The notes under the pieces are model-generated. The model saw only the letters and a list, made by a program, of their open reading frames with translations, searched no databases and was not told the DNA's origin. From an uncultured Candidatus Saccharibacteria bacterium (GTDB lineage: Bacteria; Patescibacteriota; JABMPQ01; JAQVVF01), in the NCBI GenBank assembly GCA_964574655.1, contig CAZNOH010000004.1:66046-130045 (forward strand): 64,000 nucleotides of DNA, written 5' to 3'. Position 1 is the first letter of the stretch, and every line of letters starts with the position of its first letter. Made by a program: the position numbers and the translations under genes. Of this stretch, positions 1 to 64,000 are shown piece by piece.

Positions 1-20
1 GAAATTGTAAATTTAAAATT

Positions 21-878
21 TCAGTATTCCAGCATCTGTCCTTGGCTGTAGATATCTAAAAATGGCTGAGAATTATAAGGATTGACATAAGATTCAACGA
101 CTATCTTCGGATTTTTGACATTTAAATTTTTGCGCCAGAAAACTGTAAAATCTCTTCTTTGATTTGGGGTAAGGTCATTAATAGTTGTGAAATTATAACC
201 GACTAAACTGTTTTGTCCATCGTAAACTAGGACATTGATAATAATTTCATTAAAACCAAAAGATGTTTGATTGACAATCGTGCCAGTGACCTTGCTTTTA
301 TTGTCAATGACTTGATAGGCTAAATTTTCATTTACAAAATTCAAGACTGGCGGCTTGGTCAGTTTTTGGACTTCTTTTATTTCTAAATTTGTTGAAGCTG
401 TCGCTGCTTTTCCTGTAGTATCAATGCCAAGCTCAATAATTGATTTTTCTTGATTAGGCAAGATAAATGTTGTGCCAGCGCGTTCTCCGACAACGCTTTT
501 ATCCGAACCTTTCAAAGAAATCGTATAATCTAATTTTGCAACTCCCCAATTCTGATCAGAATCTACTACTTTAAGAAAGGCATCATATTTATTAGCACTT
601 TCTGGAAGAATATCAACTTGTTTGGTTGTAATTGCAAATCCAGCAGGAGGCGCATCAACAACGACCTGATTAACTGGTTGATTTTCGATAGGATTATAAT
701 AACGGTAAACAAGAAAACTAACAGTTGCTAAAACTGCGAGAACAACAACGACTATTATTGCAATCATTACCAGCTTCTGATATTTTAAGATCCTTCTTTT
801 TCGATCAAACTCCTTTGATACTTGTTGCTGTTCATATTTAATATAATCTTCACGCGATACTTGTTTTTTGTTGTCCAT
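21..878 (-). CDS. hypothetical membrane-anchored protein (single N-terminal TM helix)
   Basis: 285-aa ORF with a hydrophobic helix near the N-terminus; ATG start; TGA stop at 21-23. Confidence 0.5.
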   Translation of the reverse strand: MDNKKQVSREDYIKYEQQQVSKEFDRKRRILKYQKLVMIAIIVVVVLAVLATVSFLVYRYYNPIENQPVNQVVVDAPPAGFAITTKQVDILPESANKYDAFLKVVDSDQNWGVAKLDYTISLKGSDKSVVGERAGTTFILPNQEKSIIELGIDTTGKAATASTNLEIKEVQKLTKPPVLNFVNENLAYQVIDNKSKVTGTIVNQTSFGFNEIIINVLVYDGQNSLVGYNFTTINDLTPNQRRDFTVFWRKNLNVKNPKIVVESYVNPYNSQPFLDIYSQGQMLEY

Positions 879-945
879 ATATTTGTTTTAATTTGTTTTA
901 CTATTTGAATTTATCATAAATAAACTAAATTGTTAAATCACTATA

Positions 946-1014
946 ATTGCTACATTGTTAAATTGATAAATTGTTAACAGTTTTAGACGCTTAACAATTT
1001 AGCAATGTAGCAAT
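946..1014. promoter_or_regulatory. 20-bp near-perfect inverted repeat and TTGTTAA/TTAACAA boxes in a divergent intergenic region
   Basis: attgctacattgttaaattg (946-965) matches the reverse complement of caatttagcaatgtagcaat (995-1014) with one mismatch; a central ttgttaac palindrome. Confidence 0.5.
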
Positions 1015-1111
1015 AGAACAATTGTGGTTATCAACACTTGTTGCCTACATTATTTAATGTTATTATAAAAATGATAATAAATATTTTTAAAAAAAATTAA
1101 CAATTAAAACC

Positions 1112-1417
1112 ATGTTAGAAACAAGCAACGATGTTTTGCTTATTGCATCAAGCATTGCGATTTTGACATTTACTGGATTTTTATGCCATCTGGTATTTAA
1201 TGTGACAAAGATTGTCCAAGAATCAAAAAAGACTGTTGAAGATGTCAACAAAAAATTAAACGAGATTGATCCAATGGTAAGAGATCTAACAACAACTGTG
1301 AATGGCCTGACAACTACGATTCAAGATATCAATAATAATATTCTAAAACCGATTGCTTCTATTTCTCAAGTTTTTAAAAAGGTCAAAAATATTATGGGAG
1401 CTTTCAAGAAAGAATAG
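1112..1417 (+). CDS. small membrane protein, DUF948-like
   Basis: 101 aa with an N-terminal TM helix followed by a charged coiled region; similarity is judged by eye only. Confidence 0.4.
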   Translation: MLETSNDVLLIASSIAILTFTGFLCHLVFNVTKIVQESKKTVEDVNKKLNEIDPMVRDLTTTVNGLTTTIQDINNNILKPIASISQVFKKVKNIMGAFKKE

Positions 1418-1426
1418 GAAAAAATA

Positions 1427-1878
1427 CTAAAATCTAAACTCTAAATCCTAAATAAATTCAAAATTTAAAATGACAAATCTTACAAAGTATGATTTGGAAG
1501 AAAGAACTTTGAATTTTGCTAAATCGACTAGAGATTTTGTCAAAAAGATACCTTTGACTATTACTAATATTGAGGACGGAAAACAATTAATCAGATCATC
1601 TGGCTCAGTAGGAGCTAATTATATTGAGGCAAACGAATCGTTAAGTAAAAAAGATTACTATCATCGGGTCAGAATCTGCCGCAAAGAAGCAAAAGAAAGT
1701 AAATATTGGTTAAAACTTTTATTTTTAGGTCAGGATTTATCATCGCAAAATGAAAGGGAAAGATTAATACAAGAATCTTTTAAATTAACTAGGATTTTTG
1801 GGGCAATTCTGACACAAGGAAAATAATATTTTAATTTTGAGTTTTTAATTTATTTAGGATTTAGAGTTTAGATTTTAG
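1427..1878. repeat. 32-bp perfect inverted repeat pair flanking the four-helix-bundle gene
   Basis: ctaaaatctaaactctaaatcctaaataaatt (1427-1458) is the exact reverse complement of aatttatttaggatttagagtttagattttag (1847-1878). Confidence 0.85.
1470..1826 (+). CDS. four-helix-bundle protein of the 23S rRNA intervening-sequence protein family
   Basis: 118 aa with characteristic family motifs (LIRSSGSVGANYIEA...RICRKEAKESKYWL); flanked by a 32-bp perfect inverted repeat. Confidence 0.8.
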   Translation: MTNLTKYDLEERTLNFAKSTRDFVKKIPLTITNIEDGKQLIRSSGSVGANYIEANESLSKKDYYHRVRICRKEAKESKYWLKLLFLGQDLSSQNERERLIQESFKLTRIFGAILTQGK

Positions 1879-1903
1879 AATTTATATAATTAACACAAAC
1901 ATT

Positions 1904-2203
1904 ATGTCATGCAATAATTGCAGTGGGGGCAGTTTTGTAGGAGGAATTATCTTGGGTGCAGTAATTGGTGCTGCATTAGGAATTTTATATGCGCCAAAAG
2001 CTGGAGAAGAAACAAGAGAAGACTTAAAGAAAAAAGCTAATGAATGGAAGACTGCTGGCTTAAAAAAAGCAGACGAATTAAAACAAGCTGGCATGAAAAA
2101 AGCGCAAGAAATTTCAGAGCAGACAAAAACAGGCGTTACAGAATTCAAAAGAAGAGCAAGACGCGTTGTTAAGGAAATAAAGAGTCCAGTAGAAAATGTC
2201 TAA
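1904..2203 (+). CDS. YtxH-like small membrane protein
   Basis: N-terminal Gly-rich TM segment (GGIILGAVIGAALGILYAPKAGEETREDLKKKA) followed by a K/A/E-rich helix. Confidence 0.65.
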   Translation: MSCNNCSGGSFVGGIILGAVIGAALGILYAPKAGEETREDLKKKANEWKTAGLKKADELKQAGMKKAQEISEQTKTGVTEFKRRARRVVKEIKSPVENV

Positions 2204-2233
2204 TTCTTTATTAATTTAGATAAAATTTTAATC

Positions 2234-2266
2234 TACCTACGTCCCTCGGGACTCCGGTAGACAAGA
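2234..2266 (-). repeat. family-A GC-rich palindromic element (copy a)
   Basis: cttgtctaccggagtcccgagggacgtaggtag read on the minus strand; shares the ttgtcc.ccggag...gacgaagg core with seven other copies. Confidence 0.6.
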
Positions 2267-2377
2267 AGTTTGTGCTAATTCCTACAAGTCGTCTTAAAAA
2301 AGAGGTTCAGAAATTGTCCTAGTTTATGATATTAATCACAAACTTTTATTTGTAAATGTTTATTTTTGACATATTTT

Positions 2378-2388
2378 TGTGTTATAAT
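2378..2388 (+). promoter_or_regulatory. extended -10 promoter element (TGtTATAAT) upstream of the first giant surface-protein gene
   Basis: tgttataat lies 30 nt upstream of the ATG at 2419. Confidence 0.3.
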
Positions 2389-2418
2389 TTAAATTAGTTA
2401 TTAAAATTAATTAATATA

Positions 2419-5304
2419 ATGGAAAACAAAAATAAAACTAATAATAATAAGAAAAAAAATATGAATAATGCAGAAACTAAAACAAAGGTTTCAAGCAGAT
2501 CCCGAGTTGTTGTCGGATTAGTCACTGCTCTAGTTGTTGCAACTGCAATAGGCTCAGCAATTTTCTTTGCCGGTGTTGTACCGCCTGCTGGATGCCAGAA
2601 ACAGGATGATGATACATACAAATGCGACTTTTCTGAAGCCTTTACTAATAATTCAAATATTGACAAAGACAAAACTGACGATTGGATGCAAATAGATGAG
2701 GGACATCTTGTTTTAAATCCCTCTGAACAAATTAAATTAAGAAAAGGACAGGAATTTTCAGATGACGATAAGCCAGCTCAGCAAATATGCGGAACTTTTT
2801 GCACTTTTGGAGAATGCACTGATCAAATTTCTATAGCGCAAATGAGCAGAATAGTATTAGGACCACTCAAAAAAAATAATCAAAATACACCTGATGCTTC
2901 CTTGAATTTTGTTGATGCGCGTTTAGGAAAAAATTCTAGCTTGCCTTATGAATTAAATACAGAGTTTTTTAGACCGAATGGAAATCCAAATGATATTGGC
3001 ATGGCAATATTTGATTCTTCTAATCCAGATTCAGCAATTGTTTATAACGACTTTTTTGGTTCAAGCAAACCTTCAATACTCCCAATTTCACCAGGTGGCA
3101 GAACTGAACTTCGAGCAAATACATGCGGTCAAACAAGAGAAACTTATTTTTTGCCTGTTGATTCAGAAGGTTTTTCTGATTTTAATCCAGTTAACCAAGC
3201 ATTTGATACTCGTTTTATACAAGGAGCTACTGTTTCAAAAGATGTTTCTACTAATTTAAACGATAAATATAATATTACATCTGCTGATTTTAATCCACAG
3301 ATTGCAAACTTAGATGGAGTCATTTTTGGCGCTCAAAAAATTAGAGGAATGGTTTTGATTCTTGCTTCAAACAATAACGGAAATACTTGGTATATACCTT
3401 CTGAATATTCAATTGACCAAGGCCAGACTTGGAAACAGGTTGGCAAAGAAGACTTTTTTATAGATAGGTTAGCTGATAAAAGATATAGATTTAATTTTAC
3501 AAACTCAGAAGGCCATAATTTAAAATGGGCTGCTGTTATACAATCTGATGATAATAATTTGCATGAACAAAGAGAAATAAACGCCGGAGATAGATTCGAA
3601 AATCTTGGTGGAATGCTTGAAGCTGGTGGAGGTGCAGATGATTTTGATATTGGAATGACAAACTCCGAAATATTTGACATAAACACAAATACGCATGTTA
3701 ATCCGATGACTGAAAAACAATTGATTGCTGGCGGTATTATGACTGCTGGACAAGCTGGAAACAAAACCTATTATTTTATGAATCGTGCTTATTGGCCAAA
3801 TTACAGCGATGCTGCGATTCAAGCGTCACAAAATTTTAATGAAAATAATGTAATAATTGAATCTTTGACTCCAGAAATAGTTCAGGTTTTTGATGCTTCA
3901 AAAGGGAATAAAACAATTGTTGGTGGTTCTGAAGATGGCGCGAACAATGATCAGTTTAATGTTGTAGATGTTGTCATTGGTGGAATTAAACCAGGTTATG
4001 GAAAATTAAAAGTAAGTTTTTTAGGGCCTGCTGGTGGTGATGCGCGAAGAATTATTTCAGAAAAGGAATTTGGATTTCTTGTCCTCCCTCAAGCTTATTT
4101 GAATCTTGATAAATTAGATATTTCTTATACAGCAGTGAAGACTGATGAAGTTCCTGACACTGGCGGAGATGTAAATGATCCAGGCGTACAAAATCAAGGA
4201 ATTGGCGCGTCAACTTATATTTACAGAGGTCATAATAGAGTAATTGTAAAATTAGCAGGAGCTAATGATGAAACAAAAAATCAATTAAAAAGCTCTTTTG
4301 ATGCCAAGACTTTGAAATTTAATTATGGAACTGACAAAAATAATTTAGATAAAACTGCTAAAGTATATTTTGATACTAAAGATTCAAAATATTATGCAGT
4401 ATTGAGAGATCTAAAAGGCGGAGAAAAAGATGGCTACAATAAAGACGGATTTAGTGACGGAAGAATGCAATATTATTATCAATTCAAGGCCGGAAATAGC
4501 GATATTTTTCTAGATGCAGAAAAACAGAATACTGTTGGCGATTTCAAAACATTAAATAGAAAAAGAACAGTCCTTTATTATTATAATTGGATCTTTGATC
4601 GGAAATATGATTTAAACAAAGATTATGCTTGGGCAGATGTCCAAGATGGCGGTGTAAATTTCTGGTATGACACAAATATCACTTTGCCTGGCATTAGATT
4701 CATGATGCTGAATGACAGAAGATACAAAGAATTTAATACTTATTTGAATAAGAAAAAAACAACAAAGAAATTAGTAGCCTGGCTATACAAAAAAGGCTTA
4801 GATAGAATCTATGATGACAATCTCTATAAATTTGCTGATGATAATGGCGTAAATTATTGGTATCGACAGATGACAAAGATTAGGAAAAAAGACAGAATTT
4901 CTAAAGAAGGCGCAAAGTTTGCAATTTCAGCAAGTACGGAAGCTCGAAATCAATTGCAAGAATTATTTAATTCTAAAAATGAAGCAAACGCAGAATTTTC
5001 TTATAATGTTGTTTTGAAACGTGGCGGTGATCAAGGCGGTGTTGATTATTTGATTGATACTTTCAAGGATTCTCAAAAAAGAATGCGTGAAGATTTGGCA
5101 AATAGTTTTGAATATAATAATAGATTAGAGACTATTGAAAAAGAAGGTGGCAGAAAATCAGCAATTGCCGAATTGTACGAAACATTATATGCAAGACCTG
5201 CTGATGTTTCTGGAGTTGATTATTGGGCAGAATCAAATCAAACAATTCCTCAAATCAAAGAAGATTTCTTGAAGAGCAATGAATTCATTAACGTCTTAAA
5301 ATAA
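2419..5304 (+). CDS. large membrane-anchored surface protein with C-terminal DUF4214-like repeats
   Basis: 961 aa; K/N-rich N-terminus then a TM helix; C-terminal repeats of the form LY..L.R.AD..G..YW...........F..S.EF; paralogue of the next gene. Confidence 0.6.
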   Translation: MENKNKTNNNKKKNMNNAETKTKVSSRSRVVVGLVTALVVATAIGSAIFFAGVVPPAGCQKQDDDTYKCDFSEAFTNNSNIDKDKTDDWMQIDEGHLVLNPSEQIKLRKGQEFSDDDKPAQQICGTFCTFGECTDQISIAQMSRIVLGPLKKNNQNTPDASLNFVDARLGKNSSLPYELNTEFFRPNGNPNDIGMAIFDSSNPDSAIVYNDFFGSSKPSILPISPGGRTELRANTCGQTRETYFLPVDSEGFSDFNPVNQAFDTRFIQGATVSKDVSTNLNDKYNITSADFNPQIANLDGVIFGAQKIRGMVLILASNNNGNTWYIPSEYSIDQGQTWKQVGKEDFFIDRLADKRYRFNFTNSEGHNLKWAAVIQSDDNNLHEQREINAGDRFENLGGMLEAGGGADDFDIGMTNSEIFDINTNTHVNPMTEKQLIAGGIMTAGQAGNKTYYFMNRAYWPNYSDAAIQASQNFNENNVIIESLTPEIVQVFDASKGNKTIVGGSEDGANNDQFNVVDVVIGGIKPGYGKLKVSFLGPAGGDARRIISEKEFGFLVLPQAYLNLDKLDISYTAVKTDEVPDTGGDVNDPGVQNQGIGASTYIYRGHNRVIVKLAGANDETKNQLKSSFDAKTLKFNYGTDKNNLDKTAKVYFDTKDSKYYAVLRDLKGGEKDGYNKDGFSDGRMQYYYQFKAGNSDIFLDAEKQNTVGDFKTLNRKRTVLYYYNWIFDRKYDLNKDYAWADVQDGGVNFWYDTNITLPGIRFMMLNDRRYKEFNTYLNKKKTTKKLVAWLYKKGLDRIYDDNLYKFADDNGVNYWYRQMTKIRKKDRISKEGAKFAISASTEARNQLQELFNSKNEANAEFSYNVVLKRGGDQGGVDYLIDTFKDSQKRMREDLANSFEYNNRLETIEKEGGRKSAIAELYETLYARPADVSGVDYWAESNQTIPQIKEDFLKSNEFINVLK

Positions 5305-5311
5305 AAACAAA

Positions 5312-8122
5312 ATGACCCTAAAAAAGATTTCTAAAAACGGTCAGAACAATAAAAAGAAAAATATGAATAATCAAGGAAAATTAGCTACGCAAACGAAAAC
5401 AAGAAGCAAGACAAAAATAATAACTGGAATCGTTATTGCTGTATTAGTGATAGTTGGATTGGGAACGGCAATCTTTTTTGCTGTAAATCCTGCTCAGACA
5501 AAAATCATAAATTTTTCAGACGAATTTCAGAATGCTGATAATCTTGTTTTAGAAGACGGAATAGCGATAAATGCGGATCAAGCAAATCTTTATACATCAG
5601 ATGCGAATTTTAGGAGACAACTTATCAGCGAAGACACAAATTTTATTTGTCCTGGCGATTTGAAGGACAAGATTGCAACAATCGAGGTAACTGGCAAACA
5701 CGCATATTCTTCTGAAGAATTAAAGCCAGATTTAGAAAATGATGTGTACCGTGAAAAACTTGGCGTGAAAATTAATGGTCAAGAGATTAATACTGATTCA
5801 AATACTGCCGAAGATATTCAATTAGTTAATTATTTTCATAATTTTCCAAATGTAAAATGGTCTCATCTTTTGCGATGGCAATCAACAAATCCCAGCACAA
5901 TGCTTGTTTTGAATAATGGCACAATAATTCCGGTATCTAAAGGAGAAACAAACATAAAAGTGGCAATCTGTGGTATTGTCAGCGAAGAAGATTTCAGCAT
6001 AAATTTAGGAGCTGATGAGGCTGAAATGCTGGTATTCAACAACATTACAGCTCTTAGTGGAATCGGAACAGCAATAAGTCTTTTTCAGGATAAATTTACT
6101 AATCATATTCTTGTTTCAAAAGAAATAACTAGTTTAGACGATAAATTCCTAGTAGCGGATAATATGGCGATAAATAAAATAGAAGGCAAGCTTTATACTA
6201 ATTTTGATAATGGAAAAAATATAAAACTTTTGTTCAGTTTTGACAATGGAGATACTTGGACATTAATTGATAATTTGATACTGCATCAAGAACAGAATTT
6301 GCTTGCTCCAGAAAAATACTTAAGTTTTTCTCAAGATATCTCTCAGGAAAATGCTCGCCATCTTCGCTGGATGGTTATTTATGAATTTAATGAAAACATG
6401 GGCGAACTTAATGATCAGCTGGATACTTCCCCATTATTGAGTGTTTTACAAGGTCTTGTAACTCCGATTTCTGGAATAGAAGTTGCAGGACAAAATAAAA
6501 AAGCAATTTTTGTCGGACCAAACAACAGCACGCAATTAAATATTGGATTACCAGCGAATGAAATTGGTAATCGCGTAGTTGCCTATTCACATCATTTAAT
6601 TAGAAATACTTCTGGAGATGGGACGCAATTTCCAACATTATTAGCAAATAATCCTGGCATCACCAATTTCCAGCAAGGATATCCTTTGGGTTTGATTAAT
6701 TCTTTTGAAGCGGCGACGATTGTTGCATTGCCAGGCAATTTAGAAATTTTAAAAATAGATTTATCAGCAACAGCTGAAGCAAAAGCAGGATGCTCTGAAG
6801 GGCAAGAATTAGTAGCTGGCAAATGCACAATTCCTTTGCCTCCGAATGGAGGAGACGCTGAACAATGCAATGATGATTTTAGATGTCCAGAAGGACAGCT
6901 CAGGCAAAGTTGCTTGAAAGAATGCTTGGGGCCGGAACCGTTGATTTGCAACAAAAGTGAAATTTTGATCAAAGATAATTGCCAGAGTGTCTTGCATAGT
7001 GAAACTGATTCTGCTCTAATGGTAAATCCAAGAATTATATACAGAGGAGACGACAGAGTTATCATATTTTGGAAAGTTGGCAAAGATGAATATAAAAACA
7101 AAGAATTACAGTTTAAATATGGAACATTTGATCCAAATAATTTGCAAAAAGATGCGGATAACAAAGTTATTTTGGAAGATTTCAATAATGCAACAGTTCA
7201 TTATAATGAAGAAGAAGACTACTATTATGCAGTCTTAAAAAATCTGAAAGGCGGAGAATTAGTTGATAAAAATGATGCTGGCTTTATAGATGGCCGAAAA
7301 CCTTATGCATTTCAAATCAGCTTAGGAGAAAATTATGCCCGACCAACAGCATTTAAAACTTTAAACAGATTTCAGACAATTCTTTACTATTATAATCTGG
7401 TATTGAGCGAGAATTTTAATTTAGAAAATTATGAACAGGTTGATGATTCGTTAAGAGGAGGCGGTTCTGCATTCTATTATAAGCCTGAAGGGCAAGAGCC
7501 TCTGAGCTTGAGAGGCGTGCATTTTACATTGCTAAATGACAGACAATACGAGGAGTTTAATAACCGAATCAGTGCAACAGCAAAGAAATACGGCAATAAA
7601 AAAACAGTGGAAGAATTATACAAACGTGTTCATGACAGAATTTATGATGATAATTTGGGCATGACTTTTGATAAAGCAGGCGTTGATTATTGGACTAAAC
7701 AAGTTGAAAGAAAAGATGATAACAGAATTGATATTTTGGGCGCGAAATTTGCAATTTCGGTCAGTCCTGAGGCAACTGGTGATATTTCAAAAATGGCGTT
7801 GAATGAACAAAAAGTAGCAAAAGCTGACTTATCCTATGAAGTTGTGCTAAGACGCGGTGGTGATCAAAAAGGCATTGAAAATCTAATGACGCTAGCAAAT
7901 ACAAAAGAAATGAGACAAAAGCTGGCGATGAGCAGAGAATACGATGATCGATTAAATTCTATCAGTGACAGAAGAGCGCAAATTGAAGAATTATACGAAA
8001 CTTTATATGCCAGAGCTGCTGATGTCGCTGGAGTGGATTATTGGGATAATACTGGAGAGTCAATACAAGAGATAAAGCGAGAATTCTTAAACAGCGCAGA
8101 CTTTTCTAGGATAACACAATAA
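5312..8122 (+). CDS. large membrane-anchored surface protein with DUF4214-like repeats and a Cys-rich module (paralogue of 2419..5304)
   Basis: 936 aa; shares N-terminal KKKNMNN...TM and C-terminal ELYETLYAR.ADV.GVDYW motifs with the upstream gene; Cys-rich stretch near aa 490-560. Confidence 0.6.
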   Translation: MTLKKISKNGQNNKKKNMNNQGKLATQTKTRSKTKIITGIVIAVLVIVGLGTAIFFAVNPAQTKIINFSDEFQNADNLVLEDGIAINADQANLYTSDANFRRQLISEDTNFICPGDLKDKIATIEVTGKHAYSSEELKPDLENDVYREKLGVKINGQEINTDSNTAEDIQLVNYFHNFPNVKWSHLLRWQSTNPSTMLVLNNGTIIPVSKGETNIKVAICGIVSEEDFSINLGADEAEMLVFNNITALSGIGTAISLFQDKFTNHILVSKEITSLDDKFLVADNMAINKIEGKLYTNFDNGKNIKLLFSFDNGDTWTLIDNLILHQEQNLLAPEKYLSFSQDISQENARHLRWMVIYEFNENMGELNDQLDTSPLLSVLQGLVTPISGIEVAGQNKKAIFVGPNNSTQLNIGLPANEIGNRVVAYSHHLIRNTSGDGTQFPTLLANNPGITNFQQGYPLGLINSFEAATIVALPGNLEILKIDLSATAEAKAGCSEGQELVAGKCTIPLPPNGGDAEQCNDDFRCPEGQLRQSCLKECLGPEPLICNKSEILIKDNCQSVLHSETDSALMVNPRIIYRGDDRVIIFWKVGKDEYKNKELQFKYGTFDPNNLQKDADNKVILEDFNNATVHYNEEEDYYYAVLKNLKGGELVDKNDAGFIDGRKPYAFQISLGENYARPTAFKTLNRFQTILYYYNLVLSENFNLENYEQVDDSLRGGGSAFYYKPEGQEPLSLRGVHFTLLNDRQYEEFNNRISATAKKYGNKKTVEELYKRVHDRIYDDNLGMTFDKAGVDYWTKQVERKDDNRIDILGAKFAISVSPEATGDISKMALNEQKVAKADLSYEVVLRRGGDQKGIENLMTLANTKEMRQKLAMSREYDDRLNSISDRRAQIEELYETLYARAADVAGVDYWDNTGESIQEIKREFLNSADFSRITQ

Positions 8123-8127
8123 GATTT

Positions 8128-8163
8128 TAAAAAAGCGGATCTTCATGATCCGCTTTTTTTTTG
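8128..8163 (+). terminator. rho-independent terminator
   Basis: Perfect 8-bp stem agcggatc/gatccgct with a 5-nt loop followed by a run of about 10 T. Confidence 0.8.
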
Positions 8164-8209
8164 TTTGAATTTGGCTTTGTTTTATTATATAATGATTTGA
8201 AGGATATTA

Positions 8210-8833
8210 TTGTATTTAAAGCTAAAAATGGCAGAAAAAAATAAAGAATTATCATGGGAAAGAGTGGAAAAATATCTGGCTGAAAAAACTGATACTGGAA
8301 ATATGATGGCACTGATTGAAACAGAAAAGCTTTTTAAAGATGCAGTAGCTGATTTTGATTTACCAGGCGATGACTTAGAAAGGCAGATAACTGCTCTAAG
8401 CTTTGTTTTTACAGATATAAGCGATTTGCATAAAACAAGATCTTTATGCAAAAAAATAACTGAAAAAACAAATTTTTCGCTGACAAAGATTGAAACAATT
8501 CGTAATCTAGAAATTTATTATCAAGCAATATCGGATCTAAAAGATTTTAGAAAGAAAAAAATATCTTCGTTCAAAAAAATAAAGATGTACTTACAAACTT
8601 TCTTGCCACAGCCAAAGATTTTTATTAGAAAATTCGTTTTAATTTTTTTGATCTTTTTTCTAGCCATTTTTTTATTAGATGCAACAAGCTTCGGAAGAAT
8701 GGTTGTTGATCTTTTTGTCTCGTTATCTCATTTAATTTTCAGCTGGGTATTATTTATTATTCTATTAATTGCTGGCATTGCAATATTAGTTGTTGGAACT
8801 ATATATTATTTTCAAGGCAGGAGAAATCACTAA
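8210..8833 (+). CDS. hypothetical protein with C-terminal TM helices
   Basis: ORF of 207 aa; a likely alternative start is the ATG at 8228 (MAEKNK...); two or three C-terminal hydrophobic helices. Confidence 0.4.
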   Translation: MYLKLKMAEKNKELSWERVEKYLAEKTDTGNMMALIETEKLFKDAVADFDLPGDDLERQITALSFVFTDISDLHKTRSLCKKITEKTNFSLTKIETIRNLEIYYQAISDLKDFRKKKISSFKKIKMYLQTFLPQPKIFIRKFVLIFLIFFLAIFLLDATSFGRMVVDLFVSLSHLIFSWVLFIILLIAGIAILVVGTIYYFQGRRNH

Positions 8834-8834
8834 T

Positions 8835-9236
8835 ATGCACAAATTTCCCACAAATTCCACAAACATGGATAGAGTTCTCTTCCCTCAATTAAGTTACCAA
8901 ATTATGGGGATTTTATTTGAAATAAATAGTAAATTGGGGACTAAATACAAAGAAATAAATTATGGCAATGCTTTAGAAATCAAATTAAAACATCTTAAAA
9001 TTCCGTACGAAAGGGAGAAGCCAGTTAAGGTTTATTTTGAAAACGAAAAGTTAGGTGATTTCTATTTAGACTTTGTAATAAATAATCAAATAATCGTTGA
9101 GTTAAAAAAAGTTTGGTCAATATCTTTTGATGATATTAAACAAGTCCTGCGTTATTTAGAAGCAACAAATTTAAAGTTAGCAATAATAGCAAATTTTAAA
9201 CACAAAAGTTTACAATACAGAAGAGTTTCGCGATAA
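8835..9236 (+). CDS. GxxExxY family protein (PD-(D/E)xK fold)
   Basis: The ATG at 8835 gives a protein of about 133 aa with the family signature (NYGNALEIKL...VELKKV); lies immediately upstream of dnaE. Confidence 0.7.
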   Translation: MHKFPTNSTNMDRVLFPQLSYQIMGILFEINSKLGTKYKEINYGNALEIKLKHLKIPYEREKPVKVYFENEKLGDFYLDFVINNQIIVELKKVWSISFDDIKQVLRYLEATNLKLAIIANFKHKSLQYRRVSR

Positions 9237-9280
9237 ATTGTTTGTGCAATTTGTGATTAATTTGTGTTAATTCGCGATTT

Positions 9281-12200
9281 ATGAGCTTTGTTCATCTCCA
9301 TACTCACAGCCACTATTCTCTGCTTGATGGCTTGCCAAAAATTGACGAGCTGGTTTTGCATGCAAAAGAATTAGGAATGGAAGCACTGGCGCTGACTGAT
9401 CATGGCGTGATGTATGGAATTGTTGAATTTTACCAAGCTTGTAAAAAAGCTGGCATTAAACCAATACTTGGCGTGGAAACATATGTTGCGCCGAATAGAA
9501 TGAGCGATAAAAGAGCACATATTGATATACGGCCATATCACTTAATTTTATTGGCGAAAAATCATGAGGGCTATCAGAATTTGTTAAAACTGATCTCAAA
9601 AGCACATGTTGAGGGCTTTTACTATAAACCAAGAATTGACTTTGAATTATTAAAAAATAACTGCAAAGGATTAATTTGTTTGTCTGCTTGCATTGAAGGA
9701 CAAATAGCTAGAGAAACTTTGACCAATATTGATAAAGCAAGAGAAACAGTTTTAAAATACCAAGAAATTTTTGGAAAAGAAAATTATTATTTAGAACTTC
9801 AACATCATCCAACCATAAAAAGACAAGGCAAAGCAAATGAAAAATTAATCTTGCTTGCAAAAGAAACCGGCGCTCCTCTGGTTGCAACCAATGATATTCA
9901 TTATTTGAAAAAAGAAGATGACAGGATTCAAGATATTTTGCTGTGCATACAATTGCAAAAGAAAGTTGATGATAAAAAAAGAATGTCAATGATGGGTGAA
10001 GATTTTTCCATGAAGCCGACAGAAGAGATGGAAAGATCTTTTATCAATACTCCAGACGCAATTTCAAATACTTTAAAAATTGCCGAACAATGCAATGTCG
10101 AAATTGAGCTAGGCAAAACTAAGCTCCCCATTTTTATCGTGCCTAAGGAATTGACTCCAATAGATTATTTAAAAAAGTTGTGCGAAGAAGGTTTGCAAAA
10201 TAGATTTGAAAAAAGCAGAGAGAGCTTAGATAAAATTATTATAGAAAGATTAGATTATGAATTATCAGTAATTGAAAAAACCGGTTTTGCCTCATATCTC
10301 TTGATTGTTTCTGATTTTGTTAATTGGGCAAAAGAAAGCGGAATAATTGTCGGCCCAGGCCGTGGCTCTGCTGCTGGCTCGCTAATCGCCTATTTATTGA
10401 AAATAACTGATATTGATCCGATTAAATATGATTTATTGTTTGAAAGATTCTTGAATCCAGAAAGAATAAGCATGCCTGATATTGATATGGATTTTGCAGA
10501 TACAAGGCGCGATGAAGTTTTGCAATACGTTAAAGGTAAATATGGCGCTGATCATGTTGCCCAAATCATAACTTTTGGAAAAATGGCGGCAAGAGCAGCT
10601 GTGCGCGATTGCGGACGCGTTTTAAGCTATCCTTATGAATATTGCGACAAATCAGCAAAAATGATTCCAATGGGGTCCACTATTTCTGAGGCTTTAAAAA
10701 TAAATCCCGAACTAACCTCTTTTTACAATAGCGATCCTCAAGCAAAGGTATTGTTCGATTCTGCCAAAAAATTGGAAGGCGTTGCTAGACATTCATCAAC
10801 GCATGCTTGCGGTGTTGTGATCACAAAAGATCCGCTTGATACTTATACTCCTTATCAATTTTCAACTCGCGGTGACGAAGAAATTACTACTCAATACGAA
10901 ATGCACGCCATTGAAGACCTAGGTCTTTTAAAAATGGACTTTTTAGGTCTGGCTAACCTTACAACTATTGAAAAAGCTTTAGAAATTATTGAAGCAGTCC
11001 ACAAAATAAAGGTTGACATTGGCAAGGTTGAAATGGACGATAAAATAACTTTTGATCTTTTGCAAAAAGCGCAAACTGTTGGAGTATTTCAGCTTGAATC
11101 TGCTGGCATGCGCAGATATTTAAAATTATTAAAACCAACAAATTTTGAAGACTTAATTGCGATGGTTGCATTGTATCGTCCAGGACCAATGGAATGGATT
11201 CCTTCCTATATTGATGGCAAACATGGGCGGAAGAAAGTCAAATATGTTCATCCGAAGTTAGAGCCAATATTGAAAAAAACTTTTGGTATTGCTGTTTATC
11301 AAGAACAAGTTTTGCAAATTGCGAGAGACTTGGCGGGCTTTACTTTAGGCGAGGCTGATGTTTTAAGAAAGGCTGTTGGCAAGAAGATCAAGGAATTGCT
11401 GGAAGAACAAAAAGATAAATTTATTAAAGGATGCGTAGCAAATGGTATAGCAGAAGAAGTTGCAAGAAAAGTTTTTGCTTTTATTGAACCTTTTGCTGGC
11501 TATGGATTTAACAGATCGCATGCTGCATGCTATGCGTTGATTGGCTACAGAACTGCTTATCTAAAATCTCATTATCCAGTGGAATTTATGGCTTCTTTAC
11601 TTACTTCTGATCAGGAAAATATGGATAGAATTGCGATAGAAATAACAGAATGCGAAGAAATGGGTATTGAAGTTTTGCAACCAGATATTAATGAAAGCTT
11701 TCCAAATTTTGGCGTGGTCAAAGAGCGTGGAAAATGCATTAGATTTGCTTTTAATGCTATAAAAAATGTCGGCTCAACAATCGCTGATGCAATTTACAAA
11801 GAAAGAAAAAAATCTGGCAAGTTTAAAGATTTTTTTGATTTTGTTAGACGTGTTAGACATAAGGATTTGAATAAAAAATCAATTGAAAGCTTGGCAAAAT
11901 CTGGAGCTCTGGATTCTCTGATTGAAAGAAATCAAGTGTTGAATAGTATTGATAAGATTCTAAATTTTTCTAAATCCATACAAAAAGAATTAGACTCTGG
12001 TCAGACTGATTTGTTTGGCAATAAAAAAGATAACGTTTCAACAATAAATTTTAAACTTGATCAAGCAGAGCCTGCCACTAAAAGAGAGCGCTTAGCTTGG
12101 GAAAAAGAATTATTGGGCCTCTATGTTTCCGAACATCCTGTTGATGAGTACAAGGATTATTTAAGTGCTGTTGCAATCCCAATTAGCCAACTAAATATAA

Positions 12201-12733
12201 GCATGAATGAACAGAAAATTAAGGTTGGCGGGGTTATTTCAAAAACTAAAAAAATATTTACAAAAAAGAACGAGCCAATGCTTTTTGTTGAAATTGAAGA
12301 TACAACTGCAAGTGTTGAAGTTGTTGTTTTTCCGTCTGTTTTAAAAAATAATCCTCTTATTTGGCAAGAAGATAAGGTCGTCTTGATTGACGGAAAAGTT
12401 AATGACCGCGATGGCGAGGTTAAAATTTTGGCTGATAAAATAAAAGTAATTTCTGATAAAGATTTAGAAGTAGCAAAAGAAGACATTCCAAAAGCAATTG
12501 AAATTAATTTCCCAATTACTGCAAGCTCAAGAATTATCGAGGATTTAAAACCGATTATATTAAATAATCTTGGCTCTACTTCTGTTTTTCTCAATATTCC
12601 GCATCATGACGGCAGTACTAAAAAAATTAAAGCGAAGTCTTCTATTTTGTATGACCCAAAGATTATTAGCCAACTTGAAATGATTGTTGGCGCTGGCAAC
12701 ATTAGCATTGTTAAAACAGAAATTAATGATTAG
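9281..12733 (+). CDS. dnaE: DNA polymerase III alpha subunit
   Basis: 1150 aa; PHP domain begins HLHTHSHYSLLDG; polymerase core and OB fold follow. Confidence 0.95.
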   Translation: MSFVHLHTHSHYSLLDGLPKIDELVLHAKELGMEALALTDHGVMYGIVEFYQACKKAGIKPILGVETYVAPNRMSDKRAHIDIRPYHLILLAKNHEGYQNLLKLISKAHVEGFYYKPRIDFELLKNNCKGLICLSACIEGQIARETLTNIDKARETVLKYQEIFGKENYYLELQHHPTIKRQGKANEKLILLAKETGAPLVATNDIHYLKKEDDRIQDILLCIQLQKKVDDKKRMSMMGEDFSMKPTEEMERSFINTPDAISNTLKIAEQCNVEIELGKTKLPIFIVPKELTPIDYLKKLCEEGLQNRFEKSRESLDKIIIERLDYELSVIEKTGFASYLLIVSDFVNWAKESGIIVGPGRGSAAGSLIAYLLKITDIDPIKYDLLFERFLNPERISMPDIDMDFADTRRDEVLQYVKGKYGADHVAQIITFGKMAARAAVRDCGRVLSYPYEYCDKSAKMIPMGSTISEALKINPELTSFYNSDPQAKVLFDSAKKLEGVARHSSTHACGVVITKDPLDTYTPYQFSTRGDEEITTQYEMHAIEDLGLLKMDFLGLANLTTIEKALEIIEAVHKIKVDIGKVEMDDKITFDLLQKAQTVGVFQLESAGMRRYLKLLKPTNFEDLIAMVALYRPGPMEWIPSYIDGKHGRKKVKYVHPKLEPILKKTFGIAVYQEQVLQIARDLAGFTLGEADVLRKAVGKKIKELLEEQKDKFIKGCVANGIAEEVARKVFAFIEPFAGYGFNRSHAACYALIGYRTAYLKSHYPVEFMASLLTSDQENMDRIAIEITECEEMGIEVLQPDINESFPNFGVVKERGKCIRFAFNAIKNVGSTIADAIYKERKKSGKFKDFFDFVRRVRHKDLNKKSIESLAKSGALDSLIERNQVLNSIDKILNFSKSIQKELDSGQTDLFGNKKDNVSTINFKLDQAEPATKRERLAWEKELLGLYVSEHPVDEYKDYLSAVAIPISQLNISMNEQKIKVGGVISKTKKIFTKKNEPMLFVEIEDTTASVEVVVFPSVLKNNPLIWQEDKVVLIDGKVNDRDGEVKILADKIKVISDKDLEVAKEDIPKAIEINFPITASSRIIEDLKPIILNNLGSTSVFLNIPHHDGSTKKIKAKSSILYDPKIISQLEMIVGAGNISIVKTEIND

Positions 12734-13205
12734 AGATAATGATTGGTTAAAAAATAGGCTTTTATTTTTTTTACAAAATAATTTTTCTGACGTGCCTGTT
12801 AATAATAATATACAGATTTGTTTTGGAAGATTTGCAAAGGCCCGTCTTGGATCAATCAAATTAAACCCCAAAAATAATCAGACTGTTATAACTTTGACTT
12901 CATATTTTAAAGATGAAAAAATTCCTCAGTACGTTGTTGATGGCACGATAATTCATGAACTTGTCCATTATGCTCATGGCTTTTCCTCCCCTTTAGCTCA
13001 GTCTTTTCGACATCCTCATCAAGGAGGAGTCATAAGACAAGAAATGACAAAGCGTGGTTTAGATAATTATTTTATAAAATCGAAAATTTGGCTAAAGCAA
13101 AATTGGCCAAGCATTGTTGGAACAAAAACAAGAGCTAGAAGAAGACGAATCATTAGAAGAAGGCGCGTAAATATATTTAGTTTATTAAGATTTTTTGATT
13201 TTTAA
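12726..13205 (+). CDS. HExxH zinc-metallopeptidase-like protein (SprT/DUF45-like) with an Arg-rich tail
   Basis: HELVHYAHGF motif; start ATG overlaps the dnaE stop; C-terminal RARRRRIIRRRR. Confidence 0.4.
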   Translation: MIRDNDWLKNRLLFFLQNNFSDVPVNNNIQICFGRFAKARLGSIKLNPKNNQTVITLTSYFKDEKIPQYVVDGTIIHELVHYAHGFSSPLAQSFRHPHQGGVIRQEMTKRGLDNYFIKSKIWLKQNWPSIVGTKTRARRRRIIRRRRVNIFSLLRFFDF

Positions 13206-14343
13206 ACACATGAATTTAGGCAAAGTTGGACCATCCCGTTCGCCATATAAAATAATTTTTGTTTTTGGGATTATCAGTTTTCTAGTGCTTGTTTTTGTTT
13301 TTTATACTTCTTTTTCTAAAGCGAAAATAACTTTGAATTTGCGAAAAGAAAAAATTGATACTACTTTTGAGATTGCTGTTGGCAAAGATAAAATTAACGC
13401 TACATCTGTTAGCGGTAGGTTTGTTGAAAAAGAAGTTGCAGGTTCTGATGAAATAACTGATATTAAAGAAAAAAAAGTAGATGATTTTGCTTCTGGCAAA
13501 GTTACAGTTTTTAACAAACAAAATAAAGCATTAACATTAGTTGCGTCTTCACAATTAAAACCTGAGAATTCGGAAATAATCTTTAAAACAACTGGGCCTT
13601 TAATTTTAAAACCAAAAGGCAAAGTTGAAATGAAAATTGTCGCCGGACAAAAAGGCGTTGCTGGTAATTTAACGCCTACAAAATTTACTTTTGTAAAACT
13701 TTGGCCAGGATGGAAAGATTTAGTCTATGCTGAAAATAAGGAGGAATTTACTGGAGGCGAAAAAACTGGCAGAATTGTTTCTGAAGAAGATATAAATAAT
13801 TTAAGAACAAAAATAGTTGATGATTTGTTTGCTAAATTTTTTGTTGATATAAAAAATGAGGAAAAAGACAATGAAGAACTCTGGGATCAATTATTCAAGA
13901 AAGAAATTTCTGGCTTTAAGACGTCAGCTGATGCAAGTGAAGAAGCAGATAAATTAAAGGCTGATTTAAAATTAAAGATTACAGGAGTTTTGTTAAATAG
14001 AGAGATGCTAGAAAATCTAGCAATCGCAAAGTTAAAAGGACAAATTATTGGCGAAAAAGAATTTGCAAAGCTTGATGATGATAATTTTAAAGCTGAAATA
14101 ATTGAAATGAATCCGCAAAAGAACCAAGCAATTTTCAAAATATCTTGCTCGGCTTTTTTAAAACCAATATTAGCTAAAGAAGCATTGGATAAAGAAAAAA
14201 TTACAGGATTAAATTATGATGAAATAAAAACTTATTATAAAAAATATCAAGAAGATATAGAGAGTGTTGATGTTTTTTTCTCGCCTTTCTGGCAGAAAAC
14301 AGTGCCAGGTGGAAATGGAAATGTGGAAATAGTTGAGGAATAA
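13195..14343 (+). CDS. hypothetical membrane-anchored protein
   Basis: 382 aa; N-terminal TM helix; no family recognised. Confidence 0.45.
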   Translation: MIFKHMNLGKVGPSRSPYKIIFVFGIISFLVLVFVFYTSFSKAKITLNLRKEKIDTTFEIAVGKDKINATSVSGRFVEKEVAGSDEITDIKEKKVDDFASGKVTVFNKQNKALTLVASSQLKPENSEIIFKTTGPLILKPKGKVEMKIVAGQKGVAGNLTPTKFTFVKLWPGWKDLVYAENKEEFTGGEKTGRIVSEEDINNLRTKIVDDLFAKFFVDIKNEEKDNEELWDQLFKKEISGFKTSADASEEADKLKADLKLKITGVLLNREMLENLAIAKLKGQIIGEKEFAKLDDDNFKAEIIEMNPQKNQAIFKISCSAFLKPILAKEALDKEKITGLNYDEIKTYYKKYQEDIESVDVFFSPFWQKTVPGGNGNVEIVEE

Positions 14344-14365
14344 TATCGAACCAAGAGATCAACCA

Positions 14366-14400
14366 AGAGGTCCGACCTCCAGCTAGGAGGTCGGACCTCT
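14366..14400. terminator. GC-rich perfect hairpin between convergent genes (bidirectional terminator candidate)
   Basis: agaggtccgacctcc-agcta-ggaggtcggacctct is a perfect 15-bp stem, sitting between the + gene ending 14343 and the - gene ending 14451. Confidence 0.55.
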
Positions 14401-14450
14401 ATGAAAACAAAAAAACCTAAAATTTTATTTTTAGGTTTTTATATTTTTAA

Positions 14451-15986
14451 TTATTGTCTTGGTTTCAGCTTTCTAGCATGTCGTTCAAGAATCTGTTGTA
14501 TAGCTTCTGGAAATTCGTTAAGTGATCTTGGAACAATACTCTGCGGACCAAAGTGGTATTTAACCATTTCTGGAATACCTTGCTCTGAAGTAATGGCTGT
14601 TCCTTCCATTGGACCAAATTGTCTTGCTTGTTCAACTGCATCTTTTGTATCTGCACTTTGGGTCGTACTATCAGTTATGTCAATAATCAAAGATCCAACT
14701 CGATCTGCTTCGGCACGCAAAGTTTGAATTCTTTTGCGCAATCTTGGCACCGCTGCCATAATAGCTTCAGCATCTTTGTTTTCTCCGCCAAAAGCTTCAA
14801 GCATTTGCACAATCCTTGATTTTGTTTTGCCATCGAATGATTCCTTAAATCCTTTGATTTGATATCTTAAATCAGTCGTAACATTGCCCTGATCATTGGC
14901 AAGAATTTCAACTGTAATATTATTCTCTTTTGCAGCTTCACAAATTGCAATACAGGCTTTGACGGCATTTTGAATTCTTTGTCTATCCTGATACATAGAA
15001 CCGCTGACATCAATCAATAGTTGCAAAGCTAAAGCTGTTTCTTCAGGATGTTCTCTTTTGCCCATTGGTTTTTCATGTCCTGATCCGGCTCGCATGATTC
15101 TTCTTCGTTCAGAATATCGTCCGCCTTTCCTACCCCATTCAAGTCCTGGATCTGTAACTTTTGGCACAAATCTTTTGAATGCCCTTTTTAATTGATCGGT
15201 GATTGGTCGAACTTCAGCGCTTAAGGCATTATATTTTTCACGCATTTCTGGAGTATCAAATTGATCGCGAGTTTTTAGAAGCTCATACTTTTCCCCTGCT
15301 AGTATCGCTGCATTTTCTGCATTTTTTTCGGCATCAGTCTTAGCTTGATCAGCTTTTTGTTCTAGTCTTTGTTGATGTACTTTTTTAAATTTATCAATAA
15401 TCCTCTTTAATTCTGGCGGCCACTTGTCAGTATTATTTGGATCTAATGGCTCTCCAGGCTCGCCTGGTTGTCCCCCCTTGCCTTTGCCCTTACCCTTTCC
15501 TGGTTTGCCTTCTTCTTTTTTTGGTGGGAATTGATCAATCAATCTTTTTTGGGCTGGCCAAATCGTATCTACAAATAATTTTTCTACTTGAGGCATTACT
15601 TTTAAAGCTGGATTGGTTGCATCTCCGGTAATTCTTCTTAAAGTTGGTTCAACTGCTTTAAATTCTTTGGCAACTTCTGGGTGCAATTTGTCTATTGACC
15701 AAGGCTTTGGAGTGTCCTTTAAATCATTAGCATAAACATTCCATAATGCTTCTAGTTTTAGAATAAATTTGAATTGCTCAGCAGGTTGCATCTCGCCAAG
15801 GCCTTTGGCAATGCTTGGAATAATTAATAATCTATTTTTTGCAAACATTTGTTCTCTTTCATTTGCATGCATTGGACCGCCGACTAGCCTTTCCATTCTT
15901 GGATCTTCGACGCAATTAACTAGGCTCATGATTGCACCTTCATCATATCCTTGCTTGCGAGCTAGTGTTCTTAATCTCTCAAACAT
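14451..15986 (-). CDS. von Willebrand factor A domain protein, CbbO/NorD-like (portion downstream of an in-frame TGA)
   Basis: MIDAS motif DVSGSM within a C-terminal VWA domain; Gly/Lys/Pro-rich linker (GKPGKGKGKGKGGQPGEPGEP); same frame as 16011..16394. Confidence 0.75.
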   Translation of the reverse strand: MFERLRTLARKQGYDEGAIMSLVNCVEDPRMERLVGGPMHANEREQMFAKNRLLIIPSIAKGLGEMQPAEQFKFILKLEALWNVYANDLKDTPKPWSIDKLHPEVAKEFKAVEPTLRRITGDATNPALKVMPQVEKLFVDTIWPAQKRLIDQFPPKKEEGKPGKGKGKGKGGQPGEPGEPLDPNNTDKWPPELKRIIDKFKKVHQQRLEQKADQAKTDAEKNAENAAILAGEKYELLKTRDQFDTPEMREKYNALSAEVRPITDQLKRAFKRFVPKVTDPGLEWGRKGGRYSERRRIMRAGSGHEKPMGKREHPEETALALQLLIDVSGSMYQDRQRIQNAVKACIAICEAAKENNITVEILANDQGNVTTDLRYQIKGFKESFDGKTKSRIVQMLEAFGGENKDAEAIMAAVPRLRKRIQTLRAEADRVGSLIIDITDSTTQSADTKDAVEQARQFGPMEGTAITSEQGIPEMVKYHFGPQSIVPRSLNEFPEAIQQILERHARKLKPRQ

Positions 15987-16010
15987 TGCAAATTGAGAAA
16001 ATTCAGCGTG

Positions 16011-16394
16011 TCATCGTTCATGCAAAATTTCTCCGCGCAAAAAACTTCTTGGAGCTTGACCTGCAGCATAAACAAAAGGAACACCAATTAAATATGTTTT
16101 TCTGGCTGGATCATCAACTACTTCACCTTTTTGAGTAACTCTTTTTGCTGGCACTTCAGCGCAACAAAAAGTATCTAAGTCAGGATCAGTATAGATTTCG
16201 ACATTTCGATCTGTAGTTGTTGCATAACGTTCCATTTCCAGCAATAAAGCTTCAGTTTGCTCTGGCCTTGCTGTCTCTGCGCGCGTTTCCATTTCTTGTC
16301 TAAAAGCATCTGGATCGCCCAGCTCTTGGAATTGAGGTCTTCTTTCAAATGAATCTAAATATGGCATAAAATTAATAATACGTAGGGGGCACAA
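16011..16394 (-). CDS. N-terminal segment of the VWA protein, separated from 14451..15986 by a single in-frame TGA
   Basis: Same reading frame as the downstream VWA ORF; read-through would give ...GEILHER*HAEFSQFAMFERL... Confidence 0.5.
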   Translation of the reverse strand: MCPLRIINFMPYLDSFERRPQFQELGDPDAFRQEMETRAETARPEQTEALLLEMERYATTTDRNVEIYTDPDLDTFCCAEVPAKRVTQKGEVVDDPARKTYLIGVPFVYAAGQAPRSFLRGEILHER

Positions 16395-16423
16395 AATCTT
16401 GTGCCCCTACAAAATTTAATTAT

Positions 16424-18304
16424 CTACGCTGTCTCGCCAAGCGTCTTGTCAATCAATTCTTCTAAAGCTTTTAAGGTCACGTCTAAACCTTCAATTGGAT
16501 TTTTTCTAAAATCATCCATAACTTCCAAATATGCTTTGCGAACATCGCCAGTATTTTTGTAAGCTTGAGTAACGGCAATTGTATCGCGCATACTGACACC
16601 AATAATATCCATACCGCCAGCTCTTCTTTCATAATATTTTCTCCAAGCATCGGCGATTCTTTCGATATCGCGAAGATCTGTAAGGATTTTTGTAGAATGC
16701 TCTTTTACATTATCGCTAACTAAATTTTTGAGGTTTTTATTTTTTTCTAAATCTGCTATTTTTCCTCCTTGAGTTGTTTCATTAATTATGACATCCCAAA
16801 GCAATTCAAATTCAGTGTCAGAGAGATCAGAAAATTCATTGAATTGTCCGCGCAAAACTGATACTTCGTCGCATACATAATCACGCAAAGAATTATCTTC
16901 TGCTTCTTTTTGAGCTAAGACGGCATCTGACCATTTTTCTTTATGTTTTTCAAATTCTCCCTTTCTCAATGCTGGATATTCCATGACAACTGCTTGACCT
17001 CTTGTTCTGGAAAGCAAGGCTTGGCCGATATCTCCGGCTGAGCCATAAGTTGCAGGATTGCCGGCAATGATAATGACAACTCCTTCAGCAACTGGAATAT
17101 GAACTCCATCATAATTCAAGCTTCTATTTTCATCACCAAGTCCATGAAGCATTGCTTGGACTTCTGGCTTTAAGGCATTGACTTCATCAATAAAAACAAT
17201 AGCGCCTGGAGTTTGAACGCCTTCGGCAAGATCAGTTAAGAATTTTTTTGTGCCTTCTTTTGAATCAAATTCATAATGAACAACAAGCTCAATTGATTCC
17301 ATGCCTCGAGCGCAAGGAAACCAAAAATAAGGACGATTGGTATTTCCAGCAATATGGCCTGCTGCTTCGTTTTTTCCTGTTCCAGCCTCGCCAATAATTA
17401 ATGTCAGACCTTTATTGCTTTTTAGTTGAGTATCTAAAGCTTTTACTATTTTTTCTAGTCCTAATATAAAAGTTGGAAATTCTTTAATGCTTTTTTTTAT
17501 TTTTGGCACTCTTTCTTTAGCATCGCCTCTTGTACTATTCAATACTACTAGCTGGCTTAACATTTCAGCAATCTGTTGAGTTAATTCTTCTTGATTAATT
17601 GAATCGCGCTTGAAACCTCTAGTTCTTTCAGAGACAGTTTCTATAGCATTTTCAACTTTATCAGCCAAAATATGAGGCGTTTCACCTTTGCCGCGTCTAA
17701 ATTTATTTTCCTCGCGTAAAATTGCTAAAATTTGTTTTCTGGCATCTTTGTCTCCTTGGGCAGAAAGTACTGACAATTTTTCGTAGTCATCAAAAATTTG
17801 TTTAGCAACTTTCCATTCATTTAAGGTAAGTGTATTTTCGACTGGCTCTAATGTTCTTCCTTGCTCTTCAACAGTTTTGCCAGGTTTGTATTCTCTATTG
17901 CGTCTTTTGTATGTAACAGCAACTTCGCTGCCATTTTGTGTTGCTTTGACTTGCCATCTTGGATTATCATGCGCGCCTGTCCAAATCAAATCTTCATGGC
18001 CTCTCAACCATTCTGGGATATTGGCTGGTGCTTCTTCTTTTCTTTCTGCTTGTTCGCCTCTGATTATTGGCGGTTCGTACTGTTCAAGCGGTGCCATTAA
18101 TTGATCAAAAACTTGAGCGAGAGATTTTCCTGAGACATCAATCTCGCCAATTTTTGTACCTTGTGGCATCATTAGTTGCATGCCTAATTCTTCGCCTAAA
18201 TCTGTACAATATTTTGTTTTTAAGCGACTTAATTCTTGTCTTAATTCGTCTGGAGTTAATTCTCTTTTAGGATCTTTTTCTAATGGTGCTTTTTCTACTG
18301 CCAT
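16424..18304 (-). CDS. AAA+ ATPase of the MoxR/CbbQ/NorQ (AAA_5) class with a roughly 300-aa N-terminal extension
   Basis: Walker A GEAGTGKN, Walker B VFIDEVN and an ALLSRTR sensor; block resembles CbbQ (IVFIDEVNALKPEVQAMLHGL...IIIAGNP). Confidence 0.8.
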   Translation of the reverse strand: MAVEKAPLEKDPKRELTPDELRQELSRLKTKYCTDLGEELGMQLMMPQGTKIGEIDVSGKSLAQVFDQLMAPLEQYEPPIIRGEQAERKEEAPANIPEWLRGHEDLIWTGAHDNPRWQVKATQNGSEVAVTYKRRNREYKPGKTVEEQGRTLEPVENTLTLNEWKVAKQIFDDYEKLSVLSAQGDKDARKQILAILREENKFRRGKGETPHILADKVENAIETVSERTRGFKRDSINQEELTQQIAEMLSQLVVLNSTRGDAKERVPKIKKSIKEFPTFILGLEKIVKALDTQLKSNKGLTLIIGEAGTGKNEAAGHIAGNTNRPYFWFPCARGMESIELVVHYEFDSKEGTKKFLTDLAEGVQTPGAIVFIDEVNALKPEVQAMLHGLGDENRSLNYDGVHIPVAEGVVIIIAGNPATYGSAGDIGQALLSRTRGQAVVMEYPALRKGEFEKHKEKWSDAVLAQKEAEDNSLRDYVCDEVSVLRGQFNEFSDLSDTEFELLWDVIINETTQGGKIADLEKNKNLKNLVSDNVKEHSTKILTDLRDIERIADAWRKYYERRAGGMDIIGVSMRDTIAVTQAYKNTGDVRKAYLEVMDDFRKNPIEGLDVTLKALEELIDKTLGETA

Positions 18305-18346
18305 AGTTTTAAAAAATTATTTTATATGAATTATTATATCATTTTT

Positions 18347-19501
18347 CTATCTTTCATGCTTGCCAAACCGATCATCAAACACAAGATTCCTTGAATTTTG
18401 GATAATATCAAGCTGTTCTTTTGTTAAATCTTCTTGTTTCAAGCCTGTAAGATAAACTTTTTTTGGACGATTGGTAAAATATTGCAAAGCTTGGACAGAA
18501 ATTCTTTCAAGATTAATAAAACTTAATCCTGCGTTACTTTCACTTAAAGCTTCAGCAACTTTGTCATCAATTTTTTTGAAACTATCAAAAGATAGTTGAC
18601 CAGAATATTCTTTGAAACCTTTTGCTGCTTCAACGCTTATTGACTGCATTACTGTGAAATCCAAACCATTCTTGCAACCAGCAAATTGAGCAGCAGCTTC
18701 TCTAGAAATTTTTGTCAATGCATGAAAATTAAGAAATTTTCCAAGGATTGAATTAACTTTGATGAATCTAGCTAATTCTCGAGTAATATCTTCTGGCAAA
18801 TCCGTCAGACCAATCTTTAACGCCATCCCATTAAAATCACCTAGCTCTTTTGCAGTTTCTTGATCAATTTTTGTTAAATCTGGCAGACTAATTATTCCGC
18901 CAAAATCGACAAAAGCATGGGCCTGCTCTTTTGATAAAGATGTAAGACCAAGACCAATCTCAACTCTATTTTTTCCTTCAATCAAAGCTCTGATGGTATT
19001 TACTGGCATTTTTTTTATTCCTCGAAAATATAAAGGTCCTTGATGTTTTACTAATTCTTTTGCAGAAGCTTCTGAAAGACTGTTTAGGCTATCAAGATTT
19101 AAATTGCCATGATGATTCGGAATCATTCTTTTGATCATTCTTTTTGCGATTTGATTGGGAAGAAATGTTAATCTCCGGATATCTCTATCATCAAAATTCC
19201 TACCAGTAGAAATCTTTTCATAAATTTCAAAATTTGTTTTTCGGGCTGGAATATCTTTTACTTCCTGAACGGTCATTTCTTCACCATAAAAATTTACTCT
19301 AACCTGCGATAAAGCTTGGTCTAATTTATCAACTGCTTCTTGATGAATAGGCGCGTCTGCTTGGATTGCTTCGGATATTTCATCAACTTGATCGATCGCT
19401 TGATTCAGAGCATCCGTTTTGGAAATTTCAAGAGAACCACTAGAATATTTTCCTGGCTCTGTTGCATCAAAAGTTTTTTCGGATAATTGTTCCTTGCTCA
19501 T
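18347..19501 (-). CDS. paralogous repeat protein (conserved N-terminal module plus LRR-like repeats), family member 1
   Basis: Shares N-terminal motifs (E..D..EPGK...LEI..T..L...IDQ...) and 22-24-aa C-terminal repeats with the four genes upstream. Confidence 0.55.
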   Translation of the reverse strand: MSKEQLSEKTFDATEPGKYSSGSLEISKTDALNQAIDQVDEISEAIQADAPIHQEAVDKLDQALSQVRVNFYGEEMTVQEVKDIPARKTNFEIYEKISTGRNFDDRDIRRLTFLPNQIAKRMIKRMIPNHHGNLNLDSLNSLSEASAKELVKHQGPLYFRGIKKMPVNTIRALIEGKNRVEIGLGLTSLSKEQAHAFVDFGGIISLPDLTKIDQETAKELGDFNGMALKIGLTDLPEDITRELARFIKVNSILGKFLNFHALTKISREAAAQFAGCKNGLDFTVMQSISVEAAKGFKEYSGQLSFDSFKKIDDKVAEALSESNAGLSFINLERISVQALQYFTNRPKKVYLTGLKQEDLTKEQLDIIQNSRNLVFDDRFGKHER

Positions 19502-19508
19502 ATTTTTG

Positions 19509-20573
19509 TTAGGATAATTGTTTTTTGGTTGCTTCCGAAAAAATCAGCATATTAAGAAAAAACTGTCTGTCTGGGCTTGTCTTAAGAAATTGAATAATAT
19601 CATCATCTAATTCATTAATGCGTTGCAAAGAGATTGTGACTGGCTGGGTTTTTGAAAACTTTTTCAAAGTTTCAAGATCAATTCTTTCTAAGGAATATAA
19701 ATATAAAGGGTCTTCACGCTCTGCTAATTTTTCTGCTAAACCTGGCGTAATAGCCTTTATTTCTAAATAAAGCTGGCCTTTAAATTTTTCTAATTCCGAA
19801 ACTGCGTCAGGCTGGATCTTATCAAGACCATAAATAGTCAAGTGAGTTCCCGAAAAATTAGCTATTGAGGCTGCAACTTCTTTTGTTAGATCTTTAATGC
19901 CGTATAATTCTAAATCAGGAGTTTTGATTGAAGCAAGGTGTTGCACGACTGTTTCATCTAGTTCTTTGCTAACAACAAGACGCAACTTTTTTCCCTCATA
20001 GGTCGAGAGTATTCTTGCTTGATGTTCTGACAATTCAGAAAGACCAAAATCCAATTCTCCTTCATGTGCTACAAGCTCTTGCAAGGCTTGCTCTGACATT
20101 TTTTTAATACCACATAAATGCAATTTCAAAGGTAAATTGCTAGGTCTTTCTCCATCAGCTTCTCTCCAATATTCTTCGCTAGTTGCAACATGTTTTAGAT
20201 GCTTGATCATTGCTGAATTTATATAAGTTAATTGTCGTGTCACAGCATCAAAAATGCCAGATCTAAAAGTTTTATCCTGAATTCTTTGCCAGATTTCTTT
20301 ATTTTTTTCTAAATCTGGAATTTGTCTATATTCTCCAACAGTCATTTCTTCTCCGAAAGCAGTAATTTTTAATTGCTCTAAACTGCTTTCTAGATCTAAA
20401 ACTTCTTGAGCTGTGACATTCTGATCTCTTTCTATTCTTTCTGCTAAATCACTTGCTTGATCAATAACTTGTCTGAGCTCTCTTGTTTGGACAATTTCAA
20501 AACCATGGCCTTTTTCTTTTCCTGGCTCGTTAATATCGGCTATATTTTCATGAAGCTGTTCTGGATTTGGCAT
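19509..20573 (-). CDS. paralogous repeat protein, family member 2
   Basis: N-terminus MPNPEQLHENIADINEPGK...; C-terminal L..L...A..L....G.L.L.GL repeats. Confidence 0.6.
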   Translation of the reverse strand: MPNPEQLHENIADINEPGKEKGHGFEIVQTRELRQVIDQASDLAERIERDQNVTAQEVLDLESSLEQLKITAFGEEMTVGEYRQIPDLEKNKEIWQRIQDKTFRSGIFDAVTRQLTYINSAMIKHLKHVATSEEYWREADGERPSNLPLKLHLCGIKKMSEQALQELVAHEGELDFGLSELSEHQARILSTYEGKKLRLVVSKELDETVVQHLASIKTPDLELYGIKDLTKEVAASIANFSGTHLTIYGLDKIQPDAVSELEKFKGQLYLEIKAITPGLAEKLAEREDPLYLYSLERIDLETLKKFSKTQPVTISLQRINELDDDIIQFLKTSPDRQFFLNMLIFSEATKKQLS

Positions 20574-20575
20574 TA

Positions 20576-21271
20576 TTAATTTTTAAATTTGGCAATTTGT
20601 TTTTTGAATTTATCAGGACAGTAGATTTTTCCTTCGAATTTGCTTAAAGATTTAGCTGCCTCATCTGACAGCTCAGTCAAACCTTGTATGGAAAGATTAA
20701 AATGATATACTCCTTCAAAAAGTTGGGCAATATCGGCTGGAATTGCAGTTAGGCCGTCTAAGAGAAGCAAGTTTTCTACTCCTGTTTCTAGATTTTGACG
20801 CAAGCGTACAAGCTCTTTAGCAGATTCAAAAGATAATGATTTTAGACTATGCAAATTTAATTTACATTTTCCGTCTATTTCCACGATCCCTCCGTGTTCA
20901 CTTAATATTTTAGCAAGTCCTACTGGAAGATAAGTTAAAAAAAATGACATCCTCTCAACAGTTAGATATTCATGAGACATTATTTTTTGAAAAAGTTTAG
21001 TATTCTGTTGCCTGTCAGGAATTTGTCTTATTTCATCCATTGTTAATTGGTCGCCGTAAAAATCAATTTTCATTCTATTCAAAGCACTATCTAAATCTAA
21101 AACTTCTTGCGCTGAAACATTTTCATCTCTTTCAATTTTTCCTGCAAGATCATTAACTCGTTCAACTATTTTTTCTAATTCCGAAGTTCTGGCAATTTCA
21201 AGACCAGCTTCTGTTTTTGCAGGCTCTTCGATGTCGGCTAAATTTTCATGAATTGGTTGTTCTGGTTTCAT
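20576..21271 (-). CDS. paralogous repeat protein, family member 3
   Basis: N-terminus MKPEQPIHENLADIEEPAK... Confidence 0.6.
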   Translation of the reverse strand: MKPEQPIHENLADIEEPAKTEAGLEIARTSELEKIVERVNDLAGKIERDENVSAQEVLDLDSALNRMKIDFYGDQLTMDEIRQIPDRQQNTKLFQKIMSHEYLTVERMSFFLTYLPVGLAKILSEHGGIVEIDGKCKLNLHSLKSLSFESAKELVRLRQNLETGVENLLLLDGLTAIPADIAQLFEGVYHFNLSIQGLTELSDEAAKSLSKFEGKIYCPDKFKKQIAKFKN

Positions 21272-21284
21272 TTTGTTTTACTAA

Positions 21285-21833
21285 TTACCAAAGCGGTGAA
21301 TAAATATATCCGCCTGGCACTTTTCTATCTTTAAGAGCCTCTTGAACTTCTTTAGTTTGCATTTCAAAAAATAAGCTTCCAAAATTAATGTTGCCATCAT
21401 GATAAGCTAAAGCTTTTGCTGAATCTACTGAAAGCGTGATAACTGAAAGACCGATATCGCCTTTATGCTTTTTGGCAAGATGTCTTGCTAATATAGCTGG
21501 CAAGTCAACAAGCCTCTGGATGCTACTATAATCATTATTATCCATGTCTCGCAAAATTTTAAGATTTCTTTTATAATCTGGCATGCTTCTTAATTCTTCT
21601 AATGTCATTATTTCGCCATCAATATCGATTTTAAGTTGGTCAAGCGCTTTATTTAAAGCTATTACTTGCTCAAATTTAACTGGCTCATCTTGCTGGATAG
21701 CTTCTGCTAATTCATTTGCTTGGTCAACTAATTTTTCTAATTCCGGAGTTTTGGCAATTTCAAGTCCGCCTGCTGGTTTTGCTGGCTCTTTGATGTCGGC
21801 TAAGTTTTCGTGAAGTTGTTCTGGATTTGTCAT
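21285..21833 (-). CDS. paralogous repeat protein, family member 4 (short)
   Basis: N-terminus MTNPEQLHENLADIKEPAK...; start codon overlaps the stop of the upstream gene by 1 nt. Confidence 0.6.
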   Translation of the reverse strand: MTNPEQLHENLADIKEPAKPAGGLEIAKTPELEKLVDQANELAEAIQQDEPVKFEQVIALNKALDQLKIDIDGEIMTLEELRSMPDYKRNLKILRDMDNNDYSSIQRLVDLPAILARHLAKKHKGDIGLSVITLSVDSAKALAYHDGNINFGSLFFEMQTKEVQEALKDRKVPGGYIYSPLW

Positions 21834-22735
21834 TATTTTTTGGTTTTAAAATAATCTATTTGCTGTTGTAAATTATCTGGAACATAAATATTTTCTCTAC
21901 GACTAAATATTTCGGCGGCAGAGTCAGATATTGATCCGAGACGATTAAAAACAATATCACCTTGATGATGACTTAGATGTTCTGCTACAGCATCAGAAAT
22001 TGATGTAACATTAAGAACAAGCATGCCTTGATGATGGCTTAGATGCTCTGCAGAAGCATCCGAAAAAATATCGAGTCTAACAAAATAGATATCACCTTGA
22101 TGATGACTCAAATATTCAGCTTGTTTGTCAGATAAAGTGGTAATACCAAGTGCTAGATTATCTTTGTGATGGCTTAAATGTTCGGCAGAAATATCAGATA
22201 AAGACTCTACCTCTCCCAAGCCGATAAACCCTTGATGTTCGCTCAAATAATTAGCAGACTGATCCGACAAAGAAGTCAAAGCGCGAAAATGCAAACTACC
22301 CTTGTGTTGACCAAGATATTTGGCAGCTGAATCTGGTAAAAATTCAAGCTTCTGGAAATCAATTGTATTGGGATTTTTGCTCAAAGTTTCTGCTGCAAAA
22401 TCGGTTAGAAAAGTTAATGCCTGTTCACTGTAAAGCTTGCCTGCTTGTATCCCCCTTAACCTAGGCAAATTTTTTTCTAAATCGGGAATATTTTTTACTT
22501 CGGCAACTGTCATTCTTTGTCCGCCAACATCAACTCTTAGTTGTCCTAAAGCTTTATCTAAATCCAAAACTTCTTGAGCAGTAATGTTTTCATCTTTTTC
22601 CATTCTCTCGGCTAAACTTTTTACCTCATCAATGATATTTTCTAATTCCGGACCAATGGCAACCTCAAGACCAGCTTCTGGTTTTGCTGGCTCTTTGATA
22701 TCGGCTAAATTTTCGCTGAGTTGTTCTGGTTTCAT
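21833..22735 (-). CDS. paralogous repeat protein, family member 5
   Basis: Start taken at MKPEQLSENLADIKEPAK (22735); the longer ORF in the track reads into the structured leader; five clear HLSHHQG-type repeats. Confidence 0.6.
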   Translation of the reverse strand: MKPEQLSENLADIKEPAKPEAGLEVAIGPELENIIDEVKSLAERMEKDENITAQEVLDLDKALGQLRVDVGGQRMTVAEVKNIPDLEKNLPRLRGIQAGKLYSEQALTFLTDFAAETLSKNPNTIDFQKLEFLPDSAAKYLGQHKGSLHFRALTSLSDQSANYLSEHQGFIGLGEVESLSDISAEHLSHHKDNLALGITTLSDKQAEYLSHHQGDIYFVRLDIFSDASAEHLSHHQGMLVLNVTSISDAVAEHLSHHQGDIVFNRLGSISDSAAEIFSRRENIYVPDNLQQQIDYFKTKK

Positions 22736-22747
22736 TTTTGTTAATAA

Positions 22748-22821
22748 TGTCATCCTGAACCGCGGTGAAGGATCCCGTGACAAAAAGATAACAACGGGAT
22801 TCTTCGCTTCGCTCAGAATGA
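22748..22821 (-). promoter_or_regulatory. GC-rich structured 5' leader upstream of the paralogue array
   Basis: Nested imperfect inverted repeats (gtcatcctga...tcagaatgac; ggatcccgt...acgggattc) 12 nt upstream of the start codon, overlapping the SD-like AGGA. Confidence 0.4.
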
Positions 22822-22947
22822 CAATTTTATTTTGCTGTTTTGTTTATTTTAACAAATTATTAGATTTTGGACAAACAGGAATTGATTTGAAATAATCTTG
22901 TAAATCTGTTAATCTGGCTATATACTTATAGAATTTAAATAAAACTC

Positions 22948-24693
22948 ATGGAAAATAATAAAATACAGAAAAATAGACATTCTTTATCCCACTTAATGAC
23001 AATGGCGATTTTGGAAAAGTATCCTAAAGCAAAACTTGGTGTTGGGCCAACAATTAAAGATGGATTTTACCAAGATTATGACTTGCCGATTAAATTAACG
23101 GAAGAAGATTTTAATTGGATTGAAAAAAGAATGCGAGAATTGATCAAGCAAAGAATAGCTTTTGTTCAGCATCAAATGTCCTTTGATGAGGCTTCAAAAT
23201 TGTATAAAGACGATCCATACAAAACTGAATTAATTAATGATCTTAAAAAATCTGGTGAAAAAGATGTCAGTTTTTACAAATCTGATTGGTTTGAAAATTT
23301 ATGCTTAGGACCTCATGTAGAGAATACTTCTGAAATTAATCCAGATGCTTTTAAATTGACTTTTTTGGCTGGCGCATATTGGCGAGGAAATGAAAAAAAT
23401 AAAATGTTGCAAAGAATTTACGGCATTGCTTTTGAAACAAAAAAAGAGTTAAAAGAATATTTGGAAAGCTTGAGATTAGCTGAAGCAAGAGATCATCGAA
23501 AATTAGGCAAAGAAATGGATTTATTTATTTTTTCTGATTTGATCGGCGCTGGTCTTCCTGTTTATACTTTTAAAGGCACAATTGTTCGGAGAGAAATCAT
23601 TAATCATCTTAATGAATTGCAAAAAGAAATTGGCTATCAAGAAGTGCATTCACCAAATATGAATCGAGCTGAGCTTTTTAAAGTTTCTGGCCATTTTGAC
23701 AAGTTTAAAGATAGCATGTTCAAGGTTGTTTCTAATTATACTAAAGAAGAATTCTTTTTAAAGCCGATGAATTGTCCTCAGCATACTCAGATTTTTGCAT
23801 CTCAACAAAGGAGTTACAAAGATCTGCCAATCAGAATTGCTGATTTTGCTAATCTTTATCGCGATGAAAAACCAGGCGAATTGAATGGCTTAACTCGTTT
23901 AAGATGCTTTTGCCAAGATGATGGACATAGTTTTTGCCGAGAAGATCAGATTACAGAAGAATTTTTGTCTGTACTAGAAATTATTGGAAAAGCAATGAAA
24001 ACTTATAATATGGAATATTCGGTTAGATTATCATTATGGGATCCGGAAAAAAAAGAAAAATATCTCGGCGAGCCTGAAATTTGGGAAAAATCACAAAAAT
24101 TATTGGAAAATATTTTAATTGATAACAAAATTAATTATACAAAAGCTTTAGGCGAGGCTGCTTTGTATGGACCAAAAATGGATTTGCTGACTAAAGATTC
24201 TTTGGGACGCGAATGGCAGATTTCTACAATTCAATTAGATTTCATTATGCCGAAAAGATTTGGCTTGAAATATATTGATAAAGACTCAAAAGAACAAACA
24301 CCTGTCATGGTTCATCGGGCAATTGTCGGCTCTCCAGAAAGATTTTTAGGAATTTTGATTGAACATTACGCTGGAAAATTTCCAGTCTGGCTTTCTCCTG
24401 TTCAAGTATTAATTTTATCTGTTTCTGAAAAATTTGGAGATAAAGCTAATGAGCTAGCCAAGAAGTTTAAGGATCAAGGCATAAGAACCGAAGTTGATAA
24501 TCGCGAAGAAAGCGTTGGCAAGAAAATTGCAGGATCGAGAAAACAAAAAGTGCCTTATACTATTGTTTTTGGAGAACGTGAAGAAAAATCTTCTGAGTTG
24601 CCGATAAGAATGAGGGATGGCAAAGTTGAAAATTTTGCAGTTGATAAATTTATTGAAAAAGTTAAAAAAGAAATTGTGGAACGAAGTTTATAA
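22948..24693 (+). CDS. thrS: threonyl-tRNA synthetase (short form lacking the N-terminal TGS domains)
   Basis: Class II core with RDHRKLGKEMDLF and the motif 3 block HRAIVGSPERFLGILIEHYAGKFPVWLSP; C-terminal anticodon-binding domain. Confidence 0.85.
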   Translation: MENNKIQKNRHSLSHLMTMAILEKYPKAKLGVGPTIKDGFYQDYDLPIKLTEEDFNWIEKRMRELIKQRIAFVQHQMSFDEASKLYKDDPYKTELINDLKKSGEKDVSFYKSDWFENLCLGPHVENTSEINPDAFKLTFLAGAYWRGNEKNKMLQRIYGIAFETKKELKEYLESLRLAEARDHRKLGKEMDLFIFSDLIGAGLPVYTFKGTIVRREIINHLNELQKEIGYQEVHSPNMNRAELFKVSGHFDKFKDSMFKVVSNYTKEEFFLKPMNCPQHTQIFASQQRSYKDLPIRIADFANLYRDEKPGELNGLTRLRCFCQDDGHSFCREDQITEEFLSVLEIIGKAMKTYNMEYSVRLSLWDPEKKEKYLGEPEIWEKSQKLLENILIDNKINYTKALGEAALYGPKMDLLTKDSLGREWQISTIQLDFIMPKRFGLKYIDKDSKEQTPVMVHRAIVGSPERFLGILIEHYAGKFPVWLSPVQVLILSVSEKFGDKANELAKKFKDQGIRTEVDNREESVGKKIAGSRKQKVPYTIVFGEREEKSSELPIRMRDGKVENFAVDKFIEKVKKEIVERSL

Positions 24694-24751
24694 AGACTAA
24701 AAATATAAAAACTAGCTATCATAAAAGGCTGGTTTTTTATTTTAGAGAAAT

Positions 24752-24774
24752 AAAAAAAGGCTTTGAGGGCCTTG
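24752..24774 (-). terminator. rho-independent terminator for the minus-strand gene ending 24795
   Basis: Minus strand reads aaggccctcaaagcctt followed by a T-run. Confidence 0.55.
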
Positions 24775-24794
24775 ATGAAATGAACTAGAATAAT

Positions 24795-26630
24795 CTATTT
24801 TTCCATTGATTTGAGTTTTTTCTTTGCTCGGAAAAGATGAATTTGATTTATGATTGTATTAAAGAAGATAGTTAACGCAAAAAATGTAAGCCAGATACTG
24901 ATATTTAAATTTAAGACATTAACTAACAATTTGGCTATTAGCATCGAGAAACAAATGTCATTAAAAAGAATAATAAATGAAGTGCTTTTCTTTATTTTTA
25001 ATAAATTTGTACAATAATTTATTATTTTAGTGCAATTTGTTATTGCATTTAAATAACCGACGCTTACAATCCAGAACAAGAGAGGTACCACAACAAAATA
25101 GTTGCTCCAATTTTGCCAAATAATAACTTGCGTTCCAACAAGACATGCTAACACAATAATTGCAGTAATCAGATTGGCAAACAGCGCCAAGTGAATATTT
25201 TGCTGAGGAAATCTTACTTCATCCGCTTTCTTTTTCATGGATTCGGGAATTACTGGTTCTTCGTATTTATATTCTAAGGGAGTAAAGGAAAATGGTTCTA
25301 ATTTAAATTCTACTTCAGAAACTTTTTCAGCTGATTTTTCGCTTTTGCGCTTTTGCCATGTTTTTCGCCACAAGGCTTTCGTACTATCCTTAATTGGTCC
25401 AAACAATCTTTGTCGCAAACTAAAAGCTTTTCTGAAAGCACCATTGAACGCGCCGAAGAGGCTTACTGGTCCATGCTTTTGAAGAGATTCTCTATAATTG
25501 CTACAATATTGCTTGAAAGCGTCTTGACACAGAGGATCATCGCAAAATGTAAAAAATTCATAGATATCAAGAAATCCTGTTGGAATCATCACCGAATCCT
25601 TATCGGTTTGATTGCCACAGAATTTGCAATGTCCGTCTTCATCCTGGACTGTCAATTTTCCTTCTTTTATCTCAATGAATGGGAATTGAAATTCCCCTCC
25701 CGCGAGTGAACGATTCAATACAGCCACTCGATCTTTCAGCTCTTGGACTTTTGCCTGACTTTCTTCAATATTGCCTGACGCTAGGTTTCGACTAGCTTCT
25801 GCATATAGTTTGGCTGCCCAAAGCAATGGGTCGTCTGTTTTTTGATCTGGTAACAAAAAAATTGGAGGATCATCGATGTCTTTTCCTTCCTGCCAGCTTT
25901 TGTTTAACAATACCTTGTAAGAAAACTTGTGGGAACCAATTTCATAATTCACGCGTACTCTCGGAAATCGACATGCCAAATTTTCGGCCAAATCCCAAGC
26001 AATACTTCCAATGCTTTTGTCAACAAAAGTAATTTCTAAAGCTTCACGCATTAATTCAATTCTGATTACAACTTCTTGGAATTGCAAATGGAACTCTCCA
26101 ATCATATCAGGCGGAGTACGGAATCTGAGAGATTGCAAATTAGGAAGCTCACAATACAATTGTTTTGGTTCATCGCCTCGTTTATCTGCAATCCGCGCTA
26201 ACATACCACTTCGATACGAAGGTTTGCGCAAAAGCTGGAATATTGCGTTTTCAGGCAAATTAATGACATGGCTAACGACAGCCTTTGCCCACTTTTGCAA
26301 CCAAGACCAATTTTGAAAAGTCGCCAAATTCTTTCTTAATCCTCCACCGATATTACTGATGCAAATCGTTGGTTTTCCGTCAACAAGTTCCAAATCTAGT
26401 TGCGGAGAAATATTGTGCCTTTTGGGATGTTCCATGATTTGCTGATAAAAAACTTCCGGCAGAGTACACCAGGCATGATATTTGACTAATTCAGGCGCAC
26501 CTAACTGATCAATAAGTAGTTGCCAAATGCCGGCATAATCAGCACGGATATAATCTTGATTTCCTAGTCCTCTTGTCAAATCCCAAATCTGCTGTAAATT
26601 AAGTAATTCTCTTGCAATGTCAATTATCAT
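24795..26630 (-). CDS. hypothetical protein: soluble N-terminal domain, Cys-cluster and C-terminal 4-TM module
   Basis: 611 aa; CKFCGNQ...CDDPLCQDAFKQYC; four hydrophobic helices in the last 130 aa or so; G+C visibly elevated. Confidence 0.5.
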   Translation of the reverse strand: MIIDIARELLNLQQIWDLTRGLGNQDYIRADYAGIWQLLIDQLGAPELVKYHAWCTLPEVFYQQIMEHPKRHNISPQLDLELVDGKPTICISNIGGGLRKNLATFQNWSWLQKWAKAVVSHVINLPENAIFQLLRKPSYRSGMLARIADKRGDEPKQLYCELPNLQSLRFRTPPDMIGEFHLQFQEVVIRIELMREALEITFVDKSIGSIAWDLAENLACRFPRVRVNYEIGSHKFSYKVLLNKSWQEGKDIDDPPIFLLPDQKTDDPLLWAAKLYAEASRNLASGNIEESQAKVQELKDRVAVLNRSLAGGEFQFPFIEIKEGKLTVQDEDGHCKFCGNQTDKDSVMIPTGFLDIYEFFTFCDDPLCQDAFKQYCSNYRESLQKHGPVSLFGAFNGAFRKAFSLRQRLFGPIKDSTKALWRKTWQKRKSEKSAEKVSEVEFKLEPFSFTPLEYKYEEPVIPESMKKKADEVRFPQQNIHLALFANLITAIIVLACLVGTQVIIWQNWSNYFVVVPLLFWIVSVGYLNAITNCTKIINYCTNLLKIKKSTSFIILFNDICFSMLIAKLLVNVLNLNISIWLTFFALTIFFNTIINQIHLFRAKKKLKSMEK

Positions 26631-26893
26631 CTTGTCCTCCTCTTTCCTGTTATTGCAGGAACAAATTTTGAAAGTACAATCTGGATACTATAATCTTTTT
26701 ATTTCTTTCTGTCAATCATTTTCTTTACAAATAATGTTTTTTTGATATACTTAAAATGAAAAAGAAACTCAATTTTAGACAAAACTGAGTTTTAAAAATC
26801 ATTAAGCCAATTTTATAATATCTATATTATCTAAATACGAAAAGCTTTTTGACACGCCTACGAAAAAGAAGGCTTGGTTAGATTTGAGAAGAG

Positions 26894-27181
26894 TTGAAAT
26901 ACAAAAAGGCAATTGTTTTGTTCTCAGCCAAGATTACTAAAGATGCAAAACAGAATTTAAATATTTTAAAACCAATAATTTTTGAAATTATATTTCCAAA
27001 ATTAAAAATAGATTTAATGCATCAGCCAGAACAGCTTAAAAAATATTATAAAAATGGACAAATTATGGAATTAAATTTGGCAATCAAAAAAGCCATTGAT
27101 TTGGCTTTGAAAAATAAACAACCTATTTTAATTTGTGGATCAATCTATTCTATACCTTGTTATAAGAAACTATATCGCTAG
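26894..27181 (+). pseudogene. isolated C-terminal-domain fragment of a Mur ligase/FolC-family protein
   Basis: 95 aa matching only the Mur ligase C-terminal domain (AIVLFSAKITKDAKQ...ILICGSIYSI); TTG start; no upstream N-terminal domains. Confidence 0.4.
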
Positions 27182-27187
27182 TTTAGA

Positions 27188-27280
27188 TTCTACATGGCTT
27201 TAGCCAAGGGGTATTAGAGCTTTAGCTCCAGCAATAAAATGGCTAAAGCCATTCTACCCCTCAGCTAAAGCTGGATAGAA
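27188..27280. repeat. family-C palindromic element (about 92 bp) with TTCTAC/GTAGAA termini
   Basis: ttctacatggctttagccaagggg...cccctcagctaaagctggatagaa; lies between convergent genes. Confidence 0.65.
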
Positions 27281-27286
27281 ACTTCA

Positions 27287-28693
27287 TTACTTCCACATTC
27301 CAAGATGTAATTTTTGAGCCCTGCGTTGGGCTTTTTTAAATACGGATCGATATTTAACATTTGGCTCGTAGGTATCAACTTTGGCTAAGCCTTTTTTAAC
27401 TAATATTTTGTTAACAAATTTTTTACCGACAAAAACATAAGCTAAATCTCTGCCAATATGATCTTCTCGATCAACATCGTATTCTAAAGTAATATTTTTA
27501 TTTTCGACTAATCTTTTATTCAAATTGATTGCTTGTTCATAATATCTTTTACCAACCTCTGGAGTGTTAACGCCGATATAGCGCATTTCTCTGCTGTCTG
27601 TCAGATAAACACTGTCGCCATCTTCTACATAAATAACTTTTTCTTGAGATTTATTATTGGCAAAAAAAGGAGCAACATCAATTCCCGAATCATAATTTTT
27701 AGGAAATGGATAAAAATTGATATTTATTGGAGCGCCTGATGCTTCAAAAAAACGAACTTGAGGAACGCCATGAGCTGTGCCAGTGATTACTTCATCGCGA
27801 CCATCTGAATCCAAATCAGCAAAATCTATTCTAGCGCCTACTTCGAAATTGCTATAAGCAAGCCATGATCCGATCAATGGAGTAGCATTTTTATATTTAT
27901 AAATCTTGCACCATGCTTGTTGTTGTGATTGGCAAGTCCCAATTTCATCAATGCCGTCTTTGTCTACGTCGCCAACTGCAACGTCAATTCCACCTAAAAA
28001 ATTTGGATTAAAAGCATAGAATTCTAATGGCAACATTCTGCCATCTGCTTCGTAAACACAAATTTTTGGAGAACATTTCGGTCCATTGCCGACTATTATT
28101 TCATCTTTATCGTCATGATCAATATTGCCAGATGCAACTGTTGCTCCACACTTATCATTGTCAAAGGCTTTAAATTCTTTTATAATTTCTTGTTTTTTAT
28201 TGAAACGATAAATTTTTACTTGCGCAATTCCGCCTTCAGCTGGCACTGTAATAATTTCGTCTTTCCCATCTCTATCGACATCACCTGTTGCAACATTGAC
28301 ACCAGTTTGTGAATTTGGATATGGATTTAAAATTGGCTTTTTTAATTTACCATTTTTTTCAAAAACTAAGACTTCTGAATTACCGCCAGCTCGCTGAGAA
28401 ATGATAATTTCATCGATTGCATCGCCATCAACATCACCTGTTGCGATGTTGATGCCTTTATTGTTCTTTGGCAATTGTTTTAAATTTGATAAATAACTAG
28501 CAATTTTTCCAGTATTGGAAAATTCTTTTATTTGCGGATTGACTCCAAATCCAGTACTGACCAAAATATTGAATGGAATTTTGGCAAAAGAAATTTTTGG
28601 TAAAAACAAAACTAAACCTAAAATTAAAATTATTTTGGTATAGATTAATTTGTTATTTAAAATTTTATTACTTAATAATTTTGCCTTCACCAT
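27287..28693 (-). CDS. secreted FG-GAP-repeat protein fused to a staphylococcal-nuclease (thermonuclease) domain
   Basis: Signal peptide; five or more TGDVDGDGxDEII FG-GAP repeats; C-terminal SNase-like block (IGVNTPE...GRDLAYV...LVKKGLA). Confidence 0.7.
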
Positions 28694-29192
28694 TAGGATT
28701 GTAATTGTTTTTTACTTCATCGCCATCGCTAAAACCATCACTATCTGTATCTTTTGTGTTTGGATTTGAATTATATTGCAACTCTTGAAGATTAGTTAAG
28801 CCATCTTCATCGTTATCTCTAATTGCATCAAGATAATCTTTGGGGTCTAAATTATTTTTTACTTCCCAACCATCCGGTATCTTATCAAAATCAGTATCAT
28901 ATTGATTTGGATCAGTACCATTTTTTAACTCTTCAATAGTTGTTAAGCCGTCGCCATCCATATCCTGATTAGAAATATCTGCTGTCAAATTAGCTTGTCT
29001 GTTTTTTTGGAAAAAATTATAGGCAATAATAACCGCAATAGACAAGATAATTATGAAAAATATAATTAGTAAAACAACAAGAATCGGATGTTTCTTGTTG
29101 TTTGTTTCCAGATATTGGAATTCTAGATTTGGTTTTTGATTTTTTGGAATATTGATAGGCGGTGCTGATTTGTGAAATCCAGAATTTTGCAT
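28668..29192 (-). CDS. membrane-anchored protein with TSP3-like Ca-binding repeats
   Basis: TM helix followed by DMDGDGLT...[12 protein letters not shown] repeats. Confidence 0.5.
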
Positions 29193-29201
29193 ACTATTTT
29201 A

Positions 29202-29239
29202 ATCCTCCTTCGTCCTACGGGACTCCGGAGGACAAAAAG
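29202..29239 (-). repeat. family-A element (copy b), supplying the SD for the gene starting at 29192
   Basis: Minus strand reads ttgtcctccggagtcccgtaggacgaaggaggat followed by taaaatagtATG. Confidence 0.65.
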
Positions 29240-29298
29240 TTTTCTAATTTTGATGCTATTCGAAATTAATTATGTACTTCGGATATTAATTTTTTTCT

Positions 29299-30132
29299 TT
29301 ACTTAAGTTTACCTGTTCCATTGGGGTTAAATCCTTTTTGTATTTCAACATAATCACTAAATGTGTCTCCATCTGTATCTTGGCTGTTTGGGTTTGTTTT
29401 ATATTTGAATTCTTCGATATTGATTAACTTGTCTTTATCGTTATCTTTTTGAGCATCTAACGGATCATTAGGATCAAGACCATATTTTATTTCCCACTCA
29501 TCAGTCATTGTATCGCCATCGGAATCTGTTACTTTTATTTTCTCTTTAATGATGATATTTTCAGGAATAACTTGTTGGTTTGTGTTCAAATTAGTATTAA
29601 CATTAGTATTTGTCTTTGAAGATGGATTAAGCCATTTATTATAAGCAAAAACTCCACCTAAAACTAGACCGGCCAATGCAGCAACAACAACGATTAATAT
29701 AATGATTTTGACAACTAAATTCTTTTTTTCAACTTGTTCAATAGAAGGACCGTCTGCTTGCTGAGGCATTTCCGGGCTTTTTGACTGTGGAGGAATTGGA
29801 GCTTGAGGTTTTGGCATTGGTGCAGGTGCTGGTTTCGGAGGCATTGGAGCTGGTGCTGGCGCTTTTGGTTGAAATTGAGGAGGCTCTTGGACTTTAGGCT
29901 TTGGTGGCATTGCTGGCTGTGGCGGTTGTTGTGCCGGAGGTGTTTGAGGCTTTGGAGGAGCTGGCGGTGTTGGACGACTTGGCATTCCTGGGTCAGGATT
30001 TATTTTTCCCATTTGCTGGCGAAAATTTTGGACGCGATCAGGAGAAGGCTTGAATCTTGTTTTAGGTGGTTCATTGGCAGGCTTGTTTTGATCGTTTGTT
30101 GGTAAATTTGTTGGTGGAACTCCATTTGGCAT
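29299..30132 (-). CDS. Pro-rich membrane protein with TSP3-like Ca-binding repeats (paralogue of 28668..29192)
   Basis: PPAPPKPQTPP... low-complexity region, a TM helix, then DSDGDTMTD...DTDGDTFSD. Confidence 0.5.
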   Translation of the reverse strand: MPNGVPPTNLPTNDQNKPANEPPKTRFKPSPDRVQNFRQQMGKINPDPGMPSRPTPPAPPKPQTPPAQQPPQPAMPPKPKVQEPPQFQPKAPAPAPMPPKPAPAPMPKPQAPIPPQSKSPEMPQQADGPSIEQVEKKNLVVKIIILIVVVAALAGLVLGGVFAYNKWLNPSSKTNTNVNTNLNTNQQVIPENIIIKEKIKVTDSDGDTMTDEWEIKYGLDPNDPLDAQKDNDKDKLINIEEFKYKTNPNSQDTDGDTFSDYVEIQKGFNPNGTGKLK

Positions 30133-30380
30133 TTTGTTTAAAAACTTAAAAAATATTGATCTAAAAATATAAATTTCTAGAGATACTTTTTTAAGCTTGT
30201 ATTTTTATTTTTAATATTTTTAAAACTTTATTTTATTATACAATAAATTGCACTTTAAAACAAACAAACTGTTGATAATTTCGTGAATCGCAAATATGCA
30301 CAAATGCCTTAAGGCCACAAATCGCACAAATTATTCGCTTTATTTGTTGCCCTCAGGCATTCGCGGTATTTGTGAGCAAT

Positions 30381-30403
30381 AAAAAAAGACCAAAATATGG
30401 TCT
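30381..30403 (-). terminator. rho-independent terminator for the gene ending 30421
   Basis: agaccaaaatatggtct hairpin followed by a T-run on the minus strand. Confidence 0.6.
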
Positions 30404-30420
30404 AATAGGGTGCAAAAAAA

Positions 30421-31002
30421 TTATTCAGCTGTAACTGCCCTGGCCTGCTGTTCAGCTTTGACTCTCTCTTCAACATCAGTGAGCAGAGTTTTGAGACTCT
30501 CAATGTTAAATGATGATGCTCTTGCCCGATAAAGATTGCTAAGAAGACCTTCTAGATAGCTTTTTTTTGTTTCCAGAACAAGAGCAAGTTCAATAATCTT
30601 CTGGTCTGCGTCTCTTTCGACGAGCAAACTATTGTATTCTACGATTTGCTCGTTGACAAATTTTGCAAGAAGACAAATCTGAATACAATATTTTTCGTAA
30701 GCAGTTTGCGGTTCAGAATAGCCATTTTCAGGACGAAAGATATAATAACGCGCCACAATCTGATCAAATTTTCGCATTCCCAAAATCGCAGTCGGAATCA
30801 ATGAAAGCAACAAGACAACGACGCTGGTGATGCACACAATTGCGTTCTGATTGCTGATTGAAAAAGTGAAATATGAGATTATAGAAATTGAACACGAAAT
30901 ATAAAGGAGCCAATCCTTGATTTTTCTATCCATTTTCTTGATCTCTTCTTGGATTTTGAGAAGATCGGGATGATCATCTAATTTCACAAGCTGAATTTTT
31001 TT
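30421..31002 (-). CDS. hypothetical membrane protein (2 TM)
   Basis: Start at MKKIQLV (31002) preceded by aggagg; the longer ORF in the track reads into the miaB promoter region; G+C elevated. Confidence 0.5.
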   Translation of the reverse strand, partial: KKIQLVKLDDHPDLLKIQEEIKKMDRKIKDWLLYISCSISIISYFTFSISNQNAIVCITSVVVLLLSLIPTAILGMRKFDQIVARYYIFRPENGYSEPQTAYEKYCIQICLLAKFVNEQIVEYNSLLVERDADQKIIELALVLETKKSYLEGLLSNLYRARASSFNIESLKTLLTDVEERVKAEQQARAVTAE

Positions 31003-31098
31003 CATCTCTTTTCCTCCTCTTTGGAAAGAACAACTTGTAAGATTATAATATTTAACTTGCCTTGTCAAGACTAAAAAATTATGGTACTTTAACGAGAT

Positions 31099-32445
31099 AT
31101 GAAAAATAAATTTTTTATTAAAACATTCGGCTGTCAGATGAATATTTCTGATTCTGAAAGAATTGAGGCTGTTTTGTTGAATGCTAAATTTAAGAAAGTA
31201 GATTCTGAAAATTTGGCTGATTTTGTAATTGTAAATTCTTGTTCTGTAAGGCAAGCTGCTGAAAATAGAGCGATTTCGACATTAAAAAATGCAAGAAAAA
31301 ATAAGCAAATTGCAATTGTCACTGGATGTTCTGCAGTAAAAGAAAAAAATAGATTCAAAAAATTTGCTGATTTTGTTTTGGATATTAAAGATTTGAAAAA
31401 ATGGCCAAGCATTCTACCTTGCCCCCACCTTCGTAAAAACTTCGGTGGGCAGGCATGGCAGGAGTCGCGACAAAAACGAACCTTTGCCATGGGCAAAGTA
31501 GAAACTAACTATTTCAAAATTCATCCAAATTATTCAAGTAAATTCCATGCTTATGTGCCGGTAATGACTGGTTGTAATAATTTTTGTTCTTATTGTGTAG
31601 TGCCTTATGCTCGCGGACGTGAAGTTAGCAGATCTGTAAATGAAATTATTAAAGAAGTAAAATCTCTTGTTAAACAAGGTTATAAAGGCGTAACTCTGCT
31701 TGGTCAGAATGTAAACAGTTACTGCGGTAAGGTAAAAGTCAAAAGTAAAAAGGAAAAAGCTGCAAGTAAAAAATCAAAAAACGATGTCGACTTTCCTACT
31801 CTTCTTAAAATGATTAATGACATTCCTGGCGATTTTTGGATTTGGTTTTTGACTAGCCATCCAAAAGACATGAGCTTGAAACTGATTAAAACGATAACAA
31901 AATGCAAGAAAGTCTGCCGTTATATTCATTTGCCTGCTCAAGCTGGAAATGATGAAATTTTGAAAAAAATGAATCGCAAATATACTCATGCAAAATATTT
32001 AAAGCTTGTTCAATCAATCAAAAAATATTTGCCTGATACTTGCCTTTCAACGGATATTATTGTTGGTTTTCCTTCTGAAACTAAAAAACAATTTCTTGAT
32101 ACCTGCAAACTTTTTAAAGAAGTGAAATATGATATGGCTTTTTTAGCTAAATACTCGCCTAGACCTGGAACAGTATCATTTAAAATGAAAGATGATGTTT
32201 TGCAAGACGAAAAGAAAAGACGTGAAAATTTCTTGAATAATATTTTGAGAAAAACAGCCTTAAAAAATAATAATAAATATTTAGGAAAAAATGTTGAAAT
32301 ATTAGTTGAGAAAAAAAATATTGGCAGAACTAGAACTTTTAAATTAGTTAAATTTAATTTTGATAAAGATTTGATTGGACAGATTGTTAAAGTGAAAATT
32401 ACGAAAGCTTTAGCTTGGATTTTGGAAGGAGAAATAAAAAACTAG
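31099..32445 (+). CDS. miaB: radical-SAM methylthiotransferase, MiaB-like, with an in-frame repeat-element insertion
   Basis: MTTase N-terminal domain (FIKTFGCQMN), CxxxCxxC (GCNNFCSYC) and a C-terminal TRAM domain; adjacent to miaA. Confidence 0.8.
   Translation: MKNKFFIKTFGCQMNISDSERIEAVLLNAKFKKVDSENLADFVIVNSCSVRQAAENRAISTLKNARKNKQIAIVTGCSAVKEKNRFKKFADFVLDIKDLKKWPSILPCPHLRKNFGGQAWQESRQKRTFAMGKVETNYFKIHPNYSSKFHAYVPVMTGCNNFCSYCVVPYARGREVSRSVNEIIKEVKSLVKQGYKGVTLLGQNVNSYCGKVKVKSKKEKAASKKSKNDVDFPTLLKMINDIPGDFWIWFLTSHPKDMSLKLIKTITKCKKVCRYIHLPAQAGNDEILKKMNRKYTHAKYLKLVQSIKKYLPDTCLSTDIIVGFPSETKKQFLDTCKLFKEVKYDMAFLAKYSPRPGTVSFKMKDDVLQDEKKRRENFLNNILRKTALKNNNKYLGKNVEILVEKKNIGRTRTFKLVKFNFDKDLIGQIVKVKITKALAWILEGEIKN
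31414..31508 (+). repeat. family-B two-hairpin element, in-frame inside miaB
   Basis: ctaccttgccc...cccacc/ggtggg hairpin...ctttgccatgggcaaagtagaaactaa; encodes LPCPHLRKNFGGQAWQESRQKRTFAMGKVETN. Confidence 0.7.
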
Positions 32446-32474
32446 GTCAAAAACCTAGTCAAGGAGCAAAATTA

Positions 32475-32726
32475 TTATTTCTCATATTCCATCAGCGTTC
32501 CGCATTTTGGACAAATATAGAGCTCAGCTATCTTTTTGGGCAAGAATCTAGCTTTACATTGTGGGCAATCGATTGCAGCAAGATTGAGATCAATTCTTAA
32601 TTTTTCAAAAATAGAAGGATCAGATTGTTCCCGTAGACTTGCAATGATTGCATCTATCTCAGCTTGATCTAATTCTACCCTATTTCGTTGCTTCTCTAAA
32701 ATTCTGTCCCTTGTTGCTTCGTCCAT
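32475..32726 (-). CDS. small zinc-ribbon protein (CxxC...CxxC), paralogue A
   Basis: C-terminal CPQCKARF...CPKCG. Confidence 0.5.
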   Translation of the reverse strand: MDEATRDRILEKQRNRVELDQAEIDAIIASLREQSDPSIFEKLRIDLNLAAIDCPQCKARFLPKKIAELYICPKCGTLMEYEK

Positions 32727-32767
32727 TTCTCCCCTCCTCTCTTTAGAGAACCTTCAAGAATATCATT

Positions 32768-33013
32768 TTAAACGATTTTGATTTCTGCACCACACTTTGG
32801 ACAATGATAGAGTTGCCATATTTCATAGGGCAAAAAAGTGGCATTGCACTGATTACACGCTGTCTTAAGCATCTTATCAATTCCTAATTTCATGAACATA
32901 TTATGATCTGAAGATCCTGCAGGAGTGCCAAGAACAGCCTCTTTCTCAGTCCGATCTAGCTTTTCGCCTTTTTGACGCTTCGTCAAAATTCTGTCTAATA
33001 CTTCTTGTTCCAC
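32768..33013 (-). CDS. small zinc-ribbon protein, paralogue B
   Basis: C-terminal CNQCNATF...CPKCG; the N-terminus resembles 32475..32726. Confidence 0.5.
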   Translation of the reverse strand: MEQEVLDRILTKRQKGEKLDRTEKEAVLGTPAGSSDHNMFMKLGIDKMLKTACNQCNATFLPYEIWQLYHCPKCGAEIKIV

Positions 33014-33062
33014 TCTTCCCTCCTTGCCTGAGAATATTTAAGAATATAATTTTTAATATACT

Positions 33063-33968
33063 ATGTCAAATAATTTACCTAAAGTTATAGTCATTCTTGG
33101 TCCGACTGCCTCTGGCAAGTCTGGTTTTAGTATTAAATTGGCTAAAAAATATAATGGTGAAATTATATCTTGTGATTCAAGACAGTTTTATAAAGAAATG
33201 AATGTTGGCACTGCCAAAGTGACCAAAAAGGAAATGCAAGGTGTGAAGCATTACATGATTGATATAATTAAGCCTAATCAAAATTTTTCAGTTGCTAAAT
33301 TTAAAAAACAGGCTGAAAAAATAATTAATGATATTTTAAAGCGAAAAAAAATTCCGATTTTGGTTGGCGGAACAGGATTATATATTCAATCTTTAGTTGA
33401 TAATTTAACTATTCCTCAAGTTCCTCCAGATTTTGAATTAAGGAAAAAACTTGAGAAACAAGATATTGAAAAGTTATGGGCAAGATTAATTAAATTTGAT
33501 CCTAAATCCGCTAATTTTGTGCAAAGACAGAATAAAAGAAGAATCATTAGGGCTTTAGAGGTTTGCCAGAAAACAGATAAAACTTTTTCAGGATTTCAAC
33601 AAAAAGGCAAACCGAAATATACTTTTTTGCAGATTGGTATTAAAGTAGATCGCGAAAAACTTTATGCAAGAATTGATAAAAGAGTTGATCAAATGATTGA
33701 TGATGGATTGATTCCAGAAATTAGAAAATTAAATAAAAAGTATTCATGGAAATTACCAGCAATGTCCGGAATTGGCTATGGTGAATTTAAGGGAAAACTA
33801 AATAAAATCAAAGATAAAAAAATTCTGGCAGAAATTGTCCAGAATATTAAATTTCATACTCATCAATACGCCAGACGGCAGGAAAGTTGGTTTAAAAGAG
33901 ATGAAAAAATAAAGTGGATTAAAAAATATAGCCAGGCAGACGAATTGGCGAGAAAATTTGTAAAGTAG
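33063..33968 (+). CDS. miaA: tRNA dimethylallyltransferase
   Basis: P-loop GPTASGKS, SCDSRQFYKEMNVGTAK. Confidence 0.9.
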   Translation: MSNNLPKVIVILGPTASGKSGFSIKLAKKYNGEIISCDSRQFYKEMNVGTAKVTKKEMQGVKHYMIDIIKPNQNFSVAKFKKQAEKIINDILKRKKIPILVGGTGLYIQSLVDNLTIPQVPPDFELRKKLEKQDIEKLWARLIKFDPKSANFVQRQNKRRIIRALEVCQKTDKTFSGFQQKGKPKYTFLQIGIKVDREKLYARIDKRVDQMIDDGLIPEIRKLNKKYSWKLPAMSGIGYGEFKGKLNKIKDKKILAEIVQNIKFHTHQYARRQESWFKRDEKIKWIKKYSQADELARKFVK

Positions 33969-33970
33969 TT

Positions 33971-34054
33971 CTACCTTGCCCACCTGCCTACCAGCAGGTA
34001 GGTGGCAAAGGTCAGCAAATTAGTAACCTCTGCCATGGGCAGAGTAGAAGCTAA
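33971..34054 (+). repeat. family-B element, intergenic, 3 nt after the miaA stop
   Basis: ctaccttgcccacctgcctaccagcaggtaggtggc...ctctgccatgggcagagtagaagctaa; the second hairpin carries compensatory changes relative to the copy in miaB. Confidence 0.7.
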
Positions 34055-34101
34055 TTAAGAAAAAAACCGACGAAAGTCGGTTTTGTGTTAAAAATAAAAG
34101 A

Positions 34102-35115
34102 TCAGCGAGGTTGAATTTTGGGAAGAAGCTGTTCGAAATGTGCGCTCGTTTCAGGAAAAACTGAGGCAAGAATTACACGGAAATATTGAGAGAAAACATT
34201 GGGATTCCAACGACTCCAATCTTCCCTGCTAAAATCCATACCAATCAAACGCATATCATCAAGGGTTTCCATTGCATAACGTTTTGTGCGATGAACAGAA
34301 TCTCCAATGTCGCCAACGAAACAAAGACCTGTATCTTGATAACGTCTCCGCAAGGCAGTACAGAACTCACGGGTAACAATTGTCAGCGGCCGTAAACCTA
34401 AATCAGTATATGGCAATTTCAAACCTTGTGGCGCGACATCAACTAGGGCAGAATTAAAAACTGGAATAAGTTCGACATCATTTTCTCGGCAGGCTCTGAA
34501 AGTTTCCTGAAGCCCATAAAAACTGCCACAGACTGGAAAGATGAACATTTTTTTTGGTTTATGGTGCGGAAATCCTTCACCGACAAAATGCGCAATTGTA
34601 CTACCAGAAGCTACACATTCTTCCAAGCACAACCAAACATTGTCTTCCCACCATTTACCGGCAAAAGCAAGCCTTTCAATGCGAAAACCATTCGGCTGTG
34701 TTTTGTCTTCCTTGCGTTCATATTTGATGTAAGTAGAATCAATCATAATACCGCTAACCAAAGGTGGCTGACAGAAATGCATGTTGTAAGCCTCGCCACC
34801 ATAAAGAATAATGAATTGAGCCAGCTTTTCACCATCAAACATACCCATTTTTTTGCAGATCTGGGCAAGAGCATGACCAATCTGTTGAAGCATAAAGAAC
34901 TTGTCTGGACCACAGAGCTCCCGACTAAGCAAGAATCTCTGACCTACTCCAAGTGCTGGAAAATCAACAACGAAGATTTTCCGTGGCAAATCAAATTCCC
35001 TAAAATCTGAATAATGACCAAGATTATCAATTCTCCAAACATTTTTTCCATCATGAGAATGAACCAATCGACCGATGTCTTCCAAAAACATCTGAGGCAT
35101 GTTGTCCGTTGTCAT
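34102..35115 (-). CDS. hypothetical protein (G+C-rich)
   Basis: Start MTTDN preceded by ggagga; no family recognised. Confidence 0.4.
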   Translation of the reverse strand: MTTDNMPQMFLEDIGRLVHSHDGKNVWRIDNLGHYSDFREFDLPRKIFVVDFPALGVGQRFLLSRELCGPDKFFMLQQIGHALAQICKKMGMFDGEKLAQFIILYGGEAYNMHFCQPPLVSGIMIDSTYIKYERKEDKTQPNGFRIERLAFAGKWWEDNVWLCLEECVASGSTIAHFVGEGFPHHKPKKMFIFPVCGSFYGLQETFRACRENDVELIPVFNSALVDVAPQGLKLPYTDLGLRPLTIVTREFCTALRRRYQDTGLCFVGDIGDSVHRTKRYAMETLDDMRLIGMDFSREDWSRWNPNVFSQYFRVILASVFPETSAHFEQLLPKIQPR

Positions 35116-35131
35116 CCTCTTTTCCTCCATT

Positions 35132-35162
35132 GATCGCCGAAGCTCTTTGAGCGAAGGCGATC
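35132..35162 (-). repeat. family-A-like divergent element (copy h) in the 5' leader of 34102..35115
   Basis: gatcgccgaagctctttgagcgaaggcgatc is a perfect hairpin; resembles copy f (ccgccgaagctttgagc). Confidence 0.45.
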
Positions 35163-35344
35163 TTGTTGCAAGGTGCAAGTATCAAAAAATCCGCTAGATA
35201 GCGGATTTAAAAGGGATTAAAATAATCCTCCGAAATAGAAATAGTTGAAGCGAATTTTTCTGTTCATTGTTTGCATACACATTATTCAAAGCATAACAGG
35301 TTTTTATTATCAAGTCAACCTTCATCAAAATTTCGGCTGATAAA

Positions 35345-36841
35345 TCATACAAGCTTTTTTTGCAGAATTTCAATGACTACTTTTGGATTTGCCTTGCCTT
35401 TTGTTTCTTTCATGATTAGGCCGATAAAAAACTGCAAGGCGTTTTTATTGCCAGCTTTAAAATCAGCAACTGGCTTTGGATTTTCAGAAATAAGCTTATC
35501 TAAAATTTTATCTAATTCATTTTCATCGGATACTTGGCCTAGACTTTGCTCTTCAACAACTTGGGATGGATCTGAACTTTTATCAAACATTATTTTCAAA
35601 ACTTGCTGGCCAGTGGCTGAAGAAATTTTGTTTGTATAAATCATAGCACAAAGTTCAGCAAAATTTTCTGGCGTTATTTTACAATTTGAAATTGAAATTT
35701 TTTCTGAATTTAATAAGGCAAACAATTTTGACGTCAGCCAATTAGAAACTAATTTTACGATTTCTTTATAATTTTTTTCTGTGATATCAGGAGCTTGCTT
35801 TAGCTCGTCAACCCATGATCTAGTTTCAGTTAAAACATTTTCAAAATATTCTGAAATCAGCCTATTTGAAATAATCAATTGCGCCTCTTTTTTATTTAAA
35901 TTAAATTGCTTGATAAATCTTTCTTTTTTGGCTTGAGGAAGTTCAGGCAATCGCTGTCTTAAGTCGCTAACCCAGGCTTGATCTAGCTTTAATGGCGGTA
36001 AATCTGGCTCTGGGAAATAGCGATAATCATGAGATGCTTCTTTTGTTCTCATCTCTGCTGTTGTAGCATCATCATCATTCCATAATCTTGTAGTCGAATA
36101 TTTTGGCGGATTATTTTCCTGCCATAATTTTGTTTGGCGCTCAACTTCATATGTCAAAGCTTTTTCAACAGCTTTGAATGAATTCATATTCTTTAATTCT
36201 GTTTTTGCAGATAATTCTTTTGTCCCTTCAGGTCGCATAGAAATATTTGCATCGCAACGAAGATGGCCTTTTTCCATGTCAGCATCTGAGACGTTAATAT
36301 AACGGATTAAATTGCGAAGTTCTTGCAAAAATATTTTGGCTTCAAGAGGACTTCTAAAATCAGGCTTTGTTACAATTTCCATCAAAGGCGTGCTGGCTCG
36401 ATTATAATCAACAAGACTTGCACCTAAACTTTTTGAATGTGTTAATTTTCCAGCATCTTCTTCAAGATGAATCCTTTCTAAATTAATTCTCTTATTTTGT
36501 CCATTAACTAAAATATCAAAATATCCACCCATGCATATAGGCTCGTCATATTGTGAGATCTGATAATTTTTTGGCGAGTCAGGGTAAAAATAATTCTTGC
36601 GGTCAAATTTAGAATTTTCTGGAATTTTGCAATTCAAAGCAAGACCAGTCATAACTGTCCATTCAACTGCTTGGCGATTAATTACTGGCAAAGCTCCAGG
36701 ATGAGCCATACAAACAGGACAGACTAAAGAATTAGGTTGTTTGCCTTCTGCATTGTTGTCACATGAACAAAACATTTTGGACTTGGTTTTGAGCTGGACG
36801 TGGATTTCTAGACCAATTATTGTTTCTAATTTTTGTTGCAT
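35345..36841 (-). CDS. gatB: Asp/Glu-tRNA amidotransferase subunit B
   Basis: N-terminal GLEIHVQL...CPVCMAHPGALPV and a C-terminal GatB/YqeY domain. Confidence 0.9.
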   Translation of the reverse strand: MQQKLETIIGLEIHVQLKTKSKMFCSCDNNAEGKQPNSLVCPVCMAHPGALPVINRQAVEWTVMTGLALNCKIPENSKFDRKNYFYPDSPKNYQISQYDEPICMGGYFDILVNGQNKRINLERIHLEEDAGKLTHSKSLGASLVDYNRASTPLMEIVTKPDFRSPLEAKIFLQELRNLIRYINVSDADMEKGHLRCDANISMRPEGTKELSAKTELKNMNSFKAVEKALTYEVERQTKLWQENNPPKYSTTRLWNDDDATTAEMRTKEASHDYRYFPEPDLPPLKLDQAWVSDLRQRLPELPQAKKERFIKQFNLNKKEAQLIISNRLISEYFENVLTETRSWVDELKQAPDITEKNYKEIVKLVSNWLTSKLFALLNSEKISISNCKITPENFAELCAMIYTNKISSATGQQVLKIMFDKSSDPSQVVEEQSLGQVSDENELDKILDKLISENPKPVADFKAGNKNALQFFIGLIMKETKGKANPKVVIEILQKKLV

Positions 36842-36902
36842 AAACTTAACGAAATTTTATATTCCTTAAGAATTATAGCATAACAGAAAAATGTTAACGA
36901 CT

Positions 36903-37535
36903 CTATTTTTTCTTTAATTTTTTGATAACAATTTCAAAAATATCATTGAAGACTTCCTTTTTGTCGCGGTTGCCATCAACGACGTGAATGCTTGGAAAAA
37001 TTTTAGCTAATTTATTATATGTCCGCCAAATTTTCTTTAACTTCTGCTCTTCTTCAAATAATTCCTTATGGAAACGAGATGATTTTATTCTTTTAACACA
37101 TTCTTTTGGCGGAACTTTAATCAAGAAAATTAAGTCTGGTAAAATAAAATGCTGATTGAGTGAGACAAGCCAATCCAGATCTCTAATATTAAGCGAACCA
37201 AAAGCAACCGTAGAAAAGAAATAGCGGTCAGTAATCATTATTTTTTTCTTTTTTAAGGCAGGAATAATTTCCTTTTCTAGATGAAGAGCACGATCTGCTG
37301 TAAATAATAATTGCGAACATTCATTGCTGGCTTTCCAAATATGAGTTAGCAAACCTCTGATTAATCCGCCAATTATATTATTTGTTGGCTCTTTGGTTGC
37401 AAAACTTTCGTAGCCTTGCTGGTTCAAATATTTGTTCAATAAATCAACTTGAGTTGATAGTCCAGATCCATCTAATCCTTCAAAAGCAATGAATAAGCCC
37501 TTGAATGGATTTGTAATGAAGCTATTTTTGTTCAT
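36903..37535 (-). CDS. tmk: thymidylate kinase-like protein (P-loop lacks the invariant Lys)
   Basis: FEGLDGSGLSTQ in place of GxDGxGKST; overall Tmk-like fold by motif order. Confidence 0.6.
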   Translation of the reverse strand: MNKNSFITNPFKGLFIAFEGLDGSGLSTQVDLLNKYLNQQGYESFATKEPTNNIIGGLIRGLLTHIWKASNECSQLLFTADRALHLEKEIIPALKKKKIMITDRYFFSTVAFGSLNIRDLDWLVSLNQHFILPDLIFLIKVPPKECVKRIKSSRFHKELFEEEQKLKKIWRTYNKLAKIFPSIHVVDGNRDKKEVFNDIFEIVIKKLKKK

Positions 37536-37562
37536 AACTTTTTAAATTTATTCATGTTGAAG

Positions 37563-37655
37563 TTTCTGCATCTTCTGCGTTGGATTCTGCATCTTTCTGC
37601 GATTAAATTTTTTACGCAGACTAACGCAGAAATGAACGCAGAAAACGCAGAATAT
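37563..37655. repeat. inverted array of TTCTGCR heptamers (4 + 4)
   Basis: Four direct TTCTGC[AG] copies at about 10-bp spacing, then four ACGCAGA copies; lies between thyX and tmk. Confidence 0.7.
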
Positions 37656-37665
37656 CTAATAAACT

Positions 37666-39105
37666 TTAATAAATGTATTCAAAATATTTATTTAGCTGTT
37701 TACTGTTTTGGTCAAAAATATATGGCAGATACTTCATTAAAGTTGGAAATTTTTTAGAAGCCTGCTCATACATTTTCGTGCCAACGAAACGGTAGGAAAC
37801 ATGACCGCCTGGATTTGCGCCGCGATAAAAACAGAAATAATATAATTCTCTTAAGTTCATTTTCATTAAAAATCTGCGGGCAAATGATTTCGTTGCAATA
37901 TAACCAGCTTCATTAGGAAATTTTTTGGAGATCATTTTATATGCCTTGTCTGTTTCTTCCATAACTTCTTTGTATTCTTTTTCTAAACCGGCTAAAACAA
38001 AAGCTCTTGGAATAAAATAACCATGCTTTGTTGTTACTGTTTGCGCTAATTGAGTCATGATTCTGTTTCTTTTTAAATCAGCATAAGCTCCTTGATCAAT
38101 TAATACATCAAAAGTAAAATAAGGAAGCTCTAAGGCGCGCAACGGCTTGTCATGTTTACCGATCCTCTTCAAAATATTATCAAGCAATTTTTCTCTGTCT
38201 ATTTTTTTTAAATTTTTTGCTTTTTGATAAGCTCTTTTATATGGGATATTCGAGAATTGATAAATAACTGCTGCCAATACTTTGTTTTCGGAATCTAAGT
38301 CAAAATCAACTAATTCAACTAAATTTTCTTTGCCTAAGTATTTTTTTTCAGCGCCTAAAATTGTTTTTACTTTTTTAGGTAAAATTTTATAAGAATCAAT
38401 TAGATAACTATTTGGATCAGCATATTTAACTAAAGTTGGCGTAATTTTTAATGCTTCTTTTTTTACTTGTTTAGCAATATTTTGAACTTCTGACAATGGA
38501 TGAGAAAACCATTTTATTAAAGCATTTTCATAAGTCCTTGCATTTGAAGTCATGCCAAGATTTGCGAAACACGCATTTGGCAAAAGATAACGGCACATAT
38601 CAATCCATTTAGATCTTACTCTTCCCTCATATCCTTTTTGATCTTCTTCTTTTTCTTTTGGATTTTCTTGAAAGATAATTTCTTGGACTGGCTTGATGCT
38701 TTTTTTATACAACGCGAACTGCAATTTTATTGTCTCGTGAAATAATTTGTTTATTAGTTTATCATTCTTAAATTCAGAAGGATAATAAACTCGATCTTCA
38801 TCATAAATTTGATAGCGTGAAGATTTCTCTGTGTAAGAAGCTAACCTGTTTGATTCAATTGCTTCAACTGCTAAAAGAGAAATATTTTCCATGGCAATAG
38901 AAATCGGCGCGTGTTCCGCAACTGAAGAGTGGCCATAGCCGACAACCCATTTTTCATGGAATTTTGATGAATTTTCGGCAGTTAGGCCGGCAGCAATTTC
39001 CTTAAAGGATTTGTCTGAACGCGAGCACTTTGCAAAAGTAACGGCGCGAACTTCTGGCGATAATCCCTCCAACGCATAAATTTGACAACAGTTTTTGCTT
39101 GGCAT
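37666..39105 (-). CDS. thyX: FAD-dependent thymidylate synthase ThyX (long form)
   Basis: YGHSSVAEHA motif and a C-terminal ThyX-like block. Confidence 0.55.
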   Translation of the reverse strand: MPSKNCCQIYALEGLSPEVRAVTFAKCSRSDKSFKEIAAGLTAENSSKFHEKWVVGYGHSSVAEHAPISIAMENISLLAVEAIESNRLASYTEKSSRYQIYDEDRVYYPSEFKNDKLINKLFHETIKLQFALYKKSIKPVQEIIFQENPKEKEEDQKGYEGRVRSKWIDMCRYLLPNACFANLGMTSNARTYENALIKWFSHPLSEVQNIAKQVKKEALKITPTLVKYADPNSYLIDSYKILPKKVKTILGAEKKYLGKENLVELVDFDLDSENKVLAAVIYQFSNIPYKRAYQKAKNLKKIDREKLLDNILKRIGKHDKPLRALELPYFTFDVLIDQGAYADLKRNRIMTQLAQTVTTKHGYFIPRAFVLAGLEKEYKEVMEETDKAYKMISKKFPNEAGYIATKSFARRFLMKMNLRELYYFCFYRGANPGGHVSYRFVGTKMYEQASKKFPTLMKYLPYIFDQNSKQLNKYFEYIY

Positions 39106-39186
39106 AAGATGATTTAATATATTAAGATGTTCTTTTTATTTTATGAAAAAATTAAGAAAAAGACAAGAGGGAAAAGGAGGACAAGC

Positions 39187-39789
39187 ATGCAACTGCACGA
39201 AATTGAAGCAGGACTAGCTAGCATAACTTCGGGTTTGCAGGGAGAAATTAGGTATGGCAGTCTGACATGTGCTAATCCGGAAAATGTTTTAGCTCATACT
39301 GTAAAACTTGGCATTGTAATCCAGTGGCTGAAACTGATGATTGAGCTTCATGATCCAGAGAAATACTTTGACGGAGAATTACTTTCTGATTTGGCCTTGA
39401 TTCATGATTTCGGCGAAGCTCATGAAAATTTCGGCGACATTGCAGAGCCTCTAAAGACAGAAATGGATGAGGAAACTGAACAACTGTCATTTTTGGAGAT
39501 GATCGAATTCTTGCCTGAAATTGTCAGAACAAGGCTTTGGAAACTGTATGATGTCCAAAAAGCGGACTCAATTGAAAGCAAACTTTTTAGAGTTTCAGAG
39601 CTATTGGTAAGAATTTTTTATTGTTTGAGAGAAATCCAGGTTGGAAATACATGCTTTTGGAAAGTGTTTTGGAATGAGTATGAAAAGATTCAGCCTTTTT
39701 TGAAAGAATTCAATGGCTTAAGAGTTATGTTCGTTCCAATCCAAGAATTTGCTGATTTAGTACGATCGCAAACACCAAGCGAACCTTAA
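39187..39789 (+). CDS. HD-domain phosphohydrolase (YfbR-like 5'-deoxynucleotidase candidate)
   Basis: H...HTVKL...LIHDFGEAH motif order; SD ggagga upstream of the ATG at 39187. Confidence 0.45.
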   Translation: MQLHEIEAGLASITSGLQGEIRYGSLTCANPENVLAHTVKLGIVIQWLKLMIELHDPEKYFDGELLSDLALIHDFGEAHENFGDIAEPLKTEMDEETEQLSFLEMIEFLPEIVRTRLWKLYDVQKADSIESKLFRVSELLVRIFYCLREIQVGNTCFWKVFWNEYEKIQPFLKEFNGLRVMFVPIQEFADLVRSQTPSEP

Positions 39790-39830
39790 AATAAAAAGGC
39801 TATTTCTAGCCTTTTTTTATTTATCTTTTT

Positions 39831-40661
39831 TTAAACTTTAATTTTTATTCCAGGCCCCATAGTAGAGCAAATTGTAATGGTCTTAATAAAGTTGCCTTTT
39901 ACTTTTTCTGGTTTTAATTTTTTTAATTCTTCAATGAAAGTTGTTAAATTTTCAGCTAATTTTTTGGAATCAAATGTGGCTTTTCCAATCATCAGATGAA
40001 TAATGCCGTTAGCATCATTTTTGAAAGCTGTTTTTCCGCCCATCAATTCCTTGATTGTCTTTTCAGGAGTCGGACTAACTGTCTGATTTTTCGGAGTTGG
40101 CATCAAGCCTTTTGGACCAATAATTTTGGCAATCTGGCCTAATTTTGGCATCATTTTTGGCTCAGCGACAGCTATGTCAAAATCGCATTTTTTAGTTTCT
40201 TTGATTTGCTTAATCAATTCTTCACCGCCGACAATTTCAGCGCCTGCTTCTTTACAAGCTGCTTGATTTTGTTCTTCAACGAATGCGGCTATTCTAATTT
40301 TTCGGCCAGTTTCATTTGGAAATTTTACAGAGCCGCGAACCATTTGATCAGATTTGCCTAAATCAATTCCAAGTCGTGTATGGATTTCGATTGAACCATC
40401 AAATTTTGTTGTTGAAGTTTTCTTAGCTAATTCGATTGCTTCTGCGATAGAATATCTTTGACTTTTAATTTCTTTTTTTAATGCAGAATATCTCTTGCTT
40501 CTTTTGCGAGGTTGTCTTATTTTAGGTTTTTTAACTTTTTCTTTCTTTTCAGTTTTTTCAGCCTTCTGTTCCTTGTCTGTCTTTACTTTCTCTACAGTTT
40601 CTTTTTTTTCGTTCTTAACTTCGCTTGCTTTTTTCTCTTTAATTTCTTTTTCTTTTGCCAT
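39831..40661 (-). CDS. rplA: ribosomal protein L1 with a Lys-rich N-terminal extension
   Basis: Canonical L1 core (KRYSALK...GSIEIHTRLGIDLGKSDQMVRG...). Confidence 0.9.
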   Translation of the reverse strand: MAKEKEIKEKKASEVKNEKKETVEKVKTDKEQKAEKTEKKEKVKKPKIRQPRKRSKRYSALKKEIKSQRYSIAEAIELAKKTSTTKFDGSIEIHTRLGIDLGKSDQMVRGSVKFPNETGRKIRIAAFVEEQNQAACKEAGAEIVGGEELIKQIKETKKCDFDIAVAEPKMMPKLGQIAKIIGPKGLMPTPKNQTVSPTPEKTIKELMGGKTAFKNDANGIIHLMIGKATFDSKKLAENLTTFIEELKKLKPEKVKGNFIKTITICSTMGPGIKIKV

Positions 40662-40694
40662 TGTAATTTGCTTTAAGCATTTTTAATTAACTTT

Positions 40695-40730
40695 ACTTGT
40701 CCGCCGAAGTCATCTGGACGAAGGCGGAGA
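40695..40730 (+). repeat. family-A element (copy d)
   Basis: cttgtccgccgaagtcatctggacgaaggcggagat. Confidence 0.65.
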
Positions 40731-40866
40731 TATAAAGATTAATTAATAAAACTTAAAGTGTGTGGTTTTAACGCTCGTTTAAGCTCCCACGATTATTATT
40801 TTAATGATATTAATAAGAATAAATCACGAAGCCAATTCCTGTAATAGCTTTTTGAAATAAGCTAAA

Positions 40867-41460
40867 CTATTTATCCGCCGGAGTTCTAGAGGACGAAGGC
40901 GGATTGATATTTAAAACAATTATCGTAATCGTATTAGTAAAAAGAAGAATAAATGCAACTATTGCTTCCAATGTTGCGAACAACTCAACCTGATTCAGCA
41001 ATGCGCCATAAGGTATCAGGTAAAAAACATTGAGCATAAATGGGAAATGACGCAATTTATATGATTCTACCACGCTTGATGAGAAAATCAAGAGCAAATT
41101 GAAGGCAATTAAAAGGGCTGCAATTTTGAAAGTGATTATATTGCCAAACGCTAAGGAAAGTGGCCAGCCTGCAGTTCTAAAAAACCTATCTAGAACTGTG
41201 TCATAATAGGTCCCAAATGGCGTGACTTTGCTTAATCGCCTTGCCATGGTGCCATCTAAATAATCAAAAAAATAATCACAAGCAATAAAAATTCCACCTA
41301 GAACTATTTGCCCATTATAAAAAAAATATAGCACTAAAATCTTAAAAAAAAGAGCGAAAAGGGTAAGCTTGTTTGGAGACAACCCCATTCGCTCTAAGAT
41401 TTTGTAGAACTTAAGCGGTAAAATATTGTCTGAATATTTTTTTATTTCCCTGATGAACAT
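40867..41460 (-). CDS. CDP-alcohol phosphatidyltransferase family protein
   Basis: DYFFDYLDGTMARRL...GTYYDTVLD matches the D(x)2DG(x)2AR...G(x)3D motif; the C-terminal 13 aa and the stop are encoded by a family-A element. Confidence 0.7.
   Translation of the reverse strand: MFIREIKKYSDNILPLKFYKILERMGLSPNKLTLFALFFKILVLYFFYNGQIVLGGIFIACDYFFDYLDGTMARRLSKVTPFGTYYDTVLDRFFRTAGWPLSLAFGNIITFKIAALLIAFNLLLIFSSSVVESYKLRHFPFMLNVFYLIPYGALLNQVELFATLEAIVAFILLFTNTITIIVLNINPPSSSRTPADK
40870..40908 (+). repeat. family-A element (copy e), overlapping the 3' end of the CDP-alcohol phosphatidyltransferase gene
   Basis: tttatccgccggagttctagaggacgaaggcggattgat; the minus strand encodes ...INPPSSSRTPADK*. Confidence 0.65.
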
Positions 41461-41470
41461 TAAAGTTTTA

Positions 41471-41893
41471 TTAACCTTTGACGGTTATGCCCATATTTCT
41501 TGCTGTGCCTTCAATAATTTTCATTGCTTGTTCAATATCATCGGTATTAAGATCAGGCATCTTTTTCTTAGCGATCTCTTGAATTTGAGCTTTTGTAACA
41601 ACACCAACTTTTTGTTTATTAGGTGTTCCTGAACCTTTTTTTATTTTAGCTGCTTTTTTTAGAAGTTCAGCTGCAGGAGAAGTTTTTAAAACAAAATCAT
41701 AAGTTCGATCTTCAAAAACTGTGATTTCTACAGGAATAATATCGCCTGCTTTATCTTTTGTTGCGGAATTAAATTTTGTACAAAATTCCTGAATATTCAA
41801 ACCATGCTGACCCAATGCTGGGCCAATTGGAGGGGCAGGATTTGCTTTTGCAGCGGGGATTTGAAGCTTGATAACTGTTTTGATCTTAGCCAT
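41471..41893 (-). CDS. rplK: ribosomal protein L11
   Basis: [34 protein letters not shown]. Confidence 0.95.
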
Positions 41894-41934
41894 AATGATA
41901 TTTAATACTTAGTTAATAATTGACGTGAGTATAA

Positions 41935-42030
41935 TACGAATGACCATACGAATAATGCGAATGATACAAATTGCGAATACGTCGATTCGTAATTCGCAAC
42001 ATTCGCATTATTCGCATACGCATTCGTATC
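41935..42030. repeat. inverted array of ATTCGCA/TGCGAAT heptamers in the rplK leader
   Basis: Four or five [TA][AG]CGAAT copies, then five ATTCG[CT]A copies, forming an imperfect palindrome of about 95 bp. Confidence 0.7.
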
Positions 42031-42037
42031 ATCATAT

Positions 42038-42583
42038 TTACCACTTTGTCTTGTGAATGCCTAGCCAGAATCCAATTCTGTTGATTAATATGTGGAAAAA
42101 CGGAACTAGAATTAACAAGATAACGTAAACTGGCCAACTCGGACGAAAATAGAATGATACGAAGATTAATGCGCCTAGAATAAAATCAATCTGATCCCAA
42201 GGAATAAATTTCTGACCTGGCTTTACATCGACTTGACGTTTGAAAAAACTTTTGATTGTATCCCCGACCATCGCACCTAGTCCAGACAATAAACCGAATA
42301 GTATAAAATTATACTCTCTAAACGGGAAGATTGTCAAGGATTGAAAGAATTCAAAACTGAAATAAAGATAGGCTTGAATGCCAGCAATTATGACACCAAC
42401 AATTATAGCTGCAAAATATCCACGCCATGTCTTGTGATCACCGAAGATTCTCTGACCGCGAAAACTTTTTCCGAAATCAACAGGAATATTTAGGAAATTA
42501 ATTTTTTTAGCAAAAACAGGAGCCATGTTGGCAATACCCGCTGGTAAAATAAAATATAACGCTTGAATTATTAAATAGAACAT
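42038..42583 (-). CDS. CarS-like CTP-transferase membrane protein (CDP-archaeol synthase/DUF46 family)
   Basis: RIFGDHKTWRG motif; four or five TM helices. Confidence 0.5.
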   Translation of the reverse strand: MFYLIIQALYFILPAGIANMAPVFAKKINFLNIPVDFGKSFRGQRIFGDHKTWRGYFAAIIVGVIIAGIQAYLYFSFEFFQSLTIFPFREYNFILFGLLSGLGAMVGDTIKSFFKRQVDVKPGQKFIPWDQIDFILGALIFVSFYFRPSWPVYVILLILVPFFHILINRIGFWLGIHKTKW

Positions 42584-42608
42584 TTATTTAATATAAACTA
42601 AATAATTA

Positions 42609-43154
42609 TTATATTTTCTTGATTTGCAAGAAATCTAATTCAACTGGAGTTTCACGTCCGAACATATTAACTAATACCTTAACTGTTCCTTTTTCTTCAT
42701 CAATTTTGTTGACCTTGCCATCGAAATCTTTGAATGGGCCATCTGTGATTTTGATAGTTTCGCCTATGCATACGTCAATTTTGAATTTTGGCTCGTCTAC
42801 TCCCATTCTCTTTTTCAATGATTCATATTCTTTTTCTGAAATAGGCAGAGGAATTGTTCCAGAGCCGATGAAACCTGTTACATTAGGAGTGTTTCTGACA
42901 ACGTACCATGATTCATCAGTTACAATCATTTCAACTAAAACATAGCCAGGATATACCTTTTCTTCAATTGTTTTTCTTTTGCCATTTTTAATTTTGATCT
43001 TTTTTTCTTTTGGAACTAAAACATCAAAAATCTTGTCCTGCATATTCATGGACTCAATTCTTTGTTTTAGGTTTTCAGAAACATTCTCTTCGTAACCAGA
43101 ATAAGTATGCAAAACATACCATTGTCTTTCTTTCGGGCCTATTTGCTTTGGCAT
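42609..43154 (-). CDS. nusG: transcription antiterminator NusG
   Basis: NGN and KOW domains (WYVLHTYSGYE...GETIKITDGPFKDFDGKV). Confidence 0.9.
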   Translation of the reverse strand: MPKQIGPKERQWYVLHTYSGYEENVSENLKQRIESMNMQDKIFDVLVPKEKKIKIKNGKRKTIEEKVYPGYVLVEMIVTDESWYVVRNTPNVTGFIGSGTIPLPISEKEYESLKKRMGVDEPKFKIDVCIGETIKITDGPFKDFDGKVNKIDEEKGTVKVLVNMFGRETPVELDFLQIKKI

Positions 43155-43199
43155 AAGTTAAAAAAGTTAAAAGTAAAAATTCAAAAGTTAAAAATAATA

Positions 43200-43397
43200 T
43201 TAAATAAATATTTGCAGAACTTTGGCAAACGCATAATCAAAAATTCCCAAAAAAGCAGCTGTTGCTAATGAGATGCCAATGACTATTAAAGTATGGCGAA
43301 ACAATTCTTGTTTGGTTGGCCAAACAACTTTTTTCATTTCTTCTTTAGATTCTTTGAAATAATTAATGATCTTTGGAAAAATCTCTTTGATCTTCAT
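43200..43397 (-). CDS. secE: preprotein translocase SecE
   Basis: 65 aa with a single C-terminal TM helix; located upstream of nusG. Confidence 0.85.
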   Translation of the reverse strand: MKIKEIFPKIINYFKESKEEMKKVVWPTKQELFRHTLIVIGISLATAAFLGIFDYAFAKVLQIFI

Positions 43398-43409
43398 AAA
43401 TTTTTTTTA

Positions 43410-43450
43410 CTTGTCCTCCGGAGTTTCGCGGAGCGAAATGCAGGAGGATT
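43410..43450 (+). repeat. family-A element (copy c)
   Basis: cttgtcctccggagtttcgcggagcgaaatgcaggaggatt. Confidence 0.6.
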
Positions 43451-43596
43451 AAAAAACAGCGGCTGGAACCACTATTTATTAGTTCCATTATAATTTATTA
43501 AAAATGTATTGTCAAGAGCTTTTGTTTTGTATATACTTGAGTATGCTCTTTCAAGGTCAGAAAAAATAGCTAACCCCTAACCGAGGAGGAAGGAAA

Positions 43597-43950
43597 ATGA
43601 GAAAGACAGGTTTGTTGTTGGTTGTTATGCTCATTATTTTGGCAATTTGTTCTTTTTCAAAAAACATTTTTGCGATGGCTTGCGAAGGTGAAGCAGAAAA
43701 AGCTTGTGATTATAACTATCATGAATGGTTTTATCCGGCTGAAGATTTCGATTTGATGAAATGCGTTGCAGGTTGCTACAGCTTGGAAACAAATGCCAGA
43801 ACTGATGCGAAGAGGATTTGCTGTTGGGATGATGATGACGGAAATCTCGAAGAACAGTGTTACTTTTTCTTGGATGATTATTTTGCTTTTTATGATGAAT
43901 TGTACGAAATTTCTGATGTGGGAAATTTCGCTGTTTTCATGATTCAGTAG
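43597..43950 (+). CDS. secreted cysteine-rich small protein P1
   Basis: MRK...signal peptide; 8 Cys; motif ICCWDDDDG; SD aggagga. Confidence 0.55.
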   Translation: MRKTGLLLVVMLIILAICSFSKNIFAMACEGEAEKACDYNYHEWFYPAEDFDLMKCVAGCYSLETNARTDAKRICCWDDDDGNLEEQCYFFLDDYFAFYDELYEISDVGNFAVFMIQ

Positions 43951-43974
43951 CTCCCCAACCAAGGAGGAAAGACG

Positions 43975-44265
43975 ATGAGAAAAGCAAGTTTGTTGTTGGC
44001 AATTTTCATTCTGATGCTGTGTTCATGTATCATGGAAAAGAAAGCAAACGCACTGTTTTTAGTTGGAGAGGGAGTACCCATTTTCGCATTTAATGACATA
44101 TCTTACTGTATGTCGCAAGAAGGCTTTACTGGCAAAGAAAAAAGCTGGAAGGATTCTAAGAGTTTGATCAGGGAATGCATCTCTTGGCTAGAAGTTTGTC
44201 AGCCAGAATATCTTGATGGCACATTATCAGATTGGATCGATTATGCAAATTCTTGCCATCCCTAG
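43975..44265 (+). CDS. secreted cysteine-rich small protein P2
   Basis: MRKASLLLAIF signal peptide; SD aaggagga. Confidence 0.5.
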   Translation: MRKASLLLAIFILMLCSCIMEKKANALFLVGEGVPIFAFNDISYCMSQEGFTGKEKSWKDSKSLIRECISWLEVCQPEYLDGTLSDWIDYANSCHP

Positions 44266-44284
44266 AAAAGAAGGAGGAAGGAAG

Positions 44285-44557
44285 ATGAGAAAAGCTGGAC
44301 TAGCTGTGATTCTCTTTGTTTGTCTGTTGTGTTTGGCAACTGACAAGGCCGAAGCTTATCTGAGCCATTTTGGCGGACACATTGAGATAGTGGTGGCTTC
44401 ACCAACCAAAGAAGATTGTTTGGAAGATGAATCTTTTCCTTGGAAGGATTGCTGTTGGAAAGACGAGGACAGTCTCTATGAAGCCTGTGATGCATGGTTT
44501 CGTGGCTGGCCTTGGTCGCCAGAAGAATTTGAAAAGGAAAATTCTTGTCGCCACTAG
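44285..44557 (+). CDS. secreted cysteine-rich small protein P3
   Basis: MRKAGLAVIL signal peptide; motif DCCWKDEDS; SD gaaggaggaagg. Confidence 0.55.
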   Translation: MRKAGLAVILFVCLLCLATDKAEAYLSHFGGHIEIVVASPTKEDCLEDESFPWKDCCWKDEDSLYEACDAWFRGWPWSPEEFEKENSCRH

Positions 44558-44571
44558 AAGGAGGAAGGAAG

Positions 44572-44862
44572 ATGAGAAAAGCCAAGTGGTTGTTGATGTT
44601 GATGTTTTTGTGTGTATGTGGAATTTGTCTGACTGAAACGAAAAGTGAAGCATTGACTTGCTGGGATGGTTATTGCTGTTGTGATAATGGCGATATGGTC
44701 TGCAATGCAATTTGTAGTTCTACAAGGGAATTAGCATGCTATTTGGAAAATAATAATAAAGATCGAGCTTGCTGTTGGCTAAAAGATGGCGGATCAAGAG
44801 AAAGTGATTGCAAGGCAGAACTGGCAAAAAGCAAATCAGGACATGTGTTCATTTTGTACTAA
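44572..44862 (+). CDS. secreted cysteine-rich small protein P4
   Basis: MRKAKWLLML signal peptide; CWDGYCCCDNGD and ACCWLKDGG; SD identical to that of P3. Confidence 0.55.
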   Translation: MRKAKWLLMLMFLCVCGICLTETKSEALTCWDGYCCCDNGDMVCNAICSSTRELACYLENNNKDRACCWLKDGGSRESDCKAELAKSKSGHVFILY

Positions 44863-44884
44863 GAGACTAGGTCTCTTTTTTTAT
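44862..44884. terminator. bidirectional terminator hairpin between P4 and gyrB
   Basis: agagac-tag-gtctct followed by a T-run. Confidence 0.65.
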
Positions 44885-47800
44885 TATATATCAAGATTCT
44901 TTACACTCGTAGCATGTGTCTGAATGAATCTTTTTCTAGGCTCAACTTCATTGCCCATCAAGATATCAAAAGTCTCATCAGCCTTAGCCACGTCTTCAAC
45001 ATTAACTTTTAGCATGACTCTATTCTGAGGATCCATTGTTGTTTCCCAAAGCTGACTAGGGTTCATTTCTCCCAAACCTTTGTAGCGCTGAATATTAACA
45101 CCAGTCATTTTTTCCTCTTCAGCTACTTCATCCCCTTCTTTCAATTCCTTTATCGTAAATCCGGCTTTTTCAATTTTGCTTTTTTTTGTTTTCTTAGCAG
45201 GTAACTTTTCAATTTCTTTTAAGATTTTTACTTTTTCTTGGTCTGAATAAGCATAATTCACTTTTTTGCCTTTTTCTATTCTATACAATGGCGGTTGAGC
45301 AATATATAGATATCCTTTTTTAATTATTTCTTGATAATATCGGTAGAAGAAAGTTAATAGCAATGTTCTAATATGCGCGCCATCAACGTCAGCATCAGTC
45401 ATAATAATTATTCGATGATAACGCATTTTTTCAATTTCTTTTTCTTCACCGACTCCCATGCCCATAGCAATGATCAAAGCTTTGATTTCTTTTGAAGTCA
45501 ACATTTTGTCAATTCTGGCTCTTTCAACATTTAATATTTTACCGCGGAGAGGAAGAATGGCTTGGAAAGTTCTGTCTCGGCCTTGTTTGGCGCTATTATG
45601 TACAAAAATTCCAGAACTTAGGGCGAAATTGTGTGAATTTGGTACTTCAAAATCATAGACATCTATTTTTTTTGATATTTTTTTAATGCATTTGATCTTG
45701 TGGTTATAATTTTTTACAGCTTCGTAAAAATTTTCTTTTTTTCCTTCAAAAAAGCGTTTTACTAAAGTTGTTGCTTTCAATAAATTAGTATTTTTTTTCT
45801 CTAAAGAATTTCTTTCTTGATCATATGAATCAATACTACCGTTTTGTTCTAAGATTTTTTTAGCAAATTGCAAACTAGAATTTAGATAAGTCTGGCTATA
45901 AGCCTCTTTTCTTTTCTGGCGAAATTCTTTTGTCCATTGTTTTTTGGTTTCGTTTTTTCTCCAGCTTAAAAGCGCCTTATCAGACCATTCTGCTTCAGCT
46001 TTTTTAACTAAATGCAATTTCATTTCTGGATTATTTTCAAAATATTTTTTAGTTTTTTCTGATTGCTTCTGTCGATTTTCTTTTTTTGCCCAATATTCTT
46101 TCTGTTCTTTATCTAATCTTTGTAGAGTTTTTTTCTGATAGGCTTTGTTGCTATTATAAAATTCTAAATATTTTTCAGCCATGTATTCTTTATAATCAGA
46201 ATTTTTCCATTGTTTTTTAGCTCTTTGACTCAATAAATTTCCCATTTTTTTCATTGTTTGAGAAATTTTTTGGCGATAAGCTTGTGTTTTTTTTATTTTG
46301 TTGCATTTTTCAATCGTATCTTTTCGATGAAGAGTTGTGCTAGCAAAATCTTGATGAAGTTTTAAATGCTGATCTTTTGTCATGCGTACAATATTGTTGG
46401 GGTCGTTATTTAACTTGTTAAAATCGAAATGATGGCGATAATAATTTTCATTTTCTTCGTTATAAACATTATGTTCTAAATTATACTTATCAGCTAAACT
46501 GTGCGCAAAAATCCAGTGGTGATTTTTTGGATCAAAAATCATTTTGTAACCTTCAATAGTAATTCTACCTTTTCTTTGTGATAATTTATTTATAAAAGGC
46601 ATTAAACTCATATCAGATTTTAAATCTTGCGCTTTGATATATTTTCCATCACGCAACATAAATTTATGATCAGGAGTTGCAATTATTCCTTCATTGTTAT
46701 CTAAAATGATTTTTATAACTTGAGCATTTCTTTTAGTAATCCTCGGATTTAGAATTTTTTCAATGCCGATGCTATTGTTATTTTTGATAGTGTAGCAATA
46801 ATTTTGTTTATTTTGTTTCCATTCTTTAACTAATTCTTTTAAGCTCAAATCTCTCCCATCAGCTAAGGAAATTTTTGTATTTCCGTCAAAACATCCTCCA
46901 GCGGAGTCACCCTCGACAATATATAATTCTGATTCTTCTGGATTTTTTGATGAGCAATCAGCTAATTTTCCAGGCAGAGATAAACCATCCATAATACCTT
47001 TTCTGATGACAGTGTCTTTCGCTGCCTTAGCTGCCAATCTTGCTTTGCAAGCTAATAATGTTTTCGCCATGATTTGACGAGCATCTTGAGGGTGTTCTTC
47101 TAAAAATTGCGCAAAATATTCGGCAACAACTGAACTAACGATTGGTCTGATTTCTGAATTGCCCAATTTTGCTTTTGTTTGGCCTTCAAATTGAGGATTA
47201 GGAAGCTTTAAGGAGATAACAGCAGTTTGACCTTCACGAACATCATCGCCTGTTAAATTGTCTTCTTTTTCTTTAAGATAGCCATTTTTCCTAGCATAAT
47301 CGTTGATAACACGAGTTACGGAAGTTCTGAATCCCATTAAATGAGCCCCACCTTCTGGCGTGTAAATATTATTAGCAAAAGCCATTTCAATGCCATTGAT
47401 CTCTTGAGTATATTGCAAGGCGACTTCAACTAAAACATCGCCCTGTGCTTTTTCAACATAAAAAGGATTTTCATGAACAACTTTTTCACTGCGATTCAAA
47501 AATCTGACATAAGATAAAATTCCACCTTCAAAATAAAAAGTCAAAGCACGTGGAATTTTTGGCGCAAGTTCATGACCTGTTCTTTCATCAGATATGGAAA
47601 TTTTGACGCCTTTTGTTAAATAGGCTTGCTGACGCAAATGAGTAATGATTGTCTTCCAATCAAATTCTATTTTTGGAAAAATCTCTGGATCTGGCTCAAA
47701 AATAACCGAAGTGCCAGTGCCCTTAGCTTTTTTTTCTTTTATTACTTTTGTCGAAGTCTTGCCTCTTTTATATTCTTGGCTCCATAAGTAGCCATCTCTT

Positions 47801-48243
47801 TTCACTTCAACGCGAACGAGTATTGATAGAGCATTTACAACTGACACACCAACGCCATGCAAACCACCAGAAACTTTATATCCGCCATCGCCGAATTTTC
47901 CGCCTGCATGCAAAATTGTCATGACAGTCTCTAATGTCGATTTTTTAGTAGCTTTGTGAGTTTCTACCGGAATACCACGACCATCATCTGTAATTGTGAC
48001 TTTAGTGCCTTTATGCAAGGTAACATGAATATTTTTGCAATAGCCAGCCATTGCTTCATCAATAGAGTTGTCAACAACTTCCCAAATTAGATGATGAAGT
48101 CCTTCAATACTAGTACCGCCAATATACATGCCAGGACGTTTCCGAACTGGCTCAAGGCCTTTTAAAACTGTAATAGAAGAGGCTCCATATGACTCTGATG
48201 GGTTTTTTGAAATGTTCTTTTTATCTTTTTTCTTGATAGCCAT
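44884..48243 (-). CDS. gyrB: DNA gyrase subunit B containing an intein
   Basis: ATPase domain (GLHHLIWEVVDNSIDEA) and TOPRIM with ...LYIVEGDSAGG|C...VHN|SAKQGRDR... Confidence 0.9.
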   Translation of the reverse strand: MAIKKKDKKNISKNPSESYGASSITVLKGLEPVRKRPGMYIGGTSIEGLHHLIWEVVDNSIDEAMAGYCKNIHVTLHKGTKVTITDDGRGIPVETHKATKKSTLETVMTILHAGGKFGDGGYKVSGGLHGVGVSVVNALSILVRVEVKRDGYLWSQEYKRGKTSTKVIKEKKAKGTGTSVIFEPDPEIFPKIEFDWKTIITHLRQQAYLTKGVKISISDERTGHELAPKIPRALTFYFEGGILSYVRFLNRSEKVVHENPFYVEKAQGDVLVEVALQYTQEINGIEMAFANNIYTPEGGAHLMGFRTSVTRVINDYARKNGYLKEKEDNLTGDDVREGQTAVISLKLPNPQFEGQTKAKLGNSEIRPIVSSVVAEYFAQFLEEHPQDARQIMAKTLLACKARLAAKAAKDTVIRKGIMDGLSLPGKLADCSSKNPEESELYIVEGDSAGGCFDGNTKISLADGRDLSLKELVKEWKQNKQNYCYTIKNNNSIGIEKILNPRITKRNAQVIKIILDNNEGIIATPDHKFMLRDGKYIKAQDLKSDMSLMPFINKLSQRKGRITIEGYKMIFDPKNHHWIFAHSLADKYNLEHNVYNEENENYYRHHFDFNKLNNDPNNIVRMTKDQHLKLHQDFASTTLHRKDTIEKCNKIKKTQAYRQKISQTMKKMGNLLSQRAKKQWKNSDYKEYMAEKYLEFYNSNKAYQKKTLQRLDKEQKEYWAKKENRQKQSEKTKKYFENNPEMKLHLVKKAEAEWSDKALLSWRKNETKKQWTKEFRQKRKEAYSQTYLNSSLQFAKKILEQNGSIDSYDQERNSLEKKNTNLLKATTLVKRFFEGKKENFYEAVKNYNHKIKCIKKISKKIDVYDFEVPNSHNFALSSGIFVHNSAKQGRDRTFQAILPLRGKILNVERARIDKMLTSKEIKALIIAMGMGVGEEKEIEKMRYHRIIIMTDADVDGAHIRTLLLTFFYRYYQEIIKKGYLYIAQPPLYRIEKGKKVNYAYSDQEKVKILKEIEKLPAKKTKKSKIEKAGFTIKELKEGDEVAEEEKMTGVNIQRYKGLGEMNPSQLWETTMDPQNRVMLKVNVEDVAKADETFDILMGNEVEPRKRFIQTHATSVKNLDI
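45595..46893 (-). mobile_element. intein (about 433 aa) in GyrB with an HNH-like endonuclease region and a K/E-rich insert
   Basis: Inserted after EGDSAGG; Cys1 (CFDGNTKISLADG), block B, a terminal HN followed by +1 Ser; central H..H..N...H-rich segment. Confidence 0.8.
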
Positions 48244-48249
48244 AAATTT

Positions 48250-48293
48250 AATCCGCCATCGCTCTTCGCATGCTCAAAGCTTCGGCGGACAAG
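48250..48293 (-). repeat. family-A element (copy f), 6 nt upstream of the gyrB start
   Basis: Minus strand reads cttgtccgccgaagctttgagcatgcgaagagcgatggcggatt followed by aaatttATG. Confidence 0.65.
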
Positions 48294-48488
48294 AAGTTAA
48301 TTTATAATTAAAAGTCTATATTTTTCAAAAACAAAATAAAATTATACTCTGATTTGTATATATCAGTGCAAAAATAAGTGTTTTCTAAACAATATAATTA
48401 TAGCAAATATATTGCTTTTAGCAAGGTTGATTTTGGGGATATTTATTATTATCTTTTGGCTTGTTAAAGCAAAATTATCAAATATTGA

Positions 48489-48517
48489 TTGACAAAATAA
48501 AAAAGATATGCTAATAT
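48489..48517 (+). promoter_or_regulatory. sigma70-type promoter (TTGACA, 17-bp spacer, TAATAT)
   Basis: Perfect -35 at 48489-48494, 17-bp spacer, -10 at 48512-48517; about 55 nt upstream of the gene start. Confidence 0.6.
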
Positions 48518-48572
48518 ACCTTGAACCTGTGCAAGGAAGCACCTTGAATTTTTGACTCCAAAGGAGGACACA

Positions 48573-49901
48573 ATGCATAAGCTACTGAAGGACTTGTTTT
48601 ATTTTCTGCATTTGGATTATATTCTTTTTGTCGGGCATCAGTTGCCTGACCGCGATGTGGCAAGTGCTGAGTATGTGTTTTGTGAGGCTTTCGGCTTGAG
48701 ATGGAAGGATGCAAGAATTCGTCTGCTTTTCGTCAAGAATGGCGAGGAATATGAACAGAATGGATTTTTCCATACCGACTTGGATAGATGGATTCCATTT
48801 TTGGATGATGCTGACAAAGACGCTGATGGAAATGAAAGCAAGGAAAATACAGTGCAAGATGGCGTCAAGCGTTCTCGCTTGATGATTATCCATTTTGATA
48901 CTGGTCGGAAGTTTGATCCTTGGACTGCTGAAAAGTTCAAGGCTGGGCAGCGAGTTTTCTTTTACGATCATCATGGGGATGTTGACCAGGGATATTCAGC
49001 AACGGGAGTTGTCTTTCTTACTCATGAAGATCGGCTTTTGGAAAGTCCAAAGTATGAGCATCTCAGGGTCATGACCACATTCATCAATGCCAAGGATTAT
49101 GGCAAAGAGTTTGATGGCAAAAATGAATATGAGATGCGAAATCTCTATGGTTTGGCGGATCTGCTCCGAGGCTTGAACTACTGCCAGACTGGTGAGCGGA
49201 CCAAGAAAGACGATGCGTATTTTGCAGATTCGGTAATCGCAGCGTTCTATAGCTTGGATGCATATATGTCGGTTCGACTGATGTTTGGTCGGAACTTCAA
49301 TGAAGCCAAGAAGGGTACGTACAAGACGCTCTTCGGAGTTCGTCTGTACTACCACGACTTCAGCGATTCCTGCGTCAATGGCCAGACAGCAAGAATTTTC
49401 TTTGGCAAACCGCCTTACCTCGATGGTAAGCAGCCTGTGGATTGTATCATCACAAAGCATCGCGAGCGAATCCAGTTTGTGATCTACGATGATGACTACA
49501 AGACGCCTGAACATCTGGACACTACTGAGATTCAGCGAAGATTGCAGGAATACTATCCAGAGCTGGAAGATTCCGCAATCTATAATGATAACAGAGATTT
49601 CTGTCTTTATATCACTTCGAATGAAGTTGACTTGGATGTTCTGATCATGATTGTTGAATATCTGATTGAAGAACGCAAAGACAAGTTTGTCGGCCAAATG
49701 CTTGATGATCAGCAGGAAATGCGAGAAACAGTCGAAAGAATTGCTTCTATGCATAATCCTGTTGAACAAGGCTACCATTGGGTAAACTATTATCACACAA
49801 TCCAAAATCAGCAGAAGCAGAGGCTGGCGATGAGTATGTTCTGCCAGGCAATGTCAGATCGAGGCGAGGAGGAAACTTCTTCGCAAATTTTGGAACGATG
49901 A
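48573..49901 (+). CDS. DHH-family phosphoesterase (divergent)
   Basis: Motifs FVGHQLPDRDVAS, IIHFDTGR and FYDHHGD; G+C clearly above the local background; TGA stop. Confidence 0.55.
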   Translation: MHKLLKDLFYFLHLDYILFVGHQLPDRDVASAEYVFCEAFGLRWKDARIRLLFVKNGEEYEQNGFFHTDLDRWIPFLDDADKDADGNESKENTVQDGVKRSRLMIIHFDTGRKFDPWTAEKFKAGQRVFFYDHHGDVDQGYSATGVVFLTHEDRLLESPKYEHLRVMTTFINAKDYGKEFDGKNEYEMRNLYGLADLLRGLNYCQTGERTKKDDAYFADSVIAAFYSLDAYMSVRLMFGRNFNEAKKGTYKTLFGVRLYYHDFSDSCVNGQTARIFFGKPPYLDGKQPVDCIITKHRERIQFVIYDDDYKTPEHLDTTEIQRRLQEYYPELEDSAIYNDNRDFCLYITSNEVDLDVLIMIVEYLIEERKDKFVGQMLDDQQEMRETVERIASMHNPVEQGYHWVNYYHTIQNQQKQRLAMSMFCQAMSDRGEEETSSQILER

Positions 49902-49907
49902 TCTTTT

Positions 49908-49935
49908 GACCGATTAACCCTCGGTCTTTTTTTTT
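49908..49935 (+). terminator. rho-independent terminator
   Basis: gaccg...cggtc stem followed by a 9-T run. Confidence 0.7.
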
Positions 49936-49938
49936 GCC

Positions 49939-50043
49939 TCACACTAATATGACACCAATAACACTAATTTAAACTAATAAAAGAGAGCTTAACTCTCTTT
50001 TATAATTAGTGCTAATTAGTGCAATTAGTGATTAATTAGTGTG
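49939..50043. repeat. inverted array of ACTAAT/ATTAGT repeats around a central perfect hairpin
   Basis: Three (C/A)ACTAAT copies, the hairpin aaagagag-ctta-actctcttt, then four AATTAGTG copies. Confidence 0.65.
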
Positions 50044-52369
50044 ATCTTATCTTAGCATTAAATATCCTACTGATATGGCTAACTATTTTTTGCTGAATTG
50101 CTTGGACTTCTTGATCTTGCAAAGTTTTGTTGGGATCTTGATAAGTCAAATGATATGCTAAATTTCTTTCATTTGGCAGTAATGGCTTGCCAGTATAAAC
50201 ATCAAATAATTTTGCTTTTATTAATAATGGCTGGCCGATCTTTAAAATTTCTCGCTCCAATGTTGCTGCTGGAATTGTTTTATCTAAAACAAAAGCTAAA
50301 TCTAAAGTTACGGCTGGAAATTTTGGTATCTGCTGGAATTTCTTTTCTTTCTTTGAGGCGTTAACTAATTCATCAACATCTAGTTCAAAGAAAACAACTT
50401 TAATTTTCTTAATTCCCATTTGATCAAGATTGCTTTGATTAATTAATCCCATTTGGCCAATTATTTTTGAGCCTTGTCTTATTTCGATTGATTTGCCAGT
50501 TGCTAAATATTTTGGAGTTTCTTCTAATTGAACAAATTGACAGGCAACATTTAATTTAATTAACAAGCCTTCTAAAATGCCTTTAAGATTATAGAATATC
50601 TTTTCTTTTTTACCGCAAATTATTCCTGATAAATATTTTTTTTCAAAATCTTGATAGACATGGCCAATTTCAAATATCTTGATACTCTCAAATCTTTTGG
50701 AATTTAGGCGAACATTGTCTAAAAGACCTGGCAAAAGTGAAGTCCTCAAATATTGCAAATCTTCTGATTGCGGATTTAAGACTTTGATATTTTCTGTGAA
50801 ATTAAATCCAGATTTCTGTAATAAATTTTGCGAAACAAAAGAATAATTATAACTTTCGGAAAAACCAAAACCAGCTAAAATATCACGAGCTGAATTCCCT
50901 AATTTTAAGTCCGCTAAATTTGAGACTGGCTCTAATTTTTGAATTAATGCTTGGGGCTTGATATTGTCATAGCCGTAAATTCTGGCGATTTCTTCAAAAA
51001 GGTCTTCTTGATAATGAATATCCATTCTGAAATATGAAACTTCGACAACTAAATTTTTTGATCCTGTAATCTTGAATTCTAAAGATTTTAGAATTGATTT
51101 AATTTTTGTTAAGGCAATTTTTTCTCCTAAAAATTCTTCTGCTTTTTTAGGATCAAATTTAATTTTGATTGCTTTGTGCTTTGAAGAATACACATCGCTA
51201 ACTGAACTTGCAACTTTTGCTTTGCAAATTTCTTGGAATAATTGGACAGTGCGTTGCAAAGCATAATTTGTCAATTCAGGCGCGATGTTTTTTTCATAGC
51301 GAGTGGCAGCTTCAGATTTTAAGCCTAATTTTCTAGCAGTTTGCCTGATAGAATATGCGTAAAAATTGGCTGATTCTAAAATTATTGATTTGGTATTTTT
51401 GGAAACTTCAGAATTAAATCCACCCATAACGCCGGCAACGGCAACAGGCTTTTTACTATCAGTGATAACTAGCATTTTTGGATCTAGCTGTCTAATTTTG
51501 CCGTCAATTGTTTTTAAGTTCTCACCTTTCTTAGCTTTGCGAACTATAATTTTATCGCCAACTTTCTCTGCATCAAAAGCATGTAAAGGCTGGCCGAATT
51601 CCAACATTACATAATTTGTTATATCAACAACATTGTTAATTGGTCTCATGCCAGCAGAATTCAATCTTGCCTGCAACCATAATGGAGATTCTTCAATTTT
51701 TATATTATCCAATTTTACTGCCATATATCTTGGACAAAGTTTTTTGTCTTTGACTTCAACTGAAATTTTCTTGGCAGTCTTTTTTATTTTTGGAAGTTTT
51801 GGCAAAGATAATTTTTTATTTTCTTTCGCTGCGATTTCTCTAGCAATGCCAATATGACAAAATAGATCAGACCGATGAGTCAAAGATTTATTATCAATAT
51901 TAAAAATGACATCGTCTAAATTCAGGTACTTACTAAATTCTTCACCAACTTTTGCACCTTTGTCTAAAACCATGATACCTTCTGATTTTTTGGCCAAATC
52001 TAATTCTTCTTCAGAACAAATCATGCCAAAAGATTTTTCGCCTCTAATTGCAACTGGCTTAATTACTAAGCCATTTGGTAACTTTGTGCCAATGATTGCA
52101 ACTGGAACTTTCTGATTAACCGCTAAATTTGAAGCACCGCAAACAATGTCTAAAATTTCTTTGCCGACATTTACTTTAGCTAAATTCAAACGATCAGCAT
52201 TTGGATGCTTCTTTTTTTCGATAACTTGACCAATAATTATACCGTCAAACTTTTGAGCTAAATCTTCTACGCCTTCGACTTCAGCAATAGACATAGTTAA
52301 ATTTTCAGCAGTTGCCTGCGGATTGGAAATTTTAACATAATCTTTTAGCCAATTGACAGATATTTTCAT
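50036..52369 (-). CDS. pheT: phenylalanyl-tRNA synthetase beta subunit
   Basis: 777 aa; N-terminal tRNA-binding domain, B3/4 and B5 domains in the expected order. Confidence 0.9.
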   Translation of the reverse strand: MKISVNWLKDYVKISNPQATAENLTMSIAEVEGVEDLAQKFDGIIIGQVIEKKKHPNADRLNLAKVNVGKEILDIVCGASNLAVNQKVPVAIIGTKLPNGLVIKPVAIRGEKSFGMICSEEELDLAKKSEGIMVLDKGAKVGEEFSKYLNLDDVIFNIDNKSLTHRSDLFCHIGIAREIAAKENKKLSLPKLPKIKKTAKKISVEVKDKKLCPRYMAVKLDNIKIEESPLWLQARLNSAGMRPINNVVDITNYVMLEFGQPLHAFDAEKVGDKIIVRKAKKGENLKTIDGKIRQLDPKMLVITDSKKPVAVAGVMGGFNSEVSKNTKSIILESANFYAYSIRQTARKLGLKSEAATRYEKNIAPELTNYALQRTVQLFQEICKAKVASSVSDVYSSKHKAIKIKFDPKKAEEFLGEKIALTKIKSILKSLEFKITGSKNLVVEVSYFRMDIHYQEDLFEEIARIYGYDNIKPQALIQKLEPVSNLADLKLGNSARDILAGFGFSESYNYSFVSQNLLQKSGFNFTENIKVLNPQSEDLQYLRTSLLPGLLDNVRLNSKRFESIKIFEIGHVYQDFEKKYLSGIICGKKEKIFYNLKGILEGLLIKLNVACQFVQLEETPKYLATGKSIEIRQGSKIIGQMGLINQSNLDQMGIKKIKVVFFELDVDELVNASKKEKKFQQIPKFPAVTLDLAFVLDKTIPAATLEREILKIGQPLLIKAKLFDVYTGKPLLPNERNLAYHLTYQDPNKTLQDQEVQAIQQKIVSHISRIFNAKIRSH

Positions 52370-52371
52370 AA

Positions 52372-53409
52372 TTAGAATTGATTAATAAATCTTAAATCGC
52401 CAGACATGAATAATCTGATGTCAGTAATTCCATATTTCATCATGGCGAGTCTTGTTAAACCCATGCCAAAAGCAAAGCCTGTATATTTATTTTTTTCGTA
52501 ACCTGCAGATTTAAAAACATTTTGCTGAATCATGCCACAAGGAATTAATTCTACCCAACCAGTTTGCTTGCAAACAGGGCAGCCAGAACCACCACAAATC
52601 ATACATTCAAAATCTAATTCAAAGCCTGGCTCAACAAATGGGAAATAGCCTGGTCTAAGTCTAACTTTAACTTCATTTTTTTTGAAATAGGCTTTCAAAA
52701 ATTCTTTTAAAGTATAAATTAAATTGGCAACAGAAATTTTTTCATCAACAATGAATCCTTCACATTGGTAAAAAGTATGTTCGTGAGAAGCATCAGTTGA
52801 TTCATTTCGAAAACAGCGTCCTGGAACAATGACACGCAATGGCGGTTTTTTATTTTCCATTATCTTTACTTGCATGTTTGAAGTATGCGCGCGCATAACT
52901 CTTTTGTTTTCTAATTTAGTATCTTTTTCTTTATTTTCAATAAAAAAAGTATCATAGCTATCCATGGCTGGATGGTCTTTTGGAAAATTCAAGGCAAGAA
53001 AATTATAATGCAAATCAGTAAGTTCATTTCCTTCATGAACTTGAAAGCCCATTGATTTAAAAATTTCTTCAACTTCGCGAGAGACTAAAGTAATTGGATG
53101 AAGATGACCAATCTCTGGTCTAATGCCAGGTAATGTTATATCAAAAAATTCATTGGTTTGAGAGCTCTTAGATTTTAAGACGCTAATTTTGTTATTCAAA
53201 GCCAGATTGATTTCATGCTTAACTTGATTGGCTTGAGAACCTAATGTCTTTCTTTGTTCAACGTTAAGAGTTGGCAAAGTCTGAATTATTTTTGTTAATA
53301 AGCCAGATTTTCGGCCTAAAAATTTAATTCTAATTTGTTCAACAATGCTTGTTGAATTAGCATTATTGATTTCTGATAGAGCTTGCTGTTTTAATTCAGT
53401 TAAGTTCAT
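52372..53409 (-). CDS. pheS: phenylalanyl-tRNA synthetase alpha subunit
   Basis: Class II motifs (FPFVEPGFELD...GFAFGMGLTRLAM). Confidence 0.9.
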   Translation of the reverse strand: MNLTELKQQALSEINNANSTSIVEQIRIKFLGRKSGLLTKIIQTLPTLNVEQRKTLGSQANQVKHEINLALNNKISVLKSKSSQTNEFFDITLPGIRPEIGHLHPITLVSREVEEIFKSMGFQVHEGNELTDLHYNFLALNFPKDHPAMDSYDTFFIENKEKDTKLENKRVMRAHTSNMQVKIMENKKPPLRVIVPGRCFRNESTDASHEHTFYQCEGFIVDEKISVANLIYTLKEFLKAYFKKNEVKVRLRPGYFPFVEPGFELDFECMICGGSGCPVCKQTGWVELIPCGMIQQNVFKSAGYEKNKYTGFAFGMGLTRLAMMKYGITDIRLFMSGDLRFINQF

Positions 53410-53436
53410 AAATTTGAAGATATTACGGATATTACT

Positions 53437-54063
53437 TTATTTTACAAAATCAAAAAAATCTTTTGAATTAATTGTCCTTCCGAACATAGTGGGCCAAGTG
53501 TATTCTTTCAATAATTTTTGTAATTTTTGTCGAATTACAACATCAGTTGTTTCTATTAAATCTTTTAGAATTATAAAATTATATCCTAAAGAAAAACCTC
53601 CTTGGATTGTTGACCACACACATCCATCACCAAAAATACCTGCAATAGCAACATTTTTTATCTTTTTCTCTTTCAAAAATTTATCCAATTTCGGATTTGT
53701 AAATGCATCATAGTTATTTTTTGTAACGATAAAGTCGTTTTTTTGTGGTTCTAATTCAAATAATTTCTCGCTAAAATCAGATTTATCAGAAGAATAATAT
53801 CTGCATTTTGGATCTTTATATAATTCCACAATATTCTTAGGCAGGAATTCTTTTTTCCATGGAGTACAATTAACAAAAATTACCTGGCCTCCGGCATTCC
53901 TATATTGCGAGATGAACTTTTTTAAAGTAGGAATCATTTTCCTAATCTTGTTGAAAGAAACGTCCCATTTTTTTATCTCACATTTTGGATGACAACAGAA
54001 ATTAGTAATATCAACTACTATTAATGCGACTTCTTTAATTTTAGATTCCATTATTTTAGACAT
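53437..54063 (-). CDS. isochorismatase-family cysteine hydrolase
   Basis: ALIVVDITN...; the VAIAGIFGDGCVWST block is typical of the family. Confidence 0.5.
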   Translation of the reverse strand: MSKIMESKIKEVALIVVDITNFCCHPKCEIKKWDVSFNKIRKMIPTLKKFISQYRNAGGQVIFVNCTPWKKEFLPKNIVELYKDPKCRYYSSDKSDFSEKLFELEPQKNDFIVTKNNYDAFTNPKLDKFLKEKKIKNVAIAGIFGDGCVWSTIQGGFSLGYNFIILKDLIETTDVVIRQKLQKLLKEYTWPTMFGRTINSKDFFDFVK

Positions 54064-54112
54064 GTTTCTAAATAATATCCTTAAAATTTGGCTAATATTC
54101 TCAAGTAAATTT

Positions 54113-54481
54113 TTAGCGCGAAATAAAGTAGAATTCTATTAACACAATACTTATGACGAATAACGATCCATCCCACCAAGTTAATAGTCTGAAAGCTTGC
54201 AAAACTAGTGAGCCAACTAAAATTATTGATAATAATATAGCTTGACGGAAAGATGGATTGACATGAGCAAATAAAATTTCGTTTTTGGAAAACCAAACAC
54301 GCAAATAAAAGCCAGCAATAGTCAAAGTTCCGATACTTGCGAAAAATAAGCTGATATAAAAAGCAATTAAGCCTAAAGCACCAGAATTGTAAGGATTAAC
54401 ATAATATAGAATTAGACCAAAAGCAAGCCAACAGACAATTGTGGATAAAAACATGCCCAGTAAATATGAACGAAGAGTCAT
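54113..54481 (-). CDS. hypothetical 4-TM membrane protein
   Basis: Start taken at MTLRSY; four hydrophobic helices. Confidence 0.4.
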   Translation of the reverse strand: MTLRSYLLGMFLSTIVCWLAFGLILYYVNPYNSGALGLIAFYISLFFASIGTLTIAGFYLRVWFSKNEILFAHVNPSFRQAILLSIILVGSLVLQAFRLLTWWDGSLFVISIVLIEFYFISR

Positions 54482-54547
54482 AATTAATAATATTGAATAT
54501 TTCTTGTCTTTAATTATGATTATACACAAAACAGAAGACTTTGTCTA

Positions 54548-57448
54548 TCATCGTTTAGCGTGTTCACAAATGTCACGATAATCACAAAATTTGCAGGCAA
54601 ATCCTGGAGTGGCAGTAAATTGTGACTCTTTTATTTTCAGAATTAGTTCTTGGACTTTTTGGATTATTTTTTCTTCTTTAATATCATTTTGCTTAGCTGT
54701 AAACTTTTTGTTCTGATCAATGAAATAAAGGCTAAGTTTTGAAGGCTTTAATTTTAAAACTTTTTGGCAAGCATAAGAATATAATAATAATTGCTCATTT
54801 TTTTCAACATCTTTTTCTCTTTTTGGCGGCTTGCCTGTTTTATAGTCAATAATTTCAATAGTGCCGTCTTCTAGCTTATCAATGCGATCAATTTTGCCCT
54901 TTAAGGAAACATCTTTTATCTTCAAGTTGAAACCCTTTTCTAAAAACAATGGAGCTTTGAAATTATTCTTATTAATTTTGTAAAATTCTTTTAAAGCTTT
55001 TTCACCTTCTTTTTTTCTTTCTAATTCATGTTTTTTTGAAAGATAATGATCGCCAATCCAAAAGCTTTGATAATAATTTAATAAATCCTGCCTTGATGGC
55101 ATTTTTCCTTTTTGCAAATCCTGATAAAAATTTTGCAAGGTTGCATGCATTGTTTTGCCATAACTAAAAGTATGCGAGCCTTGAGATGGAATTCGTAAGA
55201 TGTGAGCAAAGCGGTATTGATGAGGACAAGTTTCGAAAACTTTGAGTTGAGTATAGGAAAATTTTGTTGGAAGTTGGTATTTTATTTTTTTATTTTGGCT
55301 AACTAAAATTTCTGGTTCATTGATTTCTGCTTGAAGATTAGGTAACTCTGTCTGAATTTCTTTATCAGAAAAATGATCAGAATTCTTTTTTATTTCAATT
55401 AAAAATCTAGACATTTTCTTTTTTCTTTTGCCTCCATAATCATTTGCAGAAGTGAAAAATAATCTTTTCTTAGCTCTTGTCATAGCAACATAGAATAGCC
55501 TCCTTTCTTCTTGGATATTTGAATTAACGCTTGGCAGTTGTTCTTTAATTAATTTTTCTGGAAGTTCAATCAAGTCTCTCCTGTTTCTTGGCGGAAATTT
55601 TCCTTCAACTAAATTCACTATAAAAACATTATCAAATTCCAAGCCCTTGGAAGAATGAATCGTCATTATTTTGATTGAGTCTGGGCCTTCATCTAATTGC
55701 ACTGGCGATGGATTGTCGCCTGCTTCAATCATCAAATCTAGCTGATCAACAAACTCTTGAACTGATAATTTTTTGTTTTCCTGAGATTCTTGAATTTTCT
55801 TGAAGAATAAAGAAATATTTAAAATCTTTTTTTCTGATTCTAAATCCTTGCTCTCTTGAATATATTTAAGATAATTTGATGATTTCAAAAAATCTAACAA
55901 AACTTCAGCGGCATTTTTTTCTTGGCTTTGCTTGGAATGTTTTTTCACTAGCTCGCTAACGATTTTAAATTTGCTGATGCTTTCTTCACTCAAGCCAACA
56001 ATTCTATTTGGAGTCTGGCTTAATTCAAAGAGAGATAAATTTTTTTTCCTAGCATAATTTAAAAGCTTGATTATATCTTCTTGCAATAATTTGAAAATCG
56101 GTAAATTTAAGACGCGATAAAAATTGATGTCATCGTAAAAATTAGAAATAACTAGAAGATAAGAAATCAAATCCATTATTTCAGTCTGAGAATATAATCC
56201 CCTGGAAGCAATAAATTGATAAGGAATCTTTTTGCGAGATAATAAATTTATAAAAATTTCAGCTGAAGAATTAGCACGCACTAAAATTGCAAAATCTGAC
56301 CAATTTGATTTATCTTTTTGCTTTAACTTGATTATATTATTTATAACTTCAACTGCCTCTTGCTCGTAAGTTGCCTTGTGAATATGGGTAATTGCTAAAT
56401 CGCCTTTTGACTTAATTTGAGATTTTAGCTTTTTATTAATTTTATATTTTGCTTCTAGACGATCTGGATTATTTAGTTGAATTGAATTATATGCGAGATC
56501 TAAAATCGGCTGAACTGATCGATAATTCTCAGTCAAAACTATTTTTTTGCTTTTTGGAAAATCTTTTTGAAATTGCAAAATATTGCTGACAGAAGCGCCG
56601 CGGAATTTATAGATCGCCTGATCATCATCGCCGACAACTGTTAAATTTAATTGTGGCGATGCTAAAAGTTGGAGTAATTTATACTGGGCAAAATTAGTAT
56701 CTTGAAATTCATCAACTAAAATATATTGAAATTGTTTTTGATATTTTTTAAGTAGATGTTTTCTTTTCTTTAACAAACTTAAAGTCTGGATAATTAAATC
56801 ACCAAAATCCATTTGGCTCTCGCTAACCATAAGTTCTTGATATTTTTTGTAAGCTTTGGCGATTTCTGATATCTTATTAATTTCTTCCTTGTCCGCCGTA
56901 GCTCCAGCAGGAGCGGAGGCGGATTGATCTAAATCGTCATTTGGTTTTAATTTTTTAACAAACTTTAAATATTCATCTGGCAAAATATTTTCATCTTTGG
57001 CGCGGGAAAAATGTTTAATTAATTCGGAAATAAAAGAATTAGGATTTCCTAATGGCCTGTAATATTTCAAATCAAAATCAAAAATTTTGGATTTGATAAA
57101 CATCCATTGCTCGGCTTGCGTTAATAATTTGTAATTCGGATCCAAGCCCATATCTAATGCATTGTCTTTTAAAATTCGATCACAAAAACTATGAAAAGTT
57201 TCAATCCATAAATCGGTGTAGCCATAAGGCATTAATTTATCCACTCGCTCCTCCATTTCAGAGGCTGCTTTTTCTGTAAAAGTTAAGGCTAAAATATTTT
57301 CTGGTTTGACCTTTTTTTTCAAAATTAAATAAGCCAATTTTTTAGTTATGGCTGTTGTTTTTCCTGTGCCAGCGCCAGCAACAATTAATAATGGGCCTTT
57401 CTGATGAGTGACGGCTTGGCGTTGTTGTAAATTAAGATCTTGTAGCAT
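54548..57448 (-). CDS. UvrD/PcrA-like helicase fused to a C-terminal Cys-containing PD-(D/E)xK (RecB/Cas4-like) nuclease
   Basis: Walker A AGAGTGKTT, helicase motifs, and a C-terminal IDRIDKL...DYKTGK...CKFCDYRDIC. Confidence 0.8.
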   Translation of the reverse strand: MLQDLNLQQRQAVTHQKGPLLIVAGAGTGKTTAITKKLAYLILKKKVKPENILALTFTEKAASEMEERVDKLMPYGYTDLWIETFHSFCDRILKDNALDMGLDPNYKLLTQAEQWMFIKSKIFDFDLKYYRPLGNPNSFISELIKHFSRAKDENILPDEYLKFVKKLKPNDDLDQSASAPAGATADKEEINKISEIAKAYKKYQELMVSESQMDFGDLIIQTLSLLKKRKHLLKKYQKQFQYILVDEFQDTNFAQYKLLQLLASPQLNLTVVGDDDQAIYKFRGASVSNILQFQKDFPKSKKIVLTENYRSVQPILDLAYNSIQLNNPDRLEAKYKINKKLKSQIKSKGDLAITHIHKATYEQEAVEVINNIIKLKQKDKSNWSDFAILVRANSSAEIFINLLSRKKIPYQFIASRGLYSQTEIMDLISYLLVISNFYDDINFYRVLNLPIFKLLQEDIIKLLNYARKKNLSLFELSQTPNRIVGLSEESISKFKIVSELVKKHSKQSQEKNAAEVLLDFLKSSNYLKYIQESKDLESEKKILNISLFFKKIQESQENKKLSVQEFVDQLDLMIEAGDNPSPVQLDEGPDSIKIMTIHSSKGLEFDNVFIVNLVEGKFPPRNRRDLIELPEKLIKEQLPSVNSNIQEERRLFYVAMTRAKKRLFFTSANDYGGKRKKKMSRFLIEIKKNSDHFSDKEIQTELPNLQAEINEPEILVSQNKKIKYQLPTKFSYTQLKVFETCPHQYRFAHILRIPSQGSHTFSYGKTMHATLQNFYQDLQKGKMPSRQDLLNYYQSFWIGDHYLSKKHELERKKEGEKALKEFYKINKNNFKAPLFLEKGFNLKIKDVSLKGKIDRIDKLEDGTIEIIDYKTGKPPKREKDVEKNEQLLLYSYACQKVLKLKPSKLSLYFIDQNKKFTAKQNDIKEEKIIQKVQELILKIKESQFTATPGFACKFCDYRDICEHAKR
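56888..56928 (+). repeat. family-A element (copy g), in-frame inside the helicase-nuclease gene
   Basis: cttgtccgccgtagctccagcaggagcggaggcggattgat; the minus strand encodes DQSASAPAGATADKE within the helicase. Confidence 0.7.
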
Positions 57449-58271
57449 TTTGTTGAACTTTCAATTTCTCTAATCTTTCTTTAAGTTTAAAAGGTAGCTG
57501 AATTTTTTCGTCATCTAGAAATTTAAGTCCTTTGTCAGAAACATGCGCTAGATTATTTAGCAATGTTGGTCTTGAAGTTTGTCTTTTTCCAATAAGCATT
57601 GCCGCGGCGTCTGAAAGTGAATCAACGCCTCTCAGCCAGAGTGGGCCTTTAAAATGAGATAAGTGTTGTGCTTGTGAATCTGAAATCGATGCAAGACCAT
57701 CTAAACAAATTGAAGAACTTGCTGATTGACCTAATTCTTGCGTAGCCTCGTCTGATATTTTCATTAAACCATTCAAAAGGATGCTTCCTTTAAATTTTCT
57801 TAATTCTTTTGCTGTTCCTGTAGAAATTTTTTTTACATTGTTTAAATCTATATGAACAAAGTTTTCTGGCTGAGGACCGGAAGGCTGCCTGTTTTCAAAA
57901 AGTGTGTTTAAAAGATCAACATATTTCTGAGCTACTGTTGGAATAATATATGTTAAATCAGATGTTTCGATACCGCCTTCCATTATTTTTTTCCAGAGTA
58001 CTAAATTATGTTTAAAATCCGGAATTTCCTTAATTTCTGCCAAAGTCATTTGCTCGCCACAAACATCAAATTTTAATTCGCCCAAATCTTTTTCTAAATC
58101 TAAAACTTGTTCGCCTGTTACATTTCTGTCTTGTTGTATTGCTTCTGCAAGTTGATTTGCTTTAGCAACAACACTTTCTAATTCTGGAGTTTGAGCAATT
58201 TCTAAACCATCAGAAGATTTTTCTGATGGTTCTTGGGTATCTTTTAATTCTATTTGTGGTTTTTCGGGCAT
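57432..58271 (-). CDS. paralogous repeat protein, family member 6 (distant copy)
   Basis: N-terminus ...DTQEPSEKSSDGLEIAQTPELE... and LS.SD..A..LS.F.G.L.L repeats; overlaps the helicase start by 17 nt. Confidence 0.55.
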   Translation of the reverse strand: MPEKPQIELKDTQEPSEKSSDGLEIAQTPELESVVAKANQLAEAIQQDRNVTGEQVLDLEKDLGELKFDVCGEQMTLAEIKEIPDFKHNLVLWKKIMEGGIETSDLTYIIPTVAQKYVDLLNTLFENRQPSGPQPENFVHIDLNNVKKISTGTAKELRKFKGSILLNGLMKISDEATQELGQSASSSICLDGLASISDSQAQHLSHFKGPLWLRGVDSLSDAAAMLIGKRQTSRPTLLNNLAHVSDKGLKFLDDEKIQLPFKLKERLEKLKVQQNATRS

Positions 58272-58287
58272 AATTTTTAATTTATTT

Positions 58288-58379
58288 TCTACCTGGCTTT
58301 AGCCAAGGGGTCGGTGAACTTTAGTTCACAAACGACGGGAGCTAAAGCTCTACAACCCCTCAGCTAAAGCTGGGTAGAA
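58288..58379. repeat. family-C element, second copy
   Basis: ttctacctggctttagccaagggg...gggagctaaagctc...cccctcagctaaagctgggtagaa. Confidence 0.65.
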
Positions 58380-58390
58380 TTTATATATTT

Positions 58391-59602
58391 TTATTGATAT
58401 AGATTAATATTTTCTTGTCCGCTAACTGGAACAGCAACTTCTGGTTTTATTGGTAAAGCTTTTGCACTTACAACTAATTTTTCAGGCTGTGGGATTCTAC
58501 TATCAATTTCAATTAACTTGTCATGAAACTTGCCTAATCTTTTTTCACTATCATCAAATTTTTTATGGGCATTATTTAAATGATTTCCGAGAACATCAAA
58601 GTCGTCCTCAAACTTGCCAAAATCACCTTGTAGCCTTTGGATATAGTTCATCATATCTTTGGCTCCTTCTTCAATTTGCATGCCTTTCAGACCAAGTAAA
58701 ATTGCTTGAACGTAAATGTATAAAGAATTTGGCGAGACTGGAAAAACTTTTTTGGAAAAAGCAAAATTAACTAAATTATTTTCATCTTCGTCCTTAATGA
58801 TTGTCTCGTAATAAACATTTTCAGCTGGAATATACATTAATGCATAATCTATTGTGCCTTCGTCTGGCAAAATATATTTTTTGGCAATTGCTGTTATGTG
58901 TTTTTTGACATCGTCTTTAAACATTTTTTTGTACTGCTTTTTTTCTTGTTCGTTCTTGGCTAAATTAATCATTTTGTGAAAATTTTCCAATGGAAATTTG
59001 GCATCAATTGGAACAAGCATATTGTCTTTTAGCTTAATAACAGCATCGACCTTTTCACCTGATTTGAACATGTACTGTTCTTCAAAATGATTTTTGGAAA
59101 AAGTCTGCGATAATAAATCACCTAAAAATAATTCTCCCAAAGATCCGCGAAGTTTTGGAGCTTTCAAAATTTCCTGCAAACCTCTGATATCTTTGCCAAC
59201 TTCAAATATCTTTTTGTTTGATTCTTCCATCTGCGCTAATTTTGTTTGGACTGAGCTTACAACTTTGGCGGCGTTGTCTAAACGAGAACCAACTGTACCT
59301 TGTGATTTTTGGATCAATTCACTGTTTTCTTTTAAACGCTCGTTAAGCTGAGTAGTTTGAGAACTAATTTGAGCCAACATTGTTTTAGTAACTTGATTCA
59401 AATTTTCAGAAATAGATTTGTTGGTTTGATTTAAATTTTGAGATACATATTGATTTAAATTATCAATGCGCTCATGTAAAATTTTATCATTTTCTTTATT
59501 CTCTGGCTCTGATAACTTCTTATTAATTTTGATTAAACTAAAAGCTAAAAAGCCACAAGTTAAGACTAGAATTGATGTTAAGATTAGTAAAAACGTAAGC
59601 AT
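58391..59602 (-). CDS. rmuC: DNA recombination protein RmuC
   Basis: N-terminal TM and coiled-coil, then the conserved core (VDAVIKLKDNMLVPIDAKFPLENF). Confidence 0.7.
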   Translation of the reverse strand: MLTFLLILTSILVLTCGFLAFSLIKINKKLSEPENKENDKILHERIDNLNQYVSQNLNQTNKSISENLNQVTKTMLAQISSQTTQLNERLKENSELIQKSQGTVGSRLDNAAKVVSSVQTKLAQMEESNKKIFEVGKDIRGLQEILKAPKLRGSLGELFLGDLLSQTFSKNHFEEQYMFKSGEKVDAVIKLKDNMLVPIDAKFPLENFHKMINLAKNEQEKKQYKKMFKDDVKKHITAIAKKYILPDEGTIDYALMYIPAENVYYETIIKDEDENNLVNFAFSKKVFPVSPNSLYIYVQAILLGLKGMQIEEGAKDMMNYIQRLQGDFGKFEDDFDVLGNHLNNAHKKFDDSEKRLGKFHDKLIEIDSRIPQPEKLVVSAKALPIKPEVAVPVSGQENINLYQ

Positions 59603-59962
59603 GAATGTAAGTTAATTTATTAGCATAGTTTATTTTAACAAATATTAACAACATTTAAAAGGTTGCTAGTTTATTAAATTTTACTTATAATATAAATATA
59701 GAAATAATTACTAATCGCTAAATATATGGAATTAACTGAAAAATTATTATTATTTTTAGCTTGCTTGTCAGTAGTTTTATTGATAGTTTTGATTTATGTA
59801 ATTAGACTTTGGATCAAATGTTAGCAGAAGCAAAAATCTTGAGAGTTTATTTAATTTTAGTGGCAATTTTGGCATTTATTTTTTATGCTGGTTTACCGTT
59901 GTTAAAATACTTTTTTGGACCGAAATAAAATTGGCATTTATTGATTTGTAGCAAACTCACTT

Positions 59963-59988
59963 AGCAAGTCTTGAACTTGCTTTTTTTA
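59963..59988 (+). terminator. rho-independent terminator
   Basis: agcaagt...acttgct stem followed by a 7-T run. Confidence 0.5.
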
Positions 59989-60005
59989 TTGTTTAATATA
60001 TAATA
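59977..60005 (+). promoter_or_regulatory. candidate promoter for the tRNA cluster (TTGCTT, 17-bp spacer, TATAAT)
   Basis: -10 TATAAT lies about 10 nt upstream of the tRNA 5' end. Confidence 0.4.
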
Positions 60006-60015
60006 TACGTATTGT

Positions 60016-60089
60016 CGCGGGGTAGAGCAGCTTGGAAGCTCGTCAGGCTCATAACCTGAAGGTCGGCGGTTCAAATCCGCCCCCCGCAA
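60016..60089 (+). tRNA. tRNA-Met (CAT), initiator-like
   Basis: Near-identical to the E. coli tRNA-fMet scaffold (CGCGGGG...CCCCGCAA) with a C1:A72 mismatch; anticodon CAT; no encoded CCA. Confidence 0.85.
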
Positions 60090-60145
60090 TATTAAATTTT
60101 AAATAATTAGTAATTAGATTTTGACAGAATCTTGCTAAGGGCTAG

Positions 60146-60242
60146 CCCCGAACCAAGTTTCTGCATTTTATATTTCTAGCTTTGATTAGTGATTATTTAA
60201 AATCAATGTTAATGGTTTGATCACCAGAAACTTGGTTCGGGG
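60146..60242. repeat. 97-bp element bounded by a perfect 18-bp inverted repeat, abutting the tRNA
   Basis: ccccgaaccaagtttctg ... cagaaacttggttcgggg; the right arm overlaps the first 2 nt of the next tRNA. Confidence 0.7.
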
Positions 60243-60314
60243 CAGGGTAGCTCAGTTGGTTAGAGCACCACACTCATAAAGTGGCGGTCGACGGTTCGAA
60301 TCCGTCCCCTGCTA
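60241..60314 (+). tRNA. tRNA with anticodon CAT (elongator Met or Ile2)
   Basis: Cloverleaf with T-arm gacgg/ccgtc; anticodon loop ctCATaa. Confidence 0.75.
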
Positions 60315-60370
60315 TTGATAAAATTTGTGTGCAAACCGTTGCTTTCTTCTAGAAATTAGATTTTAATTAT

Positions 60371-60446
60371 TAGTGAAATTTAATTATATCTCCCTGTCAC
60401 GGAGTTAATAATTTTCTAGGAAAATTATTAGCGGGTTCGAGTCTTA
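60371..60446 (+). pseudogene. degenerate partial duplicate of tRNA-Asp
   Basis: Contains the anticodon arm tctccctgtcacggag and the T-arm 5' half gcgggttcgagtc of the downstream tRNA-Asp, separated by an AT-rich insert; lacks acceptor-stem pairing. Confidence 0.5.
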
Positions 60447-60457
60447 AAAAATATTTT

Positions 60458-60530
60458 GGGCCGGTAGTGAAGTGGAGTTCACGTCTCCCTGTCACGGAGA
60501 AGGTCGCGGGTTCGAGTCCCGTCCGGCCCG
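60458..60530 (+). tRNA. tRNA-Asp (GTC)
   Basis: Acceptor gggccgg/ccggccc; anticodon loop ctGTCac. Confidence 0.85.
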
Positions 60531-60641
60531 ATTAAAAAATTATTTTGAATAAAAAAACAGGTCATTGATCTGTTTTTTGTTGCTTTTATTTATGTTTGGG
60601 TTAATATATATAAAAGTTCTTTATATACAAGGAGGAGAGAA

Positions 60642-61055
60642 ATGAGCCAGGAAATTGAAAAACCGAAATTGATTTTGATTGCTGATAAAGAAGGATTGAC
60701 TCTGCCTGTTCAAAGAATCAAAGATCTTTTGGAAAAAGAGGAATACTTGGTGCATATCGAGACTGATGGATTCGAAGCCTTAATGTGGCTGGAAAGTAAT
60801 TTGCCAGATCTTGTTTTGATTGATCTTTCCTTGCCAAGATTAAATGGTTTTGATTTAATGAAGACGCTTCGTTATTTGTCTAGAAGCTACCATGAATATC
60901 GGAAAATTATTTTCGCCACAACCTATACAGCAAAAGACAGCAAAAGTTTAGCGCAGGCGATAAATGCTGGAGCAAGATTCTTGATTCCAAAGCCATGGCA
61001 AATTACTGATTTGCTGAACAAAATCAAGAAAGCATTGGCTGGCAGTAAAATGTAG
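60642..61055 (+). CDS. single-domain response-regulator receiver protein (atypical acidic pocket)
   Basis: LVLIDLSLP phospho-acceptor context and a conserved Lys region; the N-terminal DD pair is replaced by ADK. Confidence 0.55.
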   Translation: MSQEIEKPKLILIADKEGLTLPVQRIKDLLEKEEYLVHIETDGFEALMWLESNLPDLVLIDLSLPRLNGFDLMKTLRYLSRSYHEYRKIIFATTYTAKDSKSLAQAINAGARFLIPKPWQITDLLNKIKKALAGSKM

Positions 61056-61104
61056 ATCTTTGGAAAACAAAATCTGCTATGATAGCAGATTTTTTATTTC
61101 TTAT

Positions 61105-61728
61105 TTATTGTTTTAAAGTAAGAATGGCCTTGTCTAGCCTGATCTCTACTTCTTGCCAATTGATATTATTCCAAAATGCTTCGACATATTTTGGACGTTC
61201 ATTTTTATAATCAAGATAATAAGCATGTTCCCAAACGTCCAGAACGAGAAGAATATGCATTGCTGGAATAATATTAACATTATGTTTTTCTATTTGCATA
61301 ATTAGTAATCTGCTAGTATAGCGATCAAATGCCAGTGCTGCCCAACCTGATCCTTCGCAATTGACTGCGCAATCGCTAAATTCTTTAACAAATCTTTCAT
61401 AACTTCCAAATTCTTTTTTAATTTCGTCGCCAATAATTTTTGTCGGCTCAGTTTGTGTTTGATCTTTTGGAGCTAAATTTTTCCAAAATAATGCGTGTAA
61501 TAATGCTCCAGCTGCTTGAAATGATAAATTTTTCGATACTGCTTTAATATCAATTTCGCTTCCCTCTTTGCGAGCTAATTCCAATTTATCTAAAACTTCA
61601 TTAGCTTTGTCAACATAAGCTTTGTGGTGTTTGTCATGATGAAGCTGTAATTGTTCTTCAGAAAGAAAAGGAGACAATGCTTTGTAATCATAAGGCAGGG
61701 CTTCCAGTTCGTACATTTTTTTGTCCAT
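61105..61728 (-). CDS. Fe/Mn superoxide dismutase
   Basis: LPYDYKALSPFLSEEQLQLHHDKHH and DVWEHAYYLDYKN. Confidence 0.9.
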   Translation of the reverse strand: MDKKMYELEALPYDYKALSPFLSEEQLQLHHDKHHKAYVDKANEVLDKLELARKEGSEIDIKAVSKNLSFQAAGALLHALFWKNLAPKDQTQTEPTKIIGDEIKKEFGSYERFVKEFSDCAVNCEGSGWAALAFDRYTSRLLIMQIEKHNVNIIPAMHILLVLDVWEHAYYLDYKNERPKYVEAFWNNINWQEVEIRLDKAILTLKQ

Positions 61729-61752
61729 AATTTTTGCTTTATTTACTAATAA

Positions 61753-63069
61753 TTATCTAACCATTTTTTTGTATAAATCATTAAACAAATTATTGGGATC
61801 AGTTTTTTGTTTAACTTTTTTAAAATTTTCTAAGTTATATATTTCCCAAAATCTTTCTTTAGAATAATGATTTTGCGAAATTAAAGTTTTGATGCCATCA
61901 AGTTCAAAAACCTTGTTCTCTAATATTTTAGCATAATCAATATTTTTTTTATTATTTTGTTTGCCATAAATTGCAGCGTCAATAAAGAAAGCCTCGTTAT
62001 TTTTTGATGCTAGTTCATCTGAAATCCAAGGATATATTTTTGGAGCTTTGTACGGAACAATCCAGAGCGGAAAGAAATCAAAATCTTTTTCGTACCAAGC
62101 ATAAAATTTTGGAAAGTTATTATTTGGAATAAAAACATCAACGACGACATCTGGATTTTTGCCTTTGTTAATTATTGGACCGAACTTTTTAGAAAGCTTT
62201 ATTAAATTGCTAGAGCCTAAAATAAATTTACCGAACAATAATCTGCCAAAAAATGTTTCCATGAATGGAATTTTTTTTGATAGCCAATGGCAGTCAGCAT
62301 CATAGCGATAAAAATAATCGTAAATTTTAAAATAATCTTCTTCTTTTTTTTCAACAGATTTATAGAAAATTTTTAGCCAATCATATTTTGATTTATAAGG
62401 AGCATAATCTACCATATTACCTAAACAGAGGATAAAAAGATTTTTATTATATATTATTCCATCAATGAAATCATATTGTTTTTCTTGGCAATATTTTTGC
62501 AAATCGTTCCAATACTGCTCGAAATTATTATATTTTTTATAACATAAATGAACGTATGGTTTAGCAGGTAAAAGTTTAAATTTTATTTTCGAAATTATTC
62601 CTAAAGTTCCATATGATCCATGAATCATGTTAAAAATATCTTGGTTCTTCTCTGGAGAACAAGCAACAATTTCTCCATTGCTAGTGATTATTTCATATTC
62701 TAGACAAGTGTCATGAAAACCGCCATATTTATAAGACATTGATTCAATTGAACAGCCGGAAATCGCTCCGCCCAAAGTAATTGTTTTTAATTCTGGAACA
62801 ACGGCTGGAATTAAATTATATTTTAATGATTCTTGAAGTAATTGCGAAAAAGTTAAACCTGGTTCAGCAACTGCTATATTTTTTTTTGAATCAATGTTAA
62901 GCAAAGAATCTAGAGATTTTAAATCTAGTTTTGGCAGTTTTTCTTTTTTTGTATGAGCCAACGGAACAAAATGAGAAACTGTTTTTTTGGAAAAAGAGAC
63001 TGGTTGATTTTTTGATTTTAAATTTTTTAGTTGTTTTATAATATCTAAAACTTTTTCTTTGTGAGACAT
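61753..63069 (-). CDS. FAD-binding (PCMH-type) oxidoreductase, DHCR24/diminuto-like
   Basis: GGAISGCSIESMSYKYGGFHDTCLEYEIITSNGEIVACSP resembles the DHCR24 FAD-binding core. Confidence 0.6.
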   Translation of the reverse strand: MSHKEKVLDIIKQLKNLKSKNQPVSFSKKTVSHFVPLAHTKKEKLPKLDLKSLDSLLNIDSKKNIAVAEPGLTFSQLLQESLKYNLIPAVVPELKTITLGGAISGCSIESMSYKYGGFHDTCLEYEIITSNGEIVACSPEKNQDIFNMIHGSYGTLGIISKIKFKLLPAKPYVHLCYKKYNNFEQYWNDLQKYCQEKQYDFIDGIIYNKNLFILCLGNMVDYAPYKSKYDWLKIFYKSVEKKEEDYFKIYDYFYRYDADCHWLSKKIPFMETFFGRLLFGKFILGSSNLIKLSKKFGPIINKGKNPDVVVDVFIPNNNFPKFYAWYEKDFDFFPLWIVPYKAPKIYPWISDELASKNNEAFFIDAAIYGKQNNKKNIDYAKILENKVFELDGIKTLISQNHYSKERFWEIYNLENFKKVKQKTDPNNLFNDLYKKMVR

Positions 63070-63079
63070 GTCAAAATTA

Positions 63080-63856
63080 TTATCTTAATGTCCAACCGCC
63101 ATCAACAATGATTACTTGGCCTGTAATATAATCTGATTTTTCTGAAGATAAAAAAACAACGCAATTTGCAATATCTCCAGGAGTGCCCATTCTTTTTTGA
63201 GGGATCGCAGCAACTGTTTGTTTCAGAGTTTTTTCGTCCATTGCTTGTGTTACTCCTGGCGTTTCAATCATGCCTGGCGCAACTGCGTTAACATTAATTT
63301 TTTTTGAAGCTAATTCTAAAGCCAAAGCTCTGATCATGCCATTCACTCCACCTTTAGAAGCGCAGTAGTGAACTAACCCTTCAAAACCGACAACCGATGC
63401 GATTGAAGAAATATCAACTATTTTTCCATTTTCAGGCATTTTTGAAGAAACAGCTTGAGAAGTTAAGAACATGCTTTTTAGATTAACGTCCATAACCTTG
63501 TCCCAATCATCTTCAGTCATTTTGGCAAAAGGAACAAACGGAAAGATGCCGGCATTATTGACTAGAATATCAATTTTGCTGAATTTTTCTGAAGAAACTT
63601 TTACAAGATTATCAACTTCTGATTTTTTAGAAACATCGCATTTTACGGCAATTGACTGGACTCCTAGCTTGGTAATCTCAGCAACAACTTGATCGCAAGT
63701 TTCTTTATTAATATCGGAGACAACAATATTGCAACCTTCTTTTGCTAATGCTAAAGCAATTCCCTTGCCAATACCTTGACCAGCGCCAGTTACAATAGCA
63801 GTTTTGTTTTTTAACATGCTTTTTTTGTTATTTATTTTTTTAATTTGGTTATCCAA
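63080..63856 (-). CDS. short-chain dehydrogenase/reductase (FabG-like)
   Basis: TGAGQGIGKGIA Rossmann motif and the YCASKGG catalytic YxxxK. Confidence 0.85.
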   Translation of the reverse strand: MDNQIKKINNKKSMLKNKTAIVTGAGQGIGKGIALALAKEGCNIVVSDINKETCDQVVAEITKLGVQSIAVKCDVSKKSEVDNLVKVSSEKFSKIDILVNNAGIFPFVPFAKMTEDDWDKVMDVNLKSMFLTSQAVSSKMPENGKIVDISSIASVVGFEGLVHYCASKGGVNGMIRALALELASKKINVNAVAPGMIETPGVTQAMDEKTLKQTVAAIPQKRMGTPGDIANCVVFLSSEKSDYITGQVIIVDGGWTLR

Positions 63857-63875
63857 AATTTAGCTATTTTTAATT

Positions 63876-63962
63876 CGGAAGGGGTGGGATTCGAACCCAC
63901 GGCAACCGTGAGGCTGCGCTAGTTTTCAAGACTAGTCCTTTCGGCCGCTCAGGCACCCTTCC
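63876..63962 (-). tRNA. tRNA-Ser (TGA)
   Basis: 87 nt with a long variable arm; homologous to E. coli tRNA-Ser(UGA); anticodon loop cTTGAaa... on the minus strand. Confidence 0.85.
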
Positions 63963-64000
63963 ATGTCAATGACTAAATAACTAAATTATAAATGACAAAA

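Follow-up and report, generated by a model that had tools for sequence, protein, structure and literature searches.

By definition, a REP is a hairpin that carries a tetranucleotide at its 5' foot and often continues, via a 1–3 nt bulge, into a second stem; REPs have been described as species-specific and as co-evolving with their own RAYT (PMC6006769). Short forms of the RPEs have been classed as REPs with a CGTC tag (PMC3733652). The IS91 family inserts without target duplication, and CTTG, GTTC or CTCG tetranucleotides lie beside its subterminal palindromes (PMC13181058). The element analyzed here shares features with each of these systems. Classic RPE-1 copies are roughly 100–150 bp long and confined to Rickettsia, and IS605 inserts 3' of TTTAA. 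In the AT-rich mitochondrial genome of yeasts, GC clusters and byps are mobile elements that form short, GC-rich palindromes, and some of them lie inside protein-coding genes.

We analyzed a 64-kb stretch (the window) of an AT-rich Patescibacteria genome in which GC-rich hairpins are inserted between and inside genes. The strict pattern TCCGCC-N10-40-GGCGGA has 4 matches in the window, against 0.01 expected in shuffled sequence. A covariance model trained mainly on copies from other phyla detected eight copies (30.8–45.4 bits, E 1e-8 to 6e-14), two of which (at 43410 and 48252) were outside the training set. These are the same eight copies as in the original prediction, and all of them were confirmed in place. 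Outside these eight, all scores in the window were 22 bits or lower. The model added a ninth copy, copy i (E 4.5e-5), which comparison with relatives confirmed as a 30-nt insertion. The copies are given below in the order of their coordinates, together with a possible decayed copy that is weak and was excluded from the copy count.

Copy a, 2232–2265, minus strand: CTTG followed by TCTACC GGA GTCCC-GAG-GGGAC GTA GGTAGA, 35.8 bits; intergenic, 153 nt upstream of the gene at 2419–5304, with compensatory changes in the outer stem relative to TCCGCC/GGCGGA.
Copy b, 29203–29236, minus strand: TTTG followed by TCCTCC...GGAGGA, 42.5 bits; its end lies 10 nt from the ATG of the gene at 28668–29192.
Copy i, 31424–31453, minus strand: CCTG followed by CCCACC GAA G-TTTTTA-C GAA GGTGGG, 21.1 bits; inside miaB.
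Copy c, 35129–35161, plus strand: ATTG followed by ATCGCC GAA GCTC-TTT-GAGC GAA GGCGAT, 37.7 bits; 17 nt before the probable start of the gene annotated from 34102.
Possible decayed copy, 35309–35347, minus strand: TCAGCC GAA ATTTTGAT GAA GGTTGA, 15.1 bits, E 0.007.
Copy d, 40696–40728, plus strand: CTTG followed by TCCGCC GAA GTC-ATCTG-GAC GAA GGCGGA, 43.8 bits; a 33-nt insertion within the leader of rplA (39831–40661, minus strand).
Copy e, 40870–40903, plus strand: the degenerate tag TTTA followed by TCCGCC GGA GTTC-TAGA-GGAC GAA GGCGGA, 36 bits; at the 3' end of a phosphatidyltransferase gene.
Copy f, 43410–43448, plus strand: CTTG followed by TCCTCC GGA GTTTCGC-GGA-GCGAAAT GCA GGAGGA, 30.8 bits; a 39-nt insertion about 12–16 nt upstream of the secE start (43397).
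Copy g, 48252–48293, minus strand: CTTG followed by TCCGCC GAA, an inner stretch of 20 nt, and GAT GGCGGA, 34.8 bits; its end lies 8 nt from the ATG of the intein-containing gyrB (44884–48243, minus strand).
Copy h, 56888–56923, plus strand: CTTG followed by TCCGCC GTA GCTCC-AGCA-GGAGC GGA GGCGGA, 45.4 bits; inside a helicase-nuclease gene.

The copies occupy leaders, spacers and coding DNA at a density of 9–10 per 64 kb, 6 of them being intergenic. Relative to the genes, the strand on which the tag comes last is the one in the mRNA for 7 copies, and the opposite strand for 2. The 4.4 kb of new sequence obtained beyond the window contained no copies. Two letters of the original prediction had to be reassigned: the in-frame helicase copy, called “g” there, is the eighth (56888), and the copy preceding gyrB, called “f”, is the seventh (48252), the sixth (43410) being the one that precedes secE. 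The miaB copy, the 4-nt tag and the pan-bacterial range of the element were absent from that prediction.

The unit, 30–42 nt long, is an imperfect palindrome that bears a 4-nt tag at its 5' foot. A GC-rich basal stem of 6–7 bp is followed by a symmetric 3x3 internal loop, in which G-N-A faces G-A/N-A, an inner stem of 2–7 bp and a loop of 3–5 nt. The tag is mostly CTTG and less often CCTG, CTCG or TTTG; ATTG and the degenerate TTTA also occur in the window. This tag is an integral part of the unit: upstream of the 79 hairpins obtained by a scan in which no tag was imposed, the 4 nt were CTTG in 23, CCTG in 6 and CTCG in 4 cases, with about 0.3 expected for any one tetramer. GTAG is present in some copies, only inside the 5' internal loop. 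The basal stems of different copies are related by compensatory pairs (TCCGCC/GGCGGA, TCCTCC/GGAGGA, TCTACC/GGTAGA, ATCGCC/GGCGAT and CCCACC/GGTGGG). Over 69 sequences, 96.7% of the cells are paired, compared with 34–49% when the partners are slid, and both sides are altered in 7 of the 11 pairs. Compensatory stem changes of this kind could also be generated without selection, by hairpin-templated correction of quasi-palindromes. The dominant unit length is 30 nt, and the other lengths show a weak excess of 33 and 36 nt that derives in part from related Bradyrhizobium copies. At loci L165, L110, L155 and L160, a complete unit of tag and hairpin is nested within another unit, and the nested unit invariably follows the second of the three bases in the 5' internal loop. 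Searches with Rfam 15 returned only tRNAs at the gathering threshold for the window and ten other loci, and nothing relevant for the element alone at E values up to 10.

Comparison with syntenic relatives revealed discrete insertion blocks of 30, 33, 36 and 39 nt, and no target duplication of 2 nt or more was present in the filled and empty sites compared for copies h, d, f and i. Copy h is a block of 36 nt in GATCA(A/G)^GAAGAA, where the caret marks the insertion point, and the empty site in L001 is GATCAG^GAAGAA. The site of copy d is empty in L124, with a net length difference of 33 nt, and that of copy f, a 39-nt block, is empty in L001, where it reads TTTTTTAA^TAAAG. Copy i is a 30-nt block in CCTGCC^CGTGGC, for which DNA alignment gives the empty site CCTGCC^CGTGGCAG in L165. 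The genes flanking copy b almost abut in the relatives L165 and L166, in which this copy is missing, and copy g is missing upstream of gyrB in L001 and L002. The orthologue of copy c in L165 holds a second unit nested inside it, and the corresponding site in L166 is empty. The genome behind L002, L124 and L165 has about 6 copies in 43 kb, and the L001/L166 lineage has none in 36 kb of syntenic DNA. Copies h and c are shared by the window and the L002 lineage but missing from a lineage nested between the two. This distribution calls for seamless loss, or else for repeated insertions into the same bond.

Of the 7 sites in the window lineage for which there is an empty orthologue, 5 have TTTAA or TTTA on one side, the full TTTAA being present at 4. 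The preferred position in the window genome is after TTTAA, on the strand whose tag reads CAAG; this applies to about five sites and to this lineage only, and no common target sequence was found in the flanks outside it. The empty helicase allele gave no matches in an exact-match scan of a metagenome collection in which the presence of the species is not established, and no polymorphism between filled and empty sites was found within a species. We also considered whether copies b, e and g are parts of a longer composite element, an idea that was rejected since the similarity of their flanks ends about 12–15 nt past the tag. Local duplications suspected at the same three copies were not significant.

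Three copies lie in coding DNA. Copy h is an exact in-frame insert of 36 nt, encoding the 12 residues SASAPAGATADK, in a UvrD-helicase/PD-(D/E)XK nuclease gene (54548–57448, minus strand). The insert had been expected to be an addition to this gene, and the comparison bears this out: it has no counterpart in orthologues that are 83–84% identical, being missing from P0002, P0003, P0004 and P0006 and present in P0005. Copy i is an exact in-frame insert of 30 nt in miaB (31099–32445, plus strand), and the 10 residues that it encodes, HLRKNFGGQA, are missing from the 83%-identical orthologue P0129. Copy e provides the last ~12 residues (NPPSSSRTPADK) of a CDP-alcohol phosphatidyltransferase (40867–41460, minus strand). 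The C-terminus of this protein is INPPSSSRTPADK in the window and FNYNSGSLKKR in a 91%-identical orthologue, each followed by the stop codon, and the former 3' coding end persists as a downstream remnant at about 40745–40790. Copy e has truncated the phosphatidyltransferase ORF and replaced its C-terminus. The original prediction had assigned to copy e both the terminal codons and the stop; the former holds for about 12 codons, and the stop TAG (40867–40869) lies just outside the unit.

It had also been proposed that copies upstream of genes act as the SD. This is unsupported because the genome barely uses SD sites: an SD-like motif is present in only about 6 of 45 genes here. Moreover, GGCGGA is a poor SD and is paired within the stem, gyrB orthologues without the element carry no SD, and the copy in front of secE stops 16 nt short of the ATG. 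The 3' arm of copy b, AAGGAGGA, located 10 nt from the ATG, is a possible donated SD and the only plausible one. The effects on the host appear to be incidental: proteins gain linkers or, in one case, a different C-terminus, and 5' leaders gain stable hairpins. Units with a length divisible by three also enter coding DNA, where they are most simply translated as a tolerated short linker or a new C-terminus.

The tagged hairpin matched at least 120 genome stretches from many phyla; the host groups among the matches listed include Verrucomicrobiota, Planctomycetota, Bacteroidota, Acidobacteriota, Bradyrhizobium and Patescibacteria. In viral contigs, 37 stretches were matched, compared with 0 and 0 for two composition-matched controls with a broken palindrome. 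An identical 30-mer is present in Armatimonadetes, Bacteroidota, Roizmanbacteria and others, and elsewhere in-frame copies occur in AlaRS, LeuRS, TGT, UvrA, ATP synthase, a SpoU methylase and an ABC ATPase. Among isolates, the element is carried by Niastella populi, Flaviaesturariibacter aridisoli and a number of Bradyrhizobium species, in two cases on a complete chromosome. The viral contig L137 contains four inverted doublets that resemble REPINs; the window contains no doublets. No element was found in 5,426 E. coli genomes, and 72,556 plasmids and 50,697 phage records gave only chance-level partial matches. That the hairpin is present, almost unchanged, in phage contigs and in well over a dozen bacterial lineages of unrelated phyla sets it apart from most elements of this kind. 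The original prediction had considered that copies might be restricted to the window, or that orthologous genes might hold the same residues; copies occur far outside the window, and there are orthologues without the inserted residues. When the searchable literature was queried with the element sequence and its encoded peptides, no description was found, and only general REP papers were relevant.

These findings have to be weighed against readings in which the hairpin is not mobile DNA. We consider it unlikely that the hairpin functions as an RNA motif that selection maintains site by site, such as a tandem sheared G-A protein-binding hairpin, a leader or attenuator, or a 3'-end stabiliser. 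Stable RNA motifs typically have purine internal loops like those of the tag-first strand (GNA/GAA), the stem of this strand is lengthened by a G-U pair, RNA folding energies are -17 to -24 kcal/mol, several copies lie 8–40 nt upstream of start codons, and the conservation across phyla exceeds what is expected for selfish DNA. However, for 7 of the 9 window copies the transcript would contain the opposite strand, with pyrimidine loops, in-frame copies in unrelated proteins are read in three different frames, and the orthologous genes of close relatives manage without copies. Nested units, hairpins without a following U-tract and the lack of any Rfam match at E values up to 10 are also at odds with an RNA function. 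It is less probable still that the palindromes are immobile, having been formed and homogenised in place by template switching or hairpin-directed repair, with mutational bias causing convergence. Quasi-palindrome correction does perfect stems without selection, and extra AT-rich DNA lies beside copies b, e and g, but the local duplications suspected there are not significant. Genesis in place is already disfavoured by the 30-mer that recurs unchanged, asymmetric tag and loop included, in genomes of 33–70% GC from many phyla, by the clean blocks of 30, 33, 36 and 39 nt at otherwise conserved sites, and by whole units nested at one fixed bond.

Long host ORFs in AT-rich genomes mostly use one frame of the element, S-[AS]-F-A-K-A-T-[AE]-D-K, which raises the question of whether the conserved object is a peptide linker module (e.g., SAFAKATADK) and the DNA palindrome is secondary. 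Purifying selection on insertions is expected to produce such a frame bias among coding copies. Roughly half of the copies lie between genes, the three coding copies of the window are in three frames (SASAPAGATADK, NPPSSSRTPADK and the miaB decapeptide), the host proteins and insertion points are unrelated, and palindrome and tag are conserved even without an ORF. Given the intergenic copies, a peptide module is largely refuted, and we regard it as highly improbable. Most matches come from metagenome-assembled genomes, which, together with the results for E. coli, plasmids and phages, could point to an assembly, adapter or chimera artefact. Against this, the element is carried by isolate genomes, among them the two complete Bradyrhizobium chromosomes, its copies differ by compensatory changes, in-frame copies keep their reading frames, and the same copy recurs in assemblies of the L002 lineage that were made independently, L002 from JGI/NCBI and L003 from Logan. 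An artefact has almost no probability left and is refuted for practical purposes.

The element is very likely a discrete mobile DNA hairpin, and family A, as the copies in the window were called, is probably the local population of a REP-like, non-autonomous mobile DNA element with a very wide distribution. The near-identity of the 30-mer across phyla, which differs from the species-specific REPs, stands against the REP-like part of this reading. The MITE/REP-like behaviour suggested originally is upheld as far as mobility is concerned, by the filled and empty sites at h, d, f and i, and does not extend to a strict MITE. The unit inserts as a discrete block, leaving the target unduplicated, into AT-rich leaders and spacers. 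In the mechanism that we propose, it may travel as single-stranded DNA, with the folded hairpin and the tag being recognised by a trans-acting HUH-type nuclease; other extruded copies would be preferred targets, and seamless loss of the unit would be possible. Candidate enzymes would be a Y1 nuclease of the RAYT/IS200-IS605 kind or a Y2 nuclease of the IS91 kind. That such an HUH-type nuclease moves the unit is a tentative proposal. Pfam scans of the window ORFs detected no HUH, RAYT or other transposase gene. With an HMM of published RAYT/TIRYT sequences, 2.37 Mb of element-bearing DNA gave a single match, which neither lies next to the hairpin nor has it on its flanks, and all-against-all ORF clustering of about 160 element-bearing loci revealed no recurrent neighbour protein family. 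The fixed nesting bond and the conserved tag constitute a defined substrate with which to search for the enzyme.

If confirmed, the element would rank among the smallest mobile DNA units of bacteria and among the most widespread, and would conflict with the view of REPs as lineage-bound and co-evolving with a private transposase. For annotation, it matters that the element silently adds linkers of 10–12 residues or new termini to tRNA synthetases, UvrA, a UvrD-type helicase, MiaB, TGT and ATP synthase, and that it seeds spurious ORFs in GC-rich genomes. It may also serve as a marker of recent genome change, especially in Patescibacteria, where mobile elements are thought to be scarce.

Intrinsic (rho-independent) terminators were considered and rejected: no T-run follows the hairpins on either strand, and copies lie in coding DNA and upstream of starts. 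Lacking a U-tract, the hairpins are therefore not canonical intrinsic terminators. With the yeast GC clusters and byps, the element shares the condition of short, GC-rich mobile palindromes in an AT-rich genome, some of them in coding genes. However, byps are skipped by the ribosome and thus free of frame, whereas the coding copies of this element are 30 or 36 nt long, stop-free and most simply translated; in addition, the element is bacterial, and the sequences are unrelated. RPEs are likewise palindromic selfish DNA that is found in frame in housekeeping genes and translated, with no associated transposase known, but the element is 30–42 nt long, has another tag, sequence and range of hosts, and crosses phyla, so that only the in-frame behaviour is shared.

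As in IS200/IS605 and IS91/ISCR, a hairpin lies beside a tetranucleotide of the kind that serves as cleavage site or target, there is no target-site duplication, and seamless excision is possible. The TTTAA at 4 of the 7 element sites with a comparable empty orthologue is on the same side as in IS605. In contrast to HUH transposons, which have two distinct ends, the element is a single hairpin without coding capacity, and where IS200/IS605 members have a fixed target of 4–5 nt, it has no common flank sequence outside the window lineage. A MITE has TIRs around a body of 70–300 bp and a target-site duplication, unlike this single hairpin of 30–42 nt.

The closest likeness is to REPs and REPINs, which are 20–65 nt long and form a GC-rich hairpin that has a tetranucleotide at its 5' foot and a second stem past a short unpaired segment (PMC6006769, PMC3733652). 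The hairpin of this element is within that size range and has the GC-rich basal stem and the optional second stem, and its copies in the window are many, dispersed and mostly intergenic. High copy number is shared as well, as are the occurrence as single units, inverted doublets and clusters, and the presence, now and then, of in-frame copies in genes of repair and replication, for example uvrA, here UvrA, the UvrD-type helicase and others. The table of peptides from intragenic REPs in PMC3733652 contains no peptide of this element. The tag is CTTG, CCTG, CTCG or TTTG instead of the GT[AG]G or CGTC of REPs, and the sequence is near-constant across many phyla and phage contigs, unlike REPs, which are described as being restricted to a species or genus. 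A RAYT is flanked by its own REP, and no RAYT was found near the element in the window. A single sequence across lineages would imply either one horizontally spreading single-strand nuclease of fixed specificity or a universal host replication or repair activity. Somewhat more speculatively than the involvement of an HUH nuclease, the CTTG-tagged hairpin might represent a third, previously undescribed REP-like superfamily, with essentially one sequence across well over a dozen lineages and phages; if so, the enzyme would cut at the fixed position in the 5' internal loop where units nest.

Direct reading of the eight sites at which a GC-rich element had been predicted confirmed the described unit at all eight. 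The GC content of the window is ~33%, and the nearest homologues of its proteins come from 'Patescibacteria group bacterium' assemblies. In such AT-rich DNA, 30-nt stretches with ≥63% GC are rare and, tRNAs and a few coding runs aside, mostly palindromes. The strict pattern TCCGCC-N10-40-GGCGGA is present four times in the window, where 0.01 occurrences are expected. A covariance model trained on 69 sequences (62 from other organisms) recovered exactly the eight copies with scores of 30.8-45.4 bits, including two that were not in the training set; it also reported a ninth copy, at 31424-31453 with 21 bits, and, at 35309-35347, a weak relic.

All copies of this element, family A, share a common fold: a symmetric 3x3 internal loop separates an outer stem of 6-7 bp from an inner stem of 3-7 bp, which is capped by a loop of 3-5 nt. 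The folding energies are -17 to -24 kcal/mol as RNA and -5.7 to -12.1 kcal/mol as DNA (z-scores -1.4 to -4.1). The outer stem shows paired changes (TCCGCC/GGCGGA, TCCTCC/GGAGGA, TCTACC/GGTAGA and ATCGCC/GGCGAT), and the element has a polarity, reading on one strand C-T-T-G, stem, G-N-A, inner hairpin, G-A/N-A, stem. The CTTG tag lies outside the palindrome. In a scan that did not require a tag, CTTG was found directly upstream of 23 of 79 canonical hairpins, and most of the other recurrent upstream tetramers were CCTG, CTCG, TTTG and CGTG.

The boundaries of the unit were set by comparing filled and empty sites in syntenic relatives. Copy h, located in the helicase-nuclease gene, corresponds to exactly 36 extra nt (hairpin 32 plus tag 4) between GATCA(A/G) and GAAGAA. 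Upstream of rplA the length difference is 33 nt (29 + 4), upstream of secE 39 nt (35 + 4) are inserted into TTTTTTAA|TAAAG, and in miaB copy i adds 30 nt (26 + 4, tag CCTG) within CCTGCC|CGTGGC. At none of these four sites was a target duplication of ≥2 nt found. Seven sites have an empty orthologue; on the strand where the tag reads CAAG, four of them are preceded by TTTAA and a fifth by TTTA, the two intragenic ones by neither. As judged from these flanks, the bias suggests a target preference in the lineage of the window; no common flanking sequence was seen around copies in other phyla. At the position of the secE copy, the relative stretch L002 (23490-23740) has a palindromic element of another kind, ~110 nt long, whose AATC...ACAA ends are similar, and this site may be an insertion hot spot. 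Extra AT-rich DNA of 65-100 nt, lacking in relatives, lies on the tag side of copies b, e and g (29237-29298, 40745-40869 and 48294-48375); its similarity to the flanks is not significant.

Several copies contribute to proteins. Copy h adds SASAPAGATADK to a protein with UvrD-helicase and PD-(D/E)XK nuclease domains (Pfam). These residues are missing in the homologues P0002, P0003 and P0004 (83-84% identical) and P0006, and P0005 carries the insert as SASAPAGASADK. Copy i adds HLRKNFGGQA to MiaB, residues that are missing in the 83% identical homologue P0129. Copy e altered the C-terminus of the phosphatidyltransferase, which ends in ...INPPSSSRTPADK, versus ...FNYNSGSLKKR in the 91% identical P0121, and the old 3' coding end is still discernible downstream of the copy. 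The copy encodes the C-terminus, as had been proposed, but the stop codon, also attributed to it, lies just outside the unit. The three coding copies in the window are each read in a different frame, all on the same strand of the element.

The proposal that the element acts as a Shine-Dalgarno (SD) sequence does not hold up. An SD-like motif is present ≤22 nt from the start in only ~6 of 45 window genes, gyrB of relatives lacks both the element and an SD, GGCGGA is a weak SD match that is base-paired in the stem, and the distance between the secE copy and the ATG is too large. A possible exception is copy b, whose AAGGAGGA lies 10 nt from the ATG and may be a donated SD. Leaders in the window are A/T-rich and translation starts almost SD-less. 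Immediately before the ATG of 24795..26630 lies GAGGAGGACAAG (26631-26642, minus strand), and the 10-mer GGAGGACAAG preceding this start equals a family-A 3' arm plus tag; this 10-mer may be the relic of a half-copy and now provide one of the genome's very few strong SD sites.

The window also contains the following features:
1470-1826 (+): 23S rRNA intervening-sequence (Avd-like) protein
8790-9236 (+): PDDEXK_3 nuclease
14363-14401: hairpin CCAAGAGGTCCGACCTCC...GGAGGTCGGACCTCT between convergent genes
31405-31500 and 33973-34008: second palindromic family (CTACCTTGCC ... GGCAAAGTAG), also at 9300-9330 of relative stretch L165
35183-35205: hairpin AAATCCGCTAGATAGCGGATTT, kept in relative stretches L165 and L166
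44884-48243 (-): gyrB with an intein (PF14890), 1119 aa

The MiaB linker LPCP...WQESRQKRTFAMGKVE, which P0130 and P0131 lack and in which family-A copy i lies, is formed by one second-family copy; another such copy follows gene 33063..33968. A further insert family, translated PAGEIHESRL or GGEIHEFHLR, occurs elsewhere in the helicases P0004 and P0006 and in the MiaB protein P0130, which suggests additional small GC-rich elements in the clade. The gyrB orthologues of L001 and L002 (680 and 686 aa) have no intein; a helicase intein is present in the L002 lineage and missing in the window helicase. The two small genes belong to families that are often inserted passengers, and adjoin two large DUF4214 proteins. 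Both hairpins (14363-14401 and 35183-35205) look like ordinary terminator-type structures.

Copy density is uneven among relatives: 9-10 in the 64 kb of the window, ~6 in 43 kb of the genome of L002, L124 and L165, and zero in the 36 kb of mostly syntenic DNA from the L001/L166 lineage. By helicase identity, P0005 and (P0004, (P0002, P0003)) form a clade that excludes the window, and yet copies h and c are common to the window and the P0005 genome and missing in the P0002-P0004 group; either these copies were lost seamlessly or the same bond received a second insertion. Within the 5' internal loop of its copy-c orthologue, L165 carries another complete unit (CTTG + TCCACC...GGTGGA, 30 nt). A systematic search revealed nested units in four loci from unrelated sources (L165, the Kiritimatiellia stretch L110 and the two viral contigs L155 and L160); in every case the inner unit lies between bases 2 and 3 of the 5' G-N-A loop of the outer one. 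An enzyme acting on structured single-stranded DNA would be expected to target such a fixed bond in the unpaired loop of a hairpin.

The pattern TTGTCCKCCGNAG-N7-30-GNAGGMGGAT matched at least 120 stretches in the genome collection. Hosts among the matches listed are Verrucomicrobiota, Kiritimatiellia, Lentisphaerae, Planctomycetota, Bacteroidota, Acidobacteriota, Cloacimonadota, Ignavibacteria, Armatimonadetes, Bdellovibrionota, Spirochaetia, several Patescibacteria classes and Bradyrhizobium, with isolates including Niastella populi, Flaviaesturariibacter aridisoli and two complete Bradyrhizobium chromosomes. The commonest form among these matches is the 30-mer TTGTCCGCCG[A/T]AGC[C/T]TT[G/A]GCGAAGGCGGAT, whose inner part the pattern left free and in which the base before TTG is mostly C. 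In-frame copies occur elsewhere in AlaRS, LeuRS, ATP synthase alpha/beta subunit, TGT, UvrA, ABC ATPase, SpoU methylase and O-antigen ligase, the usual reading in long host ORFs of AT-rich genomes being S-[AS]-F-A-K-A-T-[AE]-D-K. In a Rikenellaceae metagenome-assembled genome (L020, 793-901), the element adjoins the 5' end of a tRNA gene with zero spacer (CAAG|GGGGAAT...). In viral contigs, 37 stretches match the pattern, and two control patterns of the same composition with a broken palindrome gave no matches. The six copies in viral contig L131 share one strand; L137, also viral, has four inverted doublets in which the outer stem is wholly changed (GGCTGC/GCAGCC) and the tag, GAA loops and inner GCCTTGGC are retained. 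The 5,426 E. coli genomes searched gave no match, and matches in the plasmid and phage record collections did not exceed chance, which may explain why the element escaped notice. Full-text searches for its sequence, translations and keywords, in incompletely covered literature, returned no prior description, and its peptides are missing from the intragenic-REP table of PMC3733652.

These are discrete units with a conserved tag-plus-hairpin, patchy among close relatives and present in phage contigs, and we consider it highly probable that the element is a mobile DNA hairpin. Its purine loops and degree of conservation would also fit a functional RNA, but that reading is unlikely given that both orientations occur, coding copies use three frames, orthologous sites lack the element and units nest. 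No Rfam family matches it. A canonical intrinsic terminator is ruled out by the lack of a U-run, and an RPE by host, size and tag. Of the MITE/REP-like behaviour in the original prediction, the discrete, mobile REP-like unit stands; a MITE in the strict sense does not, as the unit has no body framed by terminal repeats and makes no target duplication.

The mobile hairpin would move as folded single-stranded DNA, on which an HUH-type nuclease would act in trans. We infer this from published systems: REPs are defined by a hairpin that carries a guide tetranucleotide at its 5' foot and is often linked to a second stem via a short unpaired segment (PMC6006769); the E. coli RAYT requires the tag and unpaired loop-edge residues (PMC3733652); and IS91-family HUH transposons make no target duplication and have CTTG, GTTC or CTCG beside subterminal palindromes (PMC13181058). 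Such an enzyme was neither found in the window nor enriched near copies elsewhere and, unlike REP-RAYT pairs, the element is near-invariant across phyla; movement by an HUH enzyme is therefore only a tentative proposal, somewhat under an even chance. The element shares with the IS91 family the lack of target duplication and a CTTG/CTCG tetranucleotide by a palindrome, and with published REPs the tetranucleotide at the 5' foot of the hairpin. We conclude that it is REP-like, with a different tag and an unusual constancy across phyla.
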